Notes under the pieces: model-generated
Told to the model about the DNA's origin: nothing
Database searches by the model: none
The model's input: only the letters and a program-made list of their open reading frames with translations
Position numbers and translations under genes: made by a program
Source: Raja brachyura
Lineage: Eukaryota
DNA: 64,000 bases
Direction: 5' to 3'
Assembly: GCA_963514005.1 (NCBI GenBank)
Contig: OY740826.1
Location: forward strand, 2,542,001-2,606,000
In this document: positions 1 through 64,000 of the stretch, in pieces
How the letters are laid out: each line of letters starts with the position of its first letter
How positions within the stretch are numbered: the stretch's first letter is position 1

Positions 1-209
1 TAAAAATAAATTGGATAGGTATATGGACAGGAAAGGAAAGGTTATGGTCTGAGTGCAGGTAGATGGGACCTGGTGAGAGTAAGTGTTCGGCACGGACTAG
101 AAGGGCCGAGATGGCCTGTTTCCGTGCTGTAATTGTTGTATGGTTATATAGTTATATGGTTATATGGACCCAAAATTACTCACAATATTGAGTACAATAC
201 ATACTGAGA

Positions 210-604
210 GTCATGGGAGAGGGAGACACAGAAATACCTTTCTGTCCCGGGCCTCCTTCACTGTTGGAGTCGGGCCCAACGCAAATTAGGGAACAGCACC
301 TCATATTTCGCTTGGGCAGCTTACATCGGTACGCTTATCGACTTCTCTAACTTCGTAGCCTTGCTTTCCCTCTTTCTCCATCCCTCCCCTTTCCTATTGT
401 ACGACCAGTCTGACTGTCCCCTTGATCAAATCTTATCTCTGTTTGCTTCGTTGTCACCTTCTCCTAGCTAACAACGATCTATTCTACATTTTCATCCAAA
501 CTCATTCCCTTTGTATTGTTTTCACACCTTAACTTCCTTATCTCTGTCCCTCTCTCTCCCCTGACTCTCAGTCTGAAAAATGGTCTTGACCCAAAACATC
601 ACCC
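210..604 (+). mobile_element. Penelope-like element 3' fragment (GIY-YIG tail and degenerate hammerhead); target of the DIRS insertion
   Basis: Encodes EQHLIFRLGSL-like endonuclease C-terminus and ends in ctgaaaaatggtcttgacccaaaacatcaccc. Paralogs at ~9460-9870 and ~49850-50265. Confidence 0.75.
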
Positions 605-800
605 ATTTCATTTCGGAGTCACGTGAGTGACTTCGTGAAGAGCCCGCCGGCGCGCATGCTCGACATATCGTCGTACCGCGTTGCTGCGACGGCTGGCGGT
701 GGAGCGCGCTCCTCGCCAGCCCTTCAGAAGGGGCCACGGAGGTGAGTATTCTACCTTTAGTTGGTGGTCCTTGTTGTTGGTTTTGTCTTGCAGCAAGGAC

Positions 801-2538
801 ATGGATGGGAGTTCCAAGGGCCGGAGGACGTCAGGACGAGTTCGCCGGTCAACAGTTCCGGGGCCTTTACCATCGGCAGTACCTGCAACGCAGGCCGGGA
901 CTTAGGCGGAGATGTGGGTAAGCCCTGTGGTTACAGGTCCAGATCCGCCAGCACACCACAGCTCGGAGGAGTTCGACGAGGAGGAGTGTGGTGTGCCGCC
1001 AGAGCAGGAGGACCCTGCCATGGCAGTCAGGTCGTCAGCAGGCTCGCTGGCGAACTCGAGCAGTGGGCGTGCGGCTGCACGGCCCATTACACTCAGCCCT
1101 CCGAGTGGGGGAAGGGCAGGAGCCCAGAAGCCTAACACTACCAGGGCTAAGGCATTGCCTGACACGGAGGAGCGGTCAGGTTCCAGGGCGAGACCCGGGG
1201 CGGCTGTGAGGTCCAGCCGGCACACCCCGACTCTCGACACCGGGACGGGTCGGTTGAGTCGGGTCTCGTCACGGTCGCCGAGCCCCCCATGGATGGGTGG
1301 GCGAGACCATGCGTCGGCAAAGTCCACAATGTGGGCAGCCGGCAAGCCTGCGCGGGCTTCAGGTAGCCATGCTTCGGCTGGTGCCGACACCACGCCGCAA
1401 GTGCCCTTAGTGGCAGCGGCGTCAGCTCCCGCTAAACGGAGGCGGTTGAACACGCCCGCGCGGGAATCGCGCAGTTTCGCCTCGGCGGCTGTTAGCGACA
1501 ACTACCGGCACCGGCAGGGCCTCGATGAGGTGCGGGCCGATGATAGGAGCCCGGTTTTCTTTCAGAGCCGGAGGACTCCGACCACCTGAGTGTTCAGGGT
1601 GAAGGGCGTATTGACCGTATGGAGCGGCTGCTGGAGCTCCTGCTTTAAATTCAACAACAGCAGGGCAGCTACAGGCACAGGGCGTCGTCACCAGCCTCTA
1701 CCATCAGCCTGGAGCAGCAGGAGGAGGAGGTTTTGGTGGATTCCATACCATCTCCGTTGGAGGTGCCAGCGGAGGATCTTCTGGATGTGGCGACCAAATT
1801 TGCGGCCCCACATTCGTCTGGACTTCCTTTAAACGCAAAGCTGGCAGCCACTGTGGACTTTCTTAACAACCAGCAACTACAGGAAGAAGTCCTCATTCAG
1901 GCAATGAGCTGTCACAAGGCTCCATCCAATTGCAACTCCCTCAACGTGCCTGTGGTCAATACGCCGATATGGGGCAACATCAGTGCGGCTATCCGTCAAC
2001 AAGAGGTAAAATTGCAGCGGATCCTGAAGCTCCTCACGGCCGGTATTACCGCCTTTGCGCGGTCGGTGGACGGGGACGAACTGAATTTGGACCAGGAAGA
2101 TGCTCTGGCCCTCCTGTGCGCGACCCAGCACGAAATCAACGGGTTTCGCAAAACCAGCATCCGCCCAACGCTCAATCCAAAGTTTGAGGATTGTGCAAAC
2201 CACCGCCACCGCCCCCGCCCCGTCAGCTCTTTGGGGAGGACCTCTCGAAGAGAGTCAAAGAGCTTGACGAACAAGCCAAAACGGTGGGGATCATGCGCTC
2301 TCAGAATGCCCCCGCACCGTCAGGCTCAAAGTCTCCATACATTCGATCACGAGGGTCTGCTAGTACCTCGACGAGGACCCACCCTCAAGCTCCACCACGA
2401 CAGCAACATCAGACCCAGCACCAGGGGTCTTTTTTAGGACAGGGTCGGCAGAGACCCTGGTGGAAAATGAAGACGCCGCGCCCTCAAGCCAACCCAGCAC
2501 CTCCACGTCCACCCATGCGTGTCAAGGACCGCCGGTAA
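801..2538 (+). pseudogene. DIRS ORF1 (gag-like), disrupted
   Basis: Pieces 681-905, 912-1589, 1733-2437 and 2191-2538 are broken by an in-frame TAG at 903 and by frameshifts. Conserved DIRS-gag-like segment PSNCNSLNVPVVNTPIW...LQRI...LFGEDL. Confidence 0.75.
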
Positions 2539-4136
2539 GCACGGAGGTGAGGGGGTCTGGTTCTCTCTTTTCTCTCTGTTTAACTTCACATGTTGGTGGT
2601 CGCCTTCGGTGGTTTTTGGGTGCATGGGGTAATTTTACTGGTGACGAGTATGTGTTGCAGAATATTCAGGGGCATAAAATTGAGTTTATTAATGGCGACA
2701 TTCCTCCATCCCAGCACATGCCCGCTCGAACGTTTAAATTATCTGCTGCAGAACAGGCAGCAGGCTACAAGGAACTTTTAAGTCTTGAGCAGAAGGGAGT
2801 GATTGAGAGAGCGGTGCATGAGCCAGTTGAATTTGTTTCGAATATATTCACCAGACCTAAGAAGGATGGAGGTTGTTGTGTCATTATTGATCTAACCCGT
2901 TTGAATACTTTTGTAACATATACTCATTGTAACATGGATACGTTTGAAACAGCCAAATCATTGATTTCTCATGGTTGCTTTATGGCATGCATCGATTTAA
3001 AAGACGCATATTATTCCGTATCCATCCAGAAATATGACAGAAGGTTTTTGAAATTCATCTGGATGGGGCAACTCTGGCAGTACAAGGCTTTGCCTAATGG
3101 GCTCACCACAGCCCCTAGATTGTTCACTAAATTAGTGAAACCAATTATGGCTTATTTGAGACAACGACACCATATAGTTATGGCCTATTTAGATGATATC
3201 TTAATTGTGGGCCACACCCTGCAATTGGCTGAACAGGGTGTTGCAGCTGCTGTCAATATATTTCAACAATTAGGGTTTATTGTCCATCCAGAGAAATCAA
3301 AGTTCTACCCTGCCCAGGTGATTAATTACCTAGGGTTCACGGTGAACTCTATGAGCATGAGGGTTACCATTCCAATTAACAAGATTGAGGAGGTTACCCA
3401 GGTGTGTCAAGATTTAATCCGCACCAATGTACCATCGATTCGGCACTTAGCTACAATAATTGGGAAGCTTGTAGCTTTGTTTCCGGCAGCGCGATATGGA
3501 CCTTTGCATTATCAGAATTTGCAAAGAGCTAAAATTGCTGCGTTAAAACAGAACGCTGGTCATTATGATCGGTCCATGCAGCTGCCGCCCGAAGCGATAA
3601 ATGAGTTGCAATGGTGGGTGTGTCACATTAGCAGCTCATTCAAGCCTATTAGGGAGGCTAACCCGGTGGTATATTTGCAAACTGATGCAAGCTCCAATGG
3701 CTGGGGAGCCACGGATAATTGCTCTAGTTGTGGTGGCAGATGGGACACCCTTGAATCAACGATGTTGTTAACTCAAGGGATTAACTATTTGGAGTTGCTG
3801 GCAGCATTCCACGGACTTCGTGCGTATTGTTCCAAGCTTGTTGGAGCACATGTCCGTCTCCAAATAGACAACACCACAGCAGTAGCATATTTAAACCATA
3901 TGGGTGGTACCAGGTCAGTTTCGTGTGACAAATTGGCTAACTCAATTTGGCTCTGGTGTGTTCAAAGAGACATTTGGATTTCAGCTACCTATTTGCCAGG
4001 TGAGCTTAATACTGTGGCGGACACCAGGTCACGCAAATTTAATGACAATATTGAATGGATGTTGCATGCTGAGATTTTTTCTAAAGTCACAACAAATTTG
4101 GTAAACCGGACATTGACCTTTTTGCGTCACGGTTGA
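2460..4136 (+). CDS. DIRS reverse transcriptase / RNase H
   Basis: RT motifs KKDGG..IIDL, IDLKDAY, LPNGL..APRLF and YLDD; RNase H motifs TDAS..GWG, INYLEL, DNTTA and NTVAD. Confidence 0.92.
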   Translation: MENEDAAPSSQPSTSTSTHACQGPPVSTEVRGSGSLFSLCLTSHVGGRLRWFLGAWGNFTGDEYVLQNIQGHKIEFINGDIPPSQHMPARTFKLSAAEQAAGYKELLSLEQKGVIERAVHEPVEFVSNIFTRPKKDGGCCVIIDLTRLNTFVTYTHCNMDTFETAKSLISHGCFMACIDLKDAYYSVSIQKYDRRFLKFIWMGQLWQYKALPNGLTTAPRLFTKLVKPIMAYLRQRHHIVMAYLDDILIVGHTLQLAEQGVAAAVNIFQQLGFIVHPEKSKFYPAQVINYLGFTVNSMSMRVTIPINKIEEVTQVCQDLIRTNVPSIRHLATIIGKLVALFPAARYGPLHYQNLQRAKIAALKQNAGHYDRSMQLPPEAINELQWWVCHISSSFKPIREANPVVYLQTDASSNGWGATDNCSSCGGRWDTLESTMLLTQGINYLELLAAFHGLRAYCSKLVGAHVRLQIDNTTAVAYLNHMGGTRSVSCDKLANSIWLWCVQRDIWISATYLPGELNTVADTRSRKFNDNIEWMLHAEIFSKVTTNLVNRTLTFLRHG

Positions 4137-4468
4137 ACCATCAGGTACCAACCTACGTTTCATGGGAACCAGATCCTGGGGCAATAGCGCTAGATGCATT
4201 CTCGCTGGACTGGGGGAATTGGTTTTTCTATGCCTTCCCCCCGTTTTGCCTCATCAGTCGGGTATTGCGAAAGATTCAGGCAGATGCTGCCAAGGGCATC
4301 CTTATTATACCCGACTGGCCCACACAGCCTTGGTATCCGGTGGTCTTTGACATGCTCAACGAACCTTGGGTCCTTTTGAAGGGTTGCCCACAATTGGTTA
4401 CTCACCCTGTCTCAGGGGAGCCACATCCCTGCCATGGCTATTTAAAGTTGTTGGCTTGCAGGTTTTGA
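4100..4468 (+). pseudogene. DIRS DNA N6-adenine methyltransferase-like (MT) domain, frameshifted from RT/RH
   Basis: Reads GKPDIDLFASRLN...DAFSLDW..FFYAFPPF...IIPDWPTQPWY, the typical DIRS MT domain. It is out of frame with the RT ORF near 4095. Confidence 0.85.
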
Positions 4469-4476
4469 ACAGGCCG

Positions 4477-5349
4477 TTAGTCCAATACGGCCTCTCGGCT
4501 CGGACCATGGATACCATCGGGGCGTCGTGTCGAGAGTCCACAAGGCGAAGATACCACTCGCATATTAAGAAGTGGGAGGCCTACTGCAGCCGCTCTCGCA
4601 TCACATAGGATGACGTGACAATAACCGACGTCCTGGAATTCCTCGCGGGGTTGCACCATGATGAACACTTAAGTTACAGTGCCATCAACAGCGCCAGAAG
4701 TGCGCTATCATTCTACCTCAATATTGGGGTAGGATCCAACAGGCTAGTGTCCAGACTCATGGAAGGGCTCCAACTGGACCAACTCACCATGAAGCTGGTG
4801 ATGTTACTAGCGCTGACTTCAGCTCAGAGGGTACAGACACTACACAAACTTCGTGTCGACAGAATGACTTCTACCCCTACAGAAGTAGTCTTTTTCATTG
4901 ACGAGCTACTAAAGCAGCATAGACCTGGGTGCGCAGGGCTGCAGCTGAAGTTCCCGGCATACCCCGCAGATGCTAGGCTATGTTTAGCCTCACATATCCG
5001 CCACTATGTTAAGGTGACGGCACGCATCAGAGGAATGGAGAGATACCTGCTTGTCACTCATAAGAGACCTCATCATCGAGTGACAGTCCAGATGATATCC
5101 ATGTGGCTTCCAGTCGTCTTGGGTAAGTCAGGTATCGACACTAATGTGTTCAAGTCTCTTTCCACCAGGGCTGCATCAACGTCAGTGGCGAGGGTCATGG
5201 AGGTGCCCATGGACCAAATTCTCGCCACAGCAGGATGGGCTAATGAAGCTGTGTTCCAGCGTTTTTATAACAAGCCTGTTGCTGCTCCTCTACAGTTCGC
5301 AGAAGCCGTGCTGAATGCAGGTCAAGAACGTGGAGAAGTCCCAGCATGA
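4477..5349 (+). pseudogene. DIRS tyrosine recombinase (YR), disrupted
   Basis: Motifs SAQRVQTL, LLKQHRPG, LSTRAAS (HxxR His replaced by Leu), AGW and RFY; stop codon at 4606-4608. Confidence 0.88.
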
Positions 5350-5490
5350 GGGGTTTTGATTTGTTATTAATAACTCTGCTCTTGTTTTGCAGTATGAACT
5401 ATTGAGCAAGATTGTTCCTCCCATCCATCCCTGGTAGTTGTGTGTCAGCATGGACGGGGTCCAGGGCGTGTAATCACAGAAGCTTTGAAG

Positions 5491-5603
5491 TCTTCACGAA
5501 GTCACTCACGTGACTCCGAAATGAAATAGTAAGATTGAACGAGAACTTACCAGTTCGAAGGTTGATCTTTATTTTATGAGAAGTCGAAGTGAGGGATTTC
5601 GTG
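5491..5603 (+). repeat. DIRS internal complementary region (ICR)
   Basis: 5491-5524 is the reverse complement of 608-641. 5525-5603 is the reverse complement of the element 3' end (~5748-5826) with 1 mismatch. Confidence 0.95.
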
Positions 5604-6154
5604 CCCTCCTCGCCCAACCCTCAATCACCTTCATCTGGTAATCTTAGTCAATTCAATCTTACTATGCGAAGTCATTTCTATTGTTGGTTTCTGTGATTCC
5701 ACGCCGCTACTTTGAAGTATGTCGAGCATGCGCGCCGGCGGGCTCTTCACGAAATCCCTCACTTCGACTCCTCATAAAATAAAGATCAACCTTCGAACTG
5801 GTAAGTTCTCGTTCAATCTTACTATTCCTTCTCTCTGATTCTCAGATTCGGGGACAATTTCTTCCCAGCTGTTATCAGACAACTGAATCATCCGACTACA
5901 CCCAGAGAGCAGCGCTGAACTACTGTCTACCTTTTTGATGACCCTCGGACTATCCTTGATCAGACTTTGCTGGTTTTACCTTGCACTAAACGCTATTCCC
6001 ACATCTGTACACTGTAAATGGAACAATTGTAATTATCTGTAGGATGGCGCTGAGTTACTCCAGCGCTTTGTGTCTATCTTCAGTGTAACCAGCATCTGCA
6101 GTTACATTACTACACAAAGTATTTCAGTGATCAGACTCTGCACAAAGTCGCAAC

Positions 6155-6326
6155 TCAGCTGAACTGGTGGTCGTTTGTGGGAACGAGCGACAGACACGGA
6201 ATTACGTTCCTGTGTTCTACCCGCTGGTCGAGTATCGACTGACAAACATTCAGGGGACCAGTGTCCTCATCCTCAGGGGCCGTCACTGTGTGGAGAACAC
6301 GAATGTGTAGAGGAGTAGATATGCAT
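6155..6326 (-). other. Orphan putative terminal exon, copy 1
   Basis: Strong acceptor tttatttccgtttccag followed by non-repeat sequence open for 56 codons in phase 2. Parent gene not identified. Confidence 0.45.
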
Positions 6327-6374
6327 CTGGAAACGGAAATAAAATAAGGAAGTATTCTTTTATCAGCAAACGGT

Positions 6375-7453
6375 TAAGTAAATAAGTAAGTAAGTAAGTT
6401 TATTGGCCAAGTATTCACGTACAAGGAATTTGCCTTGGTGCTCCGCCCACAAGTAACAACATGACATACAGTGACAGTTATGAATGACTCAGAAAACACT
6501 AAACAATAATAATAATAAAACATTAATGATAAAATGCCAGGATTACGTTTCTGATTTTCAAACCTGCAGTAAAACTCATTCAGGTCATTGGTCAGCTGAT
6601 GATTGTCCAAAGAGCGGGGGACTTTCCTCGTGTAGCTGGTAATTTCTTGCAAGCCCTTCCAAACTGAAGAGTCTCTAGCTGAGAACTTGCTCCTCAACTT
6701 CTCAGAGTACCTTTCGTTAGCAGCTCTGATTCATCTTCTCAGCTGGTCCTTGGCCTGCCTGCAGAGGTCTGCATCCCCGCTTCTGTAGGCCTCCTCTTTA
6801 GACCGTTGGAGCTGTCTGAGTTCTGCAGTGAACCAGGGCTTGTTGTTGTTGAACCAGGTCCGGGTCTTAGTTGTAATGCAACTGTCCTCGCAAAAGCTGG
6901 CATATTATGATACAGTGTCCGTATACTCATCGAGGCTTGTGGTTGCTTCCCTGAACACATTCCAATCCGTGCAGTCAAAGCAGGATTGTAGGTTCTCAAT
7001 GCCCTCGCTTGTCCACCTTTACGTTGTTCTGACCACAGGCTTAGCAGCTTTTAGTTTCTGCCTGTAGGTCGGAATAAGGTGAACTAGACAATGATCAGAG
7101 AGACCCAGACCCGCCCGGGGAATAGAGCCATATGCGTTCTTGGTTGCCGTATAACACTGATCGAGTGTTCTCTCCCCTCTGTTGGGGCAGGTAACATGAA
7201 GTCTGTATTTTAGAAGGTCACAGCTGAGGGTAGCTTTGTTAAATTCCCCCAAAACAATAACCTTGGAGTCCGGGAAGTCACTCTCTACCCTAATTACCTG
7301 GTTAGCGAGTTGCGTTTGCGCCTCACGTACGCAGGCTTGGGGGGGAATGTAAACTCCAGCGAGAATAAAGGAGTTAAATTCCCTCAGAGAGTAGAAGGGT
7401 TTACAGTTTATAAAGAGGGATTCTAGGTTGGGAGAGGAGAAATTTGACAGTAC
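6375..7453 (-). mobile_element. Rex1/Babar-type LINE fragment (RT deleted)
   Basis: APE endonuclease motifs GVYIPPQA, VLGEFN and SDHCLVHL; (TAAG)n 3' tail. Confidence 0.85.
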
Positions 7454-7454
7454 C

Positions 7455-8030
7455 ATGGGGGTGTGGGAGGGAGTTGGGGGAGGTGGGGTGGGGAGGAGGG
7501 TGTCTGGGGGAGGGGGTGTGGGGGAGAGGGGTGAGGGAGGGGATGCGGGGGAGGGGGGTTGGGGCAGGGGTGTGTAGGGGAGTGGTGTGTAGGGGATAGG
7601 ACGATGTATGGGTGGGTGGTGTATGGGAGGGGGGTGTAGGGGGAGGGGGTGTGGGGGAGGGGGGTTGGGGAGGGGGGTGTGGGGGAGGGGGGTGTGGGGG
7701 AGGGGTGTGTGGGGGAGGGGGGTGTAGGGGTGGGGTGTGTAGGGGTGGGGTATGAAGGGGGGTGGTGTATGGGAAGCGGGGTGTAGGGAGGGGGGTGTAT
7801 GGGAGGGGAGTGTAGGGGAGGGGGTGTAGGGGAGGGGGTGTACGGGAGAGGGTGTATGGGAGGGGGTGTAGGGGAGTGGGTTCAACAGCCCACACCCTGC
7901 TGCTTCAGATTTATTCTCGGTGGCTTCTGGACGGTCGCCATGTGAACCGTTTTTGAGCAAATTTAAAAACAACGCAGAGCGGAAGTGGTCAAGATGAGAG
8001 TTTTAGTAATAGTATAGATAGAAGATAGAT
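7455..8030 (-). mobile_element. Non-autonomous Helitron 5' portion with C/G-rich internal repeats
   Basis: Minus strand starts TCTATCTATACTATTACTAAAA, matching the 5' end of the complete element at 35220; low-complexity (ccctaca)-type repeats follow. Confidence 0.6.
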
Positions 8031-8219
8031 TTTATCAGGATGCATTGCAGCTTGCTTTGGAAACAGCCCCATTCGAGACCACAACAGGTCCTTCGGCCCA
8101 CCATGTCCATGCCAGCCCTTTTATCGGCCCATCTATTGGTATGATTGTATAATTGCCATATGTACCAGAATTCAGTGTTTGCACGCAACCCAGGCAAGTC
8201 GTACTGTACAAAGTCATCA

Positions 8220-8725
8220 ACGATAGGAGCAGAATTAAGCCATTCGGCCCATCAAGTCTGCCTCACCATTCAATCATGGCTGATCTATCTCTATCTCCTT
8301 ACCCCATTCTCCTGCCTTCTCCCCATAACCTCTGACACCAAAAACAGATCAAGAATCTATCCGTCTCTGCATTAAATAATCCACTGACTTAGCCTCTACA
8401 GTCTACTGTGGCAAAGAATTCCACAGATTCACCACCCTCTGACTGAAGATATCCTTCCTCATCTCCTTCCTAAAAGAACATTCTTTAATTCTGAGGCTGT
8501 AATCTCTAGTCCTAGACTCTACCACTAGTGGAAACATCCTCTCCACATTCACTCTATCCAAGCCTTTCACTATTCTGTATGTTCCCCCCTCATTCTTCTA
8601 AACTCCAGCGAGTACAGACCCAGTGCTATCAAACGCTCATCATATGTTAACCCACTCATTCCTGGGATCATTCATGTAAACCTCCTCTGGACCCTCGCCA
8701 GAGCCAGCACATCCTTCCTCAGATA
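8220..8725 (-). mobile_element. CR1 LINE 3' fragment
   Basis: Typical CR1 C-terminus and 3' UTR (VVNLWNSLP; cagccatgattgaatgg). Paralog at 49290-49830. Confidence 0.8.
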
Positions 8726-9420
8726 CTGTGCACAGTTCCCTGAAGGTGGAATCTCATATAGATAGGGTGGTAAAGAAAGCTTTTGGTGTGCTGGCCTTTA
8801 TAATCAAAGCATTGAGTACAGAAGTTGGGATGTAGTGTAAAAATAGCACAAGGCCAATTCTGGAGTACGGTGCACAATTTTGGTGGCCAAATTATAGGAA
8901 AGATGTCAACAAAATAGAGAGAGTACAGAGGAGATTTACTAGAATGTTGCCTGCGTTTCAGCAACTAAGTTACAGAGAAAGGTTGAACATGTTAGGTCTT
9001 TATTCTTTGGAGAGCAGAAGGTTAAGCGGGGACTTGATAGATGTCTTTAAAATGATGAGAGGGAGAGACAGAGTTGACGTGGATAAGCTTTTTCCATTGA
9101 GAGTAGGGAAGATTCAAACAAGAGGACATGATTTGAGAATTAAGGACAGAAGTTTAGGGGTAACATGAGGGGGAACCTCTTTGCTCAGAGAGTGGTAGCT
9201 GTGTGGAATGAGCTTCCAGTGGAAGTGGTGGAAGCAGGTTCGATTATTATAATTTAAAAATAAATCAGATAGGTATATGGACAGGAAAGGAAAGGTTATG
9301 GTCTGAGTGCAGGTAGATGGGACTTGGTAAGAGTAAGTGTTCGGCACGGACTAGAAGGGCCGAGATGGCCAATTTCCGTGCTGTAATTGTTATATGGTTA
9401 TATAGTTATATGGTTATATG
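8726..9420 (+). mobile_element. CR1 LINE 3' fragment with (TATATGGT)n tail, absent from the 49.8 kb paralog
   Basis: Encodes LSYRERL..LGLYSLE.RRL.GDLI. The tail is also present at 1-170. Confidence 0.85.
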
Positions 9421-10188
9421 GGGCCCAAAACTGCTCACAATATTGAGTACAATACATACTGAGAGTCATGGAAGAGGGAGACACAGAAATACCTTTCTGT
9501 CCCGGGCCTCCTTCACTGTTGGAGTCGGGCCCAACGCAAATTGGGGAACAGCACCTCATATTTCGCTTGGGCAGCTTACATCGGTACGCTTATCGACTTC
9601 TCTAACTTCGTAGCCTTGCTTTCCCTCTTTCTCCATCCCTCCACTTACCTATTATACGACCAGTCTGACCGTCCCCTTGATTAAATCATATCTCTGTTTG
9701 CTTCGTTGTCACCTTCTCCTAGCTAACAACGATCTATTCTACATTTTCATCCAAACTCATTCCCTTTGTCTTGTTTTCACACCTTCACTTCCTTATCTCT
9801 GTGCCTCTCTCTCCCCTGACTCTCAGTCTGAAAAACGGTCTTGACCCAAAACATCACCCATTCCTTCTCTGATTCTCAGATTCGGGGACAATTTCTTCCC
9901 AGCTGTTATCAGACAACTGAATCATCCGACTACACCCAGAGAGCAGCGCTGAACTACTGTCTACCTTTTTGATGACCCTCGGACTATCCTTGATCAGACT
10001 TTGCTGGTTTTACCTTGCACTAAACGCTATTCCCACATCTGTACACTGTAAATGGAACAATTGTAATTATCTGTAGGATGGCGCTGAGTTACTCCAGCGC
10101 TTTGTGTCTATCTTCAGTGTAACCAGCATCTGCAGTTACATTACTACACAAAGTATTTCAGTGATCAGACTCTGCACAAAGTCGCAAC

Positions 10189-10360
10189 TCAGCTGAACTG
10201 GTGGTCGTTTGTGGGAACGAGCGACAGACACGGAATTACGTTCCTGTGTTCTACCCGCTGGTCGAGTATCGACTGACAAACATTCAGGGGACCAGTGTCC
10301 TCATCCTCAGGGGCCGTCACTGTGTGGAGAACACGAATGTGTAGAGGAGTAGATATGCAT
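10189..10360 (-). other. Orphan putative terminal exon, copy 2
   Basis: Appears identical to 6155-6326. Confidence 0.45.
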
Positions 10361-10408
10361 CTGGAAACGGAAATAAAATAAGGAAGTATTCTTTTATCAG
10401 CAAACGGT

Positions 10409-12050
10409 TAAGTAAATAAGTAAGTAAGTAAGTTTATTGGCCAAGTATTCACGTACAAGGAATTTGCCTTGGTGCTCCGCCCACAAGTAACAACATGACA
10501 TACAGTGACAGTTATGAATGACTCAGAAAACACTAAACAATAATAATAATAAAACATTAATGATAAAATGCCAGGGTTACGTTTCTGATTTTCAAACCTG
10601 CAGTAAAACTCATTCAGGTCATTGGTCAGCTGATGATTGTCCAAAGAGCGGGGGACTTTCCTCGTGCAGCTGGTAATTTCTAGCAAGCCCTTCCAAACTG
10701 AAGAGTCTCTAGCTGAGAACTTGCTCTTCAACTTCTCAGAGTACCTTTTGTTGGCAGCTCTGATTCATCTTCTCAGCTGGTCCTTGGCCTGCCTGCAGAG
10801 GTCTGCATCCCCGCTTCTGTAGGCCTCCTCTTTAGACCGTTGGAGCTGTCTGAGTTCTGCAGTGAACCAAGGCTTGTTGTTGTTGAACCATGTCCGGGTC
10901 TTAGTTGTAATGCAACTGTCCTAGCAAAAGCTGGCATATTATGATACAGTGTCCGTATACTCATCGAGGCTTGTGGTTGCTTCCCTGAACACATTCCAAT
11001 CCGTGCAGTCAAAGCAGGATTGTAGGTTCTCAATGCCCTCGCTTGTCCATCTTTTGGTTGTTCTGACCACAGGCTTAGCAGCTTTTAGTTTCTGCCTGTT
11101 GGTCGGAATAAGGTGAACTAGACAATGATCAGAGAGACCCAGACCCGCCCGGGGAACAGAGCTATATCCGTTCTTGATTGCCGTATAACACTGATCGAGT
11201 GTTCTCTCCCCTCTGGTGGGGCAGATAACATGAAGTCTGTATTTTAGAAGGTCATGGCTGAGGGTAGCTTTGTTAAAGTCCCCCAAAACAATAACCATGG
11301 AGTCCGGGAAGTCACTCTCTACCCTCATTACCTGGTCAGCGAGTTGCGTTTGCGCCTCACGTACGCAGGCTTGGGGGGGAATGTAATCTCCAGCGAGAAT
11401 AAAGGAATTAAATTCCCTCAGAGAGTAGAAGGGTTTACAGTTTATTAAGAGGGATTCTGGGTTGAGAGAGCAGAAATTTGACAGTACCCTGATGTCGCTC
11501 CACCAGCCCTGGTTGGTATAGAAGCATATTCCACCGCCTCTTGATTTCCCCGCTGCCTCCACTTCGCGGTCCGCTCTGTGAAGTTGGTAGCCAGCCAGTT
11601 GCAGCGCGCTGTCCGGGGTCAACTCACAAAGCCAGGTCTCGGTGAAACACAGGGCAGCAGCTCGAGAGAAGTCCTTGTTTGTCCGAGTTGCAGTTCGTCC
11701 ACTTTGTTCTTGAGAGAACGTACGTTTGCGAGGAATATGCTGGGGAGTGGTGTGCGTGATCCTCGTCGCGGAGTCGATGAGTGCTCCAGAACGCTTCCCA
11801 CGGGTCCTCCTCCATATCAAGACCTTGAATGCAACTACAGTCCCACCGACGAGTATGTCCAAATAATCCAGCGTGTGAGAGAAATCCGGAACAATGTTTG
11901 GAGGCACCGTATGTCCGATGTTTATGAATACATCTCTCATGAAAGTAATCTTTGTAGAGTTTTCACAGACGACACAAATGAACAAACACATACAAAACAG
12001 CAAGGAGCAGTACACCGTGGCCGCCATCGTCGGCGCCAGCAGCAGCTGCA
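10409..12050 (-). mobile_element. Rex1/Babar-type LINE (5' leader and APE; RT deleted)
   Basis: Hydrophobic leader MAATVYCSLLF..., then RGKRSG, LPSIFLANVRSL, CFTETWL and GGGICFY; (TAAG)n tail. Confidence 0.88.
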
Positions 12051-12527
12051 CTGCAAACAGCTACACTGCAAGCAAGCTAACCCATTTAACCCCAGATGGG
12101 GCATGACTTTGACTTATTGGAGGGAGTGCTGTACTGTGGGAAGAGTCCCTCACTATCTCTGCAAACCTATTCTGGCTGTGATCCTATTTCTGGTCTCTGT
12201 AATCCCCTCCCCACCAGCCCCGACACCTCTCCCTGTCAAATTGGAGGTATTTAATCTAACGGGTGTGCCAGCTTCCAGTTCCACAGTGCCATGGTTAGGT
12301 TGCTCATTTGGATAAGAATGCACTGATTCAAGAATTGTTTAGGAAGGAACTGCAGATACTGGTTTGGACAGGCAGCATCTCTGGATAGAAGAAGGATCTC
12401 GACCCGAAACATCACCCATACCTTCTGTCCAGAGATACTGCCTGACCCGCTGAGTTACTGATTCAAGAATGTCTGGAATTGTGCAAGGCAAGTTTGCTGA
12501 ATTAACTATGCAAAGCTTTATAATGAA

Positions 12528-14200
12528 CTAGACCAAGTTCAGACCCGTTGGATCTGTTCCCCCAACGTGCGGTTGCAGGGGAGGGAGGGCGGGGCAGCAT
12601 GTCCCTGAGGGTGGGTGAGGGGGGTAGAGAGGGGCAGGGTCAGGGAGAGGAGCGGGGAAGGTGAGAGGAGAGGGGTTATGGGGAAGAGGGGAGGAAAAGG
12701 AGGTGAAGGGGAGAGGAGAGGGGGAGAAAGAGGGGTAGGGGAGGGGTGGAGAAAGAGGGGTAGGGGAGAGGTGGAGAGAGAGTGGAGGGGGAGGGAAAGA
12801 GAGAGAAAGGAGAGGTGGGGAGAGAGAGTGGGTGAGAGAGAGAGAAAGGAGAGGGGGAGAGGTGGGGAGGGGAGGGAGAGGGGGAGAGTGGGGAGTGAGG
12901 GGAAGAGGGGTAGCAGGGAGTGGTGCAAGAGCGAGGGGAAGGGGGTGGGGGGGAGATGGGGATGAAGAGGGTGGGGGAGAGTGGGGGTGGGAGTGGTGAG
13001 GAGAGTGGGAGGTGGAGAAGGGGAGAGGGAGGAGGAGGGGGGGTGGGGGGAAGGTGTGAGAGGGTTCAGGGAAGGGTTGAGAGAGGGGTGGGAGGGGAAG
13101 GGGAGAGAGGGGGGAGAGTGTGGAGGGAGGGCGAGAGGGGTAGGGGAGAGAGAGGGAAGAGTGGAGGGAGGGGGAGAGTGGTAGGGGAGGGGGAAGAGTG
13201 AGGAGGGAGGGGGATAGCGGAGAGAGCGGGAAGAGTGGGGAGGGGAGGGAAGGGAGGGGGGAGAGAGGGGTGGGGGAGGGAGGGGGAAAGGTGGGGAATG
13301 GGGGAGAGAGAAGTGGAAGTGGGGAGGGAGGGTGAGAGGTGTAGGGGAGAGTGGTGGAAGTGGGAGAGAGGGAGGGGGAAGGGGGAGTGGTGGAAGAGGG
13401 AGAGAGGAGTAGGGGAAAGGGTGGGGGAGCTAGGGAGGGAGGGGAGAGAGAGGGTGGGGGAGGGAGAGAGGTGGGGTGGGAGGGGGAGGGAGGGGGAGAG
13501 GGGTAGGTGAAGTGGTACAGTGCCCCCCTAGTCACATGTGTGGGGGATATTAGGTGGTACAGAGTCCCCCTAGTCACATGTGTGGGGAAGTGGTACAGTG
13601 TCCCTCTAGTCACATGTGTGGGGGAAGTGGTACAGTGTCCCCCTAGTCACATGTGTGGGGGAAGTGGTGCAGTGTCCCCCTAGTCACATGTGTGGGGGAA
13701 GTGGTACAGAGTCCCCCTAGTCACATGTGTGGAGGAAGTGGTACAGTGTCCCTCTAGTCACATGTATGGGGGAAGTGGTACAGTGTCCCTCTAGTCACAT
13801 GTGTGGGGGAAGTTGTGCAGTGTCCCCCTAGTCACATGTGCAGGGGGGGGGTGGGGCAGCATGTCCCTGAGGGTGGGTGAGGGGGTTAGAGAGGGGTGTG
13901 GTAAGGGGAAGGGGAGGGGAGAGGAGAGGGGAAGGTGAGAGGAGAGAGGTTATGGAGAAGAGGGGTGGAAAGGGAGGTGGAGGGGAGAGGAGAGGGGGAG
14001 AAACAGGGGTAGGGGAGAGGTGGAGAGAGAATGGAGGGAGAGGGAGAGAGAGTGAAAGGAGAGGGAGAGAGGTGTGGAGAGAGAGGGGGTGAGAGAGGAG
14101 GGGGAGAGAGAGGGAAAGGAGAGGGGGAGAGGTGGGGAGGGGAAGGAGAGGGGAAGAGTGGTGAGTGAGGGGAAGAGGGGTAGCAGGGAGGGGTAGCAGG
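12528..14200 (-). mobile_element. Non-autonomous Helitron 3' portion (G/C-rich, with 37-bp tandem array)
   Basis: Minus strand ends with hairpin cagatcc-aac-gggtctg, then aacttggtCTAG, then T. Confidence 0.6.
13507..13840. repeat. ~37-bp minisatellite, ~9 copies
   Basis: Unit ctagtcacatgtgtgggggaagtggtacagtgtcccc. Confidence 0.95.
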
Positions 14201-14821
14201 GAGTCCTCCTCGCCATATGAGCCTCTGCCTGAGGCTGTTTGGGGAATCCTAGGGGCATGCGACCCCGATTGGAATACTTCATGGCTCATCATTGTCTGAA
14301 GCATTCTTTCCATTTGATCTAGACATCCCCATACCTTCTTGTTGGAAGGAGGGGAGTCTTCTTCATCAGACTCGTCAGGTAAAATGGGCCTGACAGATTT
14401 CCGGTTGGCCTTTCTCCCTGCTGGAGTCGCCTCAGCACCCTGAGGCACTGGAGTTAATGGAGGCAGTTGAGCTGCCGGCAGTTCTGCAGTCAGCGACGGA
14501 GCTGGCGTTACGGTAGCCGGTATCTCCCTACCCGATCCGCAAGCACTAACCGTGGTCCCGCGAGTTAAACTCCTGCTACGGACGGCAGACTTTTTCGCAA
14601 CTTTCTCCATTCTCTAATGACTGCCGCTGGCTCCTGAGCCAGTCTCACGGAGTTTAAATACCCGCAGAAAGTTTTGAAATCACTTACCTGCCAGTTTACT
14701 ACTTACCGCTGGTGGAGCTGCGCTCTCCAGCCCGTCGGTGTGCCATGCGTTGGACGTAATGATGCACATGTGCCTGGCGGGGCTTCTTCACGTAGTCACT
14801 CACGTGACTCCGAAGTAAAAT
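14200..14821 (-). mobile_element. 5' fragment of a second DIRS family (left terminus and gag start)
   Basis: Minus-strand terminus ATTttacttcggagtcacgtgagtgac resembles the left end at 605; gag-like MEKVAKKSAVRSRS. Paralog at 55440-56041. Confidence 0.8.
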
Positions 14822-15792
14822 TGGCTACAGGTGCCATTACATTTTACATTCTGATCTACACAAGCAGAGCAGACCAGGGGTGGCAGGATTTAAGATCATT
14901 TTCGGATACCCCACGGTCTCACGACTATGTGGGAGGGCAGGCTTGCTATATTATATCCAGGCCACCAGAATCCTAAGAAGTGTGGAATCAGCATTGTTTA
15001 TTAATCGACAAACAACCACACAAGGGAAGGTGGGTTCAGATTATTTCAAGGTGGCTGCAGCAGGTTCTGGTTTATGCAGGTACTAACACTGACGATTGTA
15101 TATCTCATTCCACCAGGGCAGCATCAACGTCAGCGGCCAGGGCAATGGACATTCCCATCGACCATATCCTCGCGACCGCAGGATGGTCAACTGAATTGTT
15201 TTTTAATTTTATTTTTACCATAGGCCGGTTACTGACCCGGGGTTTTTTGCCCATTCTGTTTTGCATCTACTTTAGCCTCCCCTGAGATACAGGGGTTGCT
15301 ATTGATTTCTTTATTAACGTAAAGCATTAATACATTTGAATCAATATCATGTTTAATGCATTTTTTTGATTATTCACTCATCCTGACATTGATTATTCAA
15401 TCAATGCAGTGAGACGCCGAGATTTGGATCTGCGGCATGATATCACAAAGCTTCAAACCCTTCACGGAATCACACACGTGACTCCGAAGTAAAATAGTAA
15501 GATTAAATGAGAACTTACCAGTTTGAAGTTTGATCTTGATTTTATGAGTAGTTACATTGGTGATTACGTGCCCTCCACGCCCAACCCCTCTCTCATAAAG
15601 GTCATCTGGCAGTTCTTGAGTAACGCATCTTACTATGTCACTTTGGTAATTGTTATTTGTGATTTCATACCGCTGCTTTGAAGATTCACGCGCATGTGCA
15701 CTGGTGGGGTTCTTCACGTAATCGCCAACGTAACTCCTCATAAAATCAAGATCAAACTTCAAACTGGTTAGTTCTCGTTTAATCGTACTATT
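14822..15792 (+). mobile_element. 3' fragment of a DIRS element (YR C-terminus, ICR, right ITR)
   Basis: SHSTRAASTS...ILATAGW; ICR ~15460-15570 is complementary to the 3' end; element ends in ATT. Confidence 0.88.
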
Positions 15793-16379
15793 TTCCCCAA
15801 TAAATAACCCGTGCCTGCCTTCTCCGCATATCCCTTGGCTGCACTCACCCCAAGAGCTCTATCTAACTCCCTCTTAAATCCATCCAGTGATTTGTCCTCC
15901 ACTGCCCTCTGTGGCAGGGAATTCCACAAATTCACAACTTTCTGGGTGAAAACATTTTTTCTCACCTTCGTCTTAAATGGCCTCCCCTTTATTCTAAGAC
16001 TGTGGCCCCTGGTTCTGGACTAAATAGTATCAGGATTAATCTTGTCCCTGCTCCACTATTAGATGACCATGACTGATTAGTTTTAGTTTAGTGTAGTGAA
16101 GAGAGACACAGCACGGAAACAGGACCTTCGGCCTACCGAGTCAGCATCGACCAGCGATCCCCGCACACTACACACACCATGGACAATTTTATATTGAAGT
16201 CTCGTGATGAGGCTGCATGAAGAACCTGCCAGCTCACATGCGCGTCAATACGTCGTCGATGGCGCGGGATTTGGAGGCATTCGAAAATGAAAAATGAAAA
16301 GATATATTTGAGAATGTTGATTTATTTTACTTTTCATTCCTTTTCTGTTTTCTTTTTCCTCTTTCAATTGAGTTCAAGA

Positions 16380-16760
16380 TGCTGAAAAACCTGAAGCAGG
16401 TGAATCACCTCAAGAGACAGTTCCTGATGGTGAAGCAGATGATCCGGTTCCAAAGCGACTGCTTCGATCCATGACAAGTGATGGTCAACAAACATGGACA
16501 TGGGTGGAAAATTGTAGGTGGTGAATTGGACATTGACTAGGGTGATCTGCTTCCAGCCTCAAGCATCTTGCTAGAATTAACCTACTGTTCATGCAAGAAA
16601 CAAACTGTGAGAAATCAAGTGCAGGGAAAGGAAGATGCTCGTCAACAGCATGGTGTGCCATGTACAGATTTATGTAAGTGTGTTGACTGTAGAAACTCTA
16701 TTGCTGCAAAAGACTTGGAATCTGATGAAGAATATTCAGATGAAGATCAGATGTAATGTA
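16380..16760 (+). mobile_element. Degenerate fragment encoding a CXC (tesmin-like) Cys cluster, probably transposon-derived
   Basis: LLELTYCSCKK...GVPCTDLCKCVDCRN followed by an acidic tail. Paralog at ~57600-57975. Confidence 0.5.
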
Positions 16761-17749
16761 AACAAATAAATTGGGGGAACTAAATGATTATATAAAGTTT
16801 TATTTTAATGTCGCTCGTTTCACTGGGGGCGCTGTACTGACAGCAGCCTCTGCCTGCAGCCCGTTTGTTTTTCCATCTTTTTTTAATTTTTAGTCAGTTT
16901 AAGGTTTGTTTTTGGGGGAGTCTTTAACTTTTATATGTGGGGGAGGTGGGCAGGGTAAGGGGGAAACTAACTCCAAGTCGCTTCCTGGCGGCAACGCGAC
17001 TATTTCTCCGAGTCGCGTCCTCACCCCCCCACCGCATGGCCGACAACCTGGATCGGAGCGGCCTTTCCTTCCGGGGACCGGGAACCGGACCAGAGCTACA
17101 ATAGTGGCGGCACGGCGCTAGAGTCACCACGGAGCGGGCGATGCCTACCTGGATCGCCTCTTGGAGCTCCGGAGAGTTGGGCCGCTGCTCCAACGCCGTG
17201 GAGCTCTGGTTTGGAGAGCTTCCAACGTGGGTGGCGCTGAACAACTCCGTGGAGTCCTGGGGCCATTTGCCGAGGTCCTCCAGCGTTGCATCTCCACCCA
17301 GCGCGCCCTGCGGACTTTGGGAGCCGCAGACTCGAGGTCCAGGCCGCTCAGGACATCCCCCAGTCCCGACGTCAGACTTACATCACCCCGGCGAGGGGGC
17401 CGGAACATCGGGCCGCCCATAGCGGCGACTGCGGATTGCTCGGGGAGGCTCCGACCACGGGTGAACAGTGGGAACATCTGAGGAAGAGACCGACTTTGGT
17501 GCCTTCCTTCACTGTAGGAAATGTTGATCCTGCTGTGTGGGGATGTTTTATGTCGAATTCTATCAACTCTATGTTGTGTTCTTTATTTTGCTGTGTGGCT
17601 GCATGGTGATTTCATTTCACTGCGCCAATTGGCACACGTGACAAATAAATGTATCTTGTTGTATCTTGTTTCTCTTCACTGTTTATTTGGTCAAATTATT
17701 TAAACAATGAGTGAATTACTTATGATAATGGCGTGCTGGTGAATGACAG

Positions 17750-18010
17750 TGCGACAGTCCACCCACCTATCCACAAATACATACATACACACATCCACAC
17801 ACACATCCATCTGTACGCACATTCCATGCATGCACACACATACATGTACACATACATCCACACACACATCCACACACATCCGCACGCAGACATACATGCA
17901 CACATCCATCCACACACACACATACATCCACACATATATCCACACATTTACATCCACACATCTATAGATACACGTTTGACAGGTATACACAGACACAGAC
18001 ATAAACTACA
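17750..18010. repeat. Degenerate (CA)n / CACATC microsatellite
   Basis: Direct inspection; longer paralog at 58995-59345. Confidence 0.9.
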
Positions 18011-18819
18011 GATAATCAAACAATGCAACTCTTTTCGGGTTCTTTTAGGTTAAAGGTAATAGCCCTCATTTGCAAAGGCATAGGCTCATTTGCAAAAATA
18101 TAGGCTCATTGTAGCTTAAAATGAATACTCATTGAGTAAGCATCAGAGCATTCGATTCTTGGTCAGGATGTGACATTTACATCAGAAATAAGACTTTACT
18201 CTTGCAAGTCTGTCTCCCAACCTGGCACTGCCCCAGTCCCACTATGGCCGTGACCCCCACTCTCCCCACTGGAAATCAGTGGGGTTCGGTAAACGGGGGA
18301 ACCCAGAGGATTTGTCCTGACCCTTTAATTACGCAGCTTCATGAACCCTTAAAACCTGGGACCTCTGCGGCAGTCTCATTCATTTTCCTATTAAAGCGAC
18401 TGGAAGATGCCCTGCAGGACAGTCCCGCAGCCTGGCACTGCCCCAGTCCCACTATAGTCGTGACCCCCACTCTGCACACTGGCAGTCAGTGGGTTTTAGT
18501 AAAGGGAGGAACCCACAAGAACTGCCCTCACCCATTAATTAGGCTGGTTCAGGAGCCAGAACTCTGCAGCACTCATTCAAAAAACACACACAATTATATT
18601 CATTATATTATATTTAATGTAATTATATAATACAATTATACTTAATTATGTGTTATACTTAATTATATGTGATTACAGCCATATTCACAAGTCATATATA
18701 TATATAGGTATAATAATGTATAGTTTAAATGGACTGCAACACAGAAATAGGCTATCAATGGTGTAATATGGGTATTGTCCAATAGACGGCGCTGACTTTC
18801 CCGATCTCATTTTCTGGGC

Positions 18820-19045
18820 TGAGGGTCCAATATTCCAGTCGACATCGCTCAGTGCATCCTGCAGCATGGCCTCTGGATGGTCAGACCACCGCTTTATGTC
18901 CCTCGTCACTGCCGCTTCCCGTACTATCCGTTCTTTATACTCCGGCAGCAGATAAATGGCAGCGTGGTCAGATTTCCCAAAAGGAGGGAGAGAAACGGCC
19001 TTGTAGCCTTCCCTGAACGGCGTGTAGCAGTGGTCCAAAGCTCTC
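18820..19045 (-). mobile_element. Rex1-type LINE APE fragment
   Basis: LDHCYTPFREGYKAVSLPPFGKSDHAAIYL. Paralog at ~60130-60355. Confidence 0.75.
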
Positions 19046-19107
19046 CCCCCCTGGTGACTCCAGCACTTTGTACCTATTGAAGGCAGTGAAGGCTTGTATT
19101 TACTTAC

Positions 19108-19170
19108 CAAGAGAAAACATGAAGGGGTAAATCAAATCCACGAGCTTCTGAAAGGTATAAACGGTAGTCT
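19108..19170 (-). CDS. 63-bp exon 2 of the IZUMO-like gene, copy A
   Basis: Pyrimidine tract + tatacag acceptor and G|gtaagt donor; phase 1-1; ETTVYTFQKLVDLIYPFMFSL. Confidence 0.65.
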
Positions 19171-19488
19171 CTGTATAGACTAATGGAAGAGAGAGAGAGA
19201 GACAATGCTGATAAAGCCGGGAGCCGTGGGGTTATCTGAACACAATTAGCTTCTTCCCCACTAAACCCAAACACGTCCACTCTCTCCAGCACATGCTGAC
19301 TATTCCCAGGGTACAAATGTCTGCTTAATAACCCGATGCTCCCTTCCTCACCGCCCCTCCCTCCCTCCGCTATCCATCCCCCTTCCTCTCCCCATCCCTC
19401 CCAACCTACCCTCTCTCTCACTCTTCCTCCCTCCCCCCCACTCTCTCCCTCCTTCCTCTCTCCCTCCCTCACTCCCTCCCCCTCCTAC

Positions 19489-19865
19489 CCATATTTAAGT
19501 CCTTGGAGTAAGTGATAACCGGGTCCAGCTGAGTGGAACATTCGTCCTCAGAAGCCACGATCAGACGCGGTTGACAAAAATGCTGGAGAAACTCAGCGGG
19601 TGAGGCAGCATCTATGGAGCGAAGGAATAGGTGACGTCGCCTACTCCTTTGTTGCATAGATGCTGCCTCACCCGTTGAGTTTCTCCAGCATGTTTGTTTA
19701 CCTTTGATTTTTCCAGCATCTGCAGTTCTTTCTTAAACATCAACAGCGGTTCATCAGGTCCAGGAACTTGGACCAGAGCCGGCGGTCGCAGTTCATACAA
19801 GCGCAGCCCCTGTGAGCCAACACGGCGAGGAGGAGAAACACAGAAGCCAGATTATTCTGGGACAT
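19489..19865 (-). pseudogene. IZUMO/SPACA6/TMEM95-like exon 1, copy A (inserted hairpin, premature TGA)
   Basis: MSQNNLASVFLLLAVLAHRGCACMNCDRRLWSKFLDLMNRC then TGA at the insertion edge. Resumes QPRLIVASEDECSTQLDPVITYSKDLNM; donor G|GTAGGA. Confidence 0.6.
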
Positions 19866-20371
19866 CTTGACCTCGGCGCTGGCTGAAAAACCTTCTCGCC
19901 TTGTGGGCGACATCGTCCGAGAACATCCCCGACGTCAACAAAGGTCTCCAGGATGTCCCGTCACAAACACCAACCCACGCCCCGACACAAACATTGGAGA
20001 CACAGAGTGCTGGAGTAACTCAGCGGGACAGGCAGCATCTCTGGAGAACACGGATAGGGAGAGGGAAGGGGGGGGGGGGGGGGAGAGAGAGAGAGGGAGG
20101 GCGGAGGGAGGGAGAGAGGGATGAGAGGAAAGGGCAGAGGGAAGGAGGATGGGAGAGGGGGAGGGAGGGAGGGGCGGTGAAGAGTGGAGCATCGGGTTAT
20201 TACACAGACATTTGTACCCTGGGAATAGTCAGGATGTGCTGGAGAGAGTGGACGTGTTTGGGTTTAGTGGGGAAGAAGCTAATTGTGTTCAGATAAGCTC
20301 ACGGCTCCCGTCTTTATCAGCATCGACTGTCTCTCTCTCTCTCTCTCCCTCCCTTCCATTAGTCTATAGAG

Positions 20372-20427
20372 ACACTATGGTTTATACCTTTCAGAACCTC
20401 ATGGATTTGATTTCATGTTTTCACTTG
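20372..20427 (+). pseudogene. Inverted exon-2 copy with 7-bp deletion
   Basis: Homologous to 19108-19170; 56 bp. Paralog at 61706-61761. Confidence 0.6.
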
Positions 20428-21718
20428 GTAAGTAAATACAAGCCTTCAATGCCTTCAATCGGTACAAAGTGCTGGAGTAACTCAGCGGGTCAGGCAGCAT
20501 CTCTGAACTCGGATAAGTACAGAGATGAGGGGGAGAGAGGGGGCGAGAGAGGGAGGGCAGGAGGGAGAGGGAGGCTCCCCTCCCTCCCTCGCCCCCTCTT
20601 ACCCATATTTAAGTCCTTGGAGTAAGTGATAACCGGGTCCAGCTGAGTGGAACATTCGCCCTCAGAAGCCACGATCAGACGCGGTTGACAAAAATGCTGG
20701 AGAAACTCAGCGGGTGAGGCAGCATCTATGGAGCGAAGGAATAGGTGACGTCGCCTACTCCTTTGTTCCATAGATGCTGCCTCACCCGTTGAGTTTCTCC
20801 AGCATGTTTGTTTACCTTTGATTTTTCCAGCATCTGCAGTTGTCCCGTCACAAAGACCAACCGTGGCCCCGACACAAACATTGGAGACACAGAGAGCTGG
20901 AGTAACTCAGCGGGACAGGCAGCATCTCTGGAGAACACGGATAGGGAGAGGGATGGGGGAGGAAGGGAGGGATTGAGGAGGATGGGAGAGGGGGAAGGAA
21001 GGGAGGGAGATGAAGGAAGGAGGAGGGACCGAGGGAAGGAAGGGAGGGGCGAGATGGATGGTGGGAGGGAGGGAGAGAGAGAAGGAGGGAGAGAGGAAGG
21101 GAGAGAGGGAGGGTATAGGGAAGGAAAGGTAGGGACAGAGGGAAGGAGGGGAGAGGGAGAGAGGGAGGAAGGGAGGGGGAGAGGGAGGGAGGGTGGGGAG
21201 AGACGGAGTAGAGGGGTGAGGGATAGGGAGGGGCGGAGCGAGAGAGGGAGGGAGGGAGGGAGCGAGAGAGGGAGCAGGGAAGGGAAGGATGGAGGGAGGG
21301 GCGGTGAGGAGTGGGGGCATCGGGTTATTAAACAGACAATTATCAAACAACAGACAAATACAACAGGGATGAGGGAGAGAGAGGAAGGGAGAGATGGAGG
21401 GAGGGAAGGAGGGAGGGAGGGAGGGAGGACGAGAGGGAGGGGGAGACGAGACGGAGTGATGGAGAGAAGGAGGAGGGAGGGAAGGAGGGAGAGAGTGAGG
21501 TTGGGAAGGGAGGGAGGGAGAGAGAGAGCGAGGAAGGGGGAGAGGGAAGGAGGATGGGAGAGGGGGGAGGAAGGGAGGGGCGGTGAGGAGGGAAGCATCG
21601 GGTTATTAAACAGACGTTTGTACCCTGGGAATAGTCAGGATGTGCTGGAGAGAGTGGACGTGTTTGGGTTTAGTGGGGAAGAAGCTAATTGTGTTCGCAT
21701 GACCCCCACGGCTCCTGT

Positions 21719-21897
21719 NNNNNNNNNNNNNNNNNNNNNNNNNNNNNNNNNNNNNNNNNNNNNNNNNNNNNNNNNNNNNNNNNNNNNNNNNNNNNNNNNN
21801 NNNNNNNNNNNNNNNNNNNNNNNNNNNNNNNNNNNNNNNNNNNNNNNNNNNNNNNNNNNNNNNNNNNNNNNNNNNNNNNNNNNNNNNNNNNNNNNNN
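21719..21897. other. Assembly gap (179 N)
   Basis: Run of n. Confidence 1.
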
Positions 21898-21900
21898 CAG

Positions 21901-21963
21901 AGACTATGGTTTATACCTTCCAGAAGCTCATGGATTTGATTGACCCCTTCATGTTTTCACTTG
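21901..21963 (+). CDS. Inverted intact exon-2 copy
   Basis: cag|AGACT...CTTG|gtaagt, 63 bp; ETMVYTFQKLMDLIDPFMFSL. Confidence 0.55.
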
Positions 21964-23299
21964 GTAAGTACATACAAGCCTTCACTGCATTCAATAGGTA
22001 CAAAGTGCTGGAGTAACTCAGCGGGTCAGGCAGCACCTCTGGAAGAACAGGTGATGTTACAGAAGGGTCCCAACTCGACATTTGGGGAATGAAGAACCTG
22101 AGGACATAGGGTTAATATGAGGGGGGAAAGATTTAATAGGAACTTTTGGGAAATGTTTCCATTCAGAGGGTGGTGGGTGTATGGAACAAGCTGTCGGTGG
22201 AGGTGATTGAGGCAGCAACTATAACATTTAAAAGACATTGGGCAGGTACACGGATATGACAGGTTTGGAGGGCTTTTGGACCAAACACAGGCAGGTGGGA
22301 CTGGTGTAGCTGGGACATGTTGGCCAGTGTGGGCAAGTTGGGCTGAATGGCCTGTTTCCACGCTGTGTGACTCTAAAACAAAAGGGACCACAATGAGATA
22401 GATTGGAAGGTTGGGAAATTCATCTCTAAGTGATATGGCATGGAAACAGGCCCTTCAGCCCTACTTGCCCACACTGGCCAACATGTCCCATCTGCACTAG
22501 TCCCATCTGCCTGCGATGGTCCAAATCCAAATGTGTCCTATCCATGTACCTGTCTAACGGTTTCTTATACGTAGGGATAGTCCCTGCCTCAAGTACCTCC
22601 TCCGGCAGCTCGTTCCGTACACCCTCCACCCTTTGTGTGAAAGAGTTACCTCTCAGATTCCTATTAAATCTTTTCACCGATGTCCTCTGGTTCCACTACT
22701 TGGGCCAAGAGATTCTGAGTGTCTACCCGATCTATTCCTTTTATTATCCCCCCCCCCCCCCCACTATTATAAGATCACCCCTCATCCTCCTGCACTCAAT
22801 TAATCTGATAACAGAGGGGATGAATCCTTTCCTGAATCTGGCGGTCGCTCTTTCAAGCTTTTGTATTTAGATTGGTATAGTTTAGTTTAGAGATACAGTG
22901 TGGAAACAGGCCCTTCGGCCCACCGGATCAGCCGCGACCATCGATCCCCGCACACTAACAATATTCTACACACACTAGGAACAATTTTTAAAAACATTTA
23001 CATCAATTTACCTACACACCTGTACGTCTTTGGAGTGTGGGAGGAAACGGAAGGAAGTATACTGTAGTTCAGTAGAGTAATTGGGAAAATACCAAATGTT
23101 TAAGAGGATGTTGCCAGGAGTCGAGAGTCTGAGCAACGGGGACAGGGTAGGTAGGCTGGGACTCTATTCCTTGGAGCGCAGGAGGATGAGGGCTGATCTT
23201 ATAGGGGTGTACAAAATCGAGAGGATTAGATCAGGTAAGCGCATGGAATCTCTTGCCCTGAGTAGGGGAATCGAGGACCAGGGGACATAGTTTTGGTCT

Positions 23300-23860
23300 C
23301 CTAATTTGCAGTTTGATCTACTAATTTGAGGGACATTCTTGCTATTGAGGGAGTGCAGTGTAGGTTCACGAGGTTAATTCCCAATATGGCCGGACTGTCA
23401 TATATTGATAGAATTGAGCGGCTGGGCTTGGATACTCTGGAATTGAGAAGGATGAGAAGGGATCTTATTGAAAAATATAAGGTTATTAAAGAATTGGACA
23501 CGCTAGAGGCAGGAAACATGTTCCCGGTGTTGGGGAGGTTCAGAACCAGGTGCCATGGTTTAAGAATAAGGGGTTGACTATTTAGAACAAATACGAGGAA
23601 ACATTTTTTCACCCAGAGAGTTGAGAATCTGTGAAATTCTCTGCCTCAGAAGGCAGTGGAGGCCGATTCTCTAGATGCTTTCAAGAGAGAGTTTGATAGA
23701 GCTCTTAAATATAGCGGAGTCAAGGGATACAGGGAAAAGGCAGGAACTGGATACTGATTGTAGATGATCAGCCATGATCACATTAAATGGTGTTGTTGGC
23801 TCGATGAGCCGAAGGGCCTACTCCTGCACCTATTGTCTATTTCTATTGTCTGCTGTCTAT
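23300..23860 (+). mobile_element. CR1 LINE 3' fragment
   Basis: DILAIEGVQ.RFTRLIP..AGLSY; (ctattgt)n tail. Confidence 0.85.
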
Positions 23861-24631
23861 TGAATCCGCAATACCCTGCGAGTTAGCATGAAGGACCTCA
23901 GCAAAGGGACTTCCTTCTCACGGGACCAGTTCATCAGGAAGGTATTCCTGGAGGCCTGCAAATTTGGTGCCAAGGACATTTACTGTCTCCAGGACTTCCC
24001 TGGTAATGAATACTTTGAAGTCACTTTCAAGTATCCAACGGGATGGCAGAAGCTGACGCAAGAATCCAGGAGAAGGGGAACAAAGCTCTGCTGTCGCTGC
24101 TGAAGAAGGTGGAAGGCCACGAGACAAAGGACTGCCAAGTGAGCAAGAGCTGTAACCTGTGCAGGGAGGCAGGTCACCTCTACAGGGCCTGCCCTAAAAG
24201 AGCCTGCGCCTATGCACAGGCGATAAGAGGGGCTGTTGCCAACACCCTCAGGGTGGGCGGGAAGCCTCCCACCACTGCCAAGACCCCAGCAGAAAGAGAG
24301 AACAGGGATGAGGACAGCCCGACTATCTCGAGCCCCCAACCGCTGGATAGAGACCCCCAACCCCCTGTCCAGGAGAGAGAGTCGATGGAAGAGGGGGAAC
24401 AGGAGGAGGCATGGCAGGTGGTGAAAAGCAAGAAACACCAGAGGGCTCTTCCCAAAGAGCCAAGGCCGGAGGGAACGGGAAAGTCTAAGAAAAGAGTCGT
24501 CTCCCAGACCGACGCCAGCAACGTCTCCTCGTCGGAGGATGATGCGACATCAAGGACCCGACGACGGAGGCAGAGGAAGAAAACCAGTGAGGAGATCGGA
24601 AAGGGAAAGGGCACGCCTGTTGTCCTCCAAT

Positions 24632-24775
24632 CCGGGAGACCGGGAGCAGTGCAGCGGCCAATGGGCCCCAGCTCCGGGAGACCGGGAGCAGTGCAGCGGC
24701 CAATGGGCCCCAGCTCCGGGAGACCGGGAGCAGTGCAGCGGCCAATGGGCCCCAGCTCCGGGAGACCAGGAGCAC
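24632..24775 (+). repeat. 42-bp tandem repeat (~3.4 copies) inside Tx1 ORF1
   Basis: Encodes SGRPGAVQRPMGPS repeats. Confidence 0.9.
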
Positions 24776-27158
24776 TGAATCAGGCACCGTATGCCAGCTA
24801 TAGGAGACGGAGGGGGCAGTGCGCCCAGAAGCGGGTGGAACAAGGAGGGTCCCTCCAACAACTTCGGCTACATCAGAGGAGACCCCCCCCCCCCAACCCC
24901 CTTGAGGATGCCAGCACCCAGTACCTGAGCTCCGAAACATTGCTGCAATTCACCAAAGTGGTGGGCATGAGAGGACAAGATGATGGTCAGTGACAATTTA
25001 AGGGCAATGGAGCTAAAACTGGCATCGCTAAACATGCGCAGTGTGAAGAACGCTGTGCGATGTGTAAACGCCTCGCAGTATCTGGCCACACGGACTGTCG
25101 GTATGGTCGGGGGGGCAATGACTGCCGCGCTTCCGGTCCGGGGATCTTGCTGCGGGGAGGGAGCTTTGCCATCACTGAGCTCAGGGAGGTGGTTGGGGGG
25201 GGGGGGGGGGGGCTTCTCCTGGTGGTGGATGTAATGGTCCGTGGCTCTCCGCTCCGGCTGACTAATGTGTACCGGAAGGCAGGCAGAGGGACGTGGAAGT
25301 TAAATGTGAAGCTGTTAACCCCAGAGTACATTGAGGAGCTAAAGAGGGACCATGCATGTTGGAGAACGGTGAGACCCCTCTTTGACTCCCCGTCACACTG
25401 GTGGGAAGCAACCCAGGAGAACATCACAAGGTTCTTCATATTTAAAGGGGTTCAGAGAGCAAGACAGAGTCAGAGGGAATTGTGTCAACTCCAGACAGAT
25501 TTGTAGCAACTGCTCCCTCTGCAGTCGAGAGGGGGGGATGTGAGGAACTTAGAGAGTTGAAGGGCCGGAAAACTCATCTTTTTACATCTGAATCCTCCAA
25601 GATCATCTTCCGATCCAGGGTCCGCCACGTGGAGCAGGATGAGACTTGCTCACGCTTCTTTTTCCATAAGGTTCGCAGGGGGAGCTCTGTGATCAACAGC
25701 CTCAGGGAGGAGGACGGCTCAGTAACATCCTTGCAGACGGACATGCTGAGGATCTGCAAATCCTTTTACACGGATTTGTGTGACAGAAAGGCCACAGACA
25801 GCACCGCCTCCCAGAACTTCCTGTCCTCTATCACGGATGTCTTGTTGGACAGCAAGTGGGAGATTCTGGACCAACCACTGACCCTAGAGGAGTTGACTGG
25901 CTCCATCCGTTCCTTTGACTCGAATAAAACTCCAAGAAGCGATGGCTTACCGGCCGAGTTGTATTTGGCTCTGTGGGACTGGGTGGTGCTGGACCTGCTG
26001 GAAGTGTACAATGACATGCTTCTAACCGGCAGCATGTCAGACTCTATGAGGAAGGGCATCATCATCCTAATCTACAGCAGAAGGGGGAGATGAATGATAT
26101 AAGGAATTGGAGAGCCATCACATTATTGAATGTTGATACAAGATCCTGTCTAAGGCCATCGCCAACCGGGTCAAGTCTGCCCTGGGACGGGTGATCCACC
26201 CAAACTAAACCTGTGCTGTACCTGGCAGAAGAATCTGGCAGGAAGAGTGAGGCCTTGCTCTTTGGCGACTGGCCCGACCGTTCTTCCGTCCCCTCCACCA
26301 TCAAGCCTGAAGGTGCTGGGGATCTGGTTCGAGGGGGCTGAGGCATGTGACAAGATTTTGGTGGAGCAGATAGCCAAGGTTGGGAAGAAACTGGAGCTGT
26401 GGAAGCAACGCTCCCTCTCTATAACGGGAAAGGACTTGATCATCAGGTGTGAGGTGGTCTCGGGGCTGCTGTAGTTGGCGCAAGTGTGGTCTGTCCCTTC
26501 CTCCTACGCCACAGGGATCACCCGGGCTGTCTTTCAGAAAGGTTCTTCCAGACCAACACCTTTGACCACAAGTCCATCGGGCAGTGGTCAGCACAGAATG
26601 TCCTGCAGGCACTGCAACAAAATGACTCCATGGATCCTGTGGCATGGTTCCCAGAGCAGACTGCCCAGCTTGTCTGGTGAAATGCCTCATCGCCACAACT
26701 CACCAACAAGCACCAAGACCTGGCTTGGCTGGCGGTGAGGGGAGCCCTCCCAAACAGATCCTTCCTGCACCGTTGGAACCTCACTACCAGCGCATGCTGC
26801 CCTTGGGACGGCTGCTATGGAGAGGAGACGGTTGCCCAAGTCTATGCAGAGTGTGGGTTTGCAAAGACAGTCTGGAGATGTTTGTAAGGGTCCCTGTCAC
26901 GATTTATTCCGAAAAGCTCTGTCACAGAGGACTCTGTGATTTACGGACTGTTCCCAGGGACGCATTCAGAGACTGACATTGTGTGCTGCTGGAAGGTCAT
27001 CAACTCGGTGAAAGACGCCCTTTTGTCTGCCCGAGCATTGTTGACCATCCAGCGGAGCGGGATGTCTGTCGGAGAATGTTGCCGACTGGCCCGCTGCAGA
27101 CTGCAGGAGTACGTGCTGAAGCTTGGTGCAGCCAACGGCAAGGCTCGGTGGGGGGTTG

Positions 27159-27790
27159 GGGGGGGGGGTCCCTCTACGCAGGGATTCTCCCCCTCTTCAT
27201 CGGGGACCTGGGGTGGAGAGTTTTGCTCTGGAGTCCCCTGCAACCTGTTTCTCTCGCCAACCGCCTGCTACTTTTGCGGGCTGGAAGAGTCTGTGTACCA
27301 CGTGTATATGGAGTGTGTGAGGCTGCATCCCCTGTTCCAATATCTAAAGCGGCTGCTACTTGCCTTCTGGCTGCATTTCTCAACCATCATCCTCATCTTT
27401 GGACACCCTGTGCATGGGGGAGAGGGTAGGGCTGAAGATGTCCTGGTTGGGTTGCCCCTGGACCAGGCCAAGCTGGCCATCCTCGAGTCACTGCGTCAGG
27501 TGGAAGAGGGTTCTGCCCGAGCCAGCTGCCTGCCCCTTTTCCGGGGTTACGTCCGCGCCCGGGTGGTGTTAGAGGGACTACGCACTGTCCACGGGGAACC
27601 TGGGGGATTTCCAGGACTGTTGGGCACCGCGGGGGGGTGGAAAGCATAATTGACAAGGATTGTAACATAGTTGTATGGTAGTTTATTTAGTATATTTGTT
27701 GGTCTTGTATTATGGTGGTGGGTTGTTTTGTTTTATTGTATTGTAAATATTATTTTTTATAATTGATTACATTTTTTGATATTAAAAAAA
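27159..27790 (+). mobile_element. 5'-truncated Tx1/L1 element nested in the host Tx1
   Basis: CYFCGLEESVYHVYMEC zinc finger; poly-A tail; TSD aggctcggtggggg(g)ttg at 27141-27158 and 27791-27807. Confidence 0.85.
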
Positions 27791-28149
27791 AGGCTCGGTG
27801 GGGGTTGACCACAGTCTAGGGTCCTTCCGCTGCTGGACATGGGGGGCAGGATGTGGTGGAGATGCCCCTCAAAATTAAGGGAAGGGATTCCACGCCAGTG
27901 GGCCACATGAGTGGCAAGGGTGGGGGATCAATTTGTGTAAACATTATTGAATGTATGTGTAGCCTCCAAGGATGTGGAATGGAGATTTGTAAGGATCATC
28001 TATTGGATATATTTATTTCTCGAATAAAGAATATGTTGAAATTGTTTTAAATGGAAGCTTTATATACGACACAATTGTGACTTTTACAAGATATTCAGAT
28101 GGGAATGTAATTGGAAGGCTATAGTTGATTTTAGAGACACAGCGAGGAA

Positions 28150-28650
28150 ACAGAAAATAGGTGCAGGAGTAGGCCATTCGGCCATTCGAGCCAGCACCGC
28201 TATCCAAAATCAGTACCCCGTTCCTGCCTTCTCCTCATATCCATTAATTCCGTTAGCCCAAAGAGCTAATAACTCTTGAAAACATCCAGTGAATTGGCCT
28301 CCACTGCCTTCTGTGGCAGAGAATTCCCAGATTCACAACTCTCTGGGTGAAAACGATTTTCCTCATCTCAGTCCTAAATGTCCTATCCCTTGTTCTTAAA
28401 CTGTGACCCCTAATTCTGGACTCCCCCCAACAGCGGGAACATTTTCCCTGCATCTCGCCTGTCCAATCCCTTAAGGATTTATATGTTTCTATAAGATGCC
28501 CTCTCATCCTTCTAAATTCCAGTGAATACAAGCCCAGTCGATCCATTCTTTCATCATATGTCAGTCCTGCCATCCCGGGAATTAACCTGGTGAACCTATG
28601 CCACACTCCCTCAATAGCAAGAATGTCCTTCCTATAATTAGGAGACCAAA
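28150..28650 (-). mobile_element. CR1 LINE 3' fragment
   Basis: RFTRLIPGMAGLTYDERMDRLGLYSLEFRR. Confidence 0.85.
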
Positions 28651-28931
28651 AATCAAATAAAAGAGATGTTTAAAACATAATTCTGAGACACGTGACTGTA
28701 ATGGTTCAGCATTTTAATCTCTTTGTTTGCAAATGCAACAAATCCAAATCCTCTGCAGAAAACATGTATTGATATAAAAATAGTATCAGAATTAATCTTG
28801 CAGCAGCTCCACTATTAGATGACCATGACTGATTAGTTTTAGTTTAGTGCAGTTTAGAGACACAGCGTGGAAACAGGACCTTCGGCCCACCGAGTCAGCT
28901 CCGACCAGCGATCCCCGCACACTACACACAC

Positions 28932-29288
28932 CAAGTCCAGTCTAGTCAAGTCACTTTTATTTCTACAGCACATTTAAAAAACAACTCTTGTTGACCAAAG
29001 TGCTTTACATTGGTGGAGGTACTAATGTTATACAACAGTGGTTCATAGATTAAGCACATACATAAATACATACATATAGCCCTCCCTCAGAGGACGTCAA
29101 GAAAGGCTTGAGAGTAAAGATGAGTTTTAAGTCTCGACAAAAGAGTCGATGGAGGGGGCAGTTCGGATGGGAAGAGGGATGCTGTTCCACAGTCTAGGAG
29201 CTGCAACCGCAAAGCCGCTGAGCTTATGCCTAGACCACGGGATGTTCAGTAACCCCAAGTCTGCCGATTTGAGGGACCTGGAGGGACC
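28932..29288 (-). mobile_element. L2-type LINE 3' end
   Basis: LKSADLGLL.IP...FAVAAPRLWNSIP..IRTAPS; AATAAA and short tandem tail. Confidence 0.7.
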
Positions 29289-29550
29289 AGCGCCGACCAG
29301 CCATCTCCGCACACTAACTCTATTCTACATGCACCAGGGACAATTTTTAAAAACATTGACACCAAGCCAATTAACCTACAAACCAGACCATCTTTGGGGT
29401 GTGAGAGGAAACCGAAGATCCCGGAGAAAACCCACGTAGGTCACGGGGAGAACGTACAAACTCCGTACAGACAGCACCTGTAGTCAGGACCGAACCCGGG
29501 TCTCTGGCGCTGTGAGGCAGCAACTCTACCGCTGCGCCACCGTGCCGCCC
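29289..29550 (-). mobile_element. tRNA-derived V-SINE (HE1-like)
   Basis: A-box tggcgcagcgg and B-box gggttcggtcc; V-core gtttgtacgttctccccgtgacc. Further copies at ~22870-23050, 40670-40920, 46775-46875 and 63480-63990. Confidence 0.8.
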
Positions 29551-30083
29551 TTTGTCAGATTTCCAATGTCTGCATTTCATTATTATTATTACTCACCAAT
29601 GCCACACAGAGAGCTGCTTGCTATGAAACTTGTTATAGAACATGGCGCTACAAGAGCAAGAGGGCGTTTCAGAGTTTCAGAATAGCATTAGCAAAAATCC
29701 CACAGGATTTTCAAAAAAGAAAGGTCTTTATTTAATAACTACGAGTCTATTTTGTAACTGCAGGTAAAGACTGTGTTTAACAGACTATCATGTGATCAGT
29801 GTCAACAGAAGCAATTATTGTCAATGTTAATAGTTACCCGCGGAACAGTCTGTGTTCTAAAGAAACAAAGGCTTTTTTAACGAGATACAGCGGGGAAACA
29901 GGCCCTTCGGCCCACCGAGTCCGCACCGGCCATCGATCATCCGTTCACACACTAGTTCTATGTTATCCCACTATTTCATCTACAGAGGGTTAATTAATCT
30001 ATGAAACCCAAGGTAGTTAAGGCTGGTGTAGCGCTCTCTCCACACTGCCCCTCCCTCCCTCCTCACCGCCCCTCCCTCCCTCC

Positions 30084-30263
30084 TCACCGCCCCTCCCTCC
30101 CTCCTCCCACCAACCCCTTCCCCTGCTTGGACTGGAACCAGAGCTCCGCGTATTCCACCCCCTCGCCACTGTGCACGGTGTCTCCGCTGCTCGGTACCTC
30201 CCGCAGGTTGGCGTACACGGCCGCTTGCTCTTCCCCCGGCCCGTCCTGTCCACTCCCCGCGCT
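30084..30263 (-). CDS. Siglec/MAG-like receptor, terminal exon with ITIM-type motifs
   Basis: Strong acceptor ccctttccttccag; AVYANL and VEYAEL; TGA at 30086-30084; candidate AATAAA at ~29727-29732. Confidence 0.85.
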   Translation of the reverse strand, partial: SAGSGQDGPGEEQAAVYANLREVPSSGDTVHSGEGVEYAELWFQSKQGKGLVGGGREGR

Positions 30264-31301
30264 CTGGAAGGAAAGGGAAGCAGACGGGCTGTTGTGGGTT
30301 TAGTACAGAGCAGTGCACGGTGTGGCCCGGCATTTAATACCATCAGCGAGAAGGTTCACAACTCCTGAACTCCCACAGACCCAGGTTCAGCCATGTTGTT
30401 CATGTTTCTCTCTCTCTCACACACCCTCTCCTTCTGCCTCTCTCTCCTCCTTTCTCCCTCTCCTCTTTCTCTCTCACACTCACGCACTCTGTCTCTCACA
30501 CTCTCCCCCTCTCGCACTGTCACCCTCGCTCAAACTTTCTCTCACACTCGCACCCACCCTTTCACACCCCTCTCTCACACACTCTCACGTGGTTAGATAA
30601 ATCCTCCCCCACCCAAGTCACGCCAACGTCTCGTTTTCACCCAACAATCCGCTAACAGTGACCTGTTTCCTTTATCATCGTTACTTTGTTTGCATTTATC
30701 TTTCATTCAATGTTCTTTATCTCTCTCTACATCATCGTCTATATAGAGTCATACATTGTGGAAACAGGCCCTTCGGCCCGACTTGCCCACATCGGCCAAC
30801 ATGTCCCAGTTACACTAGTCCCACCTGCCTGCTCTTGGTCCATATCCCTCCAAACTTGTCCTGTCCATGTACCTTTCTAACTGTTTCTTAAACTTAGGGA
30901 TAGTCCCAGCCTCAACTACCTCCTCCAGCAGCTCGTTACACACACGCACCACCCTTTGTGTGAAAAAGTTACCCCTCAGATTTTTTTCCCCTTCACCTTG
31001 AACCCATGTCCTCTGGTCCTCGATTCCCCTACTCTGGGCAAGATACTCTGTGCATCTACCTGATCTATTCCTCTCATGATTTTATACACCTCTATAAGAT
31101 CACCCATCATCCCCCTGCGTTCCAAGGAATAGAGTCCCAGGCTCCTCAACCTCTCCCTGTAGCTCAGGCCCCTCGAGTCTCAACCGAAACGTCACCTATT
31201 CCTTCTCTCCAGAGATTCTGCCTGTTCCACTGAGTTATTCCAGCTTTTTGTGCCCACTTTTGTATCATCTGCAGTTGAGATTAAATGCAAAGTTCCACTA
31301 C

Positions 31302-31368
31302 CTGATTGGGGGCAGAGTGTGGGCAGTAGAGCACATTGATGTCTTGGTTTCCTGAAGCATCTTCCCTC
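31302..31368 (-). CDS. Siglec/MAG-like receptor, cytoplasmic exon
   Basis: ttgctgcag|...CAG|gtagtg; phase 2-0 links the TM exon to the last exon; REDASGNQDINVLYCPHSAPNQ. Confidence 0.7.
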
Positions 31369-31845
31369 CTGCAGCAACAGAAGATCACACCAAGTTTACA
31401 GCACATCTGCACAGCAGCAAAGTCCAAGTACAAAGTTGCAGTTGTATTAGACGTTGGTCATAAAGTCATGAGGTCATTAATGATAGGAGCAGAATTAAGT
31501 CATTCGGCCCATCAAGTCTACTCCGCCATTCAATCATGGCTGATCTAACTCTTCCTCCTAATCCCATTCTCCTGCCTGTTTCCCATAACCCCTGACACCG
31601 GTACTAATCAATAACCTATCCATCTCTGCTTTAAAAATATCCATTAACTTGGCCTCCACAGCCTTCTGCGGCAAAGAATTCCACAGATTCACCACCCTCT
31701 GACTATAGGAATTCCTCTCAGCTGCTTCCTAAAGGAACGTCCTATAATTCTGAGGCTACGACCTCTAGTCCTAGACTCTCCCACTAGTGGAAACATCCTC
31801 TCCACTTCCACTCAATCCAAGCCTTTCACTATTCAGTAGGTTTCA

Positions 31846-33595
31846 ATGCATTTAGAGTATTTTGTTCAGTTCTGGGCACCATGTTGTCGGGGAGATGTTG
31901 TCAAGCTCGAAAAGGTGGAGAGAAGATTTACGTGGATGTTGCCAGGACTCGATGGGCTGAGCTACAGGGAGAGGATGAGCAAGCGGATTCTCTATTCCTT
32001 GGAGCACAGGAAGATGGGGGGTGATCTTATAGAGGTGTTTAAAATCATGAGAGGAATTGATGGGGTAGACGCACAGAACATCTTGCCCAGAGTGGGGAAT
32101 CGTGGACCAGAGGACAGAGGTTTAAGGTGGGGGGGGGGGAAGGAAGAATCAATAGGAACCTGAGCGCTAACATTTCACACAAAGGGTAGTGGGTGTATGG
32201 AACGAGCTGCCGGAGGAAGTAGTTGAGCCATGGGTGTAATGTTTAAGAAACAATTAGGCAGGTACATGGATAGGACAGGTTTAGAGGGACATGGACCAAA
32301 CGCAGGCAGGTGGGACAAGTGTAGATGGGGCATGTTGGCCAATATGGGCAAGTTGGGCCGAAGGGCCCGTTTCCACACTGTGTGACAACTACAAACAGGG
32401 GCCATTGATTTTTCCAATTTCATGCAACTCCTGCATTCCTTTCCCCCCTCTCTCCACCCCCACCCCACCCCTACCCCTACCCTAGTCATCCTCCTAGTTG
32501 CACTGTTCGCATCCTTCTATCCCTGTCTTTGGCACTGCTTCCCAGGCCAACAATGGGCCATTGTGGGCTCCATCCTTCATAAGTTCAAGGAACAGAATTA
32601 GGCCATTCAGCCCATCAAGTTTACTCCGCCATTCAATCATGGCTGATCTATCTCTCCTTCTCAACCCCATTCTTCTCACTTCTCCCCTTAACCCTGACAC
32701 CCGTACTGATCAAGAACCTATCTATCTCTGCGTTAGGCATTTACTATCTAAATGGTGTCAAGTTGAGAAAAGGGGAAGTACAACGGGATTTGGGGGTCCT
32801 TGTACATCAGTCTATGAAAGTAAGCAGGGGTTACACAAAAAGCTGGAGAAACTCAGCGGGTGCAGCAGCATCTAAGGGGCGAAGGAGATAGGTGACATTT
32901 CGGGTCGAGACCCTTCTTCAGACTATGAAAGTAAGCATGCAGGTACAGCAGGCAGTGAAGAAAGCAAATGGCATGTTGGCCTTTATAACAAGAGGAATCA
33001 AAGAGGTCCTTCTGCAGTTGTACAGAGACCTAGTGAGACCACACCTCTGGAGTATTGTGTGCAGTATTGGTCTGCTAATTTGAGGAAGGACATTCTTGCT
33101 ATTGAGGGAGTGCAGCGGAGGTTTGCAAGGTTAATTCTCGCGATGGCGGGACTGTCATATGCTGAGGGAATGGAGCAGATGGGCTTGTACACTCTGGAGT
33201 TTAGAAGGATGAGAGGGAATCTCATTGAAACATATAAGATTGTTAAGGGTTTGGACACGCTAGAGGCAGGAAACATGTTCCCGCTGTTGGGGGAGTCCAG
33301 AGCCAGGGGCCACAGTTTAAGAATAAGGAGAATAATTTAGAACGGATATGAGGAAACACTTTTTCTCACAGAGAGTGGTGAGTCTGTGGAATTCTCGGTC
33401 TCAGAGGGCGGTGGAGGCGGGTTCTCTGGATGCTTACGAGAGAGAGCTAGATAGGGCTCTTAAGTATAGCGGAGTTAGGGGATATGGGGAGAAGGCAGGA
33501 ATGGGGTACTGATTGGGGATGATCAGCCATGATCACATTGAATGGCGGTGCTGGCTCGAAGGGCCGAATGGCCTACTCCTGCAACTATTGTCTAA
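31846..33595 (+). mobile_element. Cluster of CR1 3' fragments with interspersed Penelope pieces
   Basis: HLEYFVQFWAP, AVKKANGMLAFI and KDILAIEGVQRRF. Confidence 0.8.
32891..32924 (-). ncRNA. Penelope-type minimal hammerhead ribozyme motif (CpG-decayed)
   Basis: agt-CTGAAGA-a-GGGT-ctcg-ACCC-GAAA-tgtc-acc. Confidence 0.55.
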
Positions 33596-34249
33596 ACATT
33601 TTGATTGACTTGGCCTCCACAGCCTTCTGTGGCAAAGAATTCCACAGATTCACCACCCTATGACTGAAGACATTTCTCCTCCTCTTCTTCCTAAAGGTAG
33701 TCCTTTAATTCTAAGGCTGTGCCCTCCGGTTCTAGACTCACTCTCCCACTAGTGGAAACATCCTCTCCACATCCATTCTATCCAGACCATTCACAATTCA
33801 TTAAATTTCAATGAGGTCCCCCCCTCATCCTTCTAAACTCCAGCTAGTACAGGCCCAGTAAGTGTCAAACGCTCATCATATGTTAATCATTCTCATAAAC
33901 CTCCTTTGGACCCTCTCCAGAGCCAGCACATCCTCCCTCAGATATGGGGCCCAAAACGGCTCATAACAGTCCAAAGGTCATCTGTTGCTGGCTCTGTTTT
34001 GTTCTGACTTTCTCAACCTTTCCGTCTGATGAAGGTCCCGACCCGAAATGTCACCTATTCCTTAATCCCCAGCAGAGTTACTCCAGCACTTTGTACCTAT
34101 CCATGTTCTCCAGAGATGCTGCCTGACTTGCCGAGTTACTCCAGCATTTTGTGTCTGTGAACAGGAGTTAGCCTGGCAGAAGCAGTCATAAGAAGCAGAT
34201 GACAAAGAGATGGATTTGGAAGTGAAAATGTGGATTTATTTAAACTTAC

Positions 34250-34346
34250 CGCTGTATATACTTGTAGATGAAGAATCCAGCTAGCTCAGTGATCAGTATT
34301 ATCCCTGCTGTAAGCAAAACTGCCATCCAAATACTGAAGCTTTTAG
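34250..34346 (-). CDS. Siglec/MAG-like receptor, transmembrane exon
   Basis: ttcttacag|...|gtaagt, phase 1-2; KSFSIWMAVLLTAGIILITELAGFFIYKYIQR. Confidence 0.85.
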
Positions 34347-34619
34347 CTGTAAGAACAACCAGAGGTGTGTTTTCAGATTTTACAGTTTAATTTATTGTCA
34401 CGTGTAACGAGGTACAGTGAAAAGGTTTTGTGGCGTGCTATCCAGTCAGCGGAAAGGCATCACATGATTCCAATCGAGCAGTCTACAGTGGACAGCCACA
34501 GGATAAAGGGATTAACGTTCAGTGCAAGGTAAAGCCAGCAAAGTCCGATCAAAGATTGTCCGAGGGTCACCAATGAGGTAGATGGTAGCTCAGGCCTGTT
34601 CCCCAGTTGTAGGATTATA

Positions 34620-37600
34620 ACAGTCCCGCCATCCCGGGAATTAACGTTGTGAACCTACGCTGCACTGCCTCAATAGCAAAAAAGTCCTTCCTCAAATTTG
34701 GAGATCAAAACTGCACACAATACTCCAGGTGTGGTCTCACAAGGGCCCTGTACATCTGCAGAAGGGCCTCTTTGTCCTATACTCAACTCCTCTTGTTATG
34801 AAGGCCAACATGCAATTGGCTTTATTCGCTGCTTGCTGTACCTGTAACCTTACATTTATCCACATTAAACTGCAGCTGCCATGCATCCTCCCACTCACCC
34901 AACCTGTCGAAGTCACTCTGCATCCTCATAGCATCCTCCTCACAGTTCACACTGCCACCCAGCTTTGTGTCTTCTGCAAATTTGCTGATGTTGCTTTGAA
35001 TCCCTTCATCTAAATCATTGACATATATTGTAAATAGCTGCGGTCCCAGCACCGACCCTTGCGGTCCCCCACTAGTCACTGTTTGCCATTTTGAAATGGT
35101 CCCCTTAATCCCTACTCTGCCAAATAATTCTCTATCCATATCAGTGCCCTATCCCCAATACCATGTGCTCTAATTTTGCCTATTAATCTCCCATATGGGA
35201 GATTAGTAAGTAAATCAAATCTATCTATACTATTACTGCTGTCAGAGGTTCTGGGGAGAAGACAGGACAATGGGGTTAGGAGAGATAGATCGGCCATGAT
35301 TGAATGGCAGAGCAGACTTGATGGGCCGAGTGGCTTAATTCTGCTCCTATCACTTATGACCTTATACAGTACGACTTGCCTGGGTTGCGTGCAAACACTG
35401 AATTCCGGTACACATGGCAATTATACAACCACACCAATAGATGGGCCGAAAAAAGGGCTGGCATGGACATGGTGGGCCAATGAACCCGTTGCGGTCTTGG
35501 ATGGAGCTGTTCCCATAGCAAGCTGCGATGCATCATAATAAAATCTATCTTCTATCTATCTACACTATCAGTAAAAGTCTCATCTTGACTACTTCCGGTC
35601 TGTGTTTTCTTTTAAATTTGCGCAAAAACGGTACCCTATATCACTAGGATGTTTTCGCCACCTTACTCACCGTTCTCCTCTGCTCCAAGCGCACCAAGTT
35701 TTGTTCCGATCGATGGTAGATTACAAAAGTTATTAAGGTTTAAAAAATTGTGAGATCAGCAGGGTTCTTCTTGCCTGCCAGTCACCATGAAGGTAACGCC
35801 CCTTCTGGCACCCGCTGTTAATCACCGGGCGGGGCGAGGAGAATAAACCCCCGGAGGCGGGGCTGAGTCCACAAGCCTTGCTGATTGAGTCCGCGAGCTG
35901 TCCGGAGGAGAACTACCAGCGAAGCGGCCAGCGCCCACTGTGAGTCCCCATCGCACCCAAAACCCCTTCCCCTCTGGCCCCCCACACCCGTAATACCGCA
36001 CGCTCCACCATTGCTCTTCCACATCTTTTTTCCGAGCTCTCTCCACGCCCTGCCCACACACCCCTCCCCTTCACACCCCACCGGCTCCCCACCCACAAAC
36101 ACACCCCTCCCTGCCACCAACCCCTCCCTAACCCCTCCCTTCCACACACCTCTCACAATCCTCGCCCTGCCCACACACACCCCAAGCTCTCTCCCCCCCT
36201 CCCCTGCGTTTTTACTGCAGCTGCGGGAGGCTCTGGATGGCCTGACCCGGCCAAGTCCGACCCAGCCCAGCCAAACCAGTGCGGAGTTGGAGATGGCGCC
36301 GATGTCGCCAAATGGAAAGCGGAGACTCCCGGTGGAGGAGAACAACCAGGGAAGCGATCAGCGAAACGATCAGCGAAGCGGCCAGCGCCCGCTGTGAGTC
36401 CCCATCGCATTTCCATCCCCTTCCCCTCTGGTCCCCCTCGATGGCTCCAGCCCCCCTCCCCCGTAATACCGCACTCTCCCCATGGCACTTCCCCTGTCTT
36501 TTCTCCGAGCTCTCTCCCACCCTGCCCCCACACCCCACCCACACCAAACCCCCCTCAACACACACATCCCTCCTCCCCCCCTCACAAACACCTCCAGCCC
36601 ACATGCACACTTCCTCTACCACCCCATACCCCCGCCCCCAAACTACAGACTGATTGACTGAGACCCAATGAGTCTCACTTAGTCTAGTACTTTCTGAAAG
36701 TCCAGGTACACTACATCCACTGGCTCTCCCTTGTCCCTTTTCCTAATTACATCCTCAGAAAATTCCAGAAGATTAGTCAAACATGATTTCCCCTTCACAA
36801 ATCAATGTGACTCGCACTGACCCTGTTACTGCTTTCCATAAATGCCACTATTTCATCTTTTAGAATTGACTCCAGTACCTTCCCCACCACCGATGTCAGG
36901 CTAACTGGTCTATAATTCCCTGTTTTCTCTCTCGCCTTTCATAAAAAGTGGGAGAACATTAGCTACCCTCCAATCCACAGGAACTGATCCTGAATCAATA
37001 GAACATTGGAAAATGATCACTAATGCGTCCACGATTTCTAGAGCCACTTCCTTAAGTACCCTGGGATGCAGGTCATCAGGCCCCGGGGATTTATCAGCCT
37101 TCAGTCCCATCAGTCTACCCAACACCATTTCCTGCCTAATGTGAATTTCCTTCAGTTCCTCCATCACCCTAGATCCTCTGGCCCCTAGTACATCAGGGAA
37201 ATTGTTTGTAACTTCCTTAGTGAAGACGGATCGGATGCTTTCAAGAAAGAGTTATATAGAGCTCTTAAGATAGTGGAGACTAGGGATATGGTGAGAAGGC
37301 AGGAATGGGGTACTGAATGTGGATGATCAGCCATGATCAAATTGAATGGTGGTGCTTGCTCGAAGGGCCAAATTGTCTACTCTGCCTCTATTGTCTATTG
37401 TTTATTTTCAAAGTACCTGTTTAACTCGTCTGCCATTTCCTTCTTCCCCATAATAAATTCACCTGTTGTAGTCTTCAAGATTCCAACTTCGGTCTTAACT
37501 AATTTATTCCTCTTCACATACCTAAAGAAGCTTTTACTATCCTCCTTTATATTCTTGGCTAGCTTACCTTCGTACCTCATCTTTTCTGCACGCATTACCT

Positions 37601-37990
37601 TTTTAGTTATCTTCCGTTGCTCTTTAAAAGTTACCCAATCCTCTGGCTTCTCGCTCATCTTTACTGTGTTATACTTCTCTTTTATTTTTATGCTCCCCCT
37701 GACTTCCCTTGTCAGCCATGGTCGCCCTTTACTCCCTTTGGAATCTTTCTTTCTCTTTGGAATGAACCTTCTGTATTATTCCCAAAATACCTGACATTGT
37801 TGTTCCAGTCAACCCTGCCAGTGCATCTTTCCAGTCAACTTTGCCCAGCTCCTCCCTCATGGCTCCATAGTCCCCTTTGTTCAACTGTAATACTGACATT
37901 TCTGATTTTCCCTTCTCCGCCTCAAATTGTAGATTAAAACTTATTATGGTCCCTACCTCCTAATGGCTTCTTTACCTCGTGTTCCCTTAT
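34620..37990 (-). mobile_element. CR1 LINE body, interrupted by the Helitron at 35220-36687
   Basis: GPQGSVLGPQLF.IYVNDLD, SKFAEDTK, KSPGPDDLHPRVLKE and IKEDSKSFFRYV. Confidence 0.85.
35220..36687 (+). mobile_element. Complete non-autonomous Helitron with two 5' ends
   Basis: A|TC at the 5' end; hairpin tgagac..gtctca (36659-36677) then CTAG|T. Removing it rejoins CR1 sequence (atcaaa|tactttctgaaag); no TSD. Confidence 0.8.
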
Positions 37991-38617
37991 GAAATCCGGT
38001 TCATTACACAACACTAAGGGTGTTGTGTAATGTGAATGTTGCCAGCACTCGAGAATTAGACAGGTACACGATGAGGTCAGGTATGCAAGGGTATGGGCCA
38101 AATGCAGGCAGGTAGGACTGGGGTAGGTGCGACATGTTGGTTGGTGTGGGCAAGAAGAGCCTGTTTCCACATGGTATGTGTAGGAGCCATTCATGTTTAG
38201 GCCAGCTACTGCTGGCATATTATATTAGTTTGTCTAGATATTTCTAGCGGTATTATTTTGGACACTTGGTGGCGGTCATTTGATGAATGCAGGGGTGTAA
38301 CACATGGGCTTCGTGGACAGGGAGTGATTCAGACCTGCTACAGGAGGTGGAGGGTACACAGTTCACACAGATCAGGAGAACAGGAAGCTACAACTTGTAT
38401 GAGCATAAAGAGAGCCTGGTACGTTCATCTCTTTGTTTGTGCAACTACTTCAATAAAGAATGACTGGAAGATCTGTTATTTTTTGGTCTGTGTAAGATCA
38501 CTCCTCCTTACATGTGTAGTAATGGCAATGGAAAGTTGGCCATTGTAAAAGTTAGAAATGGCCATTACAGTTTGACTCTCTGGCTCTCTGACTTCCCTCG
38601 CCCAGAGATGTCCTCAC

Positions 38618-38911
38618 CTTCCATCGACAGATACACCATGAACATGGCTTCCCCGTGCCGGTTTCGGACTGAGCACAAGGCCGTCACGTCCTCCCCTCCC
38701 TCACCCCCTCTCAGAGTGAGGGAGCCATACACCAGATGCCCGCTTGCCACCTGCCAGATGTGGAGACGTCCGCGGGTTTGATTTCCGCTGAGGTTGGCGA
38801 GGGGGAGGCGCCAGGTGAGCTCTCCGGGTGGGTTGCACCTGGCCGCACACACACAGGTGACACTCTCAGGTGTGTGAGTGCATCCCGAATCCCAGGAAAT
38901 CGCTGGCGCAT
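38618..38911 (-). CDS. Siglec/MAG-like receptor, membrane-proximal Ig exon (MAG domain-5-like)
   Basis: YAPAISWDSGC...VTCVCAARCNP...GSLTLRG...ALCSVRNRHG; 294 bp, phase 1-1. Confidence 0.88.
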
Positions 38912-39414
38912 CTGGAGAGGGAGAAACAAGACATGAAAGAGTTGTGAATCTGTGCAATTCTCTGTCACAGAAGGCAGTAGAGTCCAATTCACTGGATTTT
39001 TTTCAAGAGAGAGTTAGATTTAGTGCAAAGGGCCAAAGGAATCAAGGGATATGGGGAAAAAGCAGGACTCGGGGGTACTGATTTTAATAGATCAGCCAAG
39101 ATCATATTGAATGGTGGTGCTGGCTTGATGGGCCGAATGGCCTACTCCTGCACCTATTTTTCTACGCTTCTAGGAGATCAAACGCAAAATGCTGGACTAA
39201 ACTCAGCGGGACAGGCAGCATCTCTGGAGAGAAGGATCTGCCTCCATCACTGCCCTTAGCAGCGTGTTGCAGATGCTCTCCATGGTCTGTTAAACAGTTT
39301 ACCAGGAATACAAGTACCTTATACAAATAACATCAGTCTGAATCAGTCTCACCCCAAAACGTCACCTATTCCTTCCCTCCAGGGATGCTGCCTGTCCCGC
39401 TGAGTTACTCCAGC

Positions 39415-39790
39415 AATAACCAACCAGATCTCCCAGTGGCCCAGCACTTAAACTCTTCTTCACATTCTGAATCTGACCTTTCTGACCTGGGCTTCTCCAT
39501 GGCCAGAGTGAGGCCCACTGTAAATTGGAGGAGCAGCACCTCATATTTTGCTTGGGCCGTTTACACCTCAGCGATATGAACATTGACTTCTCTAATATCA
39601 GGTAGTCCCGGCTTTCTCCTCTCCTTCCCAGCTCTCCCTCAGCCCACTGTCTCCGCCTCTCCCTTTCTTCTTCCCGCCCCGCCCCACCCTCACATCAGTC
39701 TGAAGAAGGGTCTCAACCCGAAATGTTGCACATTTCCTTCGCTCCATAGATGCTGCCTCACCTGCTGAGTTTCTCCAGCATTTTTGTCTA
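39415..39790 (+). mobile_element. Penelope-like element 3' end with hammerhead core
   Basis: PVAQHLNSSSHS...KLEEQHLIFCLG..MNIDFSN; ctgaaga-a-gggt..accc-gaaa at 39700. Further copies at 41430-41945 (-) and 44220-44765 (-). Confidence 0.8.
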
Positions 39791-39822
39791 CTACAGCATT
39801 TTGTGTCTATCTTCAGTAAACG

Positions 39823-40436
39823 GGACTGATCCAAGAACGCTGAGGCCCTGTACAAGAAGGAACAGAGCTTTCTGAGAAGGCTCTGCTCCTTCAACATCTG
39901 CAGCAAGATGCTGCAGATGTTCTACTAGTCGGTGGTGGCCAGTGCTATCTTCTTCGCTGCCGTGTGCCGGAGCAGCAGGGCGAAGGCTGCGGATTCCAAT
40001 GGGATCGACGAGCTCATCAGGAAGGCCGGCTCCATCCTGGGAGCGGAGTTGGATTCACAGGAGGTTGGTCTTGGAGGGGAGGATGCTCCTCAAACTGTGG
40101 AGCATCCTGGACAATACAGCTCACCTCCTCCGTGACACATTGGTCAACCTGAGGAGCACCTTCAGCAACAGACTGGTTCCACCAAGATGCAGGACAGAAC
40201 GCCACAGGAGATCCTTCTTCCATGTGGCTATCAAACTGTACAACTCCTCCCCCTTCTGTCGTAGTGTAGACTGAGACTGACTCGCCTCCCCACCACCCCC
40301 CTCCCACGTAATCTTTGCACAGCCCCCAAGCCTTTCCACTCGTCACTTTAATTTCATATTTCAAGTATTTTGTGTTTGTGTATTTTGTGTTTTTAGTATT
40401 CTCCTGGGATAAATAAAGTTCTATCGTGTCGTATCG
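39823..40436 (+). mobile_element. Rex1-type LINE 3' end
   Basis: FLRRLCSFNICSKMLQMFY..VVASAIFFA and RCRTERHRRSFF..AIKLYN; AATAAA + (tatcg)n. Confidence 0.8.
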
Positions 40437-41203
40437 TTTTGTAAAAGTTGCCCCGCACATCTCCTTTACCATTTTCCGCTTTCACCTTAAAGCTCTGCCC
40501 TCTCAACCTTGACATTTGCACCACGTGAAAAAGATTCTGACTGTCTACCTTCTCAATGCAACTCATAGTTCTATATATTTCTGTCAGGTCTCCCCTCAGC
40601 CTTTCAACTGGGTGGTGAATCTGTGGAATTCTTTGCCACAGACGGCAGTGGAGGCCAAGTCAGTGTCCACGCCGACCAGCGATCCCCACACACTTGTACT
40701 ATCCTGCACACACTAGGGACAATTTACAAATATACCAAGCCAATTAACCTGCACACCTGTGCATCTTTGGAGTGTGGGAGGAAACCAGAGCACTCGAAGA
40801 AAACCCACGTAGGTTATGGGATGAAGTTGCAAACTCCGTACCGACAAGCACCCGTAGTGAGGATTGAACCCGGCTCTCTGGTGCTGTGAGGCAGCAACTC
40901 TAGCGTTGAACCACTGTGTATCCCCCTTAAAACTCCTTATTGGTAATACTCTCTAATCCAGGCAGCGTTCTGCACCCTAACGCATCATTCCTGTAATGGG
41001 GTGACCAGAACTGCACACAATGCTTCAAATAATTTTATCTAATCTTCCTCATCTTAGAAGAGGAGAGAGGAAATATAGGAAAGATGGTGTCAAGCAGGAA
41101 TGGAGCAGAGAAGATTTATGAGGATGTGGCCGGGACTAGAGGGCCTGAGCTATAGGGAAAGGTTGAGCAGGCCAGGACTCTCTTCCTTGGAGCGCAGAAG
41201 AAT

Positions 41204-41280
41204 GGAGTTTCCTTCCTTTATACTGACCCAGGAATTGTTCACGTTGTTGGGGGAAGTGATTGAGAGATTCTGGGGGACGT
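41204..41280 (-). pseudogene. Truncated Ig exon of the Siglec-like gene, cut by a CR1 fragment
   Basis: Acceptor ctgtttgcag; YVPQNLSITSPNNVNNSWVSIKEGNS runs directly into CR1 sequence, which supplies a stop. Confidence 0.7.
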
Positions 41281-42155
41281 CTGCAAACAGATAACATTCT
41301 GCAACCAGTTTTGCAGCAGTTCCGTGATCCTGGTAAAATACTTTAGTCTTCAGACTTTAGAGATACACTGCGGATGTAGGCCCTTCAGCCCACGGAGTCC
41401 GCGCCCACCATCGATCACGCGTTCACACACGAGTTTATTTAAGGAAATGAGAGACATAGACGATGGTGTAGAGAGATATAGAACAAAGAATGAAAGATAT
41501 GCAAAAAGTTAACGATGATAAAGGAAACAGGCCGTTGTTAGCTGTTTGTTGGATGAGAACGAGAAGCTGATGCGACTTGGGTGGGGGAGGGATGGAGGGA
41601 GAGGGTAGCCAGGGCTACTGGAATTTAGAGAAATCAATATGAATACCACTGGGCTGTAAACTGCCCAAGCAAAATATGTGATGCTGATCCTCCAATTTGC
41701 ATTTAACCTCACTCTGACAATGGTGGTGTGCGAGGAATGAAAGTTCAGTGTGGGAATGGGAAGCAGATTTGATGTGTTTAGCAACCAGGAGATCAGGTAG
41801 GTCCTACATCTCTCTACATCATCGTCTATATCTCTCCTTTCCCTTTCCCGTGACTTTCCCTGAAGAAGGCTCTCGACCTGAAACATCACCCATTCCTTCT
41901 CTCCAGAGATGCAGCCTGTACTGCTGAGCTTCTCCAGCTGTTGGTGTTGATTTGATTAGTACGGGTGTCAGTGGATATGGGCAGAAGGCAGAAGAAAGTG
42001 GTTAGTAGAGAGAGATTGATCAGCCATGATTGAATGGTAGAGTAGAGTTGATGGGCCGAATGGCCTAATTCTGCACCTATCGTCTGTGACCTTATATACC
42101 AGCACTGCTAATAGATTATTGCTGTTCCTGCACAATAAACGATCTCCGTACTTAC

Positions 42156-42449
42156 ATTGCACAGTCAGTGTGAGGGTCTGCTCCGATGACACAGTTGGGT
42201 ATCTGACTCTGCAGGTGAGGTTTTGCCCGTGATGTTTGAGCGCTGGGGTCAGGGACAGAACAGAAGTATATGTCAGAGTGTCACCCTGCTGAGTTACGCT
42301 GTGTGAGGCTGACGGTGGTTCATCAGCGGGGGTGACCCAGGTTAAGGTGGGTGCCGTTCCATCACACGTGGTGTTGAAGGAGCAGGTCATGATCCCAGGC
42401 TTTCCTGCCACCAATTCAGCAGGGAATATCGTGGGTTTATCCGTGAAAT
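42156..42449 (-). CDS. Siglec/MAG-like receptor, C2-set Ig exon
   Basis: DKPTIFP..LVAG....TCS...CDGTAPTLTW...SVLSLTP..KHHGQNLTCRV; 294 bp, phase 1-1. Confidence 0.92.
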
Positions 42450-42998
42450 CTAACACACAGAGAAACAAATACTTTTAGTTAAATATCACTGGATACATCG
42501 GTTCACATCGAAATCCCAGTCCCACATGAGCAAGAATGATTTTACAAGGTACAGAAGTGTGAAAACGCCCACCTCCAGATTATCAAGGATACGTCTCACC
42601 CCCGGTCACTCCCTTTCCTCCTCTCTCCCATCGGGCAAAAGGTACAGAAGTGTGAAAACGCACACCTACAGATTCAGGGACAGTTTCTTCCCGGCTGTTA
42701 TCAGGCAACTGAATCATCCTACCACAACCAGGGAACGGTTCTGAACTACTATCTGCCTCAGCAGAAAGACTATGCATGATTGCAATCGAGCCATTTGCAG
42801 AGTATGGATACGTGATAAGGGAATAACGTTTAGTGCAAGGTAAAGCCAGCAAAGTCCAATCAAGGATAGTCCGATGGGTCACCAGTGATGTCGACAGTAG
42901 TTCAACACTGCTCTCTGGTTGTGGTAGGATGGTTCAGTTGCCTGATAACAGCTGGGAGAAACTGTTGAGTGAATGAGTGAATTATACAGAGCACTTAC

Positions 42999-43364
42999 CA
43001 GTAACACTGAGCTGTGTTACAGAGTGGTAGCTGTAACGATCTCCCCCTCCAAATTCAACTCTGAAAAAATAAGGACCTGCATCTTGCTGCGTGACGTTGT
43101 CTATAACCAGGGAACAGTCGTTGTCTCTCAGGATTCCTGACAGCCGGGTCCGATAGTGAAACTTTGTTGATTCTACGCTGGGAATCCCGGAGTGGAAGGC
43201 CACAGAATCTTTGTTGTTCGACTCTCTTTTATACCAGATTCCAGTCCGTGGTTTATTGTCCAGTTTCGACGGGTACCTGTAGTGACACGGAATCCGTGCA
43301 CACAAACCATTCTGCGCTGTCACTTTTAGTGGAGTGTCCGCACCCCACTCTCCCGACATCACGG
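42999..43364 (-). CDS. Siglec/MAG-like receptor, V-set sialic-acid-binding domain exon
   Basis: GLCARIPC, GIW, DCSL, DAGPYFFRVE (essential Arg) and RYSY; 366 bp, phase 1-1, canonical splice sites. Confidence 0.92.
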
Positions 43365-43497
43365 CTGAGGAGAGAAGGAACAATCTTTAGCAGTGAACAC
43401 CCTGTCAGTTCACTGGGCTTTCCACACCTTTTATCCTGCGCTGTGGACCTGGTGTGAACAGAGCGTAGAAGAGCGGCATGGTGGCGTAGTGGTAGAG

Positions 43498-44032
43498 CCT
43501 CCCTCCTCACCGCCCCTCCCACAGTGCATCACTCCCTCCTCACCGCCCCTCCCACAGTGCATCACTCCCTCCTCACCGCCCCTCCCACAGTGCATCACTC
43601 CCTCCTCACCGCCCCTCCCACAGTGCATCACTCCCTCCTCACCGCCCCTCCCACAGTGCATCACTCCCTCCTCACCGCTCCTCACACAGTGCATCACTCC
43701 CTCCTCACCGCCCCTCCCACAGTGCATCACTCCCTCCTCACCGCCCCTCCCACAGTGCATCACTCCCTCCTCACCGCCCCTCCCACAGTGCATCACTCCA
43801 TCCTCACTGTCCCTCCCACAGTGCATCACTCCCTCCTCACCGCCCCTCCCACAGTGCATCACTCCCTCCTCACCGCCCCTCCCACAGTGCATCACTCCCT
43901 CCTCACCGCCCCTCCCACAGTGCATCACTCCCTCCTCACCGCCCCTCCCACAGTGCATCACTCCCTCCTCACCGCCCCTCCCACAGTGCATCACTCCCTC
44001 CTCACCGCCCCTCCCACAGTGCATCACCCCCT
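43498..44032. repeat. 33-bp minisatellite (~16 copies) in the Siglec intron
   Basis: Unit actccctcctcaccgcccctcccacagtgcatc. Confidence 0.95.
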
Positions 44033-44868
44033 CCTTTGCTACACATTATTCCATCTGCCACTTCCCTGCCCACTCTCCCAACTTGTCAAAGTCCTTCTGC
44101 AGAGTCCCTGCTTTCTCTGCACCACCAGCCCCTCCACCGATTTTCGTATCATCTGCAAACTTGGCCACAAAGCCTTCAATCCCCTCGTCCAATCATTAAT
44201 ATACAACGTGAAGATTAGTGGTGCACAAGAAAGAACTGCAGATGGTGGTTTAAACCGAAGATAGACACAAAAATCGGTATTATCTCAGCGGGACAGGCAG
44301 CATCTCTGGAGAGAAGGAATGGGTGACATTTCGGGTCGAGATCCTTCTTCAGACTGAACGTCACGGGAAAGGCAAACGAGAAATATAGATGATGATGTAG
44401 AGAGACAGAACAATGAATGAAAGATATGCAAAAAAGTAATGATAAAGAAAAGAAGCCATTGGTAGCTTTTTGTTGGGTGAAAACGAGAAGCTGGTGGACT
44501 TGGGTGGGGGAGGGATAGAGAGAGGGGGAATGCCAGGGTCACTTGAAGTGAGAGAAATCAGTATTCATATCACTGGGTTGTAAGCTGCCCAAGCAAAATA
44601 TGAGATGCTGCTCCTCCAATTTGCATTTGGCCTCTCTCTGCCCGTGGAGGAGGTCCGGGACAGAAAGGTGTGTGTGGGAATGGGAAGGGGAATTAAAGTG
44701 TTTGGCAACCGGGAGATCAGGTAGGTCCAGGCGGACTGATCGAAGATGTTCAACAAAACGATCGCAGTGGCCCCAGCACCGACCCCTGCGGAACTCCGCT
44801 AGTCACTGGCAGCCAACCAGTAAAAGCCTCCTCGCCCGTAAACACTTCTGAGTTGCTGCTGATGGTAC

Positions 44869-44908
44869 CTTGGAGAAGGGAGAGGAGGAAGAACGATCTC
44901 CCGATCAT
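44869..44908 (-). CDS. Siglec/MAG-like receptor, signal-peptide exon
   Basis: MIGRSFFLLSLLQ + G|gtacca donor (phase 1). An upstream acceptor at 44950 implies a non-coding first exon. Confidence 0.75.
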
Positions 44909-44999
44909 TGTCCGATCCCAGATGTCCCGTCAGTTATCCGATCTCCCGGTCTGGAAGAGAAAGTTATTGCAGTAAAACTCCAGCAACCAATATACATTA

Positions 45000-45770
45000 A
45001 GCAACATGGATGCAACGCTGGGGCTCTATGAGGCGCTGGTGAGGCCGCATTTGGAATATTGTGAGGAATTTTGACCCCTGTATCTGATGAAGGATGTGTT
45101 GGCTCTGGAGAGGGTCCAGAGGAGGCTTACAAGAATGGTCCCAGGAATGAGTGTGTTTACATATGAGAGCGTTTGTCTGCACTGGGTCTGTACTAGCTGG
45201 AGTTGAGGAAGAATGAGGAAGGACCGCATTGAATCTTACCGAATAGTGAAAGGCTTGGATAGAGTGGATGTGGATAGGACCTTTCCACTAATGGGAGAGG
45301 TCATAGCCTCAGAATTAGATTTTCTTTTAGGAAGGAGATGAGGAGGAATTTCTTTAGTTCTGGGTCTGTACTAGCTGGAGTTTAGAAGAATGAGGAAGGA
45401 CCGCATTGAATCTTACCAAATAGTGAAAGGCTTGGATAGAGTGGATGTGGATAGGACTTTTCCACTAATGGGAGAGGTCATAGCCGTAGAATTAGATTTT
45501 CTTTTAGGAAGGAGATGAGGAGGAATTTCTTTAGTGAGAGGGTGGTGAATCTGTGAAATTCTTTGCCACAGAAGGCTGTGGCGGCCCAGGCAGTGGATAT
45601 TGTTAAGGCAGAGATAGATAGATTATAAATTATACGGGTGTCAGGGGTTATGGGGAGAAGGCAGGAGAATGGGGTTAGGAGGGGTTAGGAGGGAGAGAGA
45701 GATAAGCCATGATTAAAAGGCAGAGTAGAATTGATGGGCTGAATGGCCTAATTCTGCTCCAATCCATGAC
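45000..45770 (+). mobile_element. CR1 3' fragment with internal ~178-bp tandem duplication
   Basis: LVRPHLEYC; ctgggtctgtactagctggag recurs at ~45182 and ~45360. Confidence 0.8.
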
Positions 45771-46150
45771 CGTAAATATCACCAACACTGTTGGGTTGCA
45801 TCACACTTTGGTTTTGGACCAACTCTGCCCAAGACCACAAGAGATTGCTGAGAGGTTAATTTAGTTTAGAGATACAGCACACAAACACGTTCCCACATCC
45901 CACCGAATCCATGCCGACCAGTGATCACCCGTTCACACACTAGTTCTATGTTTCGTTTTTGAGATACAATGTGGAAACAGGCCCTTCGACCCACCGAGTC
46001 TGTGCCGACCAGCGATCCCCGCACACTAACACTGTCCTAACTAGGGACAATTTACAATTTTGCCAAGCCAATAAAACCTACAAACCTGCACGTCATTGGA
46101 ACGTGGGAGGAAACCAGAAAATACCCAAGCAGGTCAAGAGTTCAGATTCA

Positions 46151-46686
46151 CCGGCTTAATAATAGGAAAAAAACTCATCTTAAAATTCTGGAAAAATGCT
46201 CCTATACCTACATTAAATATGTGGATTTCAACTAGGTTTAAAACACTACATTTGGAAGATATGAGACTCCGCCTGGAAGGAAAATCAGAACGCTTCTATC
46301 AGACGTGGTCTGCATTTATAGAATTACTACAAAGATAGGGTGCAGGAGTACCTCGGGCGTTGGTAGGGGGGGATGAAAAACGATCGAGTTGGTGGATTCC
46401 TTTTGCGTGATATATATAACATAGTAACTGGCTTTTTTTTTTCTTTTTCCTTTTCTTTTTTTAGGGTCTATCTCTTAACCCCCTTTCTCTAATTCTTTGA
46501 CCAAGGGTTTCTTCTCCCCTTTGGCACGCTCTTTCACTATCACAACTCTTTTCACCTATTTCATTCTCTTTCTTTCTATTCTGTTTCTTTAACAGCCATA
46601 AAATGATGGGGTACAATGATTGTAACAATATATATGTGAAGTACATTGATGTATTTACCTCTAATAAATAAAATACATTGTTAAAA
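46151..46686 (+). mobile_element. 5'-truncated L1 with 15-bp TSD
   Basis: KKLILKFWKN...W...LHLE; poly-A; TSD aagagt(t/c)cagattca at 46136-46150 and 46687-46701. Confidence 0.8.
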
Positions 46687-47764
46687 AAGAGTCCAGATTC
46701 AAGAATGTTTTATTGTCACATGTCCCAGATAGTACAATGAGATTCTTACTTGCGGCAGCACAAAACAATCTGTAAATGGGCAAACTCCGTACAGGCAGCA
46801 CCCGAAGTCGGGATCGAACCCGGGTCTCTGGCTCTGTGAGGCAGCAGCATTACCACTGCTCCACCGTGCCGCCCCTAACGTGGATATCGCCCAGTCCATC
46901 ACATAAAGCGGTCTCCCCATTCCACCCCCTGAAGGGCCTTTTAGAAAGCATTTTATCAGGATGCATCGCAGCTTGCTTTGGGAACAGCTGGAGAATGGGG
47001 TTAGGAGGGAGAGATAGATCAGCCATGATTAAAAGGCGGAGTCGATTTGATGGGCTGAATGGCCTAATTCTGTTCCTATCACATGTCCATAAATATCACC
47101 AACAGAATACGTTGCACCAACTACATTGAAGCCGTGGTCAATAAAGCAAACTGATGTCTCATCTTGCTCAAAAAATGAAGGAAGTTCAGCATTTCTCCAG
47201 TGACTCACACCAACTTCTCCACATGAACTGTGAAAGAACACTGTTAGGTTGCATCACACTTTAGTTTTGGACCAGCGCACCCAAGACCACAAGAGATTGC
47301 TAAGAGGTTAGTTTAGTTTAGAGGTACAGCACACAAACAGGTTCCCACGGCCAACCGAGTCCATGCCGACCACTTCACACACTAGTTCTATGTTTAGTTT
47401 TTGAGATACAACACGGAAACTGGACCTTCAGCCCACTGAGTCCATGCCAACCATCGATCACCCGTTCACACACTAGTTCTGTGTTTAGTCTAGAGATCCA
47501 ACGTGGAAACAGGTCCTTTGACCCACCGGCCCCGCACACTAACACGATCCTACACACGCTAGGGGTAATTTACAATTTTGCCAAGCCAATTAGCCTACAA
47601 ACCTGCATATCACTGAAACTAGAAAATAAACAAGCAGGTCAAGTGTCCAGATTCAAGAATGTTTTATTGCCACATGTCCCAGATAGTACAATGAGATTCT
47701 TACTTGCGGCAGCACAAAACAATATGTAAACGGGCAAACTCCGTGCAGGCAGCACCTGACGTCA

Positions 47765-49120
47765 GGAGGGTGTGTGTGGGGGAAGGGGTGTGTGGGGAGG
47801 GTGTTCTGGGGTTGTTTGGCTAGGGGTGTTGATTGGGTAGGGGAGGGCGTGTGTGTGGGAGTGGGGGGAGGGATGTGGGTGGTGGGGGGGAGGTGTGGGT
47901 GTGGGGAAAGGTGTGTGGTGGAGGCGGGTGTGGGGGTGGGTGGGAGTGTGTGGTGTGGGGGAGGGGGAGTGTGGGGAGGGGGAGTGCGTGGGTGTGGGGG
48001 ACGGGGGGTTGTGGGGAAGGTCGGGGTGTGGGGGTGTGGGGGTGTGTGGGAGGGGGGTGAGGGTGGGGGATTTAGTGGAGGTGTGTGTAGGGGAGGGGGG
48101 TGGTGCATGGGAAGAGGGGTGTAGGGAAGGGGGGGTGTAGGGGAGGGGGTGGTGCATGGGAAGAGGGGTGTAGGGAAGGGGGGGTTGTAGAGGAGGGGGG
48201 GTGTAGGGGAGGGGGGGTGTAGGGGAGGGGGGGGGGTGTAGGGGAGGGGGGGTGTGGGGGTGGGGGGTGTAGGAGGGGGTGTAGGGGAGGGGGTGGTGCA
48301 TGGGAAGAGGGGTGTAGGGGAGGGGGGTGTAGGGGAGGGGGTATGTAGGGGAGGGGGTCGTGTGTAGGGGAGGGGGGGTGTAGGGGAGGGGGGTGTAGGG
48401 GATGGGTGTGTAGGGGAGGGGGGGTGTAGGGGTGGGGGGTGTAGGGGAGGGGTGTGTTGGGGAGGGGGGGTGTAGGGGAGGGGGTGTGTTGGGGAGGGGG
48501 GGTGCATGGGAAGAGGGGTGTAGGGAGGGGGGTGTAGGGGAGGGGGGGTGTAGGGGAGGGGGGGTGTGGGGGAGGGGGGGTGTAGGGGAGGGGGTGTAGG
48601 GGAGGGGGGTGTAGGGGAGGGGGGCTGTGGGGGAGGGGGGTGAGGGTGCGGGATGTAGGGGTGGGGTGTGTAGGGGAGGGGGGGCGTGGGAAGAGAGGTG
48701 TAGGGGAGGGGGTGTAGGGGGAGGGGGTGTGTAGGGGAGGGGGGGTGTAGGGGAGGGGGTGTGTTGGGGAGGGGGGGTGTAGGGGAGGGGGTGTGTAGGG
48801 GAGGGGGGCGTGGGAAGAGGGGTGTAGGGGAGGGGGTGTGTAGGGGAGGGGGGGCGTGGGAAGAGGGGTGTAGGGGAGGGGGTGTGTTGGGGAGGGGGTG
48901 CGTTGGGGAGGGTGTAGGGGAGGGGATTGTAGGGGAGGAGGGGTGAAGGGGGAGGGAGGGTGTAGGAGTGGGGTCCACACCCACACTCCACTGCTTCAGC
49001 TTTAATATCGGCGGCTTCTGGACGGTCGCCATCTGAACCGTTTTTGAGCAAATTTAAAAACACCGCAGACCGGAAGTGGTCAAGATGAGAGTTTTGGTAA
49101 CAGTATACATAGAAGATAGA
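47765..49120 (-). mobile_element. Non-autonomous Helitron 5' portion (paralog of 7455-8030) with long G-rich repeat
   Basis: Same terminal sequence as 7900-8030; ~1.2 kb of (gtgtaggggaggggg)n. Confidence 0.6.
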
Positions 49121-50462
49121 TTTTATCAGGATACATCGCAGCTTGCTTTAGGAACAGCTCCATCCAAGACCACAACAGGTCCTTCGGCCCACCATGTCCA
49201 TGCCAGCCCTTTTTTCGACCCATCTATTGGTATAATTGCCATGTGTACCAGAATTCAGAGTTTGCACGCAACCCAGGCAAGTCGTACTGTATAAGGTCAT
49301 AAGTGATAGGAGCAGAATTAAGCCATTCGGCCCATCAAGTCTGCTTCACCATTCAATCATGGCCGATCTATCTCTATCTCCTAACCCCATTCTCCTGCCT
49401 TCTCCCCATAACCTCTGACACCAGTACAAATCAAGAATCTATCCATCTGTGCCTTAAATAATCCACTGACTTAGCCTCTACAGTCCACTGTGGCAAAGAA
49501 TTCCACAGATTAACCACCTTCTGACTGAAGATATAATTCCTCATCTCCTTCCTAAAAGAACATCCTTTAATTCTGAGGCTGTAATCTCTAGTCCTAGACT
49601 CTCCCACTAGTGGAAACATCGTCTCCACATTCACTCTACCCAAGCCTTTCACTATTCTGTATGTTCCCCCCTCATTCTTCTAAACTCCAGTGAGTACAGA
49701 CCCAGTGCTATCAAACGCTCATCATATGTTAACCCACTCATTCCTGGGATCATTCATGTAAACCTCCTCTGGACCCTCGCCAGAGCCAGCACATCCTTCC
49801 TCAGATATGGAGCAAAATTGCTCACAATATTGAGTACAATACATACTGAGAGTCATGGGAGAGGGAGACACAGAAATACCTTTCTGATCTTTCTGTCCCG
49901 GGCCTCCTTCACCATTAGAGTCAGGCCCAATGCAAATTGGGGAACAGCACCTCATATTTCGCTTAGGCAGCTTCCATCGGTATGATTATCGCCATCTTTA
50001 ACTTCGTAGCCTTGCTTTCCCTCTTTCTCCATCCCTCCCCTTTCTTATTCTGCGACTAGGCCGACCGTCCACTTGATTAAATCTTATCTGTTTGCTTCGT
50101 TGTCACCTTCTCCTAGCTAACAATGATCTATTCTACATTTCCATCCAACCTCATTCCCTTTGTCTTGTTTTCACACCTTCACTTCCTTATCTCTGTGTCC
50201 CCCTCTTCCCCGACTCTCAGTCTGAAAAACGGTCTTGACCCAAAACATCACCCATTCCTTCCCTCCAATTCTCAGATTCGGGGACAGTTTCTTCCCAGCT
50301 GTTATCAGACAACTGAATCATCCGACTACACCCAGAGAGCAGCGCTGAACTACTGTCTACCTTTTTGATGACCCTCGTGTCTATCTTCAGTGTGAACCAG
50401 CATCTGCAGTTATATTAATACACAAAGTATTTCAGTGATCAGACTCTGTACAAAGTCGCAAC

Positions 50463-50634
50463 TCAGCTGAACTGGTGGTTGTTCGTGGGAACAAGCGACA
50501 GACACGGAATTACGTACCTGGGTTCTACCCGCTGGTCGAGTATCGACTGATAAACACTCAGGGGACCTGTGTCCTCGTCCTCAGCAGCCGTCACTGTGTG
50601 GAGAACACGAATGTGTAGAGGAGTAGATATGCAT
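50463..50634 (-). other. Orphan putative terminal exon, copy 3 (has SVYQSI and RYVIP)
   Basis: Same acceptor; 11 substitutions versus copies 1/2, no indels. Confidence 0.45.
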
Positions 50635-50682
50635 CTGGAAACGGAAATAAAATAAGGAAGTATTCTTTTATCAGCAAACGGT

Positions 50683-53420
50683 TAAGTAAATAAGTAAGTA
50701 AGTAAGTTTATTGGCCAAGTATTCACGTACAAGGAATTTGCCTTGGTGCTCCGCCCACAAGTAACAACATGACATACAGTGACAGTTACGAATGACTCAG
50801 AAAACACTAAACATTAACAATAATAATAATAAAACATTAATGATAAAACACCACTGATCAAGCATGAGAACCAACAAAATACCAGATCAAAGGGAGGCTA
50901 CAGATTTTTCGCTGTTGAGTAGGGCAACTACTCGTGGATAAAAACTGTTTTTGTGTCTGGCTGTGGCAGCTTTGACAGTCTGGAGTCGCCTTTCAGATGG
51001 AAGTGATTCAAAGAGTATGTGGCCAGGGTGAGAGGGATCAGAGATGATTTTGTCCCCTCGCTTCCTGGCCCTTGCAGTGTACAGTTCATCAATGGAGGGA
51101 AGGTTGCAGCAAATAACCTTCTGAGCTGATCGGACAATTCGCTGCAGCCTCCAGGTGTCGTGCCTGGTGGCTGAGCCAAACCAGACCATGATGGAGAAGG
51201 TGAGAACAGACTCTACGATGGCCGTGTAGAACTGGACCATCATTGCAAGTGGCAGATTGTGTTTCCTCAGCTGCCGTAGGAGTACATCCTCCGTTGTGCT
51301 TTTTTGACTGTGGAGTCGATGGTAGCCCCCCACTTAAGGTCCTTCGAGATGATGGTTCCCAGGAACTTCAAAGATTCTACAGATGTGACTGTGGTGTTGT
51401 TGATGGTGAGTGGGGTGACAACGTCTAGAATCAATTCCACTGTCTTAAGAGATTTGAGCTCTAGGTTGTTGCGATGGCACCAGGACACCAGCTGTGACTC
51501 TTCCTGTCTGCAGGCAGATTCCTCCCCATTCTGGATCAGTCCAATCAGGGTTGTGTCATACGCAATCTTGAGAAGCTTGACAGAGGTGTCTGTGGGGGTG
51601 CAATCGTTGGTGTAGAAAGAGTAGAGGAGAGGAGAGCGCCTTGCGGTGCTCCTATGCTGAGCGCTTCCGGGTCCGAGATGTGCTTTCCCAGACTCACATG
51701 CTGCTTCCAGTCTATCAGGCTGCTGGTGATCTACCGACAGAGGGGTTCAGGCACAGTCAACTGGGAAAGTTTGGAGTGTAATAGCACTGGCACAATGGTG
51801 TTGAATGCGGAACAAAAATCAACAAACAAGATCCTCGCATAGGTCCCCTGGCGGTCTAGGTGCTGTAGGATAAAGAGCAGGCCCAGGTTGACTGCATCAT
51901 CCACATATCTATTGGCCCGATATGCAAACTGCATAGGGGGATCGTGATATTTTTCAGCTTGGCCAGCACAAGCCTTTCAAGTGTCTTCATGACCACAGAG
52001 GTCAGTGCAACAGGCCTGTAGTCATTAAGACAAGTAATCCTTGCCTTTTTGGGCAAAGGGACAAGAGTGGAGACTTTGAAGCAGGCAGGGACAGTACATG
52101 TTTGAGGAACTGGTTAAAAATGTCTGTATAGACCGTTGGTTGGCACAGAGCTTAAGAGTAGAGGGGGAAACATAATCAGGTCCTGGAGATTTCCGGCTTT
52201 TTTGTCTTCTGAAAAGCCTCTCCGCCTCCTCTATTTTTATTGTTGATGAAGTGATGTTGTTCAGCAAGGAGGGTGTGGGTAATTGGGTGTGAAGTGGTGA
52301 TTGGCGGGGGGTGGGTGTAGAAGGGCCCAGTCTTTGCAGACTGAGGTCAGGCTGTGAGTGGGTGTGAAGTGTTAGTGTGGGAAATGGTCCAGTCTTTTCA
52401 TACTGCAGTCTTGCTTCAAGTAGGTGTGGAGAGGTGAATTGGAAGGAGAGGGTGCTGGGTCCATTCTTTGCAGAATGGGGTCTGGCTGTGTTAGTTGGGG
52501 AGGGGGGGAGAGGGGGAGAAGGGGAGGGTGTACCAGGGTTACGTTTCTGATTTTCAAACCTGCAGTAAAACTCATTCAGGTCATTGGTCAGCTGATGATT
52601 GTCCATAGAGCGGGGGACTTTCCTCTTGTAGCTGGTAATTTCTTGCAAGCCCTTCCAAACTGAAGAGTCTCTAGCTGAGAACTTGCTCCTCAACTTCTCA
52701 GAGTAACTTTCGTTGGCAGCTCTGATTCATCTTCTCAGCTTATACTTGGCCTGCCTGCAGAGGTCTGCATCCCCGCTTCTGTAGGCCTCCTTTTGAGACC
52801 GTTGGAGCTGTCTGAGTTCTGCAGTGAACCAGGGCTTGTTGTTGTTGAACCATGTCCGGGTCTTAGTTGTAATGCAACTGTCCTCGCAAAAGCTGGCATA
52901 TTATGATACAGTGCTGCCTCCACTTCGCGGTCCGCTCTGTGAAGTTGGTAGCCAGCCAGTTGCAGCGCGCTGTCGGGGGTCAACTCACAAAGCCAGGTCT
53001 CGGTGAAACACAGGGCAGCAGCTCGAGAGAAGTCCTTGTTTGTCCGATGCAGGAGTTGCAGTTCGTCCACTTTGTTCTTGAGAGAACGTACGTTTGCCAG
53101 GAATATGCTGGGGAGTGGTGTGCGTGATCCTCCTCGCGGAGTCGATGAGTGCTCCAGAACGCTTCCCACGGGTCCTCCTCCATATCAAGACCTTGAATGC
53201 AACTACAGTCCCACCGACGAGTATGTCCAAATAATCCAGCGAGTGAGAGAAATCCGGAACGATGTTTGGAGGCACCGTATGTCCGATGTTTATGAATACA
53301 TCTCTCATGAAAGTAATCTTTGTAGAGTTTTCACAGACGACACAAATGAACAAACACATACAAAACAGCAAGGAGCAGTACACCGTGGCCGCCATCGTCG
53401 GCGCCAGCAGCAGCTGCACT
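50683..53420 (-). mobile_element. Rex1/Babar-type LINE (RT retained, part of APE deleted)
   Basis: [22 protein letters not shown] and FVDFCSAFNTI, plus C-terminal FYTAIVESVLTFSI; deletion at ~52912. Confidence 0.9.
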
Positions 53421-53895
53421 GCAAACAGCTACACTGCAAGCAAGCTAACCCATTTAACCCCAGATGGGGCATGACTTTGACTTATTGGAGGGAGTGCTGT
53501 ACTGTGGGAAGAGTCCCTCACTATCTCTGCAAACCTATTCTGGCCGTGATCCTATTTCTGGTCTCTGCAATCCCCTCCCCACCAGCCCCGACACCTCTCC
53601 CTGTCAAATTGGAGGTATTTAATCTAACGGGTGTGCCAGCTTCCAGTTCCACAGTGCCATGGTTAGGTTGCTCATTTGGATAAGAATGCACTGATTCAAG
53701 AATTGTTTAGGAAAGAACTGCAGATACTGGTTTGGACAGGCGGCATCTCTGGATAGAAGAAGGATCTCGACCCGAAACATCACCCATACTTTCTCTCCAG
53801 AGATACTGCCTGACCCGCTGAGTTACTGATTCAAGAATGTCTGGAATTGTGCAAGGCAAGTTTGCTGAATTAACTATGCAAAGCTTTATAATGAA

Positions 53896-55440
53896 CTAGA
53901 CCAAGTTCAGACCCGTTGGATCTGTTCCCCCAACGTGCGGTTGCAGGGGAGGGAGGGCGGGGCAGCATGTCCCTGAGGGTGGGTGAGGGGGGTAGAGAGG
54001 GGCAGGGTAAGGGAGAGGAGAGGGGAAGGTGAGAGGAGAGGGGTTATGGGGAAGAGGGGAGGAAAAGGAGGTGAAGGGGAGAGGAGAGAAAGAGAGGTGG
54101 GGAGGGGAGGGAGAGGGGGAGAGTGGGGAGTGAGGGGAAGAGGGGTAGCAGGGAGTGGTGCAAGAGCGAGGGGAAGGGTGTGGGGGGGTGATGGGGATGA
54201 AGAGGGTGGGGGAGAGTGGGGGTGGGAGTGGTGAGGAGAGTGGGAGGTGGAGAAGGGGAGAGGGAGGAGGAGGGGGGGTGGGGGAAGGTGTGAGAGGGTT
54301 CAGGGAAGGGTTGAGAGAGGGGTGGGAGGGGAAGGGGAGAGAGGGGGGAGAGTGTGGAGGGAGGGTGAGAGGGGTAGGGGAGAGAGAGGGAAGAGTGGGG
54401 GGAGGGGGAGAGTGGTAGGGGAGGGGGAAGAGTGAGGAGGGAGGGGGAAAGCAGAGAGAGGGGGAAGAGTGGGGAGGGGAGGGAAGGGAGGGGGGAGAGA
54501 GGGGTGGGGGAGGGAGGGGGAAAGGTGGGGAATGGGGGAGAGAGAAGTGGAAGTGGGGAGGGAGGGTGAGAGGTGTAGGGGAGAGTGGTGGAAGTGGGAG
54601 AGAGGGAGGGGGAAGGGGGAGTGGTGGAAGAGGGAGAGAGGAGTAGGGGAAAGGGTGGGGGAGCTAGGGAGGGAGGGGAGAGAGAGGGTGGGGGAGGGAG
54701 AGAGGTGGGGTGGGAGGGGGAGGGAGGGGGAGAGGGGTAGGGGAAGTGGTACAGTGCCCCCCTAGTCACATGTGTGGGGGATATTAGGTGGTACAGAGTC
54801 CCCCTAGTCACATGTGTGGGGGAAGTGATACAGTGTCCCTCTAGTCACATGTGTGGGGGAAGTGGTACAGTGTCCCCCTAGTCACATGTATGGGGGAAGT
54901 GGTACAGAGTCCCTCTAGTCACATGTGTGGGGGAAGTGGTACAGTGTCCCCCTAGTCACATGTGTGGGGGAAGTGGTACAGAGTCCCCCTAGTCACATGT
55001 GTGGGGGAAGTGGTACAGTGTCCCTCTAGTCACATGTGTGGGGGAAGTTGTGCAGTGTCCCCCTAGTCACATGTGCAGGGGGGGGGGTGGGGCAGCATGT
55101 CCCTGAGGGTGGGTGAGGGGGTTAGAGAGGGGTGTGGTAAGGGGAAGGGGAGGGGAGAGGAGAGGGGAAGGTGAGAGGAGAGAGGTTATGGAGAAGAGGG
55201 GTGGAAAGGGAGGTGGAGGGGAGAGGAGAGGCGGAGAAACAGGGGTAGGGGAGAGGTGGAGAGAGAGTGGAGGGGGAGGGAGAGAGAGTGAAAGGAGAGG
55301 GAGAGAGGTGTGGAGAGAGAGGGGGTGAGAGAGGAGGGGGAGAGAGAGGGAAAGGAGAGGGGGAGAGGTGGGGAGGGGAAGGAGAGGGGAAGAGTGGTGA
55401 GTGAGGGGAAGAGGGGTAGCAGGGAGGGGTAGCAGGGAGT
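53896..55440 (-). mobile_element. Non-autonomous Helitron 3' portion (paralog of 12528-14200)
   Basis: Same hairpin + CTAG|T end. Confidence 0.6.
54743..55075. repeat. ~37-bp minisatellite, ~9 copies (paralog)
   Basis: Same unit as 13507-13840. Confidence 0.95.
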
Positions 55441-57011
55441 CCTCCTCGCCATATGAGCCTCTGCCTGAGGCTGTTTGGGGAATCCTAGGGGCATGCGACC
55501 CCGATTGGAATACTTCATGGCTCATCATTGTCTGAAGCATTCTTTCCATTTGATCTAGACATCCCCATACCTTCTTGTTGGAAGGAGGGGTCTTCTTCAT
55601 CAGACTCGTCAGGTAAAATGGGCCTGACAGATTTCCGGTTGGCCTTTCTCCCTGCTGGAGTGGCCTCAGCACCCTGAGGCAACGGAGTTAATGGAGGCAG
55701 TTGAGCTGCCGGCAGTTCTGCAGTCGGTGTCGGTAGCCGGTATCTCCCTACCCGATCCGCAAGCACTAACCGTGGTCCCGCGAGTTAAACTCCTGCTACG
55801 GACGGCAGACTTTTTCGCAACTTTCTCCATTCTCTAATGACTGCCGCTGGCTCCTGAGCCAGTCTCACGGAGTTTAAATACCCGCAGAAAGTTTTGAAAT
55901 CACTTACCTGCCGGTTTACTACTTACCGCTTGTGGAGCTGCGCTCTCCAGCCCGTCGGTGTGCCATGCGTTGGACGTAATGACGCACATGTGCCTGGCGG
56001 GGCTTCTTCACGTAGTCACTCACGTGACTCCGAAGTAAAATTGGCTACAGGTGCCATTACATTTTACATTCTGATCTACACAAGCAGAGCAGACCAGGGG
56101 TGGCAGGATTTAAGATCATTTTCGGATACCCCACGGTCTCACGACTATGTGGGAGGGCAGGCTTGCTATATTATATCCAGGCCACCAGAATCCTAAGAAG
56201 TGTGGAATCAGCATTGTTTATTAATCGACAAACAACCACACAAGGGAAGGTTGGTTCAGATTATTTCAAGGTGGCTGCAGCAGGTTCTGGTTTATGCAGG
56301 TACTAACACTGACGATTGTATATCTCATTCCACCAGGGCAGCATCAACGTCAGCGGCCAGGGCAATGGACATTCCCATCGACCATATCCTCGCGACCGCA
56401 GGATGGTCAACTGAATTGTTTTTTAATTTTATTTTTACCATAGGCCGGTTACTGACCCGGGGTTTTTTGCCCATTCTGTTTTGCATCTACTTTAGCCTCC
56501 CCTGAGATACAGGGGTTGCTATTGATTTCTTTATTAACGTAAAGCATTAATACATTTGAATCAATATCATGTTTAATGCATTTTTTTGATTATTCACTCA
56601 TCCTGACATTGATTATTCAATAAATGCAGTGAGACGCCGAGATTTGGATCTGCGGCATGATATCACAAAGCTTCAAACCCTTCACGGAATCACACACGTG
56701 ACTCCGAAGTAAAATAGTAAGATTAAATGAGAACTTACCAGTTTGAAGTTTGATCTTGATTTTATGAATCGTTACATTGGTGATTACATGCCCTCCACGC
56801 CCAACCCCCTCTCATAAAGGTCATCTGGCAGTTCTTGAGTAACGCATCTTACTATGTCACTTTGGTAATTGTTATTTGTGATTTCATACCGCTGCTTTGA
56901 AGATTCACGCGCATGCGCACTGGTGGGGTTCTTCACGTAATCGCCAACGTAACTCCTCATAAAATCAAGATCAAACTTCAAACTGGTTAGTTCTCGTTTA
57001 ATCTTACTATT
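55440..57011. mobile_element. Paralogous DIRS 5'(-) / 3'(+) fragment pair
   Basis: Near-identical to 14200-15792. Confidence 0.85.
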
Positions 57012-60000
57012 TTCCCCAATAAATAACCCGTGCCTGCCTTCTCCGCATATCCCTTGGCTGCACTCACCCCAAGAGCTCTATCTAACTCCCTCTTAAATCC
57101 ATCCAGTGATTTGTCCTCCACTGCCCTCTGTGGCAGGGAATTCCACAAATTCACAACTTTCTGGGTGAAAACATTTTTTCTCACCTTCGTCTTAAATGGC
57201 CTCCCCTTTATTCTAAGACTGTGGCCCCTGGTTCTGGACTAAATAGTATCAGGATTAATCTTGCACCTGCTCCACTATTAGATGACCATGACTGATTAGT
57301 TTTAGTTTAGTGTAGTGAAGATAGACACAGCGCAGAAACAGGACCTTCGGCCCACCGAGTCAGCATCGACCAGCGATCCCCGCACACTACACACACCATG
57401 GACAATTTTATATTGAAGTCTCGTGATGAGGCTGCATGAAGAACCTGCCAGCTCACATGCGCGTCAATACGTCGTCGATGGCGCGGGATTTGGAGGCATT
57501 CGAAAATGAAAAATGAAAAGATATATTTGAGAATGTTGATTTATTTTACTTTTCATTCCTTTTCTGTTTTCTTTTTCCTCTTTCAATTGAGTTCAAGATG
57601 CTGAAAAACCTGAAGCAGGTGAATCACCTCAAGAGACAGTTCCTGATGGTGAAGCAGATGATCCGGTTCCAAAGCGACTGCTTCGATCCATGACAAGTGA
57701 TGGTCAACAAACATGGACATGGGTGGAAAATTGTAGGTGGTGAATTGGACATTGACTAGGGTGATCTGCTTCCAGCCTCAAGCATCTTGCTAGAATTAAC
57801 CTACTGTTCATGCAAGAAACAAACTGAGAAATCAAGTGCAGGGAAAGGAAGATGCTCATCAACAGCATGGTGTGCCATGTACAGATTTATGTAAGTGTGT
57901 TGACTGTAGAAACTCTATTACTGCAAAAGACTTGGAATCTGATGAAGAATATTCAGATGAAGATCAGATGTAATGTAAACAAATAAATTGGGGGAACTAA
58001 ATGATTATATAAAGTTTTATTTTAATGTCGCTCGTTTCACTGGGGGCGCTGTACTGACAGCAGCCTCTGCCTGCAGCCCGTTTGTTTTTCCATCTTTTTT
58101 TAATTTTTAGTCAGTTTCAGGTTTGTTTTTGGGGGAGTCTTTAACTTTTATATGTGGGGGAGGTGGGCAGGGTAAGGGGGAAACTAACTCCAAGTCGCTT
58201 CCTGGCGGCAACGCGACTATTTCTCCGAGTCGCGTCCTCGCCCCCAACAGCATGGCCGACAACCGGGATCGGAGCGGCCTTTCCTGCCGGGGACCAGGAA
58301 CCGGACCAGAGCTACAATAGTGGCGGCGCGGCGCTGGAGTCACCGCGGAGTGGGCGATGCCTACCTGGATCGCCGCTTGGAGCTCCGGAGAGTTGGGCCG
58401 CTGCTCCAACGCCGTGAAGCTCTGGTTTGGAGAGCTTCCAACGCGGGCAGCGCTGAACAACTCTGTGGAGTCCTGGGGCCATTTGCCGAGGAGTTCCAGC
58501 GTTGCATCTCCACCCGGCGCGCCCTGTGGACTTTGGGAGCCGCAGACTCCGGTATGAGGGGGCAGACTCGAGGTCCAGGCCGCTGAGGACATCCCCCAGC
58601 CCCGACGTCAGACTTACATCACCCCGGCGAGGGGGCCTGAACATCGGGCCGCCCGTAGCGGCGACTGCGGATTGCTCGGGGAGGCCCCGACCACGGGTGA
58701 ACAGTGGGAACATCTGAGGAAGAGACCGACTTTGGTGCCTTCCTTCACTGTAGGAAATGTTGATCCTGCTGTGTGGGGATGTTTTATGTCGAATTCTATC
58801 AACTCTATGTTGTGTTCTTTATTTTGCTGTGTGGCTGCATGGTGATTTCATTTCACTGCGCCAATTGGCACACGTGACAAATAAATGTATCTTGTTGTAT
58901 CTTGTATCTCTTCACTGTTTATTTGGTCAAATTATTTAAACAATGAGTGAATTACTTATGATAATGGCGTGCTGGTGAATGACAGTGCGACAGTCCACCC
59001 ACCCATCCACAAATACATACATACACACATCCACACACACATCCATCTGTACGCACACTTCCATGCATGCACACACATACATGTACACATACATCCACAC
59101 ACACATCCACACACACATCCACACATCCATCCACACATATGCATCCACACACATACACATACATCCCCACACACATATGCATCCACACACACACACACAT
59201 ACATCCACACACACACATACACATACATCCACGCATACATCCACACATACATCCATTCACACACACATACATCCACACATTTACATCCACACATCTATAG
59301 ATACACGTTTGACAGGTATACACAGACACACACACAAACTACAGATACTCAAACAATGAAACACATTTAGGGTTCTTTTAGGTTAAAGGTAATAGCCCTC
59401 ATTTGCAAAGGCATAGGCTCATTTGCAAAAAATATAGGCTCATTGTAGCTTAAAATGAATACTCATTGAGTAAACATCAGAGCATTCGATTCTTGGTCAG
59501 GATGTGACATTTACATCAGAAATAAGACTTTACTCTTGCAAGTCTGTCTCCCAACCTGGCACTGCCCCAGTCCCACTATGGCCGTGACCCCCACTCTCCC
59601 CACTGGCAATCAGTGGGGTTCAGTAAACGGGGGAACCCAGAGAATTTGTCCTGACCCTTTAATTACGCAGGTTCATGAGCCCTTAAAACCTGGGACCTCT
59701 GCGGCAGTCTCATTCATTTTCCTATTGAAGCGACTGGAAGATGCCCTGCAGGACAGTCCCCCAGCCTGGCACTGCCCCAGTCCCACTATAGCCGTGACCC
59801 CCACTCTGCACACTGGCAGTCAGTGGGGTTCAGTAAAGGGAGGAACCCACAAGAACTGCCCTCACCCATTAATTAGGCTGGTTCAGGAGCCAGACCTCTG
59901 CAGCACTCATTCAAAAAACACACACAATTATATTCATTATATTATATTTATATCATATAGTTATACTTAATTATATGTGATTACAGCCATATTCACAAGT

Positions 60001-60415
60001 CATATATATATATAGGTATAATAATGTATAGTTTAAATGGACTGCAACACAGAAATAGGCTATCAATGGTGTAATATGGGTATTGTCCAATAGACGGCGC
60101 TGACTTTCCCGATCTCATTTTCTGGGCTGAGGGTCCAATATTCCAGTCGACATCGCTCAGTGCATCCTGCAGCATGGCCTCTGGATGGTCAGACCACCGC
60201 TTTATGTCCCTCGTCACTGCCGCTTCCCGTACTATCCGTTCTTTATACTCCGGCAGCAGATAAATGGCAGCGTGGTCAGATTTCCCAAAAGGAGGGAGAG
60301 AAACGGCCTTGTAGCCTTCCCTGAACGGCGTGTAGCAGTGGTCCAAAGCTCTCCCCCCCTGGTGACTCCAGCACTTTGTACCTATTGAAGGCAGTGAAGG
60401 CTTGTATTTACTTAC

Positions 60416-60478
60416 CAAGAGAAAACATGAAGGGGTAAATCAAATCCACGAGCTTCTGAAAGGTATAAACGGTAGTCT
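60416..60478 (-). CDS. 63-bp exon 2 of the IZUMO-like gene, copy B
   Basis: Same as 19108-19170; canonical splice sites in frame with exon 1. Confidence 0.65.
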
Positions 60479-60816
60479 CTGTATAGACTAATGGAAGAGA
60501 GAGAGAGGGACAATGCTGATAAAGCCGGGAGCCGTGGGGTTATCTGAACACAATTAGCTTCTTCCCCACTAAACCCAAACACGTCCACTCTCTCCAGCAC
60601 ATGCTGACTATTCCCAGGGTACAAATGTCTGCTTAATAACCCGATGCTCCCTTCCTCACCGCCCCTCCCTCCCTCCGCTATCCATCCCCCTCCCTCTCCC
60701 CATCCCTCCCAACCTACCCTCTCTCTCACTCTTCCTCCCTCCCCCCCACTCTCTCCCTCCTTCCTCTCTCCCTCCCTCACTCCCTCCCTCCCTCCCCCCC
60801 CCCCCCCCCCTCCTAC

Positions 60817-61194
60817 CCATTTTGAAGTCCTTGGAGTAAGTGATAACCGGGTCCAGCTGAGTAGAACATTCGTCCTCAGAAGCCGCGATCAGACGCGGTT
60901 GACAAAAATGCTGGAGAAACTCAGCGGGTGAGGCAGCATCTATGGAGCGAAGGAATAGGTGACGTCGCCTACTCCTTTGTTGCATAGATGCTGCCTCACC
61001 CGTTGAGTTTCTCCAGCATGTTTGTTTACCTTTGATTTTTCCAGCATCTGCAGTTCTTTCTTAAACATCAGACAGCGGTTCATCAGGTCGAGGAACTTGG
61101 ACCAGAGCCGGCGGTCGCAGTTCACACAAGCGCAGCCCCTGTGAGCCAACACGGCGAGGAGGAGAAACACAGAAGCCAGATTATTCTGGGACAT
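60817..61194 (-). CDS. IZUMO/SPACA6/TMEM95-like exon 1, copy B (interrupted by a Penelope-derived hairpin, ~60904-61070)
   Basis: ATG with A at -3; signal peptide; CVNC-x14-C-x11-C once the insertion is removed (TGTC repeated at both insertion edges); donor G|GTAGGA. Confidence 0.6.
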
Positions 61195-62503
61195 CTTGAC
61201 CTCGGCGCTGGCTGAAAAACCTTCTCGCCTTGTGGGCGACATCGTCCGAGAACATCCCCGACGTCAACAAAGGTCTCCAGGATGTCCCGTCACAAACACC
61301 AACCCACGCCCCGACACAAACATTGGAGACACAGAGTGCTGGAGTAACTCAGCGGGACAGGCAGCATCTCTGGAGAACACGGATAGGGAGAGGGAAGGGG
61401 GGGGGGGGGGGGGGGGGGAGAGGGAGGGAGGGAGGGAGGGAGAGAGGGATGAGAGGAAAGGGCAGAGGGAAGGAGGATGGGAGAGGGGGAGGAAGGGAGG
61501 GGCGGTGAGGAGGGGAGCATCGGGTTATTACACAGACATTTGTACCCTGGGAATAGTCAGGATGTGCTGGAGAGAGTGGACGTGTTTGGGTTTAGTGGGG
61601 AAGAAGCTAATTGTGTTCAGATAAGCTCACGGCTCCCGTCTTCATCAGCATCGACTGTCTCTCTCTCTCGCTCTCTCACTCCCTCCCTTCCATTAGTCTA
61701 TAGAGACACTGTGGTTTATACCTTTCAGAACCTCATGGATTTGATTTCATGTTTTCACTTGGTAAGTAAATACAAGCCTTCAATGCCTTCAATCGGTACA
61801 AAGTGCTGGAGTAACTCAGCGGGTCAGGCAGCATCTCTGAACTGGGGTGGTGAGAGGGAGGGAGGAATAGAGGGAAGGAGGGAGAGAGAGAAGGAGAATG
61901 GAAGGGAGAGAGGGAGGAAGGGAGGGGGACAGTGGGAGTAGAGGGGGTGTGGGTGAGGGAGGGAAGGAGAGAGGGAGTGAGGAGAGAGAGAGAGAGAAGG
62001 AGGGACAGAGGAAGAGATTTATTGTGAGTGGGACGTTAGATTTGGAGGGAGAGAGAAGGGAGGGATGGAGGGAGGGTCGGTGAGGAGTGGGGTCAACAGG
62101 TTATTAAACAGACATTTATCAGACAACAGACAAAGACGATAGGGATGAGGAGAGAGAGGAAGGGAGAGAGTGAGAGAGGGAGGGAGAGAGTGAGAGAGGG
62201 AGAGCAAGAGAGAGGGGGGAGGGGAGAGGGAGTGATGGAGAGAGGGAGGAGGGAGCGAGTGAGGTTGGGATGGGGGAGAGGGAAGGTGGATGGGAGGGAG
62301 GGGGGGAGCGGTGAGGAGGGGAGCATCGGGTTATTACACAGACGTTTGTACCCTGGGAATAGTCAGGATATGCTGGAGAGAGTGGACGTGTTTGGGTTTA
62401 GTGGGGAAGAAGCTAATTGTGTTCGCATGACCCCATGGTTCCCGTCTTTATCAGCATTGACTCTGTCTCTCTCTCTCTTCCTCTCTTGCATTAATCTATA
62501 CAG

Positions 62504-62566
62504 AGACTATGGTTTATACCTTCCAGAAGCTCATGGATTTGATTGACCCCTTCATGTTTTCACTTG
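62504..62566 (+). CDS. Inverted intact exon-2 copy (paralog of 21901-21963)
   Basis: Canonical AG/GT boundaries, 63 bp. Confidence 0.55.
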
Positions 62567-64000
62567 GTAAGTACATACAAGCCTTCACTGCATTCAATAG
62601 GTACAAAGTGCTGGAGTAACTCAGCGGGACAGGCAGCATCTCTGGAAGAACAGGTGATGTTACAGAAGGGTCCCAACTCGACATTTGGGGAATGAAGAAC
62701 CTGAGGACATAGGGTTAATATGAGGGGGGAAAGATTTAATAGGAACTTTTTGGAAACGTTTTCATTCAGAGGGTGGTGGGTGTATGGAACAAGCTGCCGG
62801 TGGAGGTGATTGAGGCAGCAACTACAAAAGACATTGGGCAGGTACACGGATATGACAGTTTGGAGGGCTTTTGGACCAAACACAGGCAGGTGGGACTGGT
62901 GTAGCTGGGACATATTGGCCAGTGTGGGCAAGTTGGGCCGAAGGGCCTGTTTCCACGCTGTGTGACTCTAAAACAAAAGGGACCACAATGAGATAGATTG
63001 GAAGGTTGGGAAATTGATCTCTAAGTGATATGGCATGGAAACAGGCCATTCAGCCCTACTTGCCCACACTGGCCAACATGTCCCATCTGCACTAGTCCCA
63101 TCTGCCTGCGTTTGGTCCATATCCAAATGTGTCCTATCCATGTACCTGTCTAACGGTTTCTTAAACGTAGGGATAGTCCCTGCCTCAAGTACCTCTTCCG
63201 CCAGCTCGTTCCGTGCACCCCCCACCCTTTGTGTGAAAGAGTAACCCCTCAGATTCCTATTAAATCTTTTCACCTATGTCCTCTGGTTCCACTACTCGGG
63301 CCAAGAGATTCTGAGTGTCTACCCGATCTATTCCTTTTATTATTCCCCCCCCCCCCCCCCCGTCCCCTTATAAAATCACCCCTCATCCTCCTGCACTCCA
63401 GTAATCTGATAACAGAGGGGATGAATCCTTTCCTGAATCTGGCGGTCGCTCTTTCAAGCTTTTGTATTTAGATTCGTACAGTTTAGTTTAGAGATACAGT
63501 GTGGAAACAGGCCCTTCGGCCCACCGGATCAGTGCTGACCAACGATCCCCGCACACTAACAATATTCTACACACACTAGGTACAATTTTTAAAAACATTT
63601 ACACCAAGTCGATTTACCTACATACCTGTACGTCTTTGGAGTGTGGGAGGAAACGGAAGATCTCAGAGAAAACCCATGCAGGTCACGGGGAGAACGTCCA
63701 AGCTCCGTATTGTCAGCACCCGTAGTCGGGATCATAGAAACATAGAAAATAGGTGCAGGTGGAGGCCACTCGGCCCTTTCTCACCTCAGTCTTAAATGGC
63801 TTCCCCTTTATTCTAAGACTGTGGCCCCTGGTACTGGACTCACCCAACATTGGGCACATTTTTCCTGCATCTGGCTTGTCCAGTCCTTTTATAATTTTAT
63901 ATGTTGAAGGATGAGAAGGGATCGAACCTGGGTCTTCGGTGCTGCATTCGCTCTAAGGCAGCAGCTCTACCGCTGTGCCACCATGCCTTCTGAGGGGAGA

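Follow-up and report, generated by a model that had tools for sequence, protein, structure and literature searches.

The question raised by this locus was whether a stretch of 64,000 nucleotides of skate DNA (hereafter, the window) contains a gene of the sperm-egg fusion superfamily, and in what state such a gene is preserved. The preliminary description had proposed a hidden gene for a helical protein with a signal peptide and CxxC, interrupted by an insertion and related to IZUMO1, SPACA6 and TMEM95 (the IST superfamily). That such a gene exists was confirmed by intact homologues and by a contig lacking both intron and repeat (the helices being predicted). For the window itself, we consider it quite likely that two duplicates of the 5' end of a chondrichthyan IST-like gene are present, both truncated and interrupted by a repeat, and that the intact gene lies elsewhere. 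The coordinates of all features are given in Table 1.

Table 1. Positions of the gene fragments, repeats and duplicated blocks in the window.
Feature	Position	Strand	Details
Copy A exon 1, 5' part	61067..61350	-	From the sequence, the X1 contig and the P0001 match
Copy A palindromic SINE-like repeat with target-site duplication	60888..61080	-	Repeat body 61066-60901, 166 bp
Copy A exon 1, 3' part	60817..60887	-	(L)IAASEDECSTQLDPVITYSKDFKM, G; GT donor 60816-60815
Copy A intron 1, GT...AG	60488..60816	-	Mostly purine-rich low-complexity; zero X1 contig depth
Copy A exon 2	60416..60487	-	72 nt, 24 codons, VYTETTVYTFQKLVDLIYPFMFSL; phase 1 at both ends
Presumed LINE fragment (L1/Tx1-like endonuclease)	59993..60355	-	Directly downstream of exon 2; ORF ...LDHCYTPFREGYKAVSLPPFGKSDHAAIYLLPEYKE...
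Copy B, module of exon 1, repeat, intron and exon 2	19108..19913	-	97.6% identical to copy A
Copy B parts	ATG 19865; repeat body 19738-19573; exon 1 end 19489; exon 2 19179-19108	-	
Extra partial copy	20575..20841	-	Exon 1 3' part (20678-20604) and most of the repeat
Inverted extra exon 2, with part of intron 1 (62148-62628)	62495..62566	+	AG acceptor mutated to AA; Y -> D
Degenerate inverted exon 2 (unit 61385-61823)	61697..61761	+	7-nt deletion, frameshift
Block-1 counterpart of the degenerate inverted exon 2	20363..20427	+	Same 7-nt deletion
Block-1 counterpart of the second inverted exon 2	21898..21963	+	First 6 nt lost in N gap 21719-21897
Duplicated block (~11.5 kb), second copy	52913..63659		First copy 11552-23053; 88-97% identity (self-megablast)
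Siglec/MAG-like gene	~30084-44908	-	Siglec-like Ig exons

Exons and splice sites of copy A

The gene structure was read from copy A, on the minus strand. The sequence shows a start codon at 61194, followed by a hydrophobic leader and CVNC; a second ATG lies upstream in the same frame (61242), and the 5' UTR extends to at least 61350. The 5' part of exon 1 (exon 1a) encodes MSQNNLASVFLLLAVLAHRGCA-CVNCDRRLWSKFLDLMNRCL(I). Exon pieces were searched separately, and the natural intact protein P0001 was used as the full-length query. Exon 1a alone retrieved P0001, an intact protein of 265 aa, from 1.84 billion proteins by HMMER (E = 4.9e-16), with 88% identity to residues 17-58. A word search with exon 1a among proteins of 55-175 aa returned nothing relevant, the 265-aa relative being outside this range.

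Exon boundaries were compared with a contig of 1353 nt from a related run (X1). The contig spans 61067-61350, its depth over 60822-60875, within the 3' part of exon 1, was 43.4, and its bin depths of 33.8, 43.4 and 10.9 correspond to 60416-60488. Exon 2 is preceded by a TTAG acceptor, of which the AG at 60489-60488 is the one used, and followed by the donor G/GTAAGT. The exon start was set at 60487 based on the X1 depth arithmetic, the P0001 and shark protein sequences, and the exon skip in a catshark isoform (P0007), which omits precisely the 24 exon-2 residues and thereby backs the exon-2 boundaries. Of the junction proposed previously (60817->60478), the donor after 60817 was retained, as was the exon 2 end at 60416, but the exon starts 9 nt earlier than had been described, which adds VYT. 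The repeat unit that carries exon 2 ends at 60355, a boundary marked by a fragment that we take, on its endonuclease motifs, to be an L1/Tx1-like LINE.

Repeats abound in this region, and the window contains the exon-2 unit six times, in direct and inverted orientation, so the exons might be viewed as chance open frames in repetitive DNA without any gene. The probability of this is negligible, and the reading was refuted by the P0001 match, by the alignment of both window exons to annotated shark proteins, and by the agreement of the splice sites with the exon-skipping isoform P0007 and with the intron-less contig.

A dispersed repeat within exon 1

The insertion in exon 1 of copy A proved to be a genuine dispersed repeat, a perfect-centre palindrome whose 67-nt arms are 87% complementary. 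Its core motif occurred 20 times in the window (0 expected). Summed contig depth over four runs was ~1e6 for the repeat vs. tens for its flanks, and the edges determined by contig depth were 61067/68 and 60897-60905. The repeat is enclosed by a target-site duplication of 13/14 bp, AACCGCTGTCTGAT (61080-61067) and AACCGC-GTCTGAT (60900-60888), with the consensus AACCGC(T)GTCTGAT. A hairpin insertion of ~170 bp with TGTC at both edges had been reported in the preliminary description, and these features were recovered; the true duplication, however, is the 13/14-bp sequence and not TGTC, and the 'QPR' of the first reconstruction is therefore an artefact. After removal of the repeat body and one duplicate, the sequence reads ...LMNRC-LIAASEDEC..., identical to intact homologues, and the spacing in copy A is CxxC-x14-C-x8-C. 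The CxxC-x14-C part of the earlier spacing is unchanged, whereas its x11 is replaced by the x8 that intact homologues show.

In the window, the frame of exon 1 is broken by the repeat, and the ORF stops inside it (...SFAP, then a stop codon). Together, repeat and duplicate lengthen the exon by 179 nt in copy A and by 178 nt in copy B; neither number is divisible by three, and a search for a canonical GT/AG pair that excises exactly the insertion found none.

Sequence free of the repeat was found outside the window. The X1 contig (depth 43.4) joins the exons without repeat and without intron, differs from the window at ~3% of positions, and carries variants that restore P0001 residues (V24M, T to M, and V to M). 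X1 is probably DNA, and the contig could be a processed retrocopy instead of mRNA. Among the runs recorded as RNA, none contained the stretch. Among the DNA contigs of the window organism, a further exon 1a (93% identical) matches the window up to precisely the edge of the repeat, and this copy probably lacks the repeat itself.

Further copies in a duplicated block

The gene fragments sit within both copies of the ~11.5-kb block, and the two block copies flank the Siglec/MAG-like gene. Copy B has the same repeat insertion as copy A and has lost 1 nt from the left target-site duplicate. Both main copies retain the ATG, open exon halves, and a canonical donor and acceptor. In the extra partial copy exon 1a is deleted, the equivalent of 61056-61282 being missing. 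By tblastn, the only family exons found in the 64-kb window were several copies of exons 1 and 2, with none from exon 3 onward; for the window, this bears out the earlier proposal of locally amplified fragments with a parent elsewhere. A weak tblastn hit of the exon 3 start at 23135-23227 (E 0.1-0.8) was rejected as chance, as it has no cysteines and is on the wrong side of copy B. Downstream of copy B, LINE and DIRS-like elements were found, and no family exon. Exons downstream of copy B could lie past the window start, >19 kb away.

One of the copies, most plausibly B (19865-19108), might still be the working 5' end of a gene whose later exons lie past the window start, the repeat being removed or tolerated. 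The retained start codon, exon halves and splice sites would allow for this, and long skate introns are possible, with the window ending 19 kb downstream of copy B. We regard it as very unlikely, given the length of the insertion and the stop inside it, the failure to find splice sites that remove it, the LINE/DIRS-like fill downstream of copy B, the X1 contig that differs by ~3% and has neither repeat nor intron, and the further exon 1a (93% identical) whose match to the window ends at the edge of the repeat. The window copies are, we infer, most likely pseudogene fragments, because the same repeat breaks the exon 1 frame in both and the window has nothing from exon 3 onward; most likely the copies make no such protein.

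The intact family in sharks and skates

Intact forms from public assemblies are P0001 and P0004. Orthologues (53-71% identical) were identified in Heptranchias (P0005), Scyliorhinus torazame (P0006 and P0007) and Mustelus (P0008), and all of these shark proteins carry the database name 'uncharacterized protein'. The intact family protein is a predicted type-I membrane protein of ~205-250 aa, in which a signal peptide, CxxC, x14-C-x8-C, four predicted helices, a hinge, a linker, one TM helix and a short tail follow in this order, and there is no Ig domain. The hydrophobic leader is followed by CVNC or CMNC in the window copies, P0001, P0005 and P0006, and the C-x8-C pair lies 14 residues past this CxxC. 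Ten cysteines form the framework of the ectodomain, with invariant gaps (2,14,8,60,3,10,2,6,5); the hinge, C-x3-C-x10-CxNC-x6-C-x5-C, is likewise invariant, and the TM helix and short tail are very conserved. Secondary structure prediction for the family gave four helices, a beta-hairpin at the second CxxC and the TM helix, with strands flanking the second CxxC at E139-143 and E146-150 (model 1) and at E123-126 and E129-132 (model 2). An NCS glycosylation sequon is conserved in this predicted hairpin. The exons missing from the window had been expected to encode a second Cys pair and a TM segment, and both are present in the intact protein.

Profile, structure and language-model searches

Pfam profiles had been suggested in the preliminary description as a check on IST membership. 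No match to IZUMO (PF15005) or TMEM95 (PF15203) was obtained, even at E <= 10, using the window pieces, the 100-aa ORF and five family members; matches of family members to Stevor (E 0.04-0.2, driven by the TM helix) and DUF5351 (E 0.09) were not relevant. IZUMO1, SPACA6 and TMEM95 were also not recovered from the PDB by phmmer or hmmsearch with exon 1a, P0001, P0005, P0006 and the alignment, and weak local matches (DENR zinc knuckle, troponin T, and a TM peptide) were rejected as non-significant. AlphaFold and Foldseek, suggested likewise, produced no confident 3D model and no meaningful match: two models built from five-sequence alignments were unreliable (mean pLDDT 40.6 and 48.1), and Foldseek and VIA-align on the better model matched generic helices only. 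In human, a mir-99/let-7/mir-125 cluster sits in SPACA6; a search of the whole window against Rfam for this cluster returned nothing relevant.

Language-model neighbours of the family were IZUMO3 (0.95 and 0.94), TEX51 (0.92), TMEM95 (0.89) and IZUMO2 (0.84), together with Kit ligand (0.86) and Flt3 ligand (0.84), and the IZUMO, TEX51 and TMEM95 clusters ranked above the cytokines. Using the ectodomain alone, the IZUMO cluster was again at the top with a weak score of 0.82, and Flt3 ligand scored 0.78.

The absence of Pfam and PDB sequence matches to IST members, the presence of Kit ligand and Flt3 ligand among the neighbours and the unreliable 3D models speak for another reading, in which the gene is real but encodes a small disulfide-rich helical type-I membrane protein outside the IST superfamily. 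Such a protein could be akin to helical cytokines that are anchored in the membrane, such as Kit ligand, Flt3 ligand and CSF-1, or could be lineage-specific and unrelated, and its double CxxC would be convergent. This reading is unlikely, as all ten ectodomain cysteines follow the TMEM95/SPACA6 order at nearly equal spacing, the second CxxC is in a predicted hairpin with a conserved sequon, like that of TMEM95, and the cytokines were outranked by the IST clusters. SCF-class helical cytokines have four cysteines and are not known to contain a CxxC.

Membership of the IST superfamily, as proposed at the outset, is thus well supported by the cysteine framework, with the language-model neighbours pointing the same way, but not proven by fold and not matched by the IZUMO and TMEM95 profiles. 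Since known IST members are very divergent and the superfamily is defined by structure, the Pfam result lowers the case for membership and does not exclude it.

Proposed origin and significance

Each of the two main copies is a DNA-level duplicate that takes in exons 1 and 2, the intron between them and the region upstream, and several degenerate inverted copies of exon 2 lie around the two. The segmental duplications from which the local array of Siglec-like genes arose appear to have brought these copies along and rearranged them. By analogy with the IST family, the intact protein would reside in the acrosome or on the surface of sperm, with two CxxC-CxxC disulfides stapling its four-helix bundle to the hinge, and would have a role in acrosome formation or sperm-egg interaction.

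Tentatively, and with a little less than even confidence, the shark and skate family may be placed as the cartilaginous-fish counterpart of TMEM95 or as a separate, unnamed Ig-less IST lineage. If this is true, the TMEM95-type branch would date to the common ancestor of jawed vertebrates, and not to tetrapods as published surveys suggest, and the family would provide a candidate fertilization factor in internally fertilizing elasmobranchs, e.g., catshark and skate. Sperm-egg fusion proteins evolve too fast for sequence searches to keep track. The window copies themselves matter less, as a further case of 5'-exon modules duplicated and broken in the unstable repeat arrays of this skate genome.

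Comparison with known IST proteins

The IST superfamily is defined by a CXXC on a short N-terminal helix right after the signal peptide, and its bundle is a distorted four-helix bundle with alternating antiparallel/parallel packing and a triangular face (PMC9482655). Further characters of the superfamily are hinge cysteines spaced C-x3-C and C-x5-C on the two sides of a second CXXC, and enriched expression in testis or spermatids. TMEM95 has been traced back no further than amphibians (PMC9482655), and fish orthologues have been listed only for IZUMO1, SPACA6 and DCST1/2 (bioRxiv 10.1101/2023.07.27.550750). No report of an elasmobranch IST protein or TMEM95 was found in literature searches.

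The Ig-less, testis-specific IST members IZUMO3, IZUMO2 and TEX51 are similar to the P0001 family in size and layout, with a signal peptide, an Izumo-type bundle (predicted here), a hinge and a TM helix in common. The disulfide pattern of IZUMO1 is without the helix-1/2 disulfide that SPACA6 has, and IZUMO2-4 are predicted to share the IZUMO1 pattern (PMC9482655). The P0001 family, unlike the IZUMO2-4 pattern, includes a helix-1/2 cysteine pair, and it did not match PF15005.

In SPACA6, the cysteines are arranged as 27-CXXC-30, C41-C55, C124-C147, C128-C153 and 139-CXXC-142 (PMC9482655). All ten of these bundle and hinge cysteines have counterparts in the P0001 family, in identical order, with gaps of 2,10,13,68,3,10,2,4,5 in SPACA6 vs. 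2,14,8,60,3,10,2,6,5 in the family. SPACA6 differs in having a C-terminal Ig-like domain ahead of the TM helix, which the family does not have, and no sequence match was found between them.

TMEM95 is a mammalian sperm acrosomal membrane protein for which a crystal structure has been reported; it lacks an Ig domain, bears a conserved glycan on its beta-hairpin, and has the disulfides C35-C45, C105-C134 and C109-C128 (PMC9546558). Its ectodomain comprises residues 17-138, with the glycan at N117 (PMC13192804). Signal peptide, CxxC at the mature N-terminus, helical bundle and beta-hairpin hinge (both predicted in the family), single TM helix and short tail are common to TMEM95 and the P0001 family, as is a conserved N-glycan site in the hairpin. 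The C35-C45 pair after helix 1 corresponds to the C-x8-C of the family, the helix-1/2 pair is separated from the hinge by 60 in TMEM95 and by 61 in the family, and the hinge cysteine intervals are 4, 19 and 6 (C105, C109, C128, C134) vs. 4, 21 and 6. The sequon is within the CxxC in the P0001 family, whereas it is just before the CxxC in TMEM95. The family further differs from TMEM95 in that sequence similarity is undetectable and PF15203 is unmatched, the linker before the TM helix is longer, and the TM helix and tail are much more conserved. In its predicted layout, the architecture of the shark and skate family is closest to the Ig-less TMEM95 type.

Intact protein and relatives

The feature in the window is unremarkable in itself, being two partial duplicates that are broken; the gene to which they point is likely an unrecognised member, in cartilaginous fishes, of the IZUMO1/SPACA6/TMEM95 (IST) superfamily of sperm-egg fusion proteins, nearest in type to TMEM95. 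Family scans and a word search with the exon pieces gave no identification. An exhaustive HMMER search was made with exon 1a alone (the part of exon 1 ahead of the repeat, 42 aa) and retrieved a protein of 265 aa (P0001; E = 4.9e-16, 88% identity). The exon pieces were used singly as queries, and P0001, a natural sequence, took the place of a reconstructed peptide. Further members were collected by word search with P0001, then with the family profile: P0004 (public assembly, alternative 5' end), P0005 (Heptranchias perlo), P0006 and P0007 (two isoforms, Scyliorhinus torazame) and P0008 (Mustelus asterias, partial protein). Every named member is labelled 'uncharacterized protein'. No members beyond cartilaginous fishes were found by the word search, which needs shared 5-residue words, or by the exhaustive search, which used 42 residues only.

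In the alignment, precisely the 24 residues encoded by exon 2 are missing from catshark isoform X2 (P0007), which gives an independent fix on the exon boundaries. This skip would take out most of one predicted helix. In the assembly-derived P0004, a different 5' sequence is joined to exon 3. The two sequences suggest alternative 5' processing of the gene.

Exon junctions and the repeat in exon 1

The preliminary description, of a hidden IST-like gene at 60416-61194 disrupted by a hairpin insertion, was essentially right as an observation apart from two junction corrections. For copy A (one of two exon 1-repeat-intron-exon 2 modules), the minus-strand ATG, interrupted frame, GT donor and second short exon before GTAAGT were borne out. 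The acceptor had been misplaced: the AG in use for intron 1 is at 60489-60488, so exon 2 starts at 60487. TGTC had also been mistaken for the target-site duplication; the repeat body (61066-60901, 166 bp) lies between the true duplicates AACCGCTGTCTGAT (61080-61067) and AACCGC-GTCTGAT (60900-60888). The residues 'QPR' of that reconstruction were an artefact, as the sequence without the body and without one duplicate reads NRC-LIAASEDEC, with the spacing CxxC-x14-C-x8-C.

The inserted element proved to be a bona fide dispersed repeat. Across four public runs, its summed contig depth was ~1e5-1e6 vs. tens in the flanks, and many contigs ended at its edges (61067/68 and 60897-60905). There are 20 occurrences of the core motif in the window (0 expected), and the repeat is self-complementary (67-nt arms, 87% complementary, no spacer). 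Counted with one duplicate, the insertion lengthens copy A by 179 nt and copy B by 178 nt; it also introduces a stop. As the same insertion is present in both full modules, it is older than the block duplication.

Among runs recorded as RNA, none contains the stretch. When four runs were mapped to the stretch, a 1353-nt contig of depth 43.4 was found in X1 (a coded public run from organism A), and its last 285 letters match 61067-61350. In this run the same depth recurs over half of bin 60804-39 and all of 60840-75, over 28/36 of bin 60408-43 (i.e., from 60416), all of 60444-79 and 9/36 of bin 60480-515 (i.e., up to 60488), and is absent from intron 1. On the simplest reading, one contig joins the repeat-less exon 1 directly to exon 2, with the intron absent, and continues for ~900 nt. 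Its translation differs from the window at N5S and V24M, and in exon 2 at T to M and V to M, in each case carrying the residue of the intact homologue. The run type is only a guess ('probably DNA'), so that on these data alone the contig might represent a processed retrocopy and not mRNA; whether mRNA or retrocopy, it records the mature junctions.

Duplicated block and neighbouring features

A block of ~11.5 kb is present twice (88-97% identity), and each block holds one full module, one inverted exon 2 with a 7-nt deletion and one inverted exon 2 whose acceptor AG has changed to AA. In copy A, exon 2 is followed by a LINE fragment from 60355. A tblastn search with the family detected exons 1 and 2 only, in agreement with the preliminary description, where later exons had been reported as missing from the window. 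Downstream exons of copy B could in principle be located outside it. The window copies are probably pseudogene fragments. Exon 1a also occurs, at 93% identity, in DNA-like contigs of the window's organism, which diverge from the window exactly at the repeat edge; this suggests that a repeat-free parent locus may lie elsewhere.

The two block copies flank a Siglec/MAG-like gene that is encoded on the same strand as the IST-like fragments, which lie ~16 kb upstream and ~10 kb downstream. In humans, SPACA6 and IZUMO1/2 are in the Siglec-rich part of chromosome 19q13; the Siglec-like neighbour is a possible synteny lead.

Features of the window (minus, reverse strand)
Feature	Position	Strand	Remarks
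Duplicated block, two copies	11552-23053; 52913-63659		
Copy A, full module	61194-60416	minus	97.6% identical to copy B
Copy A, exon 1, start ATG	61194	minus	opens MSQNNLASVFLLLAVLAHRGCA-CVNCDRRLWSKFLDLMNRC, then inserted element breaks frame
Copy A, exon 1, 3' part		minus	frame resumes ...LIAASEDECSTQLDPVITYSKDFKM; GT donor 60816-60815
Copy A, exon 2	60487-60416	minus	72 nt, codes VYTETTVYTFQKLVDLIYPFMFSL; GTAAGT directly after 60416
Copy B, full module	19865-19108	minus	97.6% identical to copy A
Extra partial copy, 3' part of exon 1 + repeat	20575-20841	minus	block 1 only
Assembly gap	21719-21897		179 N; interrupts one inverted exon-2 copy together with its intron
Siglec/MAG-like gene	30084-44908	minus	
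V-set exon ORF of this gene	42982-43383	minus	
C2-set ORF of this gene	41968-42468	minus	
Further Ig-like ORF of this gene	38565-38987	minus	
33-bp minisatellite	43499-44035		~16 copies, ~97% identity; just upstream of Siglec-like V-set exon; open in several frames (PSSPPLPQCIT...)
DIRS-like retroelement, long ORFs	1733-5349	plus	reverse transcriptase/RNase H + tyrosine-recombinase-like ORF
ORF fragments, L1/Tx1-like LINE endonuclease	7019-7972; 10939-12051; 18685-19047; 59993-60355	minus	...LDQCYT...; two of the four adjoin exon-2 units
TG/CA-rich simple-sequence tract	58950-59370		long Cys/Val/Met or His/Thr ORFs on the two strands

Layout and proposed role of the intact protein

By alignment and cysteine count, the family protein opens with a signal peptide, C-x2-C-x14-C-x8-C and then 60 residues, followed by a hinge (C-x3-C-x10-C-x-N-C-x6-C-x5-C) that is invariant in skate and sharks, with an NCS sequon conserved within the second CxxC. 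After the hinge come a variable basic linker and a near-invariant TM helix and tail (...KWRVAEMIMFPMIAILLIGLVAVL...GFRYLKDE..VVPTY). The second CxxC pair and TM helix that had been predicted for the missing exons are thus both present in the intact homologue. TM helix and cytoplasmic tail (C-terminal 60 residues) are the most conserved part, near-invariant from skate to sevengill shark, with the ectodomain far less conserved, hinting at a conserved intramembrane partner. Both AlphaFold runs gave four helices, a beta-hairpin at the second CxxC and the TM helix, at pLDDT (40.6 and 48.1) too low for 3D statements. 'YPVQVLYCxNCS' of the hinge hairpin (P0005 116-136, P0006 115-137) showed local similarity to the DENR CxxC zinc-knuckle hairpin (5ons_B); at a non-significant E of 0.14-0.5, this is probably just a common hairpin motif, and a relationship was rejected.

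By analogy, the intact protein would insert as a type-I membrane protein, with the N-terminal CxxC helix tied to the hinge hairpin by two disulfides and helix 1 fixed by a third to the element after it. On the sperm acrosomal or plasma membrane, it would serve in sperm-egg interaction (like TMEM95) or in acrosome biogenesis, where IZUMO3 and TEX51 act (PMC12615630).

Comparison with TMEM95, SPACA6 and IZUMO proteins

Membership of the IST superfamily, as proposed in the preliminary description, drew support from the cysteine framework and from language-model neighbours, and none from Pfam, PDB-sequence or structural matching. The nearest clusters to P0005 in a protein-language-model search were IZUMO3 (0.95 and 0.94), TEX51 (0.92), TMEM95 (0.89) and IZUMO2 (0.84), followed by Kit ligand and Flt3 ligand; with the ectodomain alone an IZUMO cluster was still top, at 0.82, a mere lead. 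Counting against membership, family members gave no match to Pfam IZUMO or TMEM95 up to E = 10, no IST chain was matched among PDB sequences, and Foldseek and VIA-align on the poor AlphaFold model gave no structural match. On balance, we consider it probable that the family belongs to the superfamily.

Of the two CXXC motifs of IST proteins, one is part of the N-terminal helix and the other forms the hinge-hairpin tip (PMC9482655). The cysteines of SPACA6 (27, 30, 41, 55, 124, 128, 139, 142, 147 and 153; PMC9482655) are matched in the family at 10/10 bundle and hinge positions, with order kept. IZUMO1-4 lack the helix-1/2 disulfide (the IZUMO2-4 pattern being predicted; PMC9482655), whereas the family has an extra cysteine pair at that position. 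TMEM95 has disulfides C35-C45, C105-C134 and C109-C128, no Ig domain and a conserved glycan in the hairpin (PMC9546558); the glycan is carried by N117, in an ectodomain that begins at residue 17 (PMC13192804). As residue-number differences (family vs. TMEM95), the intervals are 9 vs. 10 within the extra pair (C35 to C45), 61 vs. 60 from it to the hinge (C45 to C105), and 4 vs. 4 (C105 to C109), 21 vs. 19 (C109 to C128) and 6 vs. 6 (C128 to C134) in the hinge. A specific relationship to TMEM95 is a tentative proposal, with chances a little under even; the type is indicated by the extra cysteine pair together with the lack of an Ig domain in the family.
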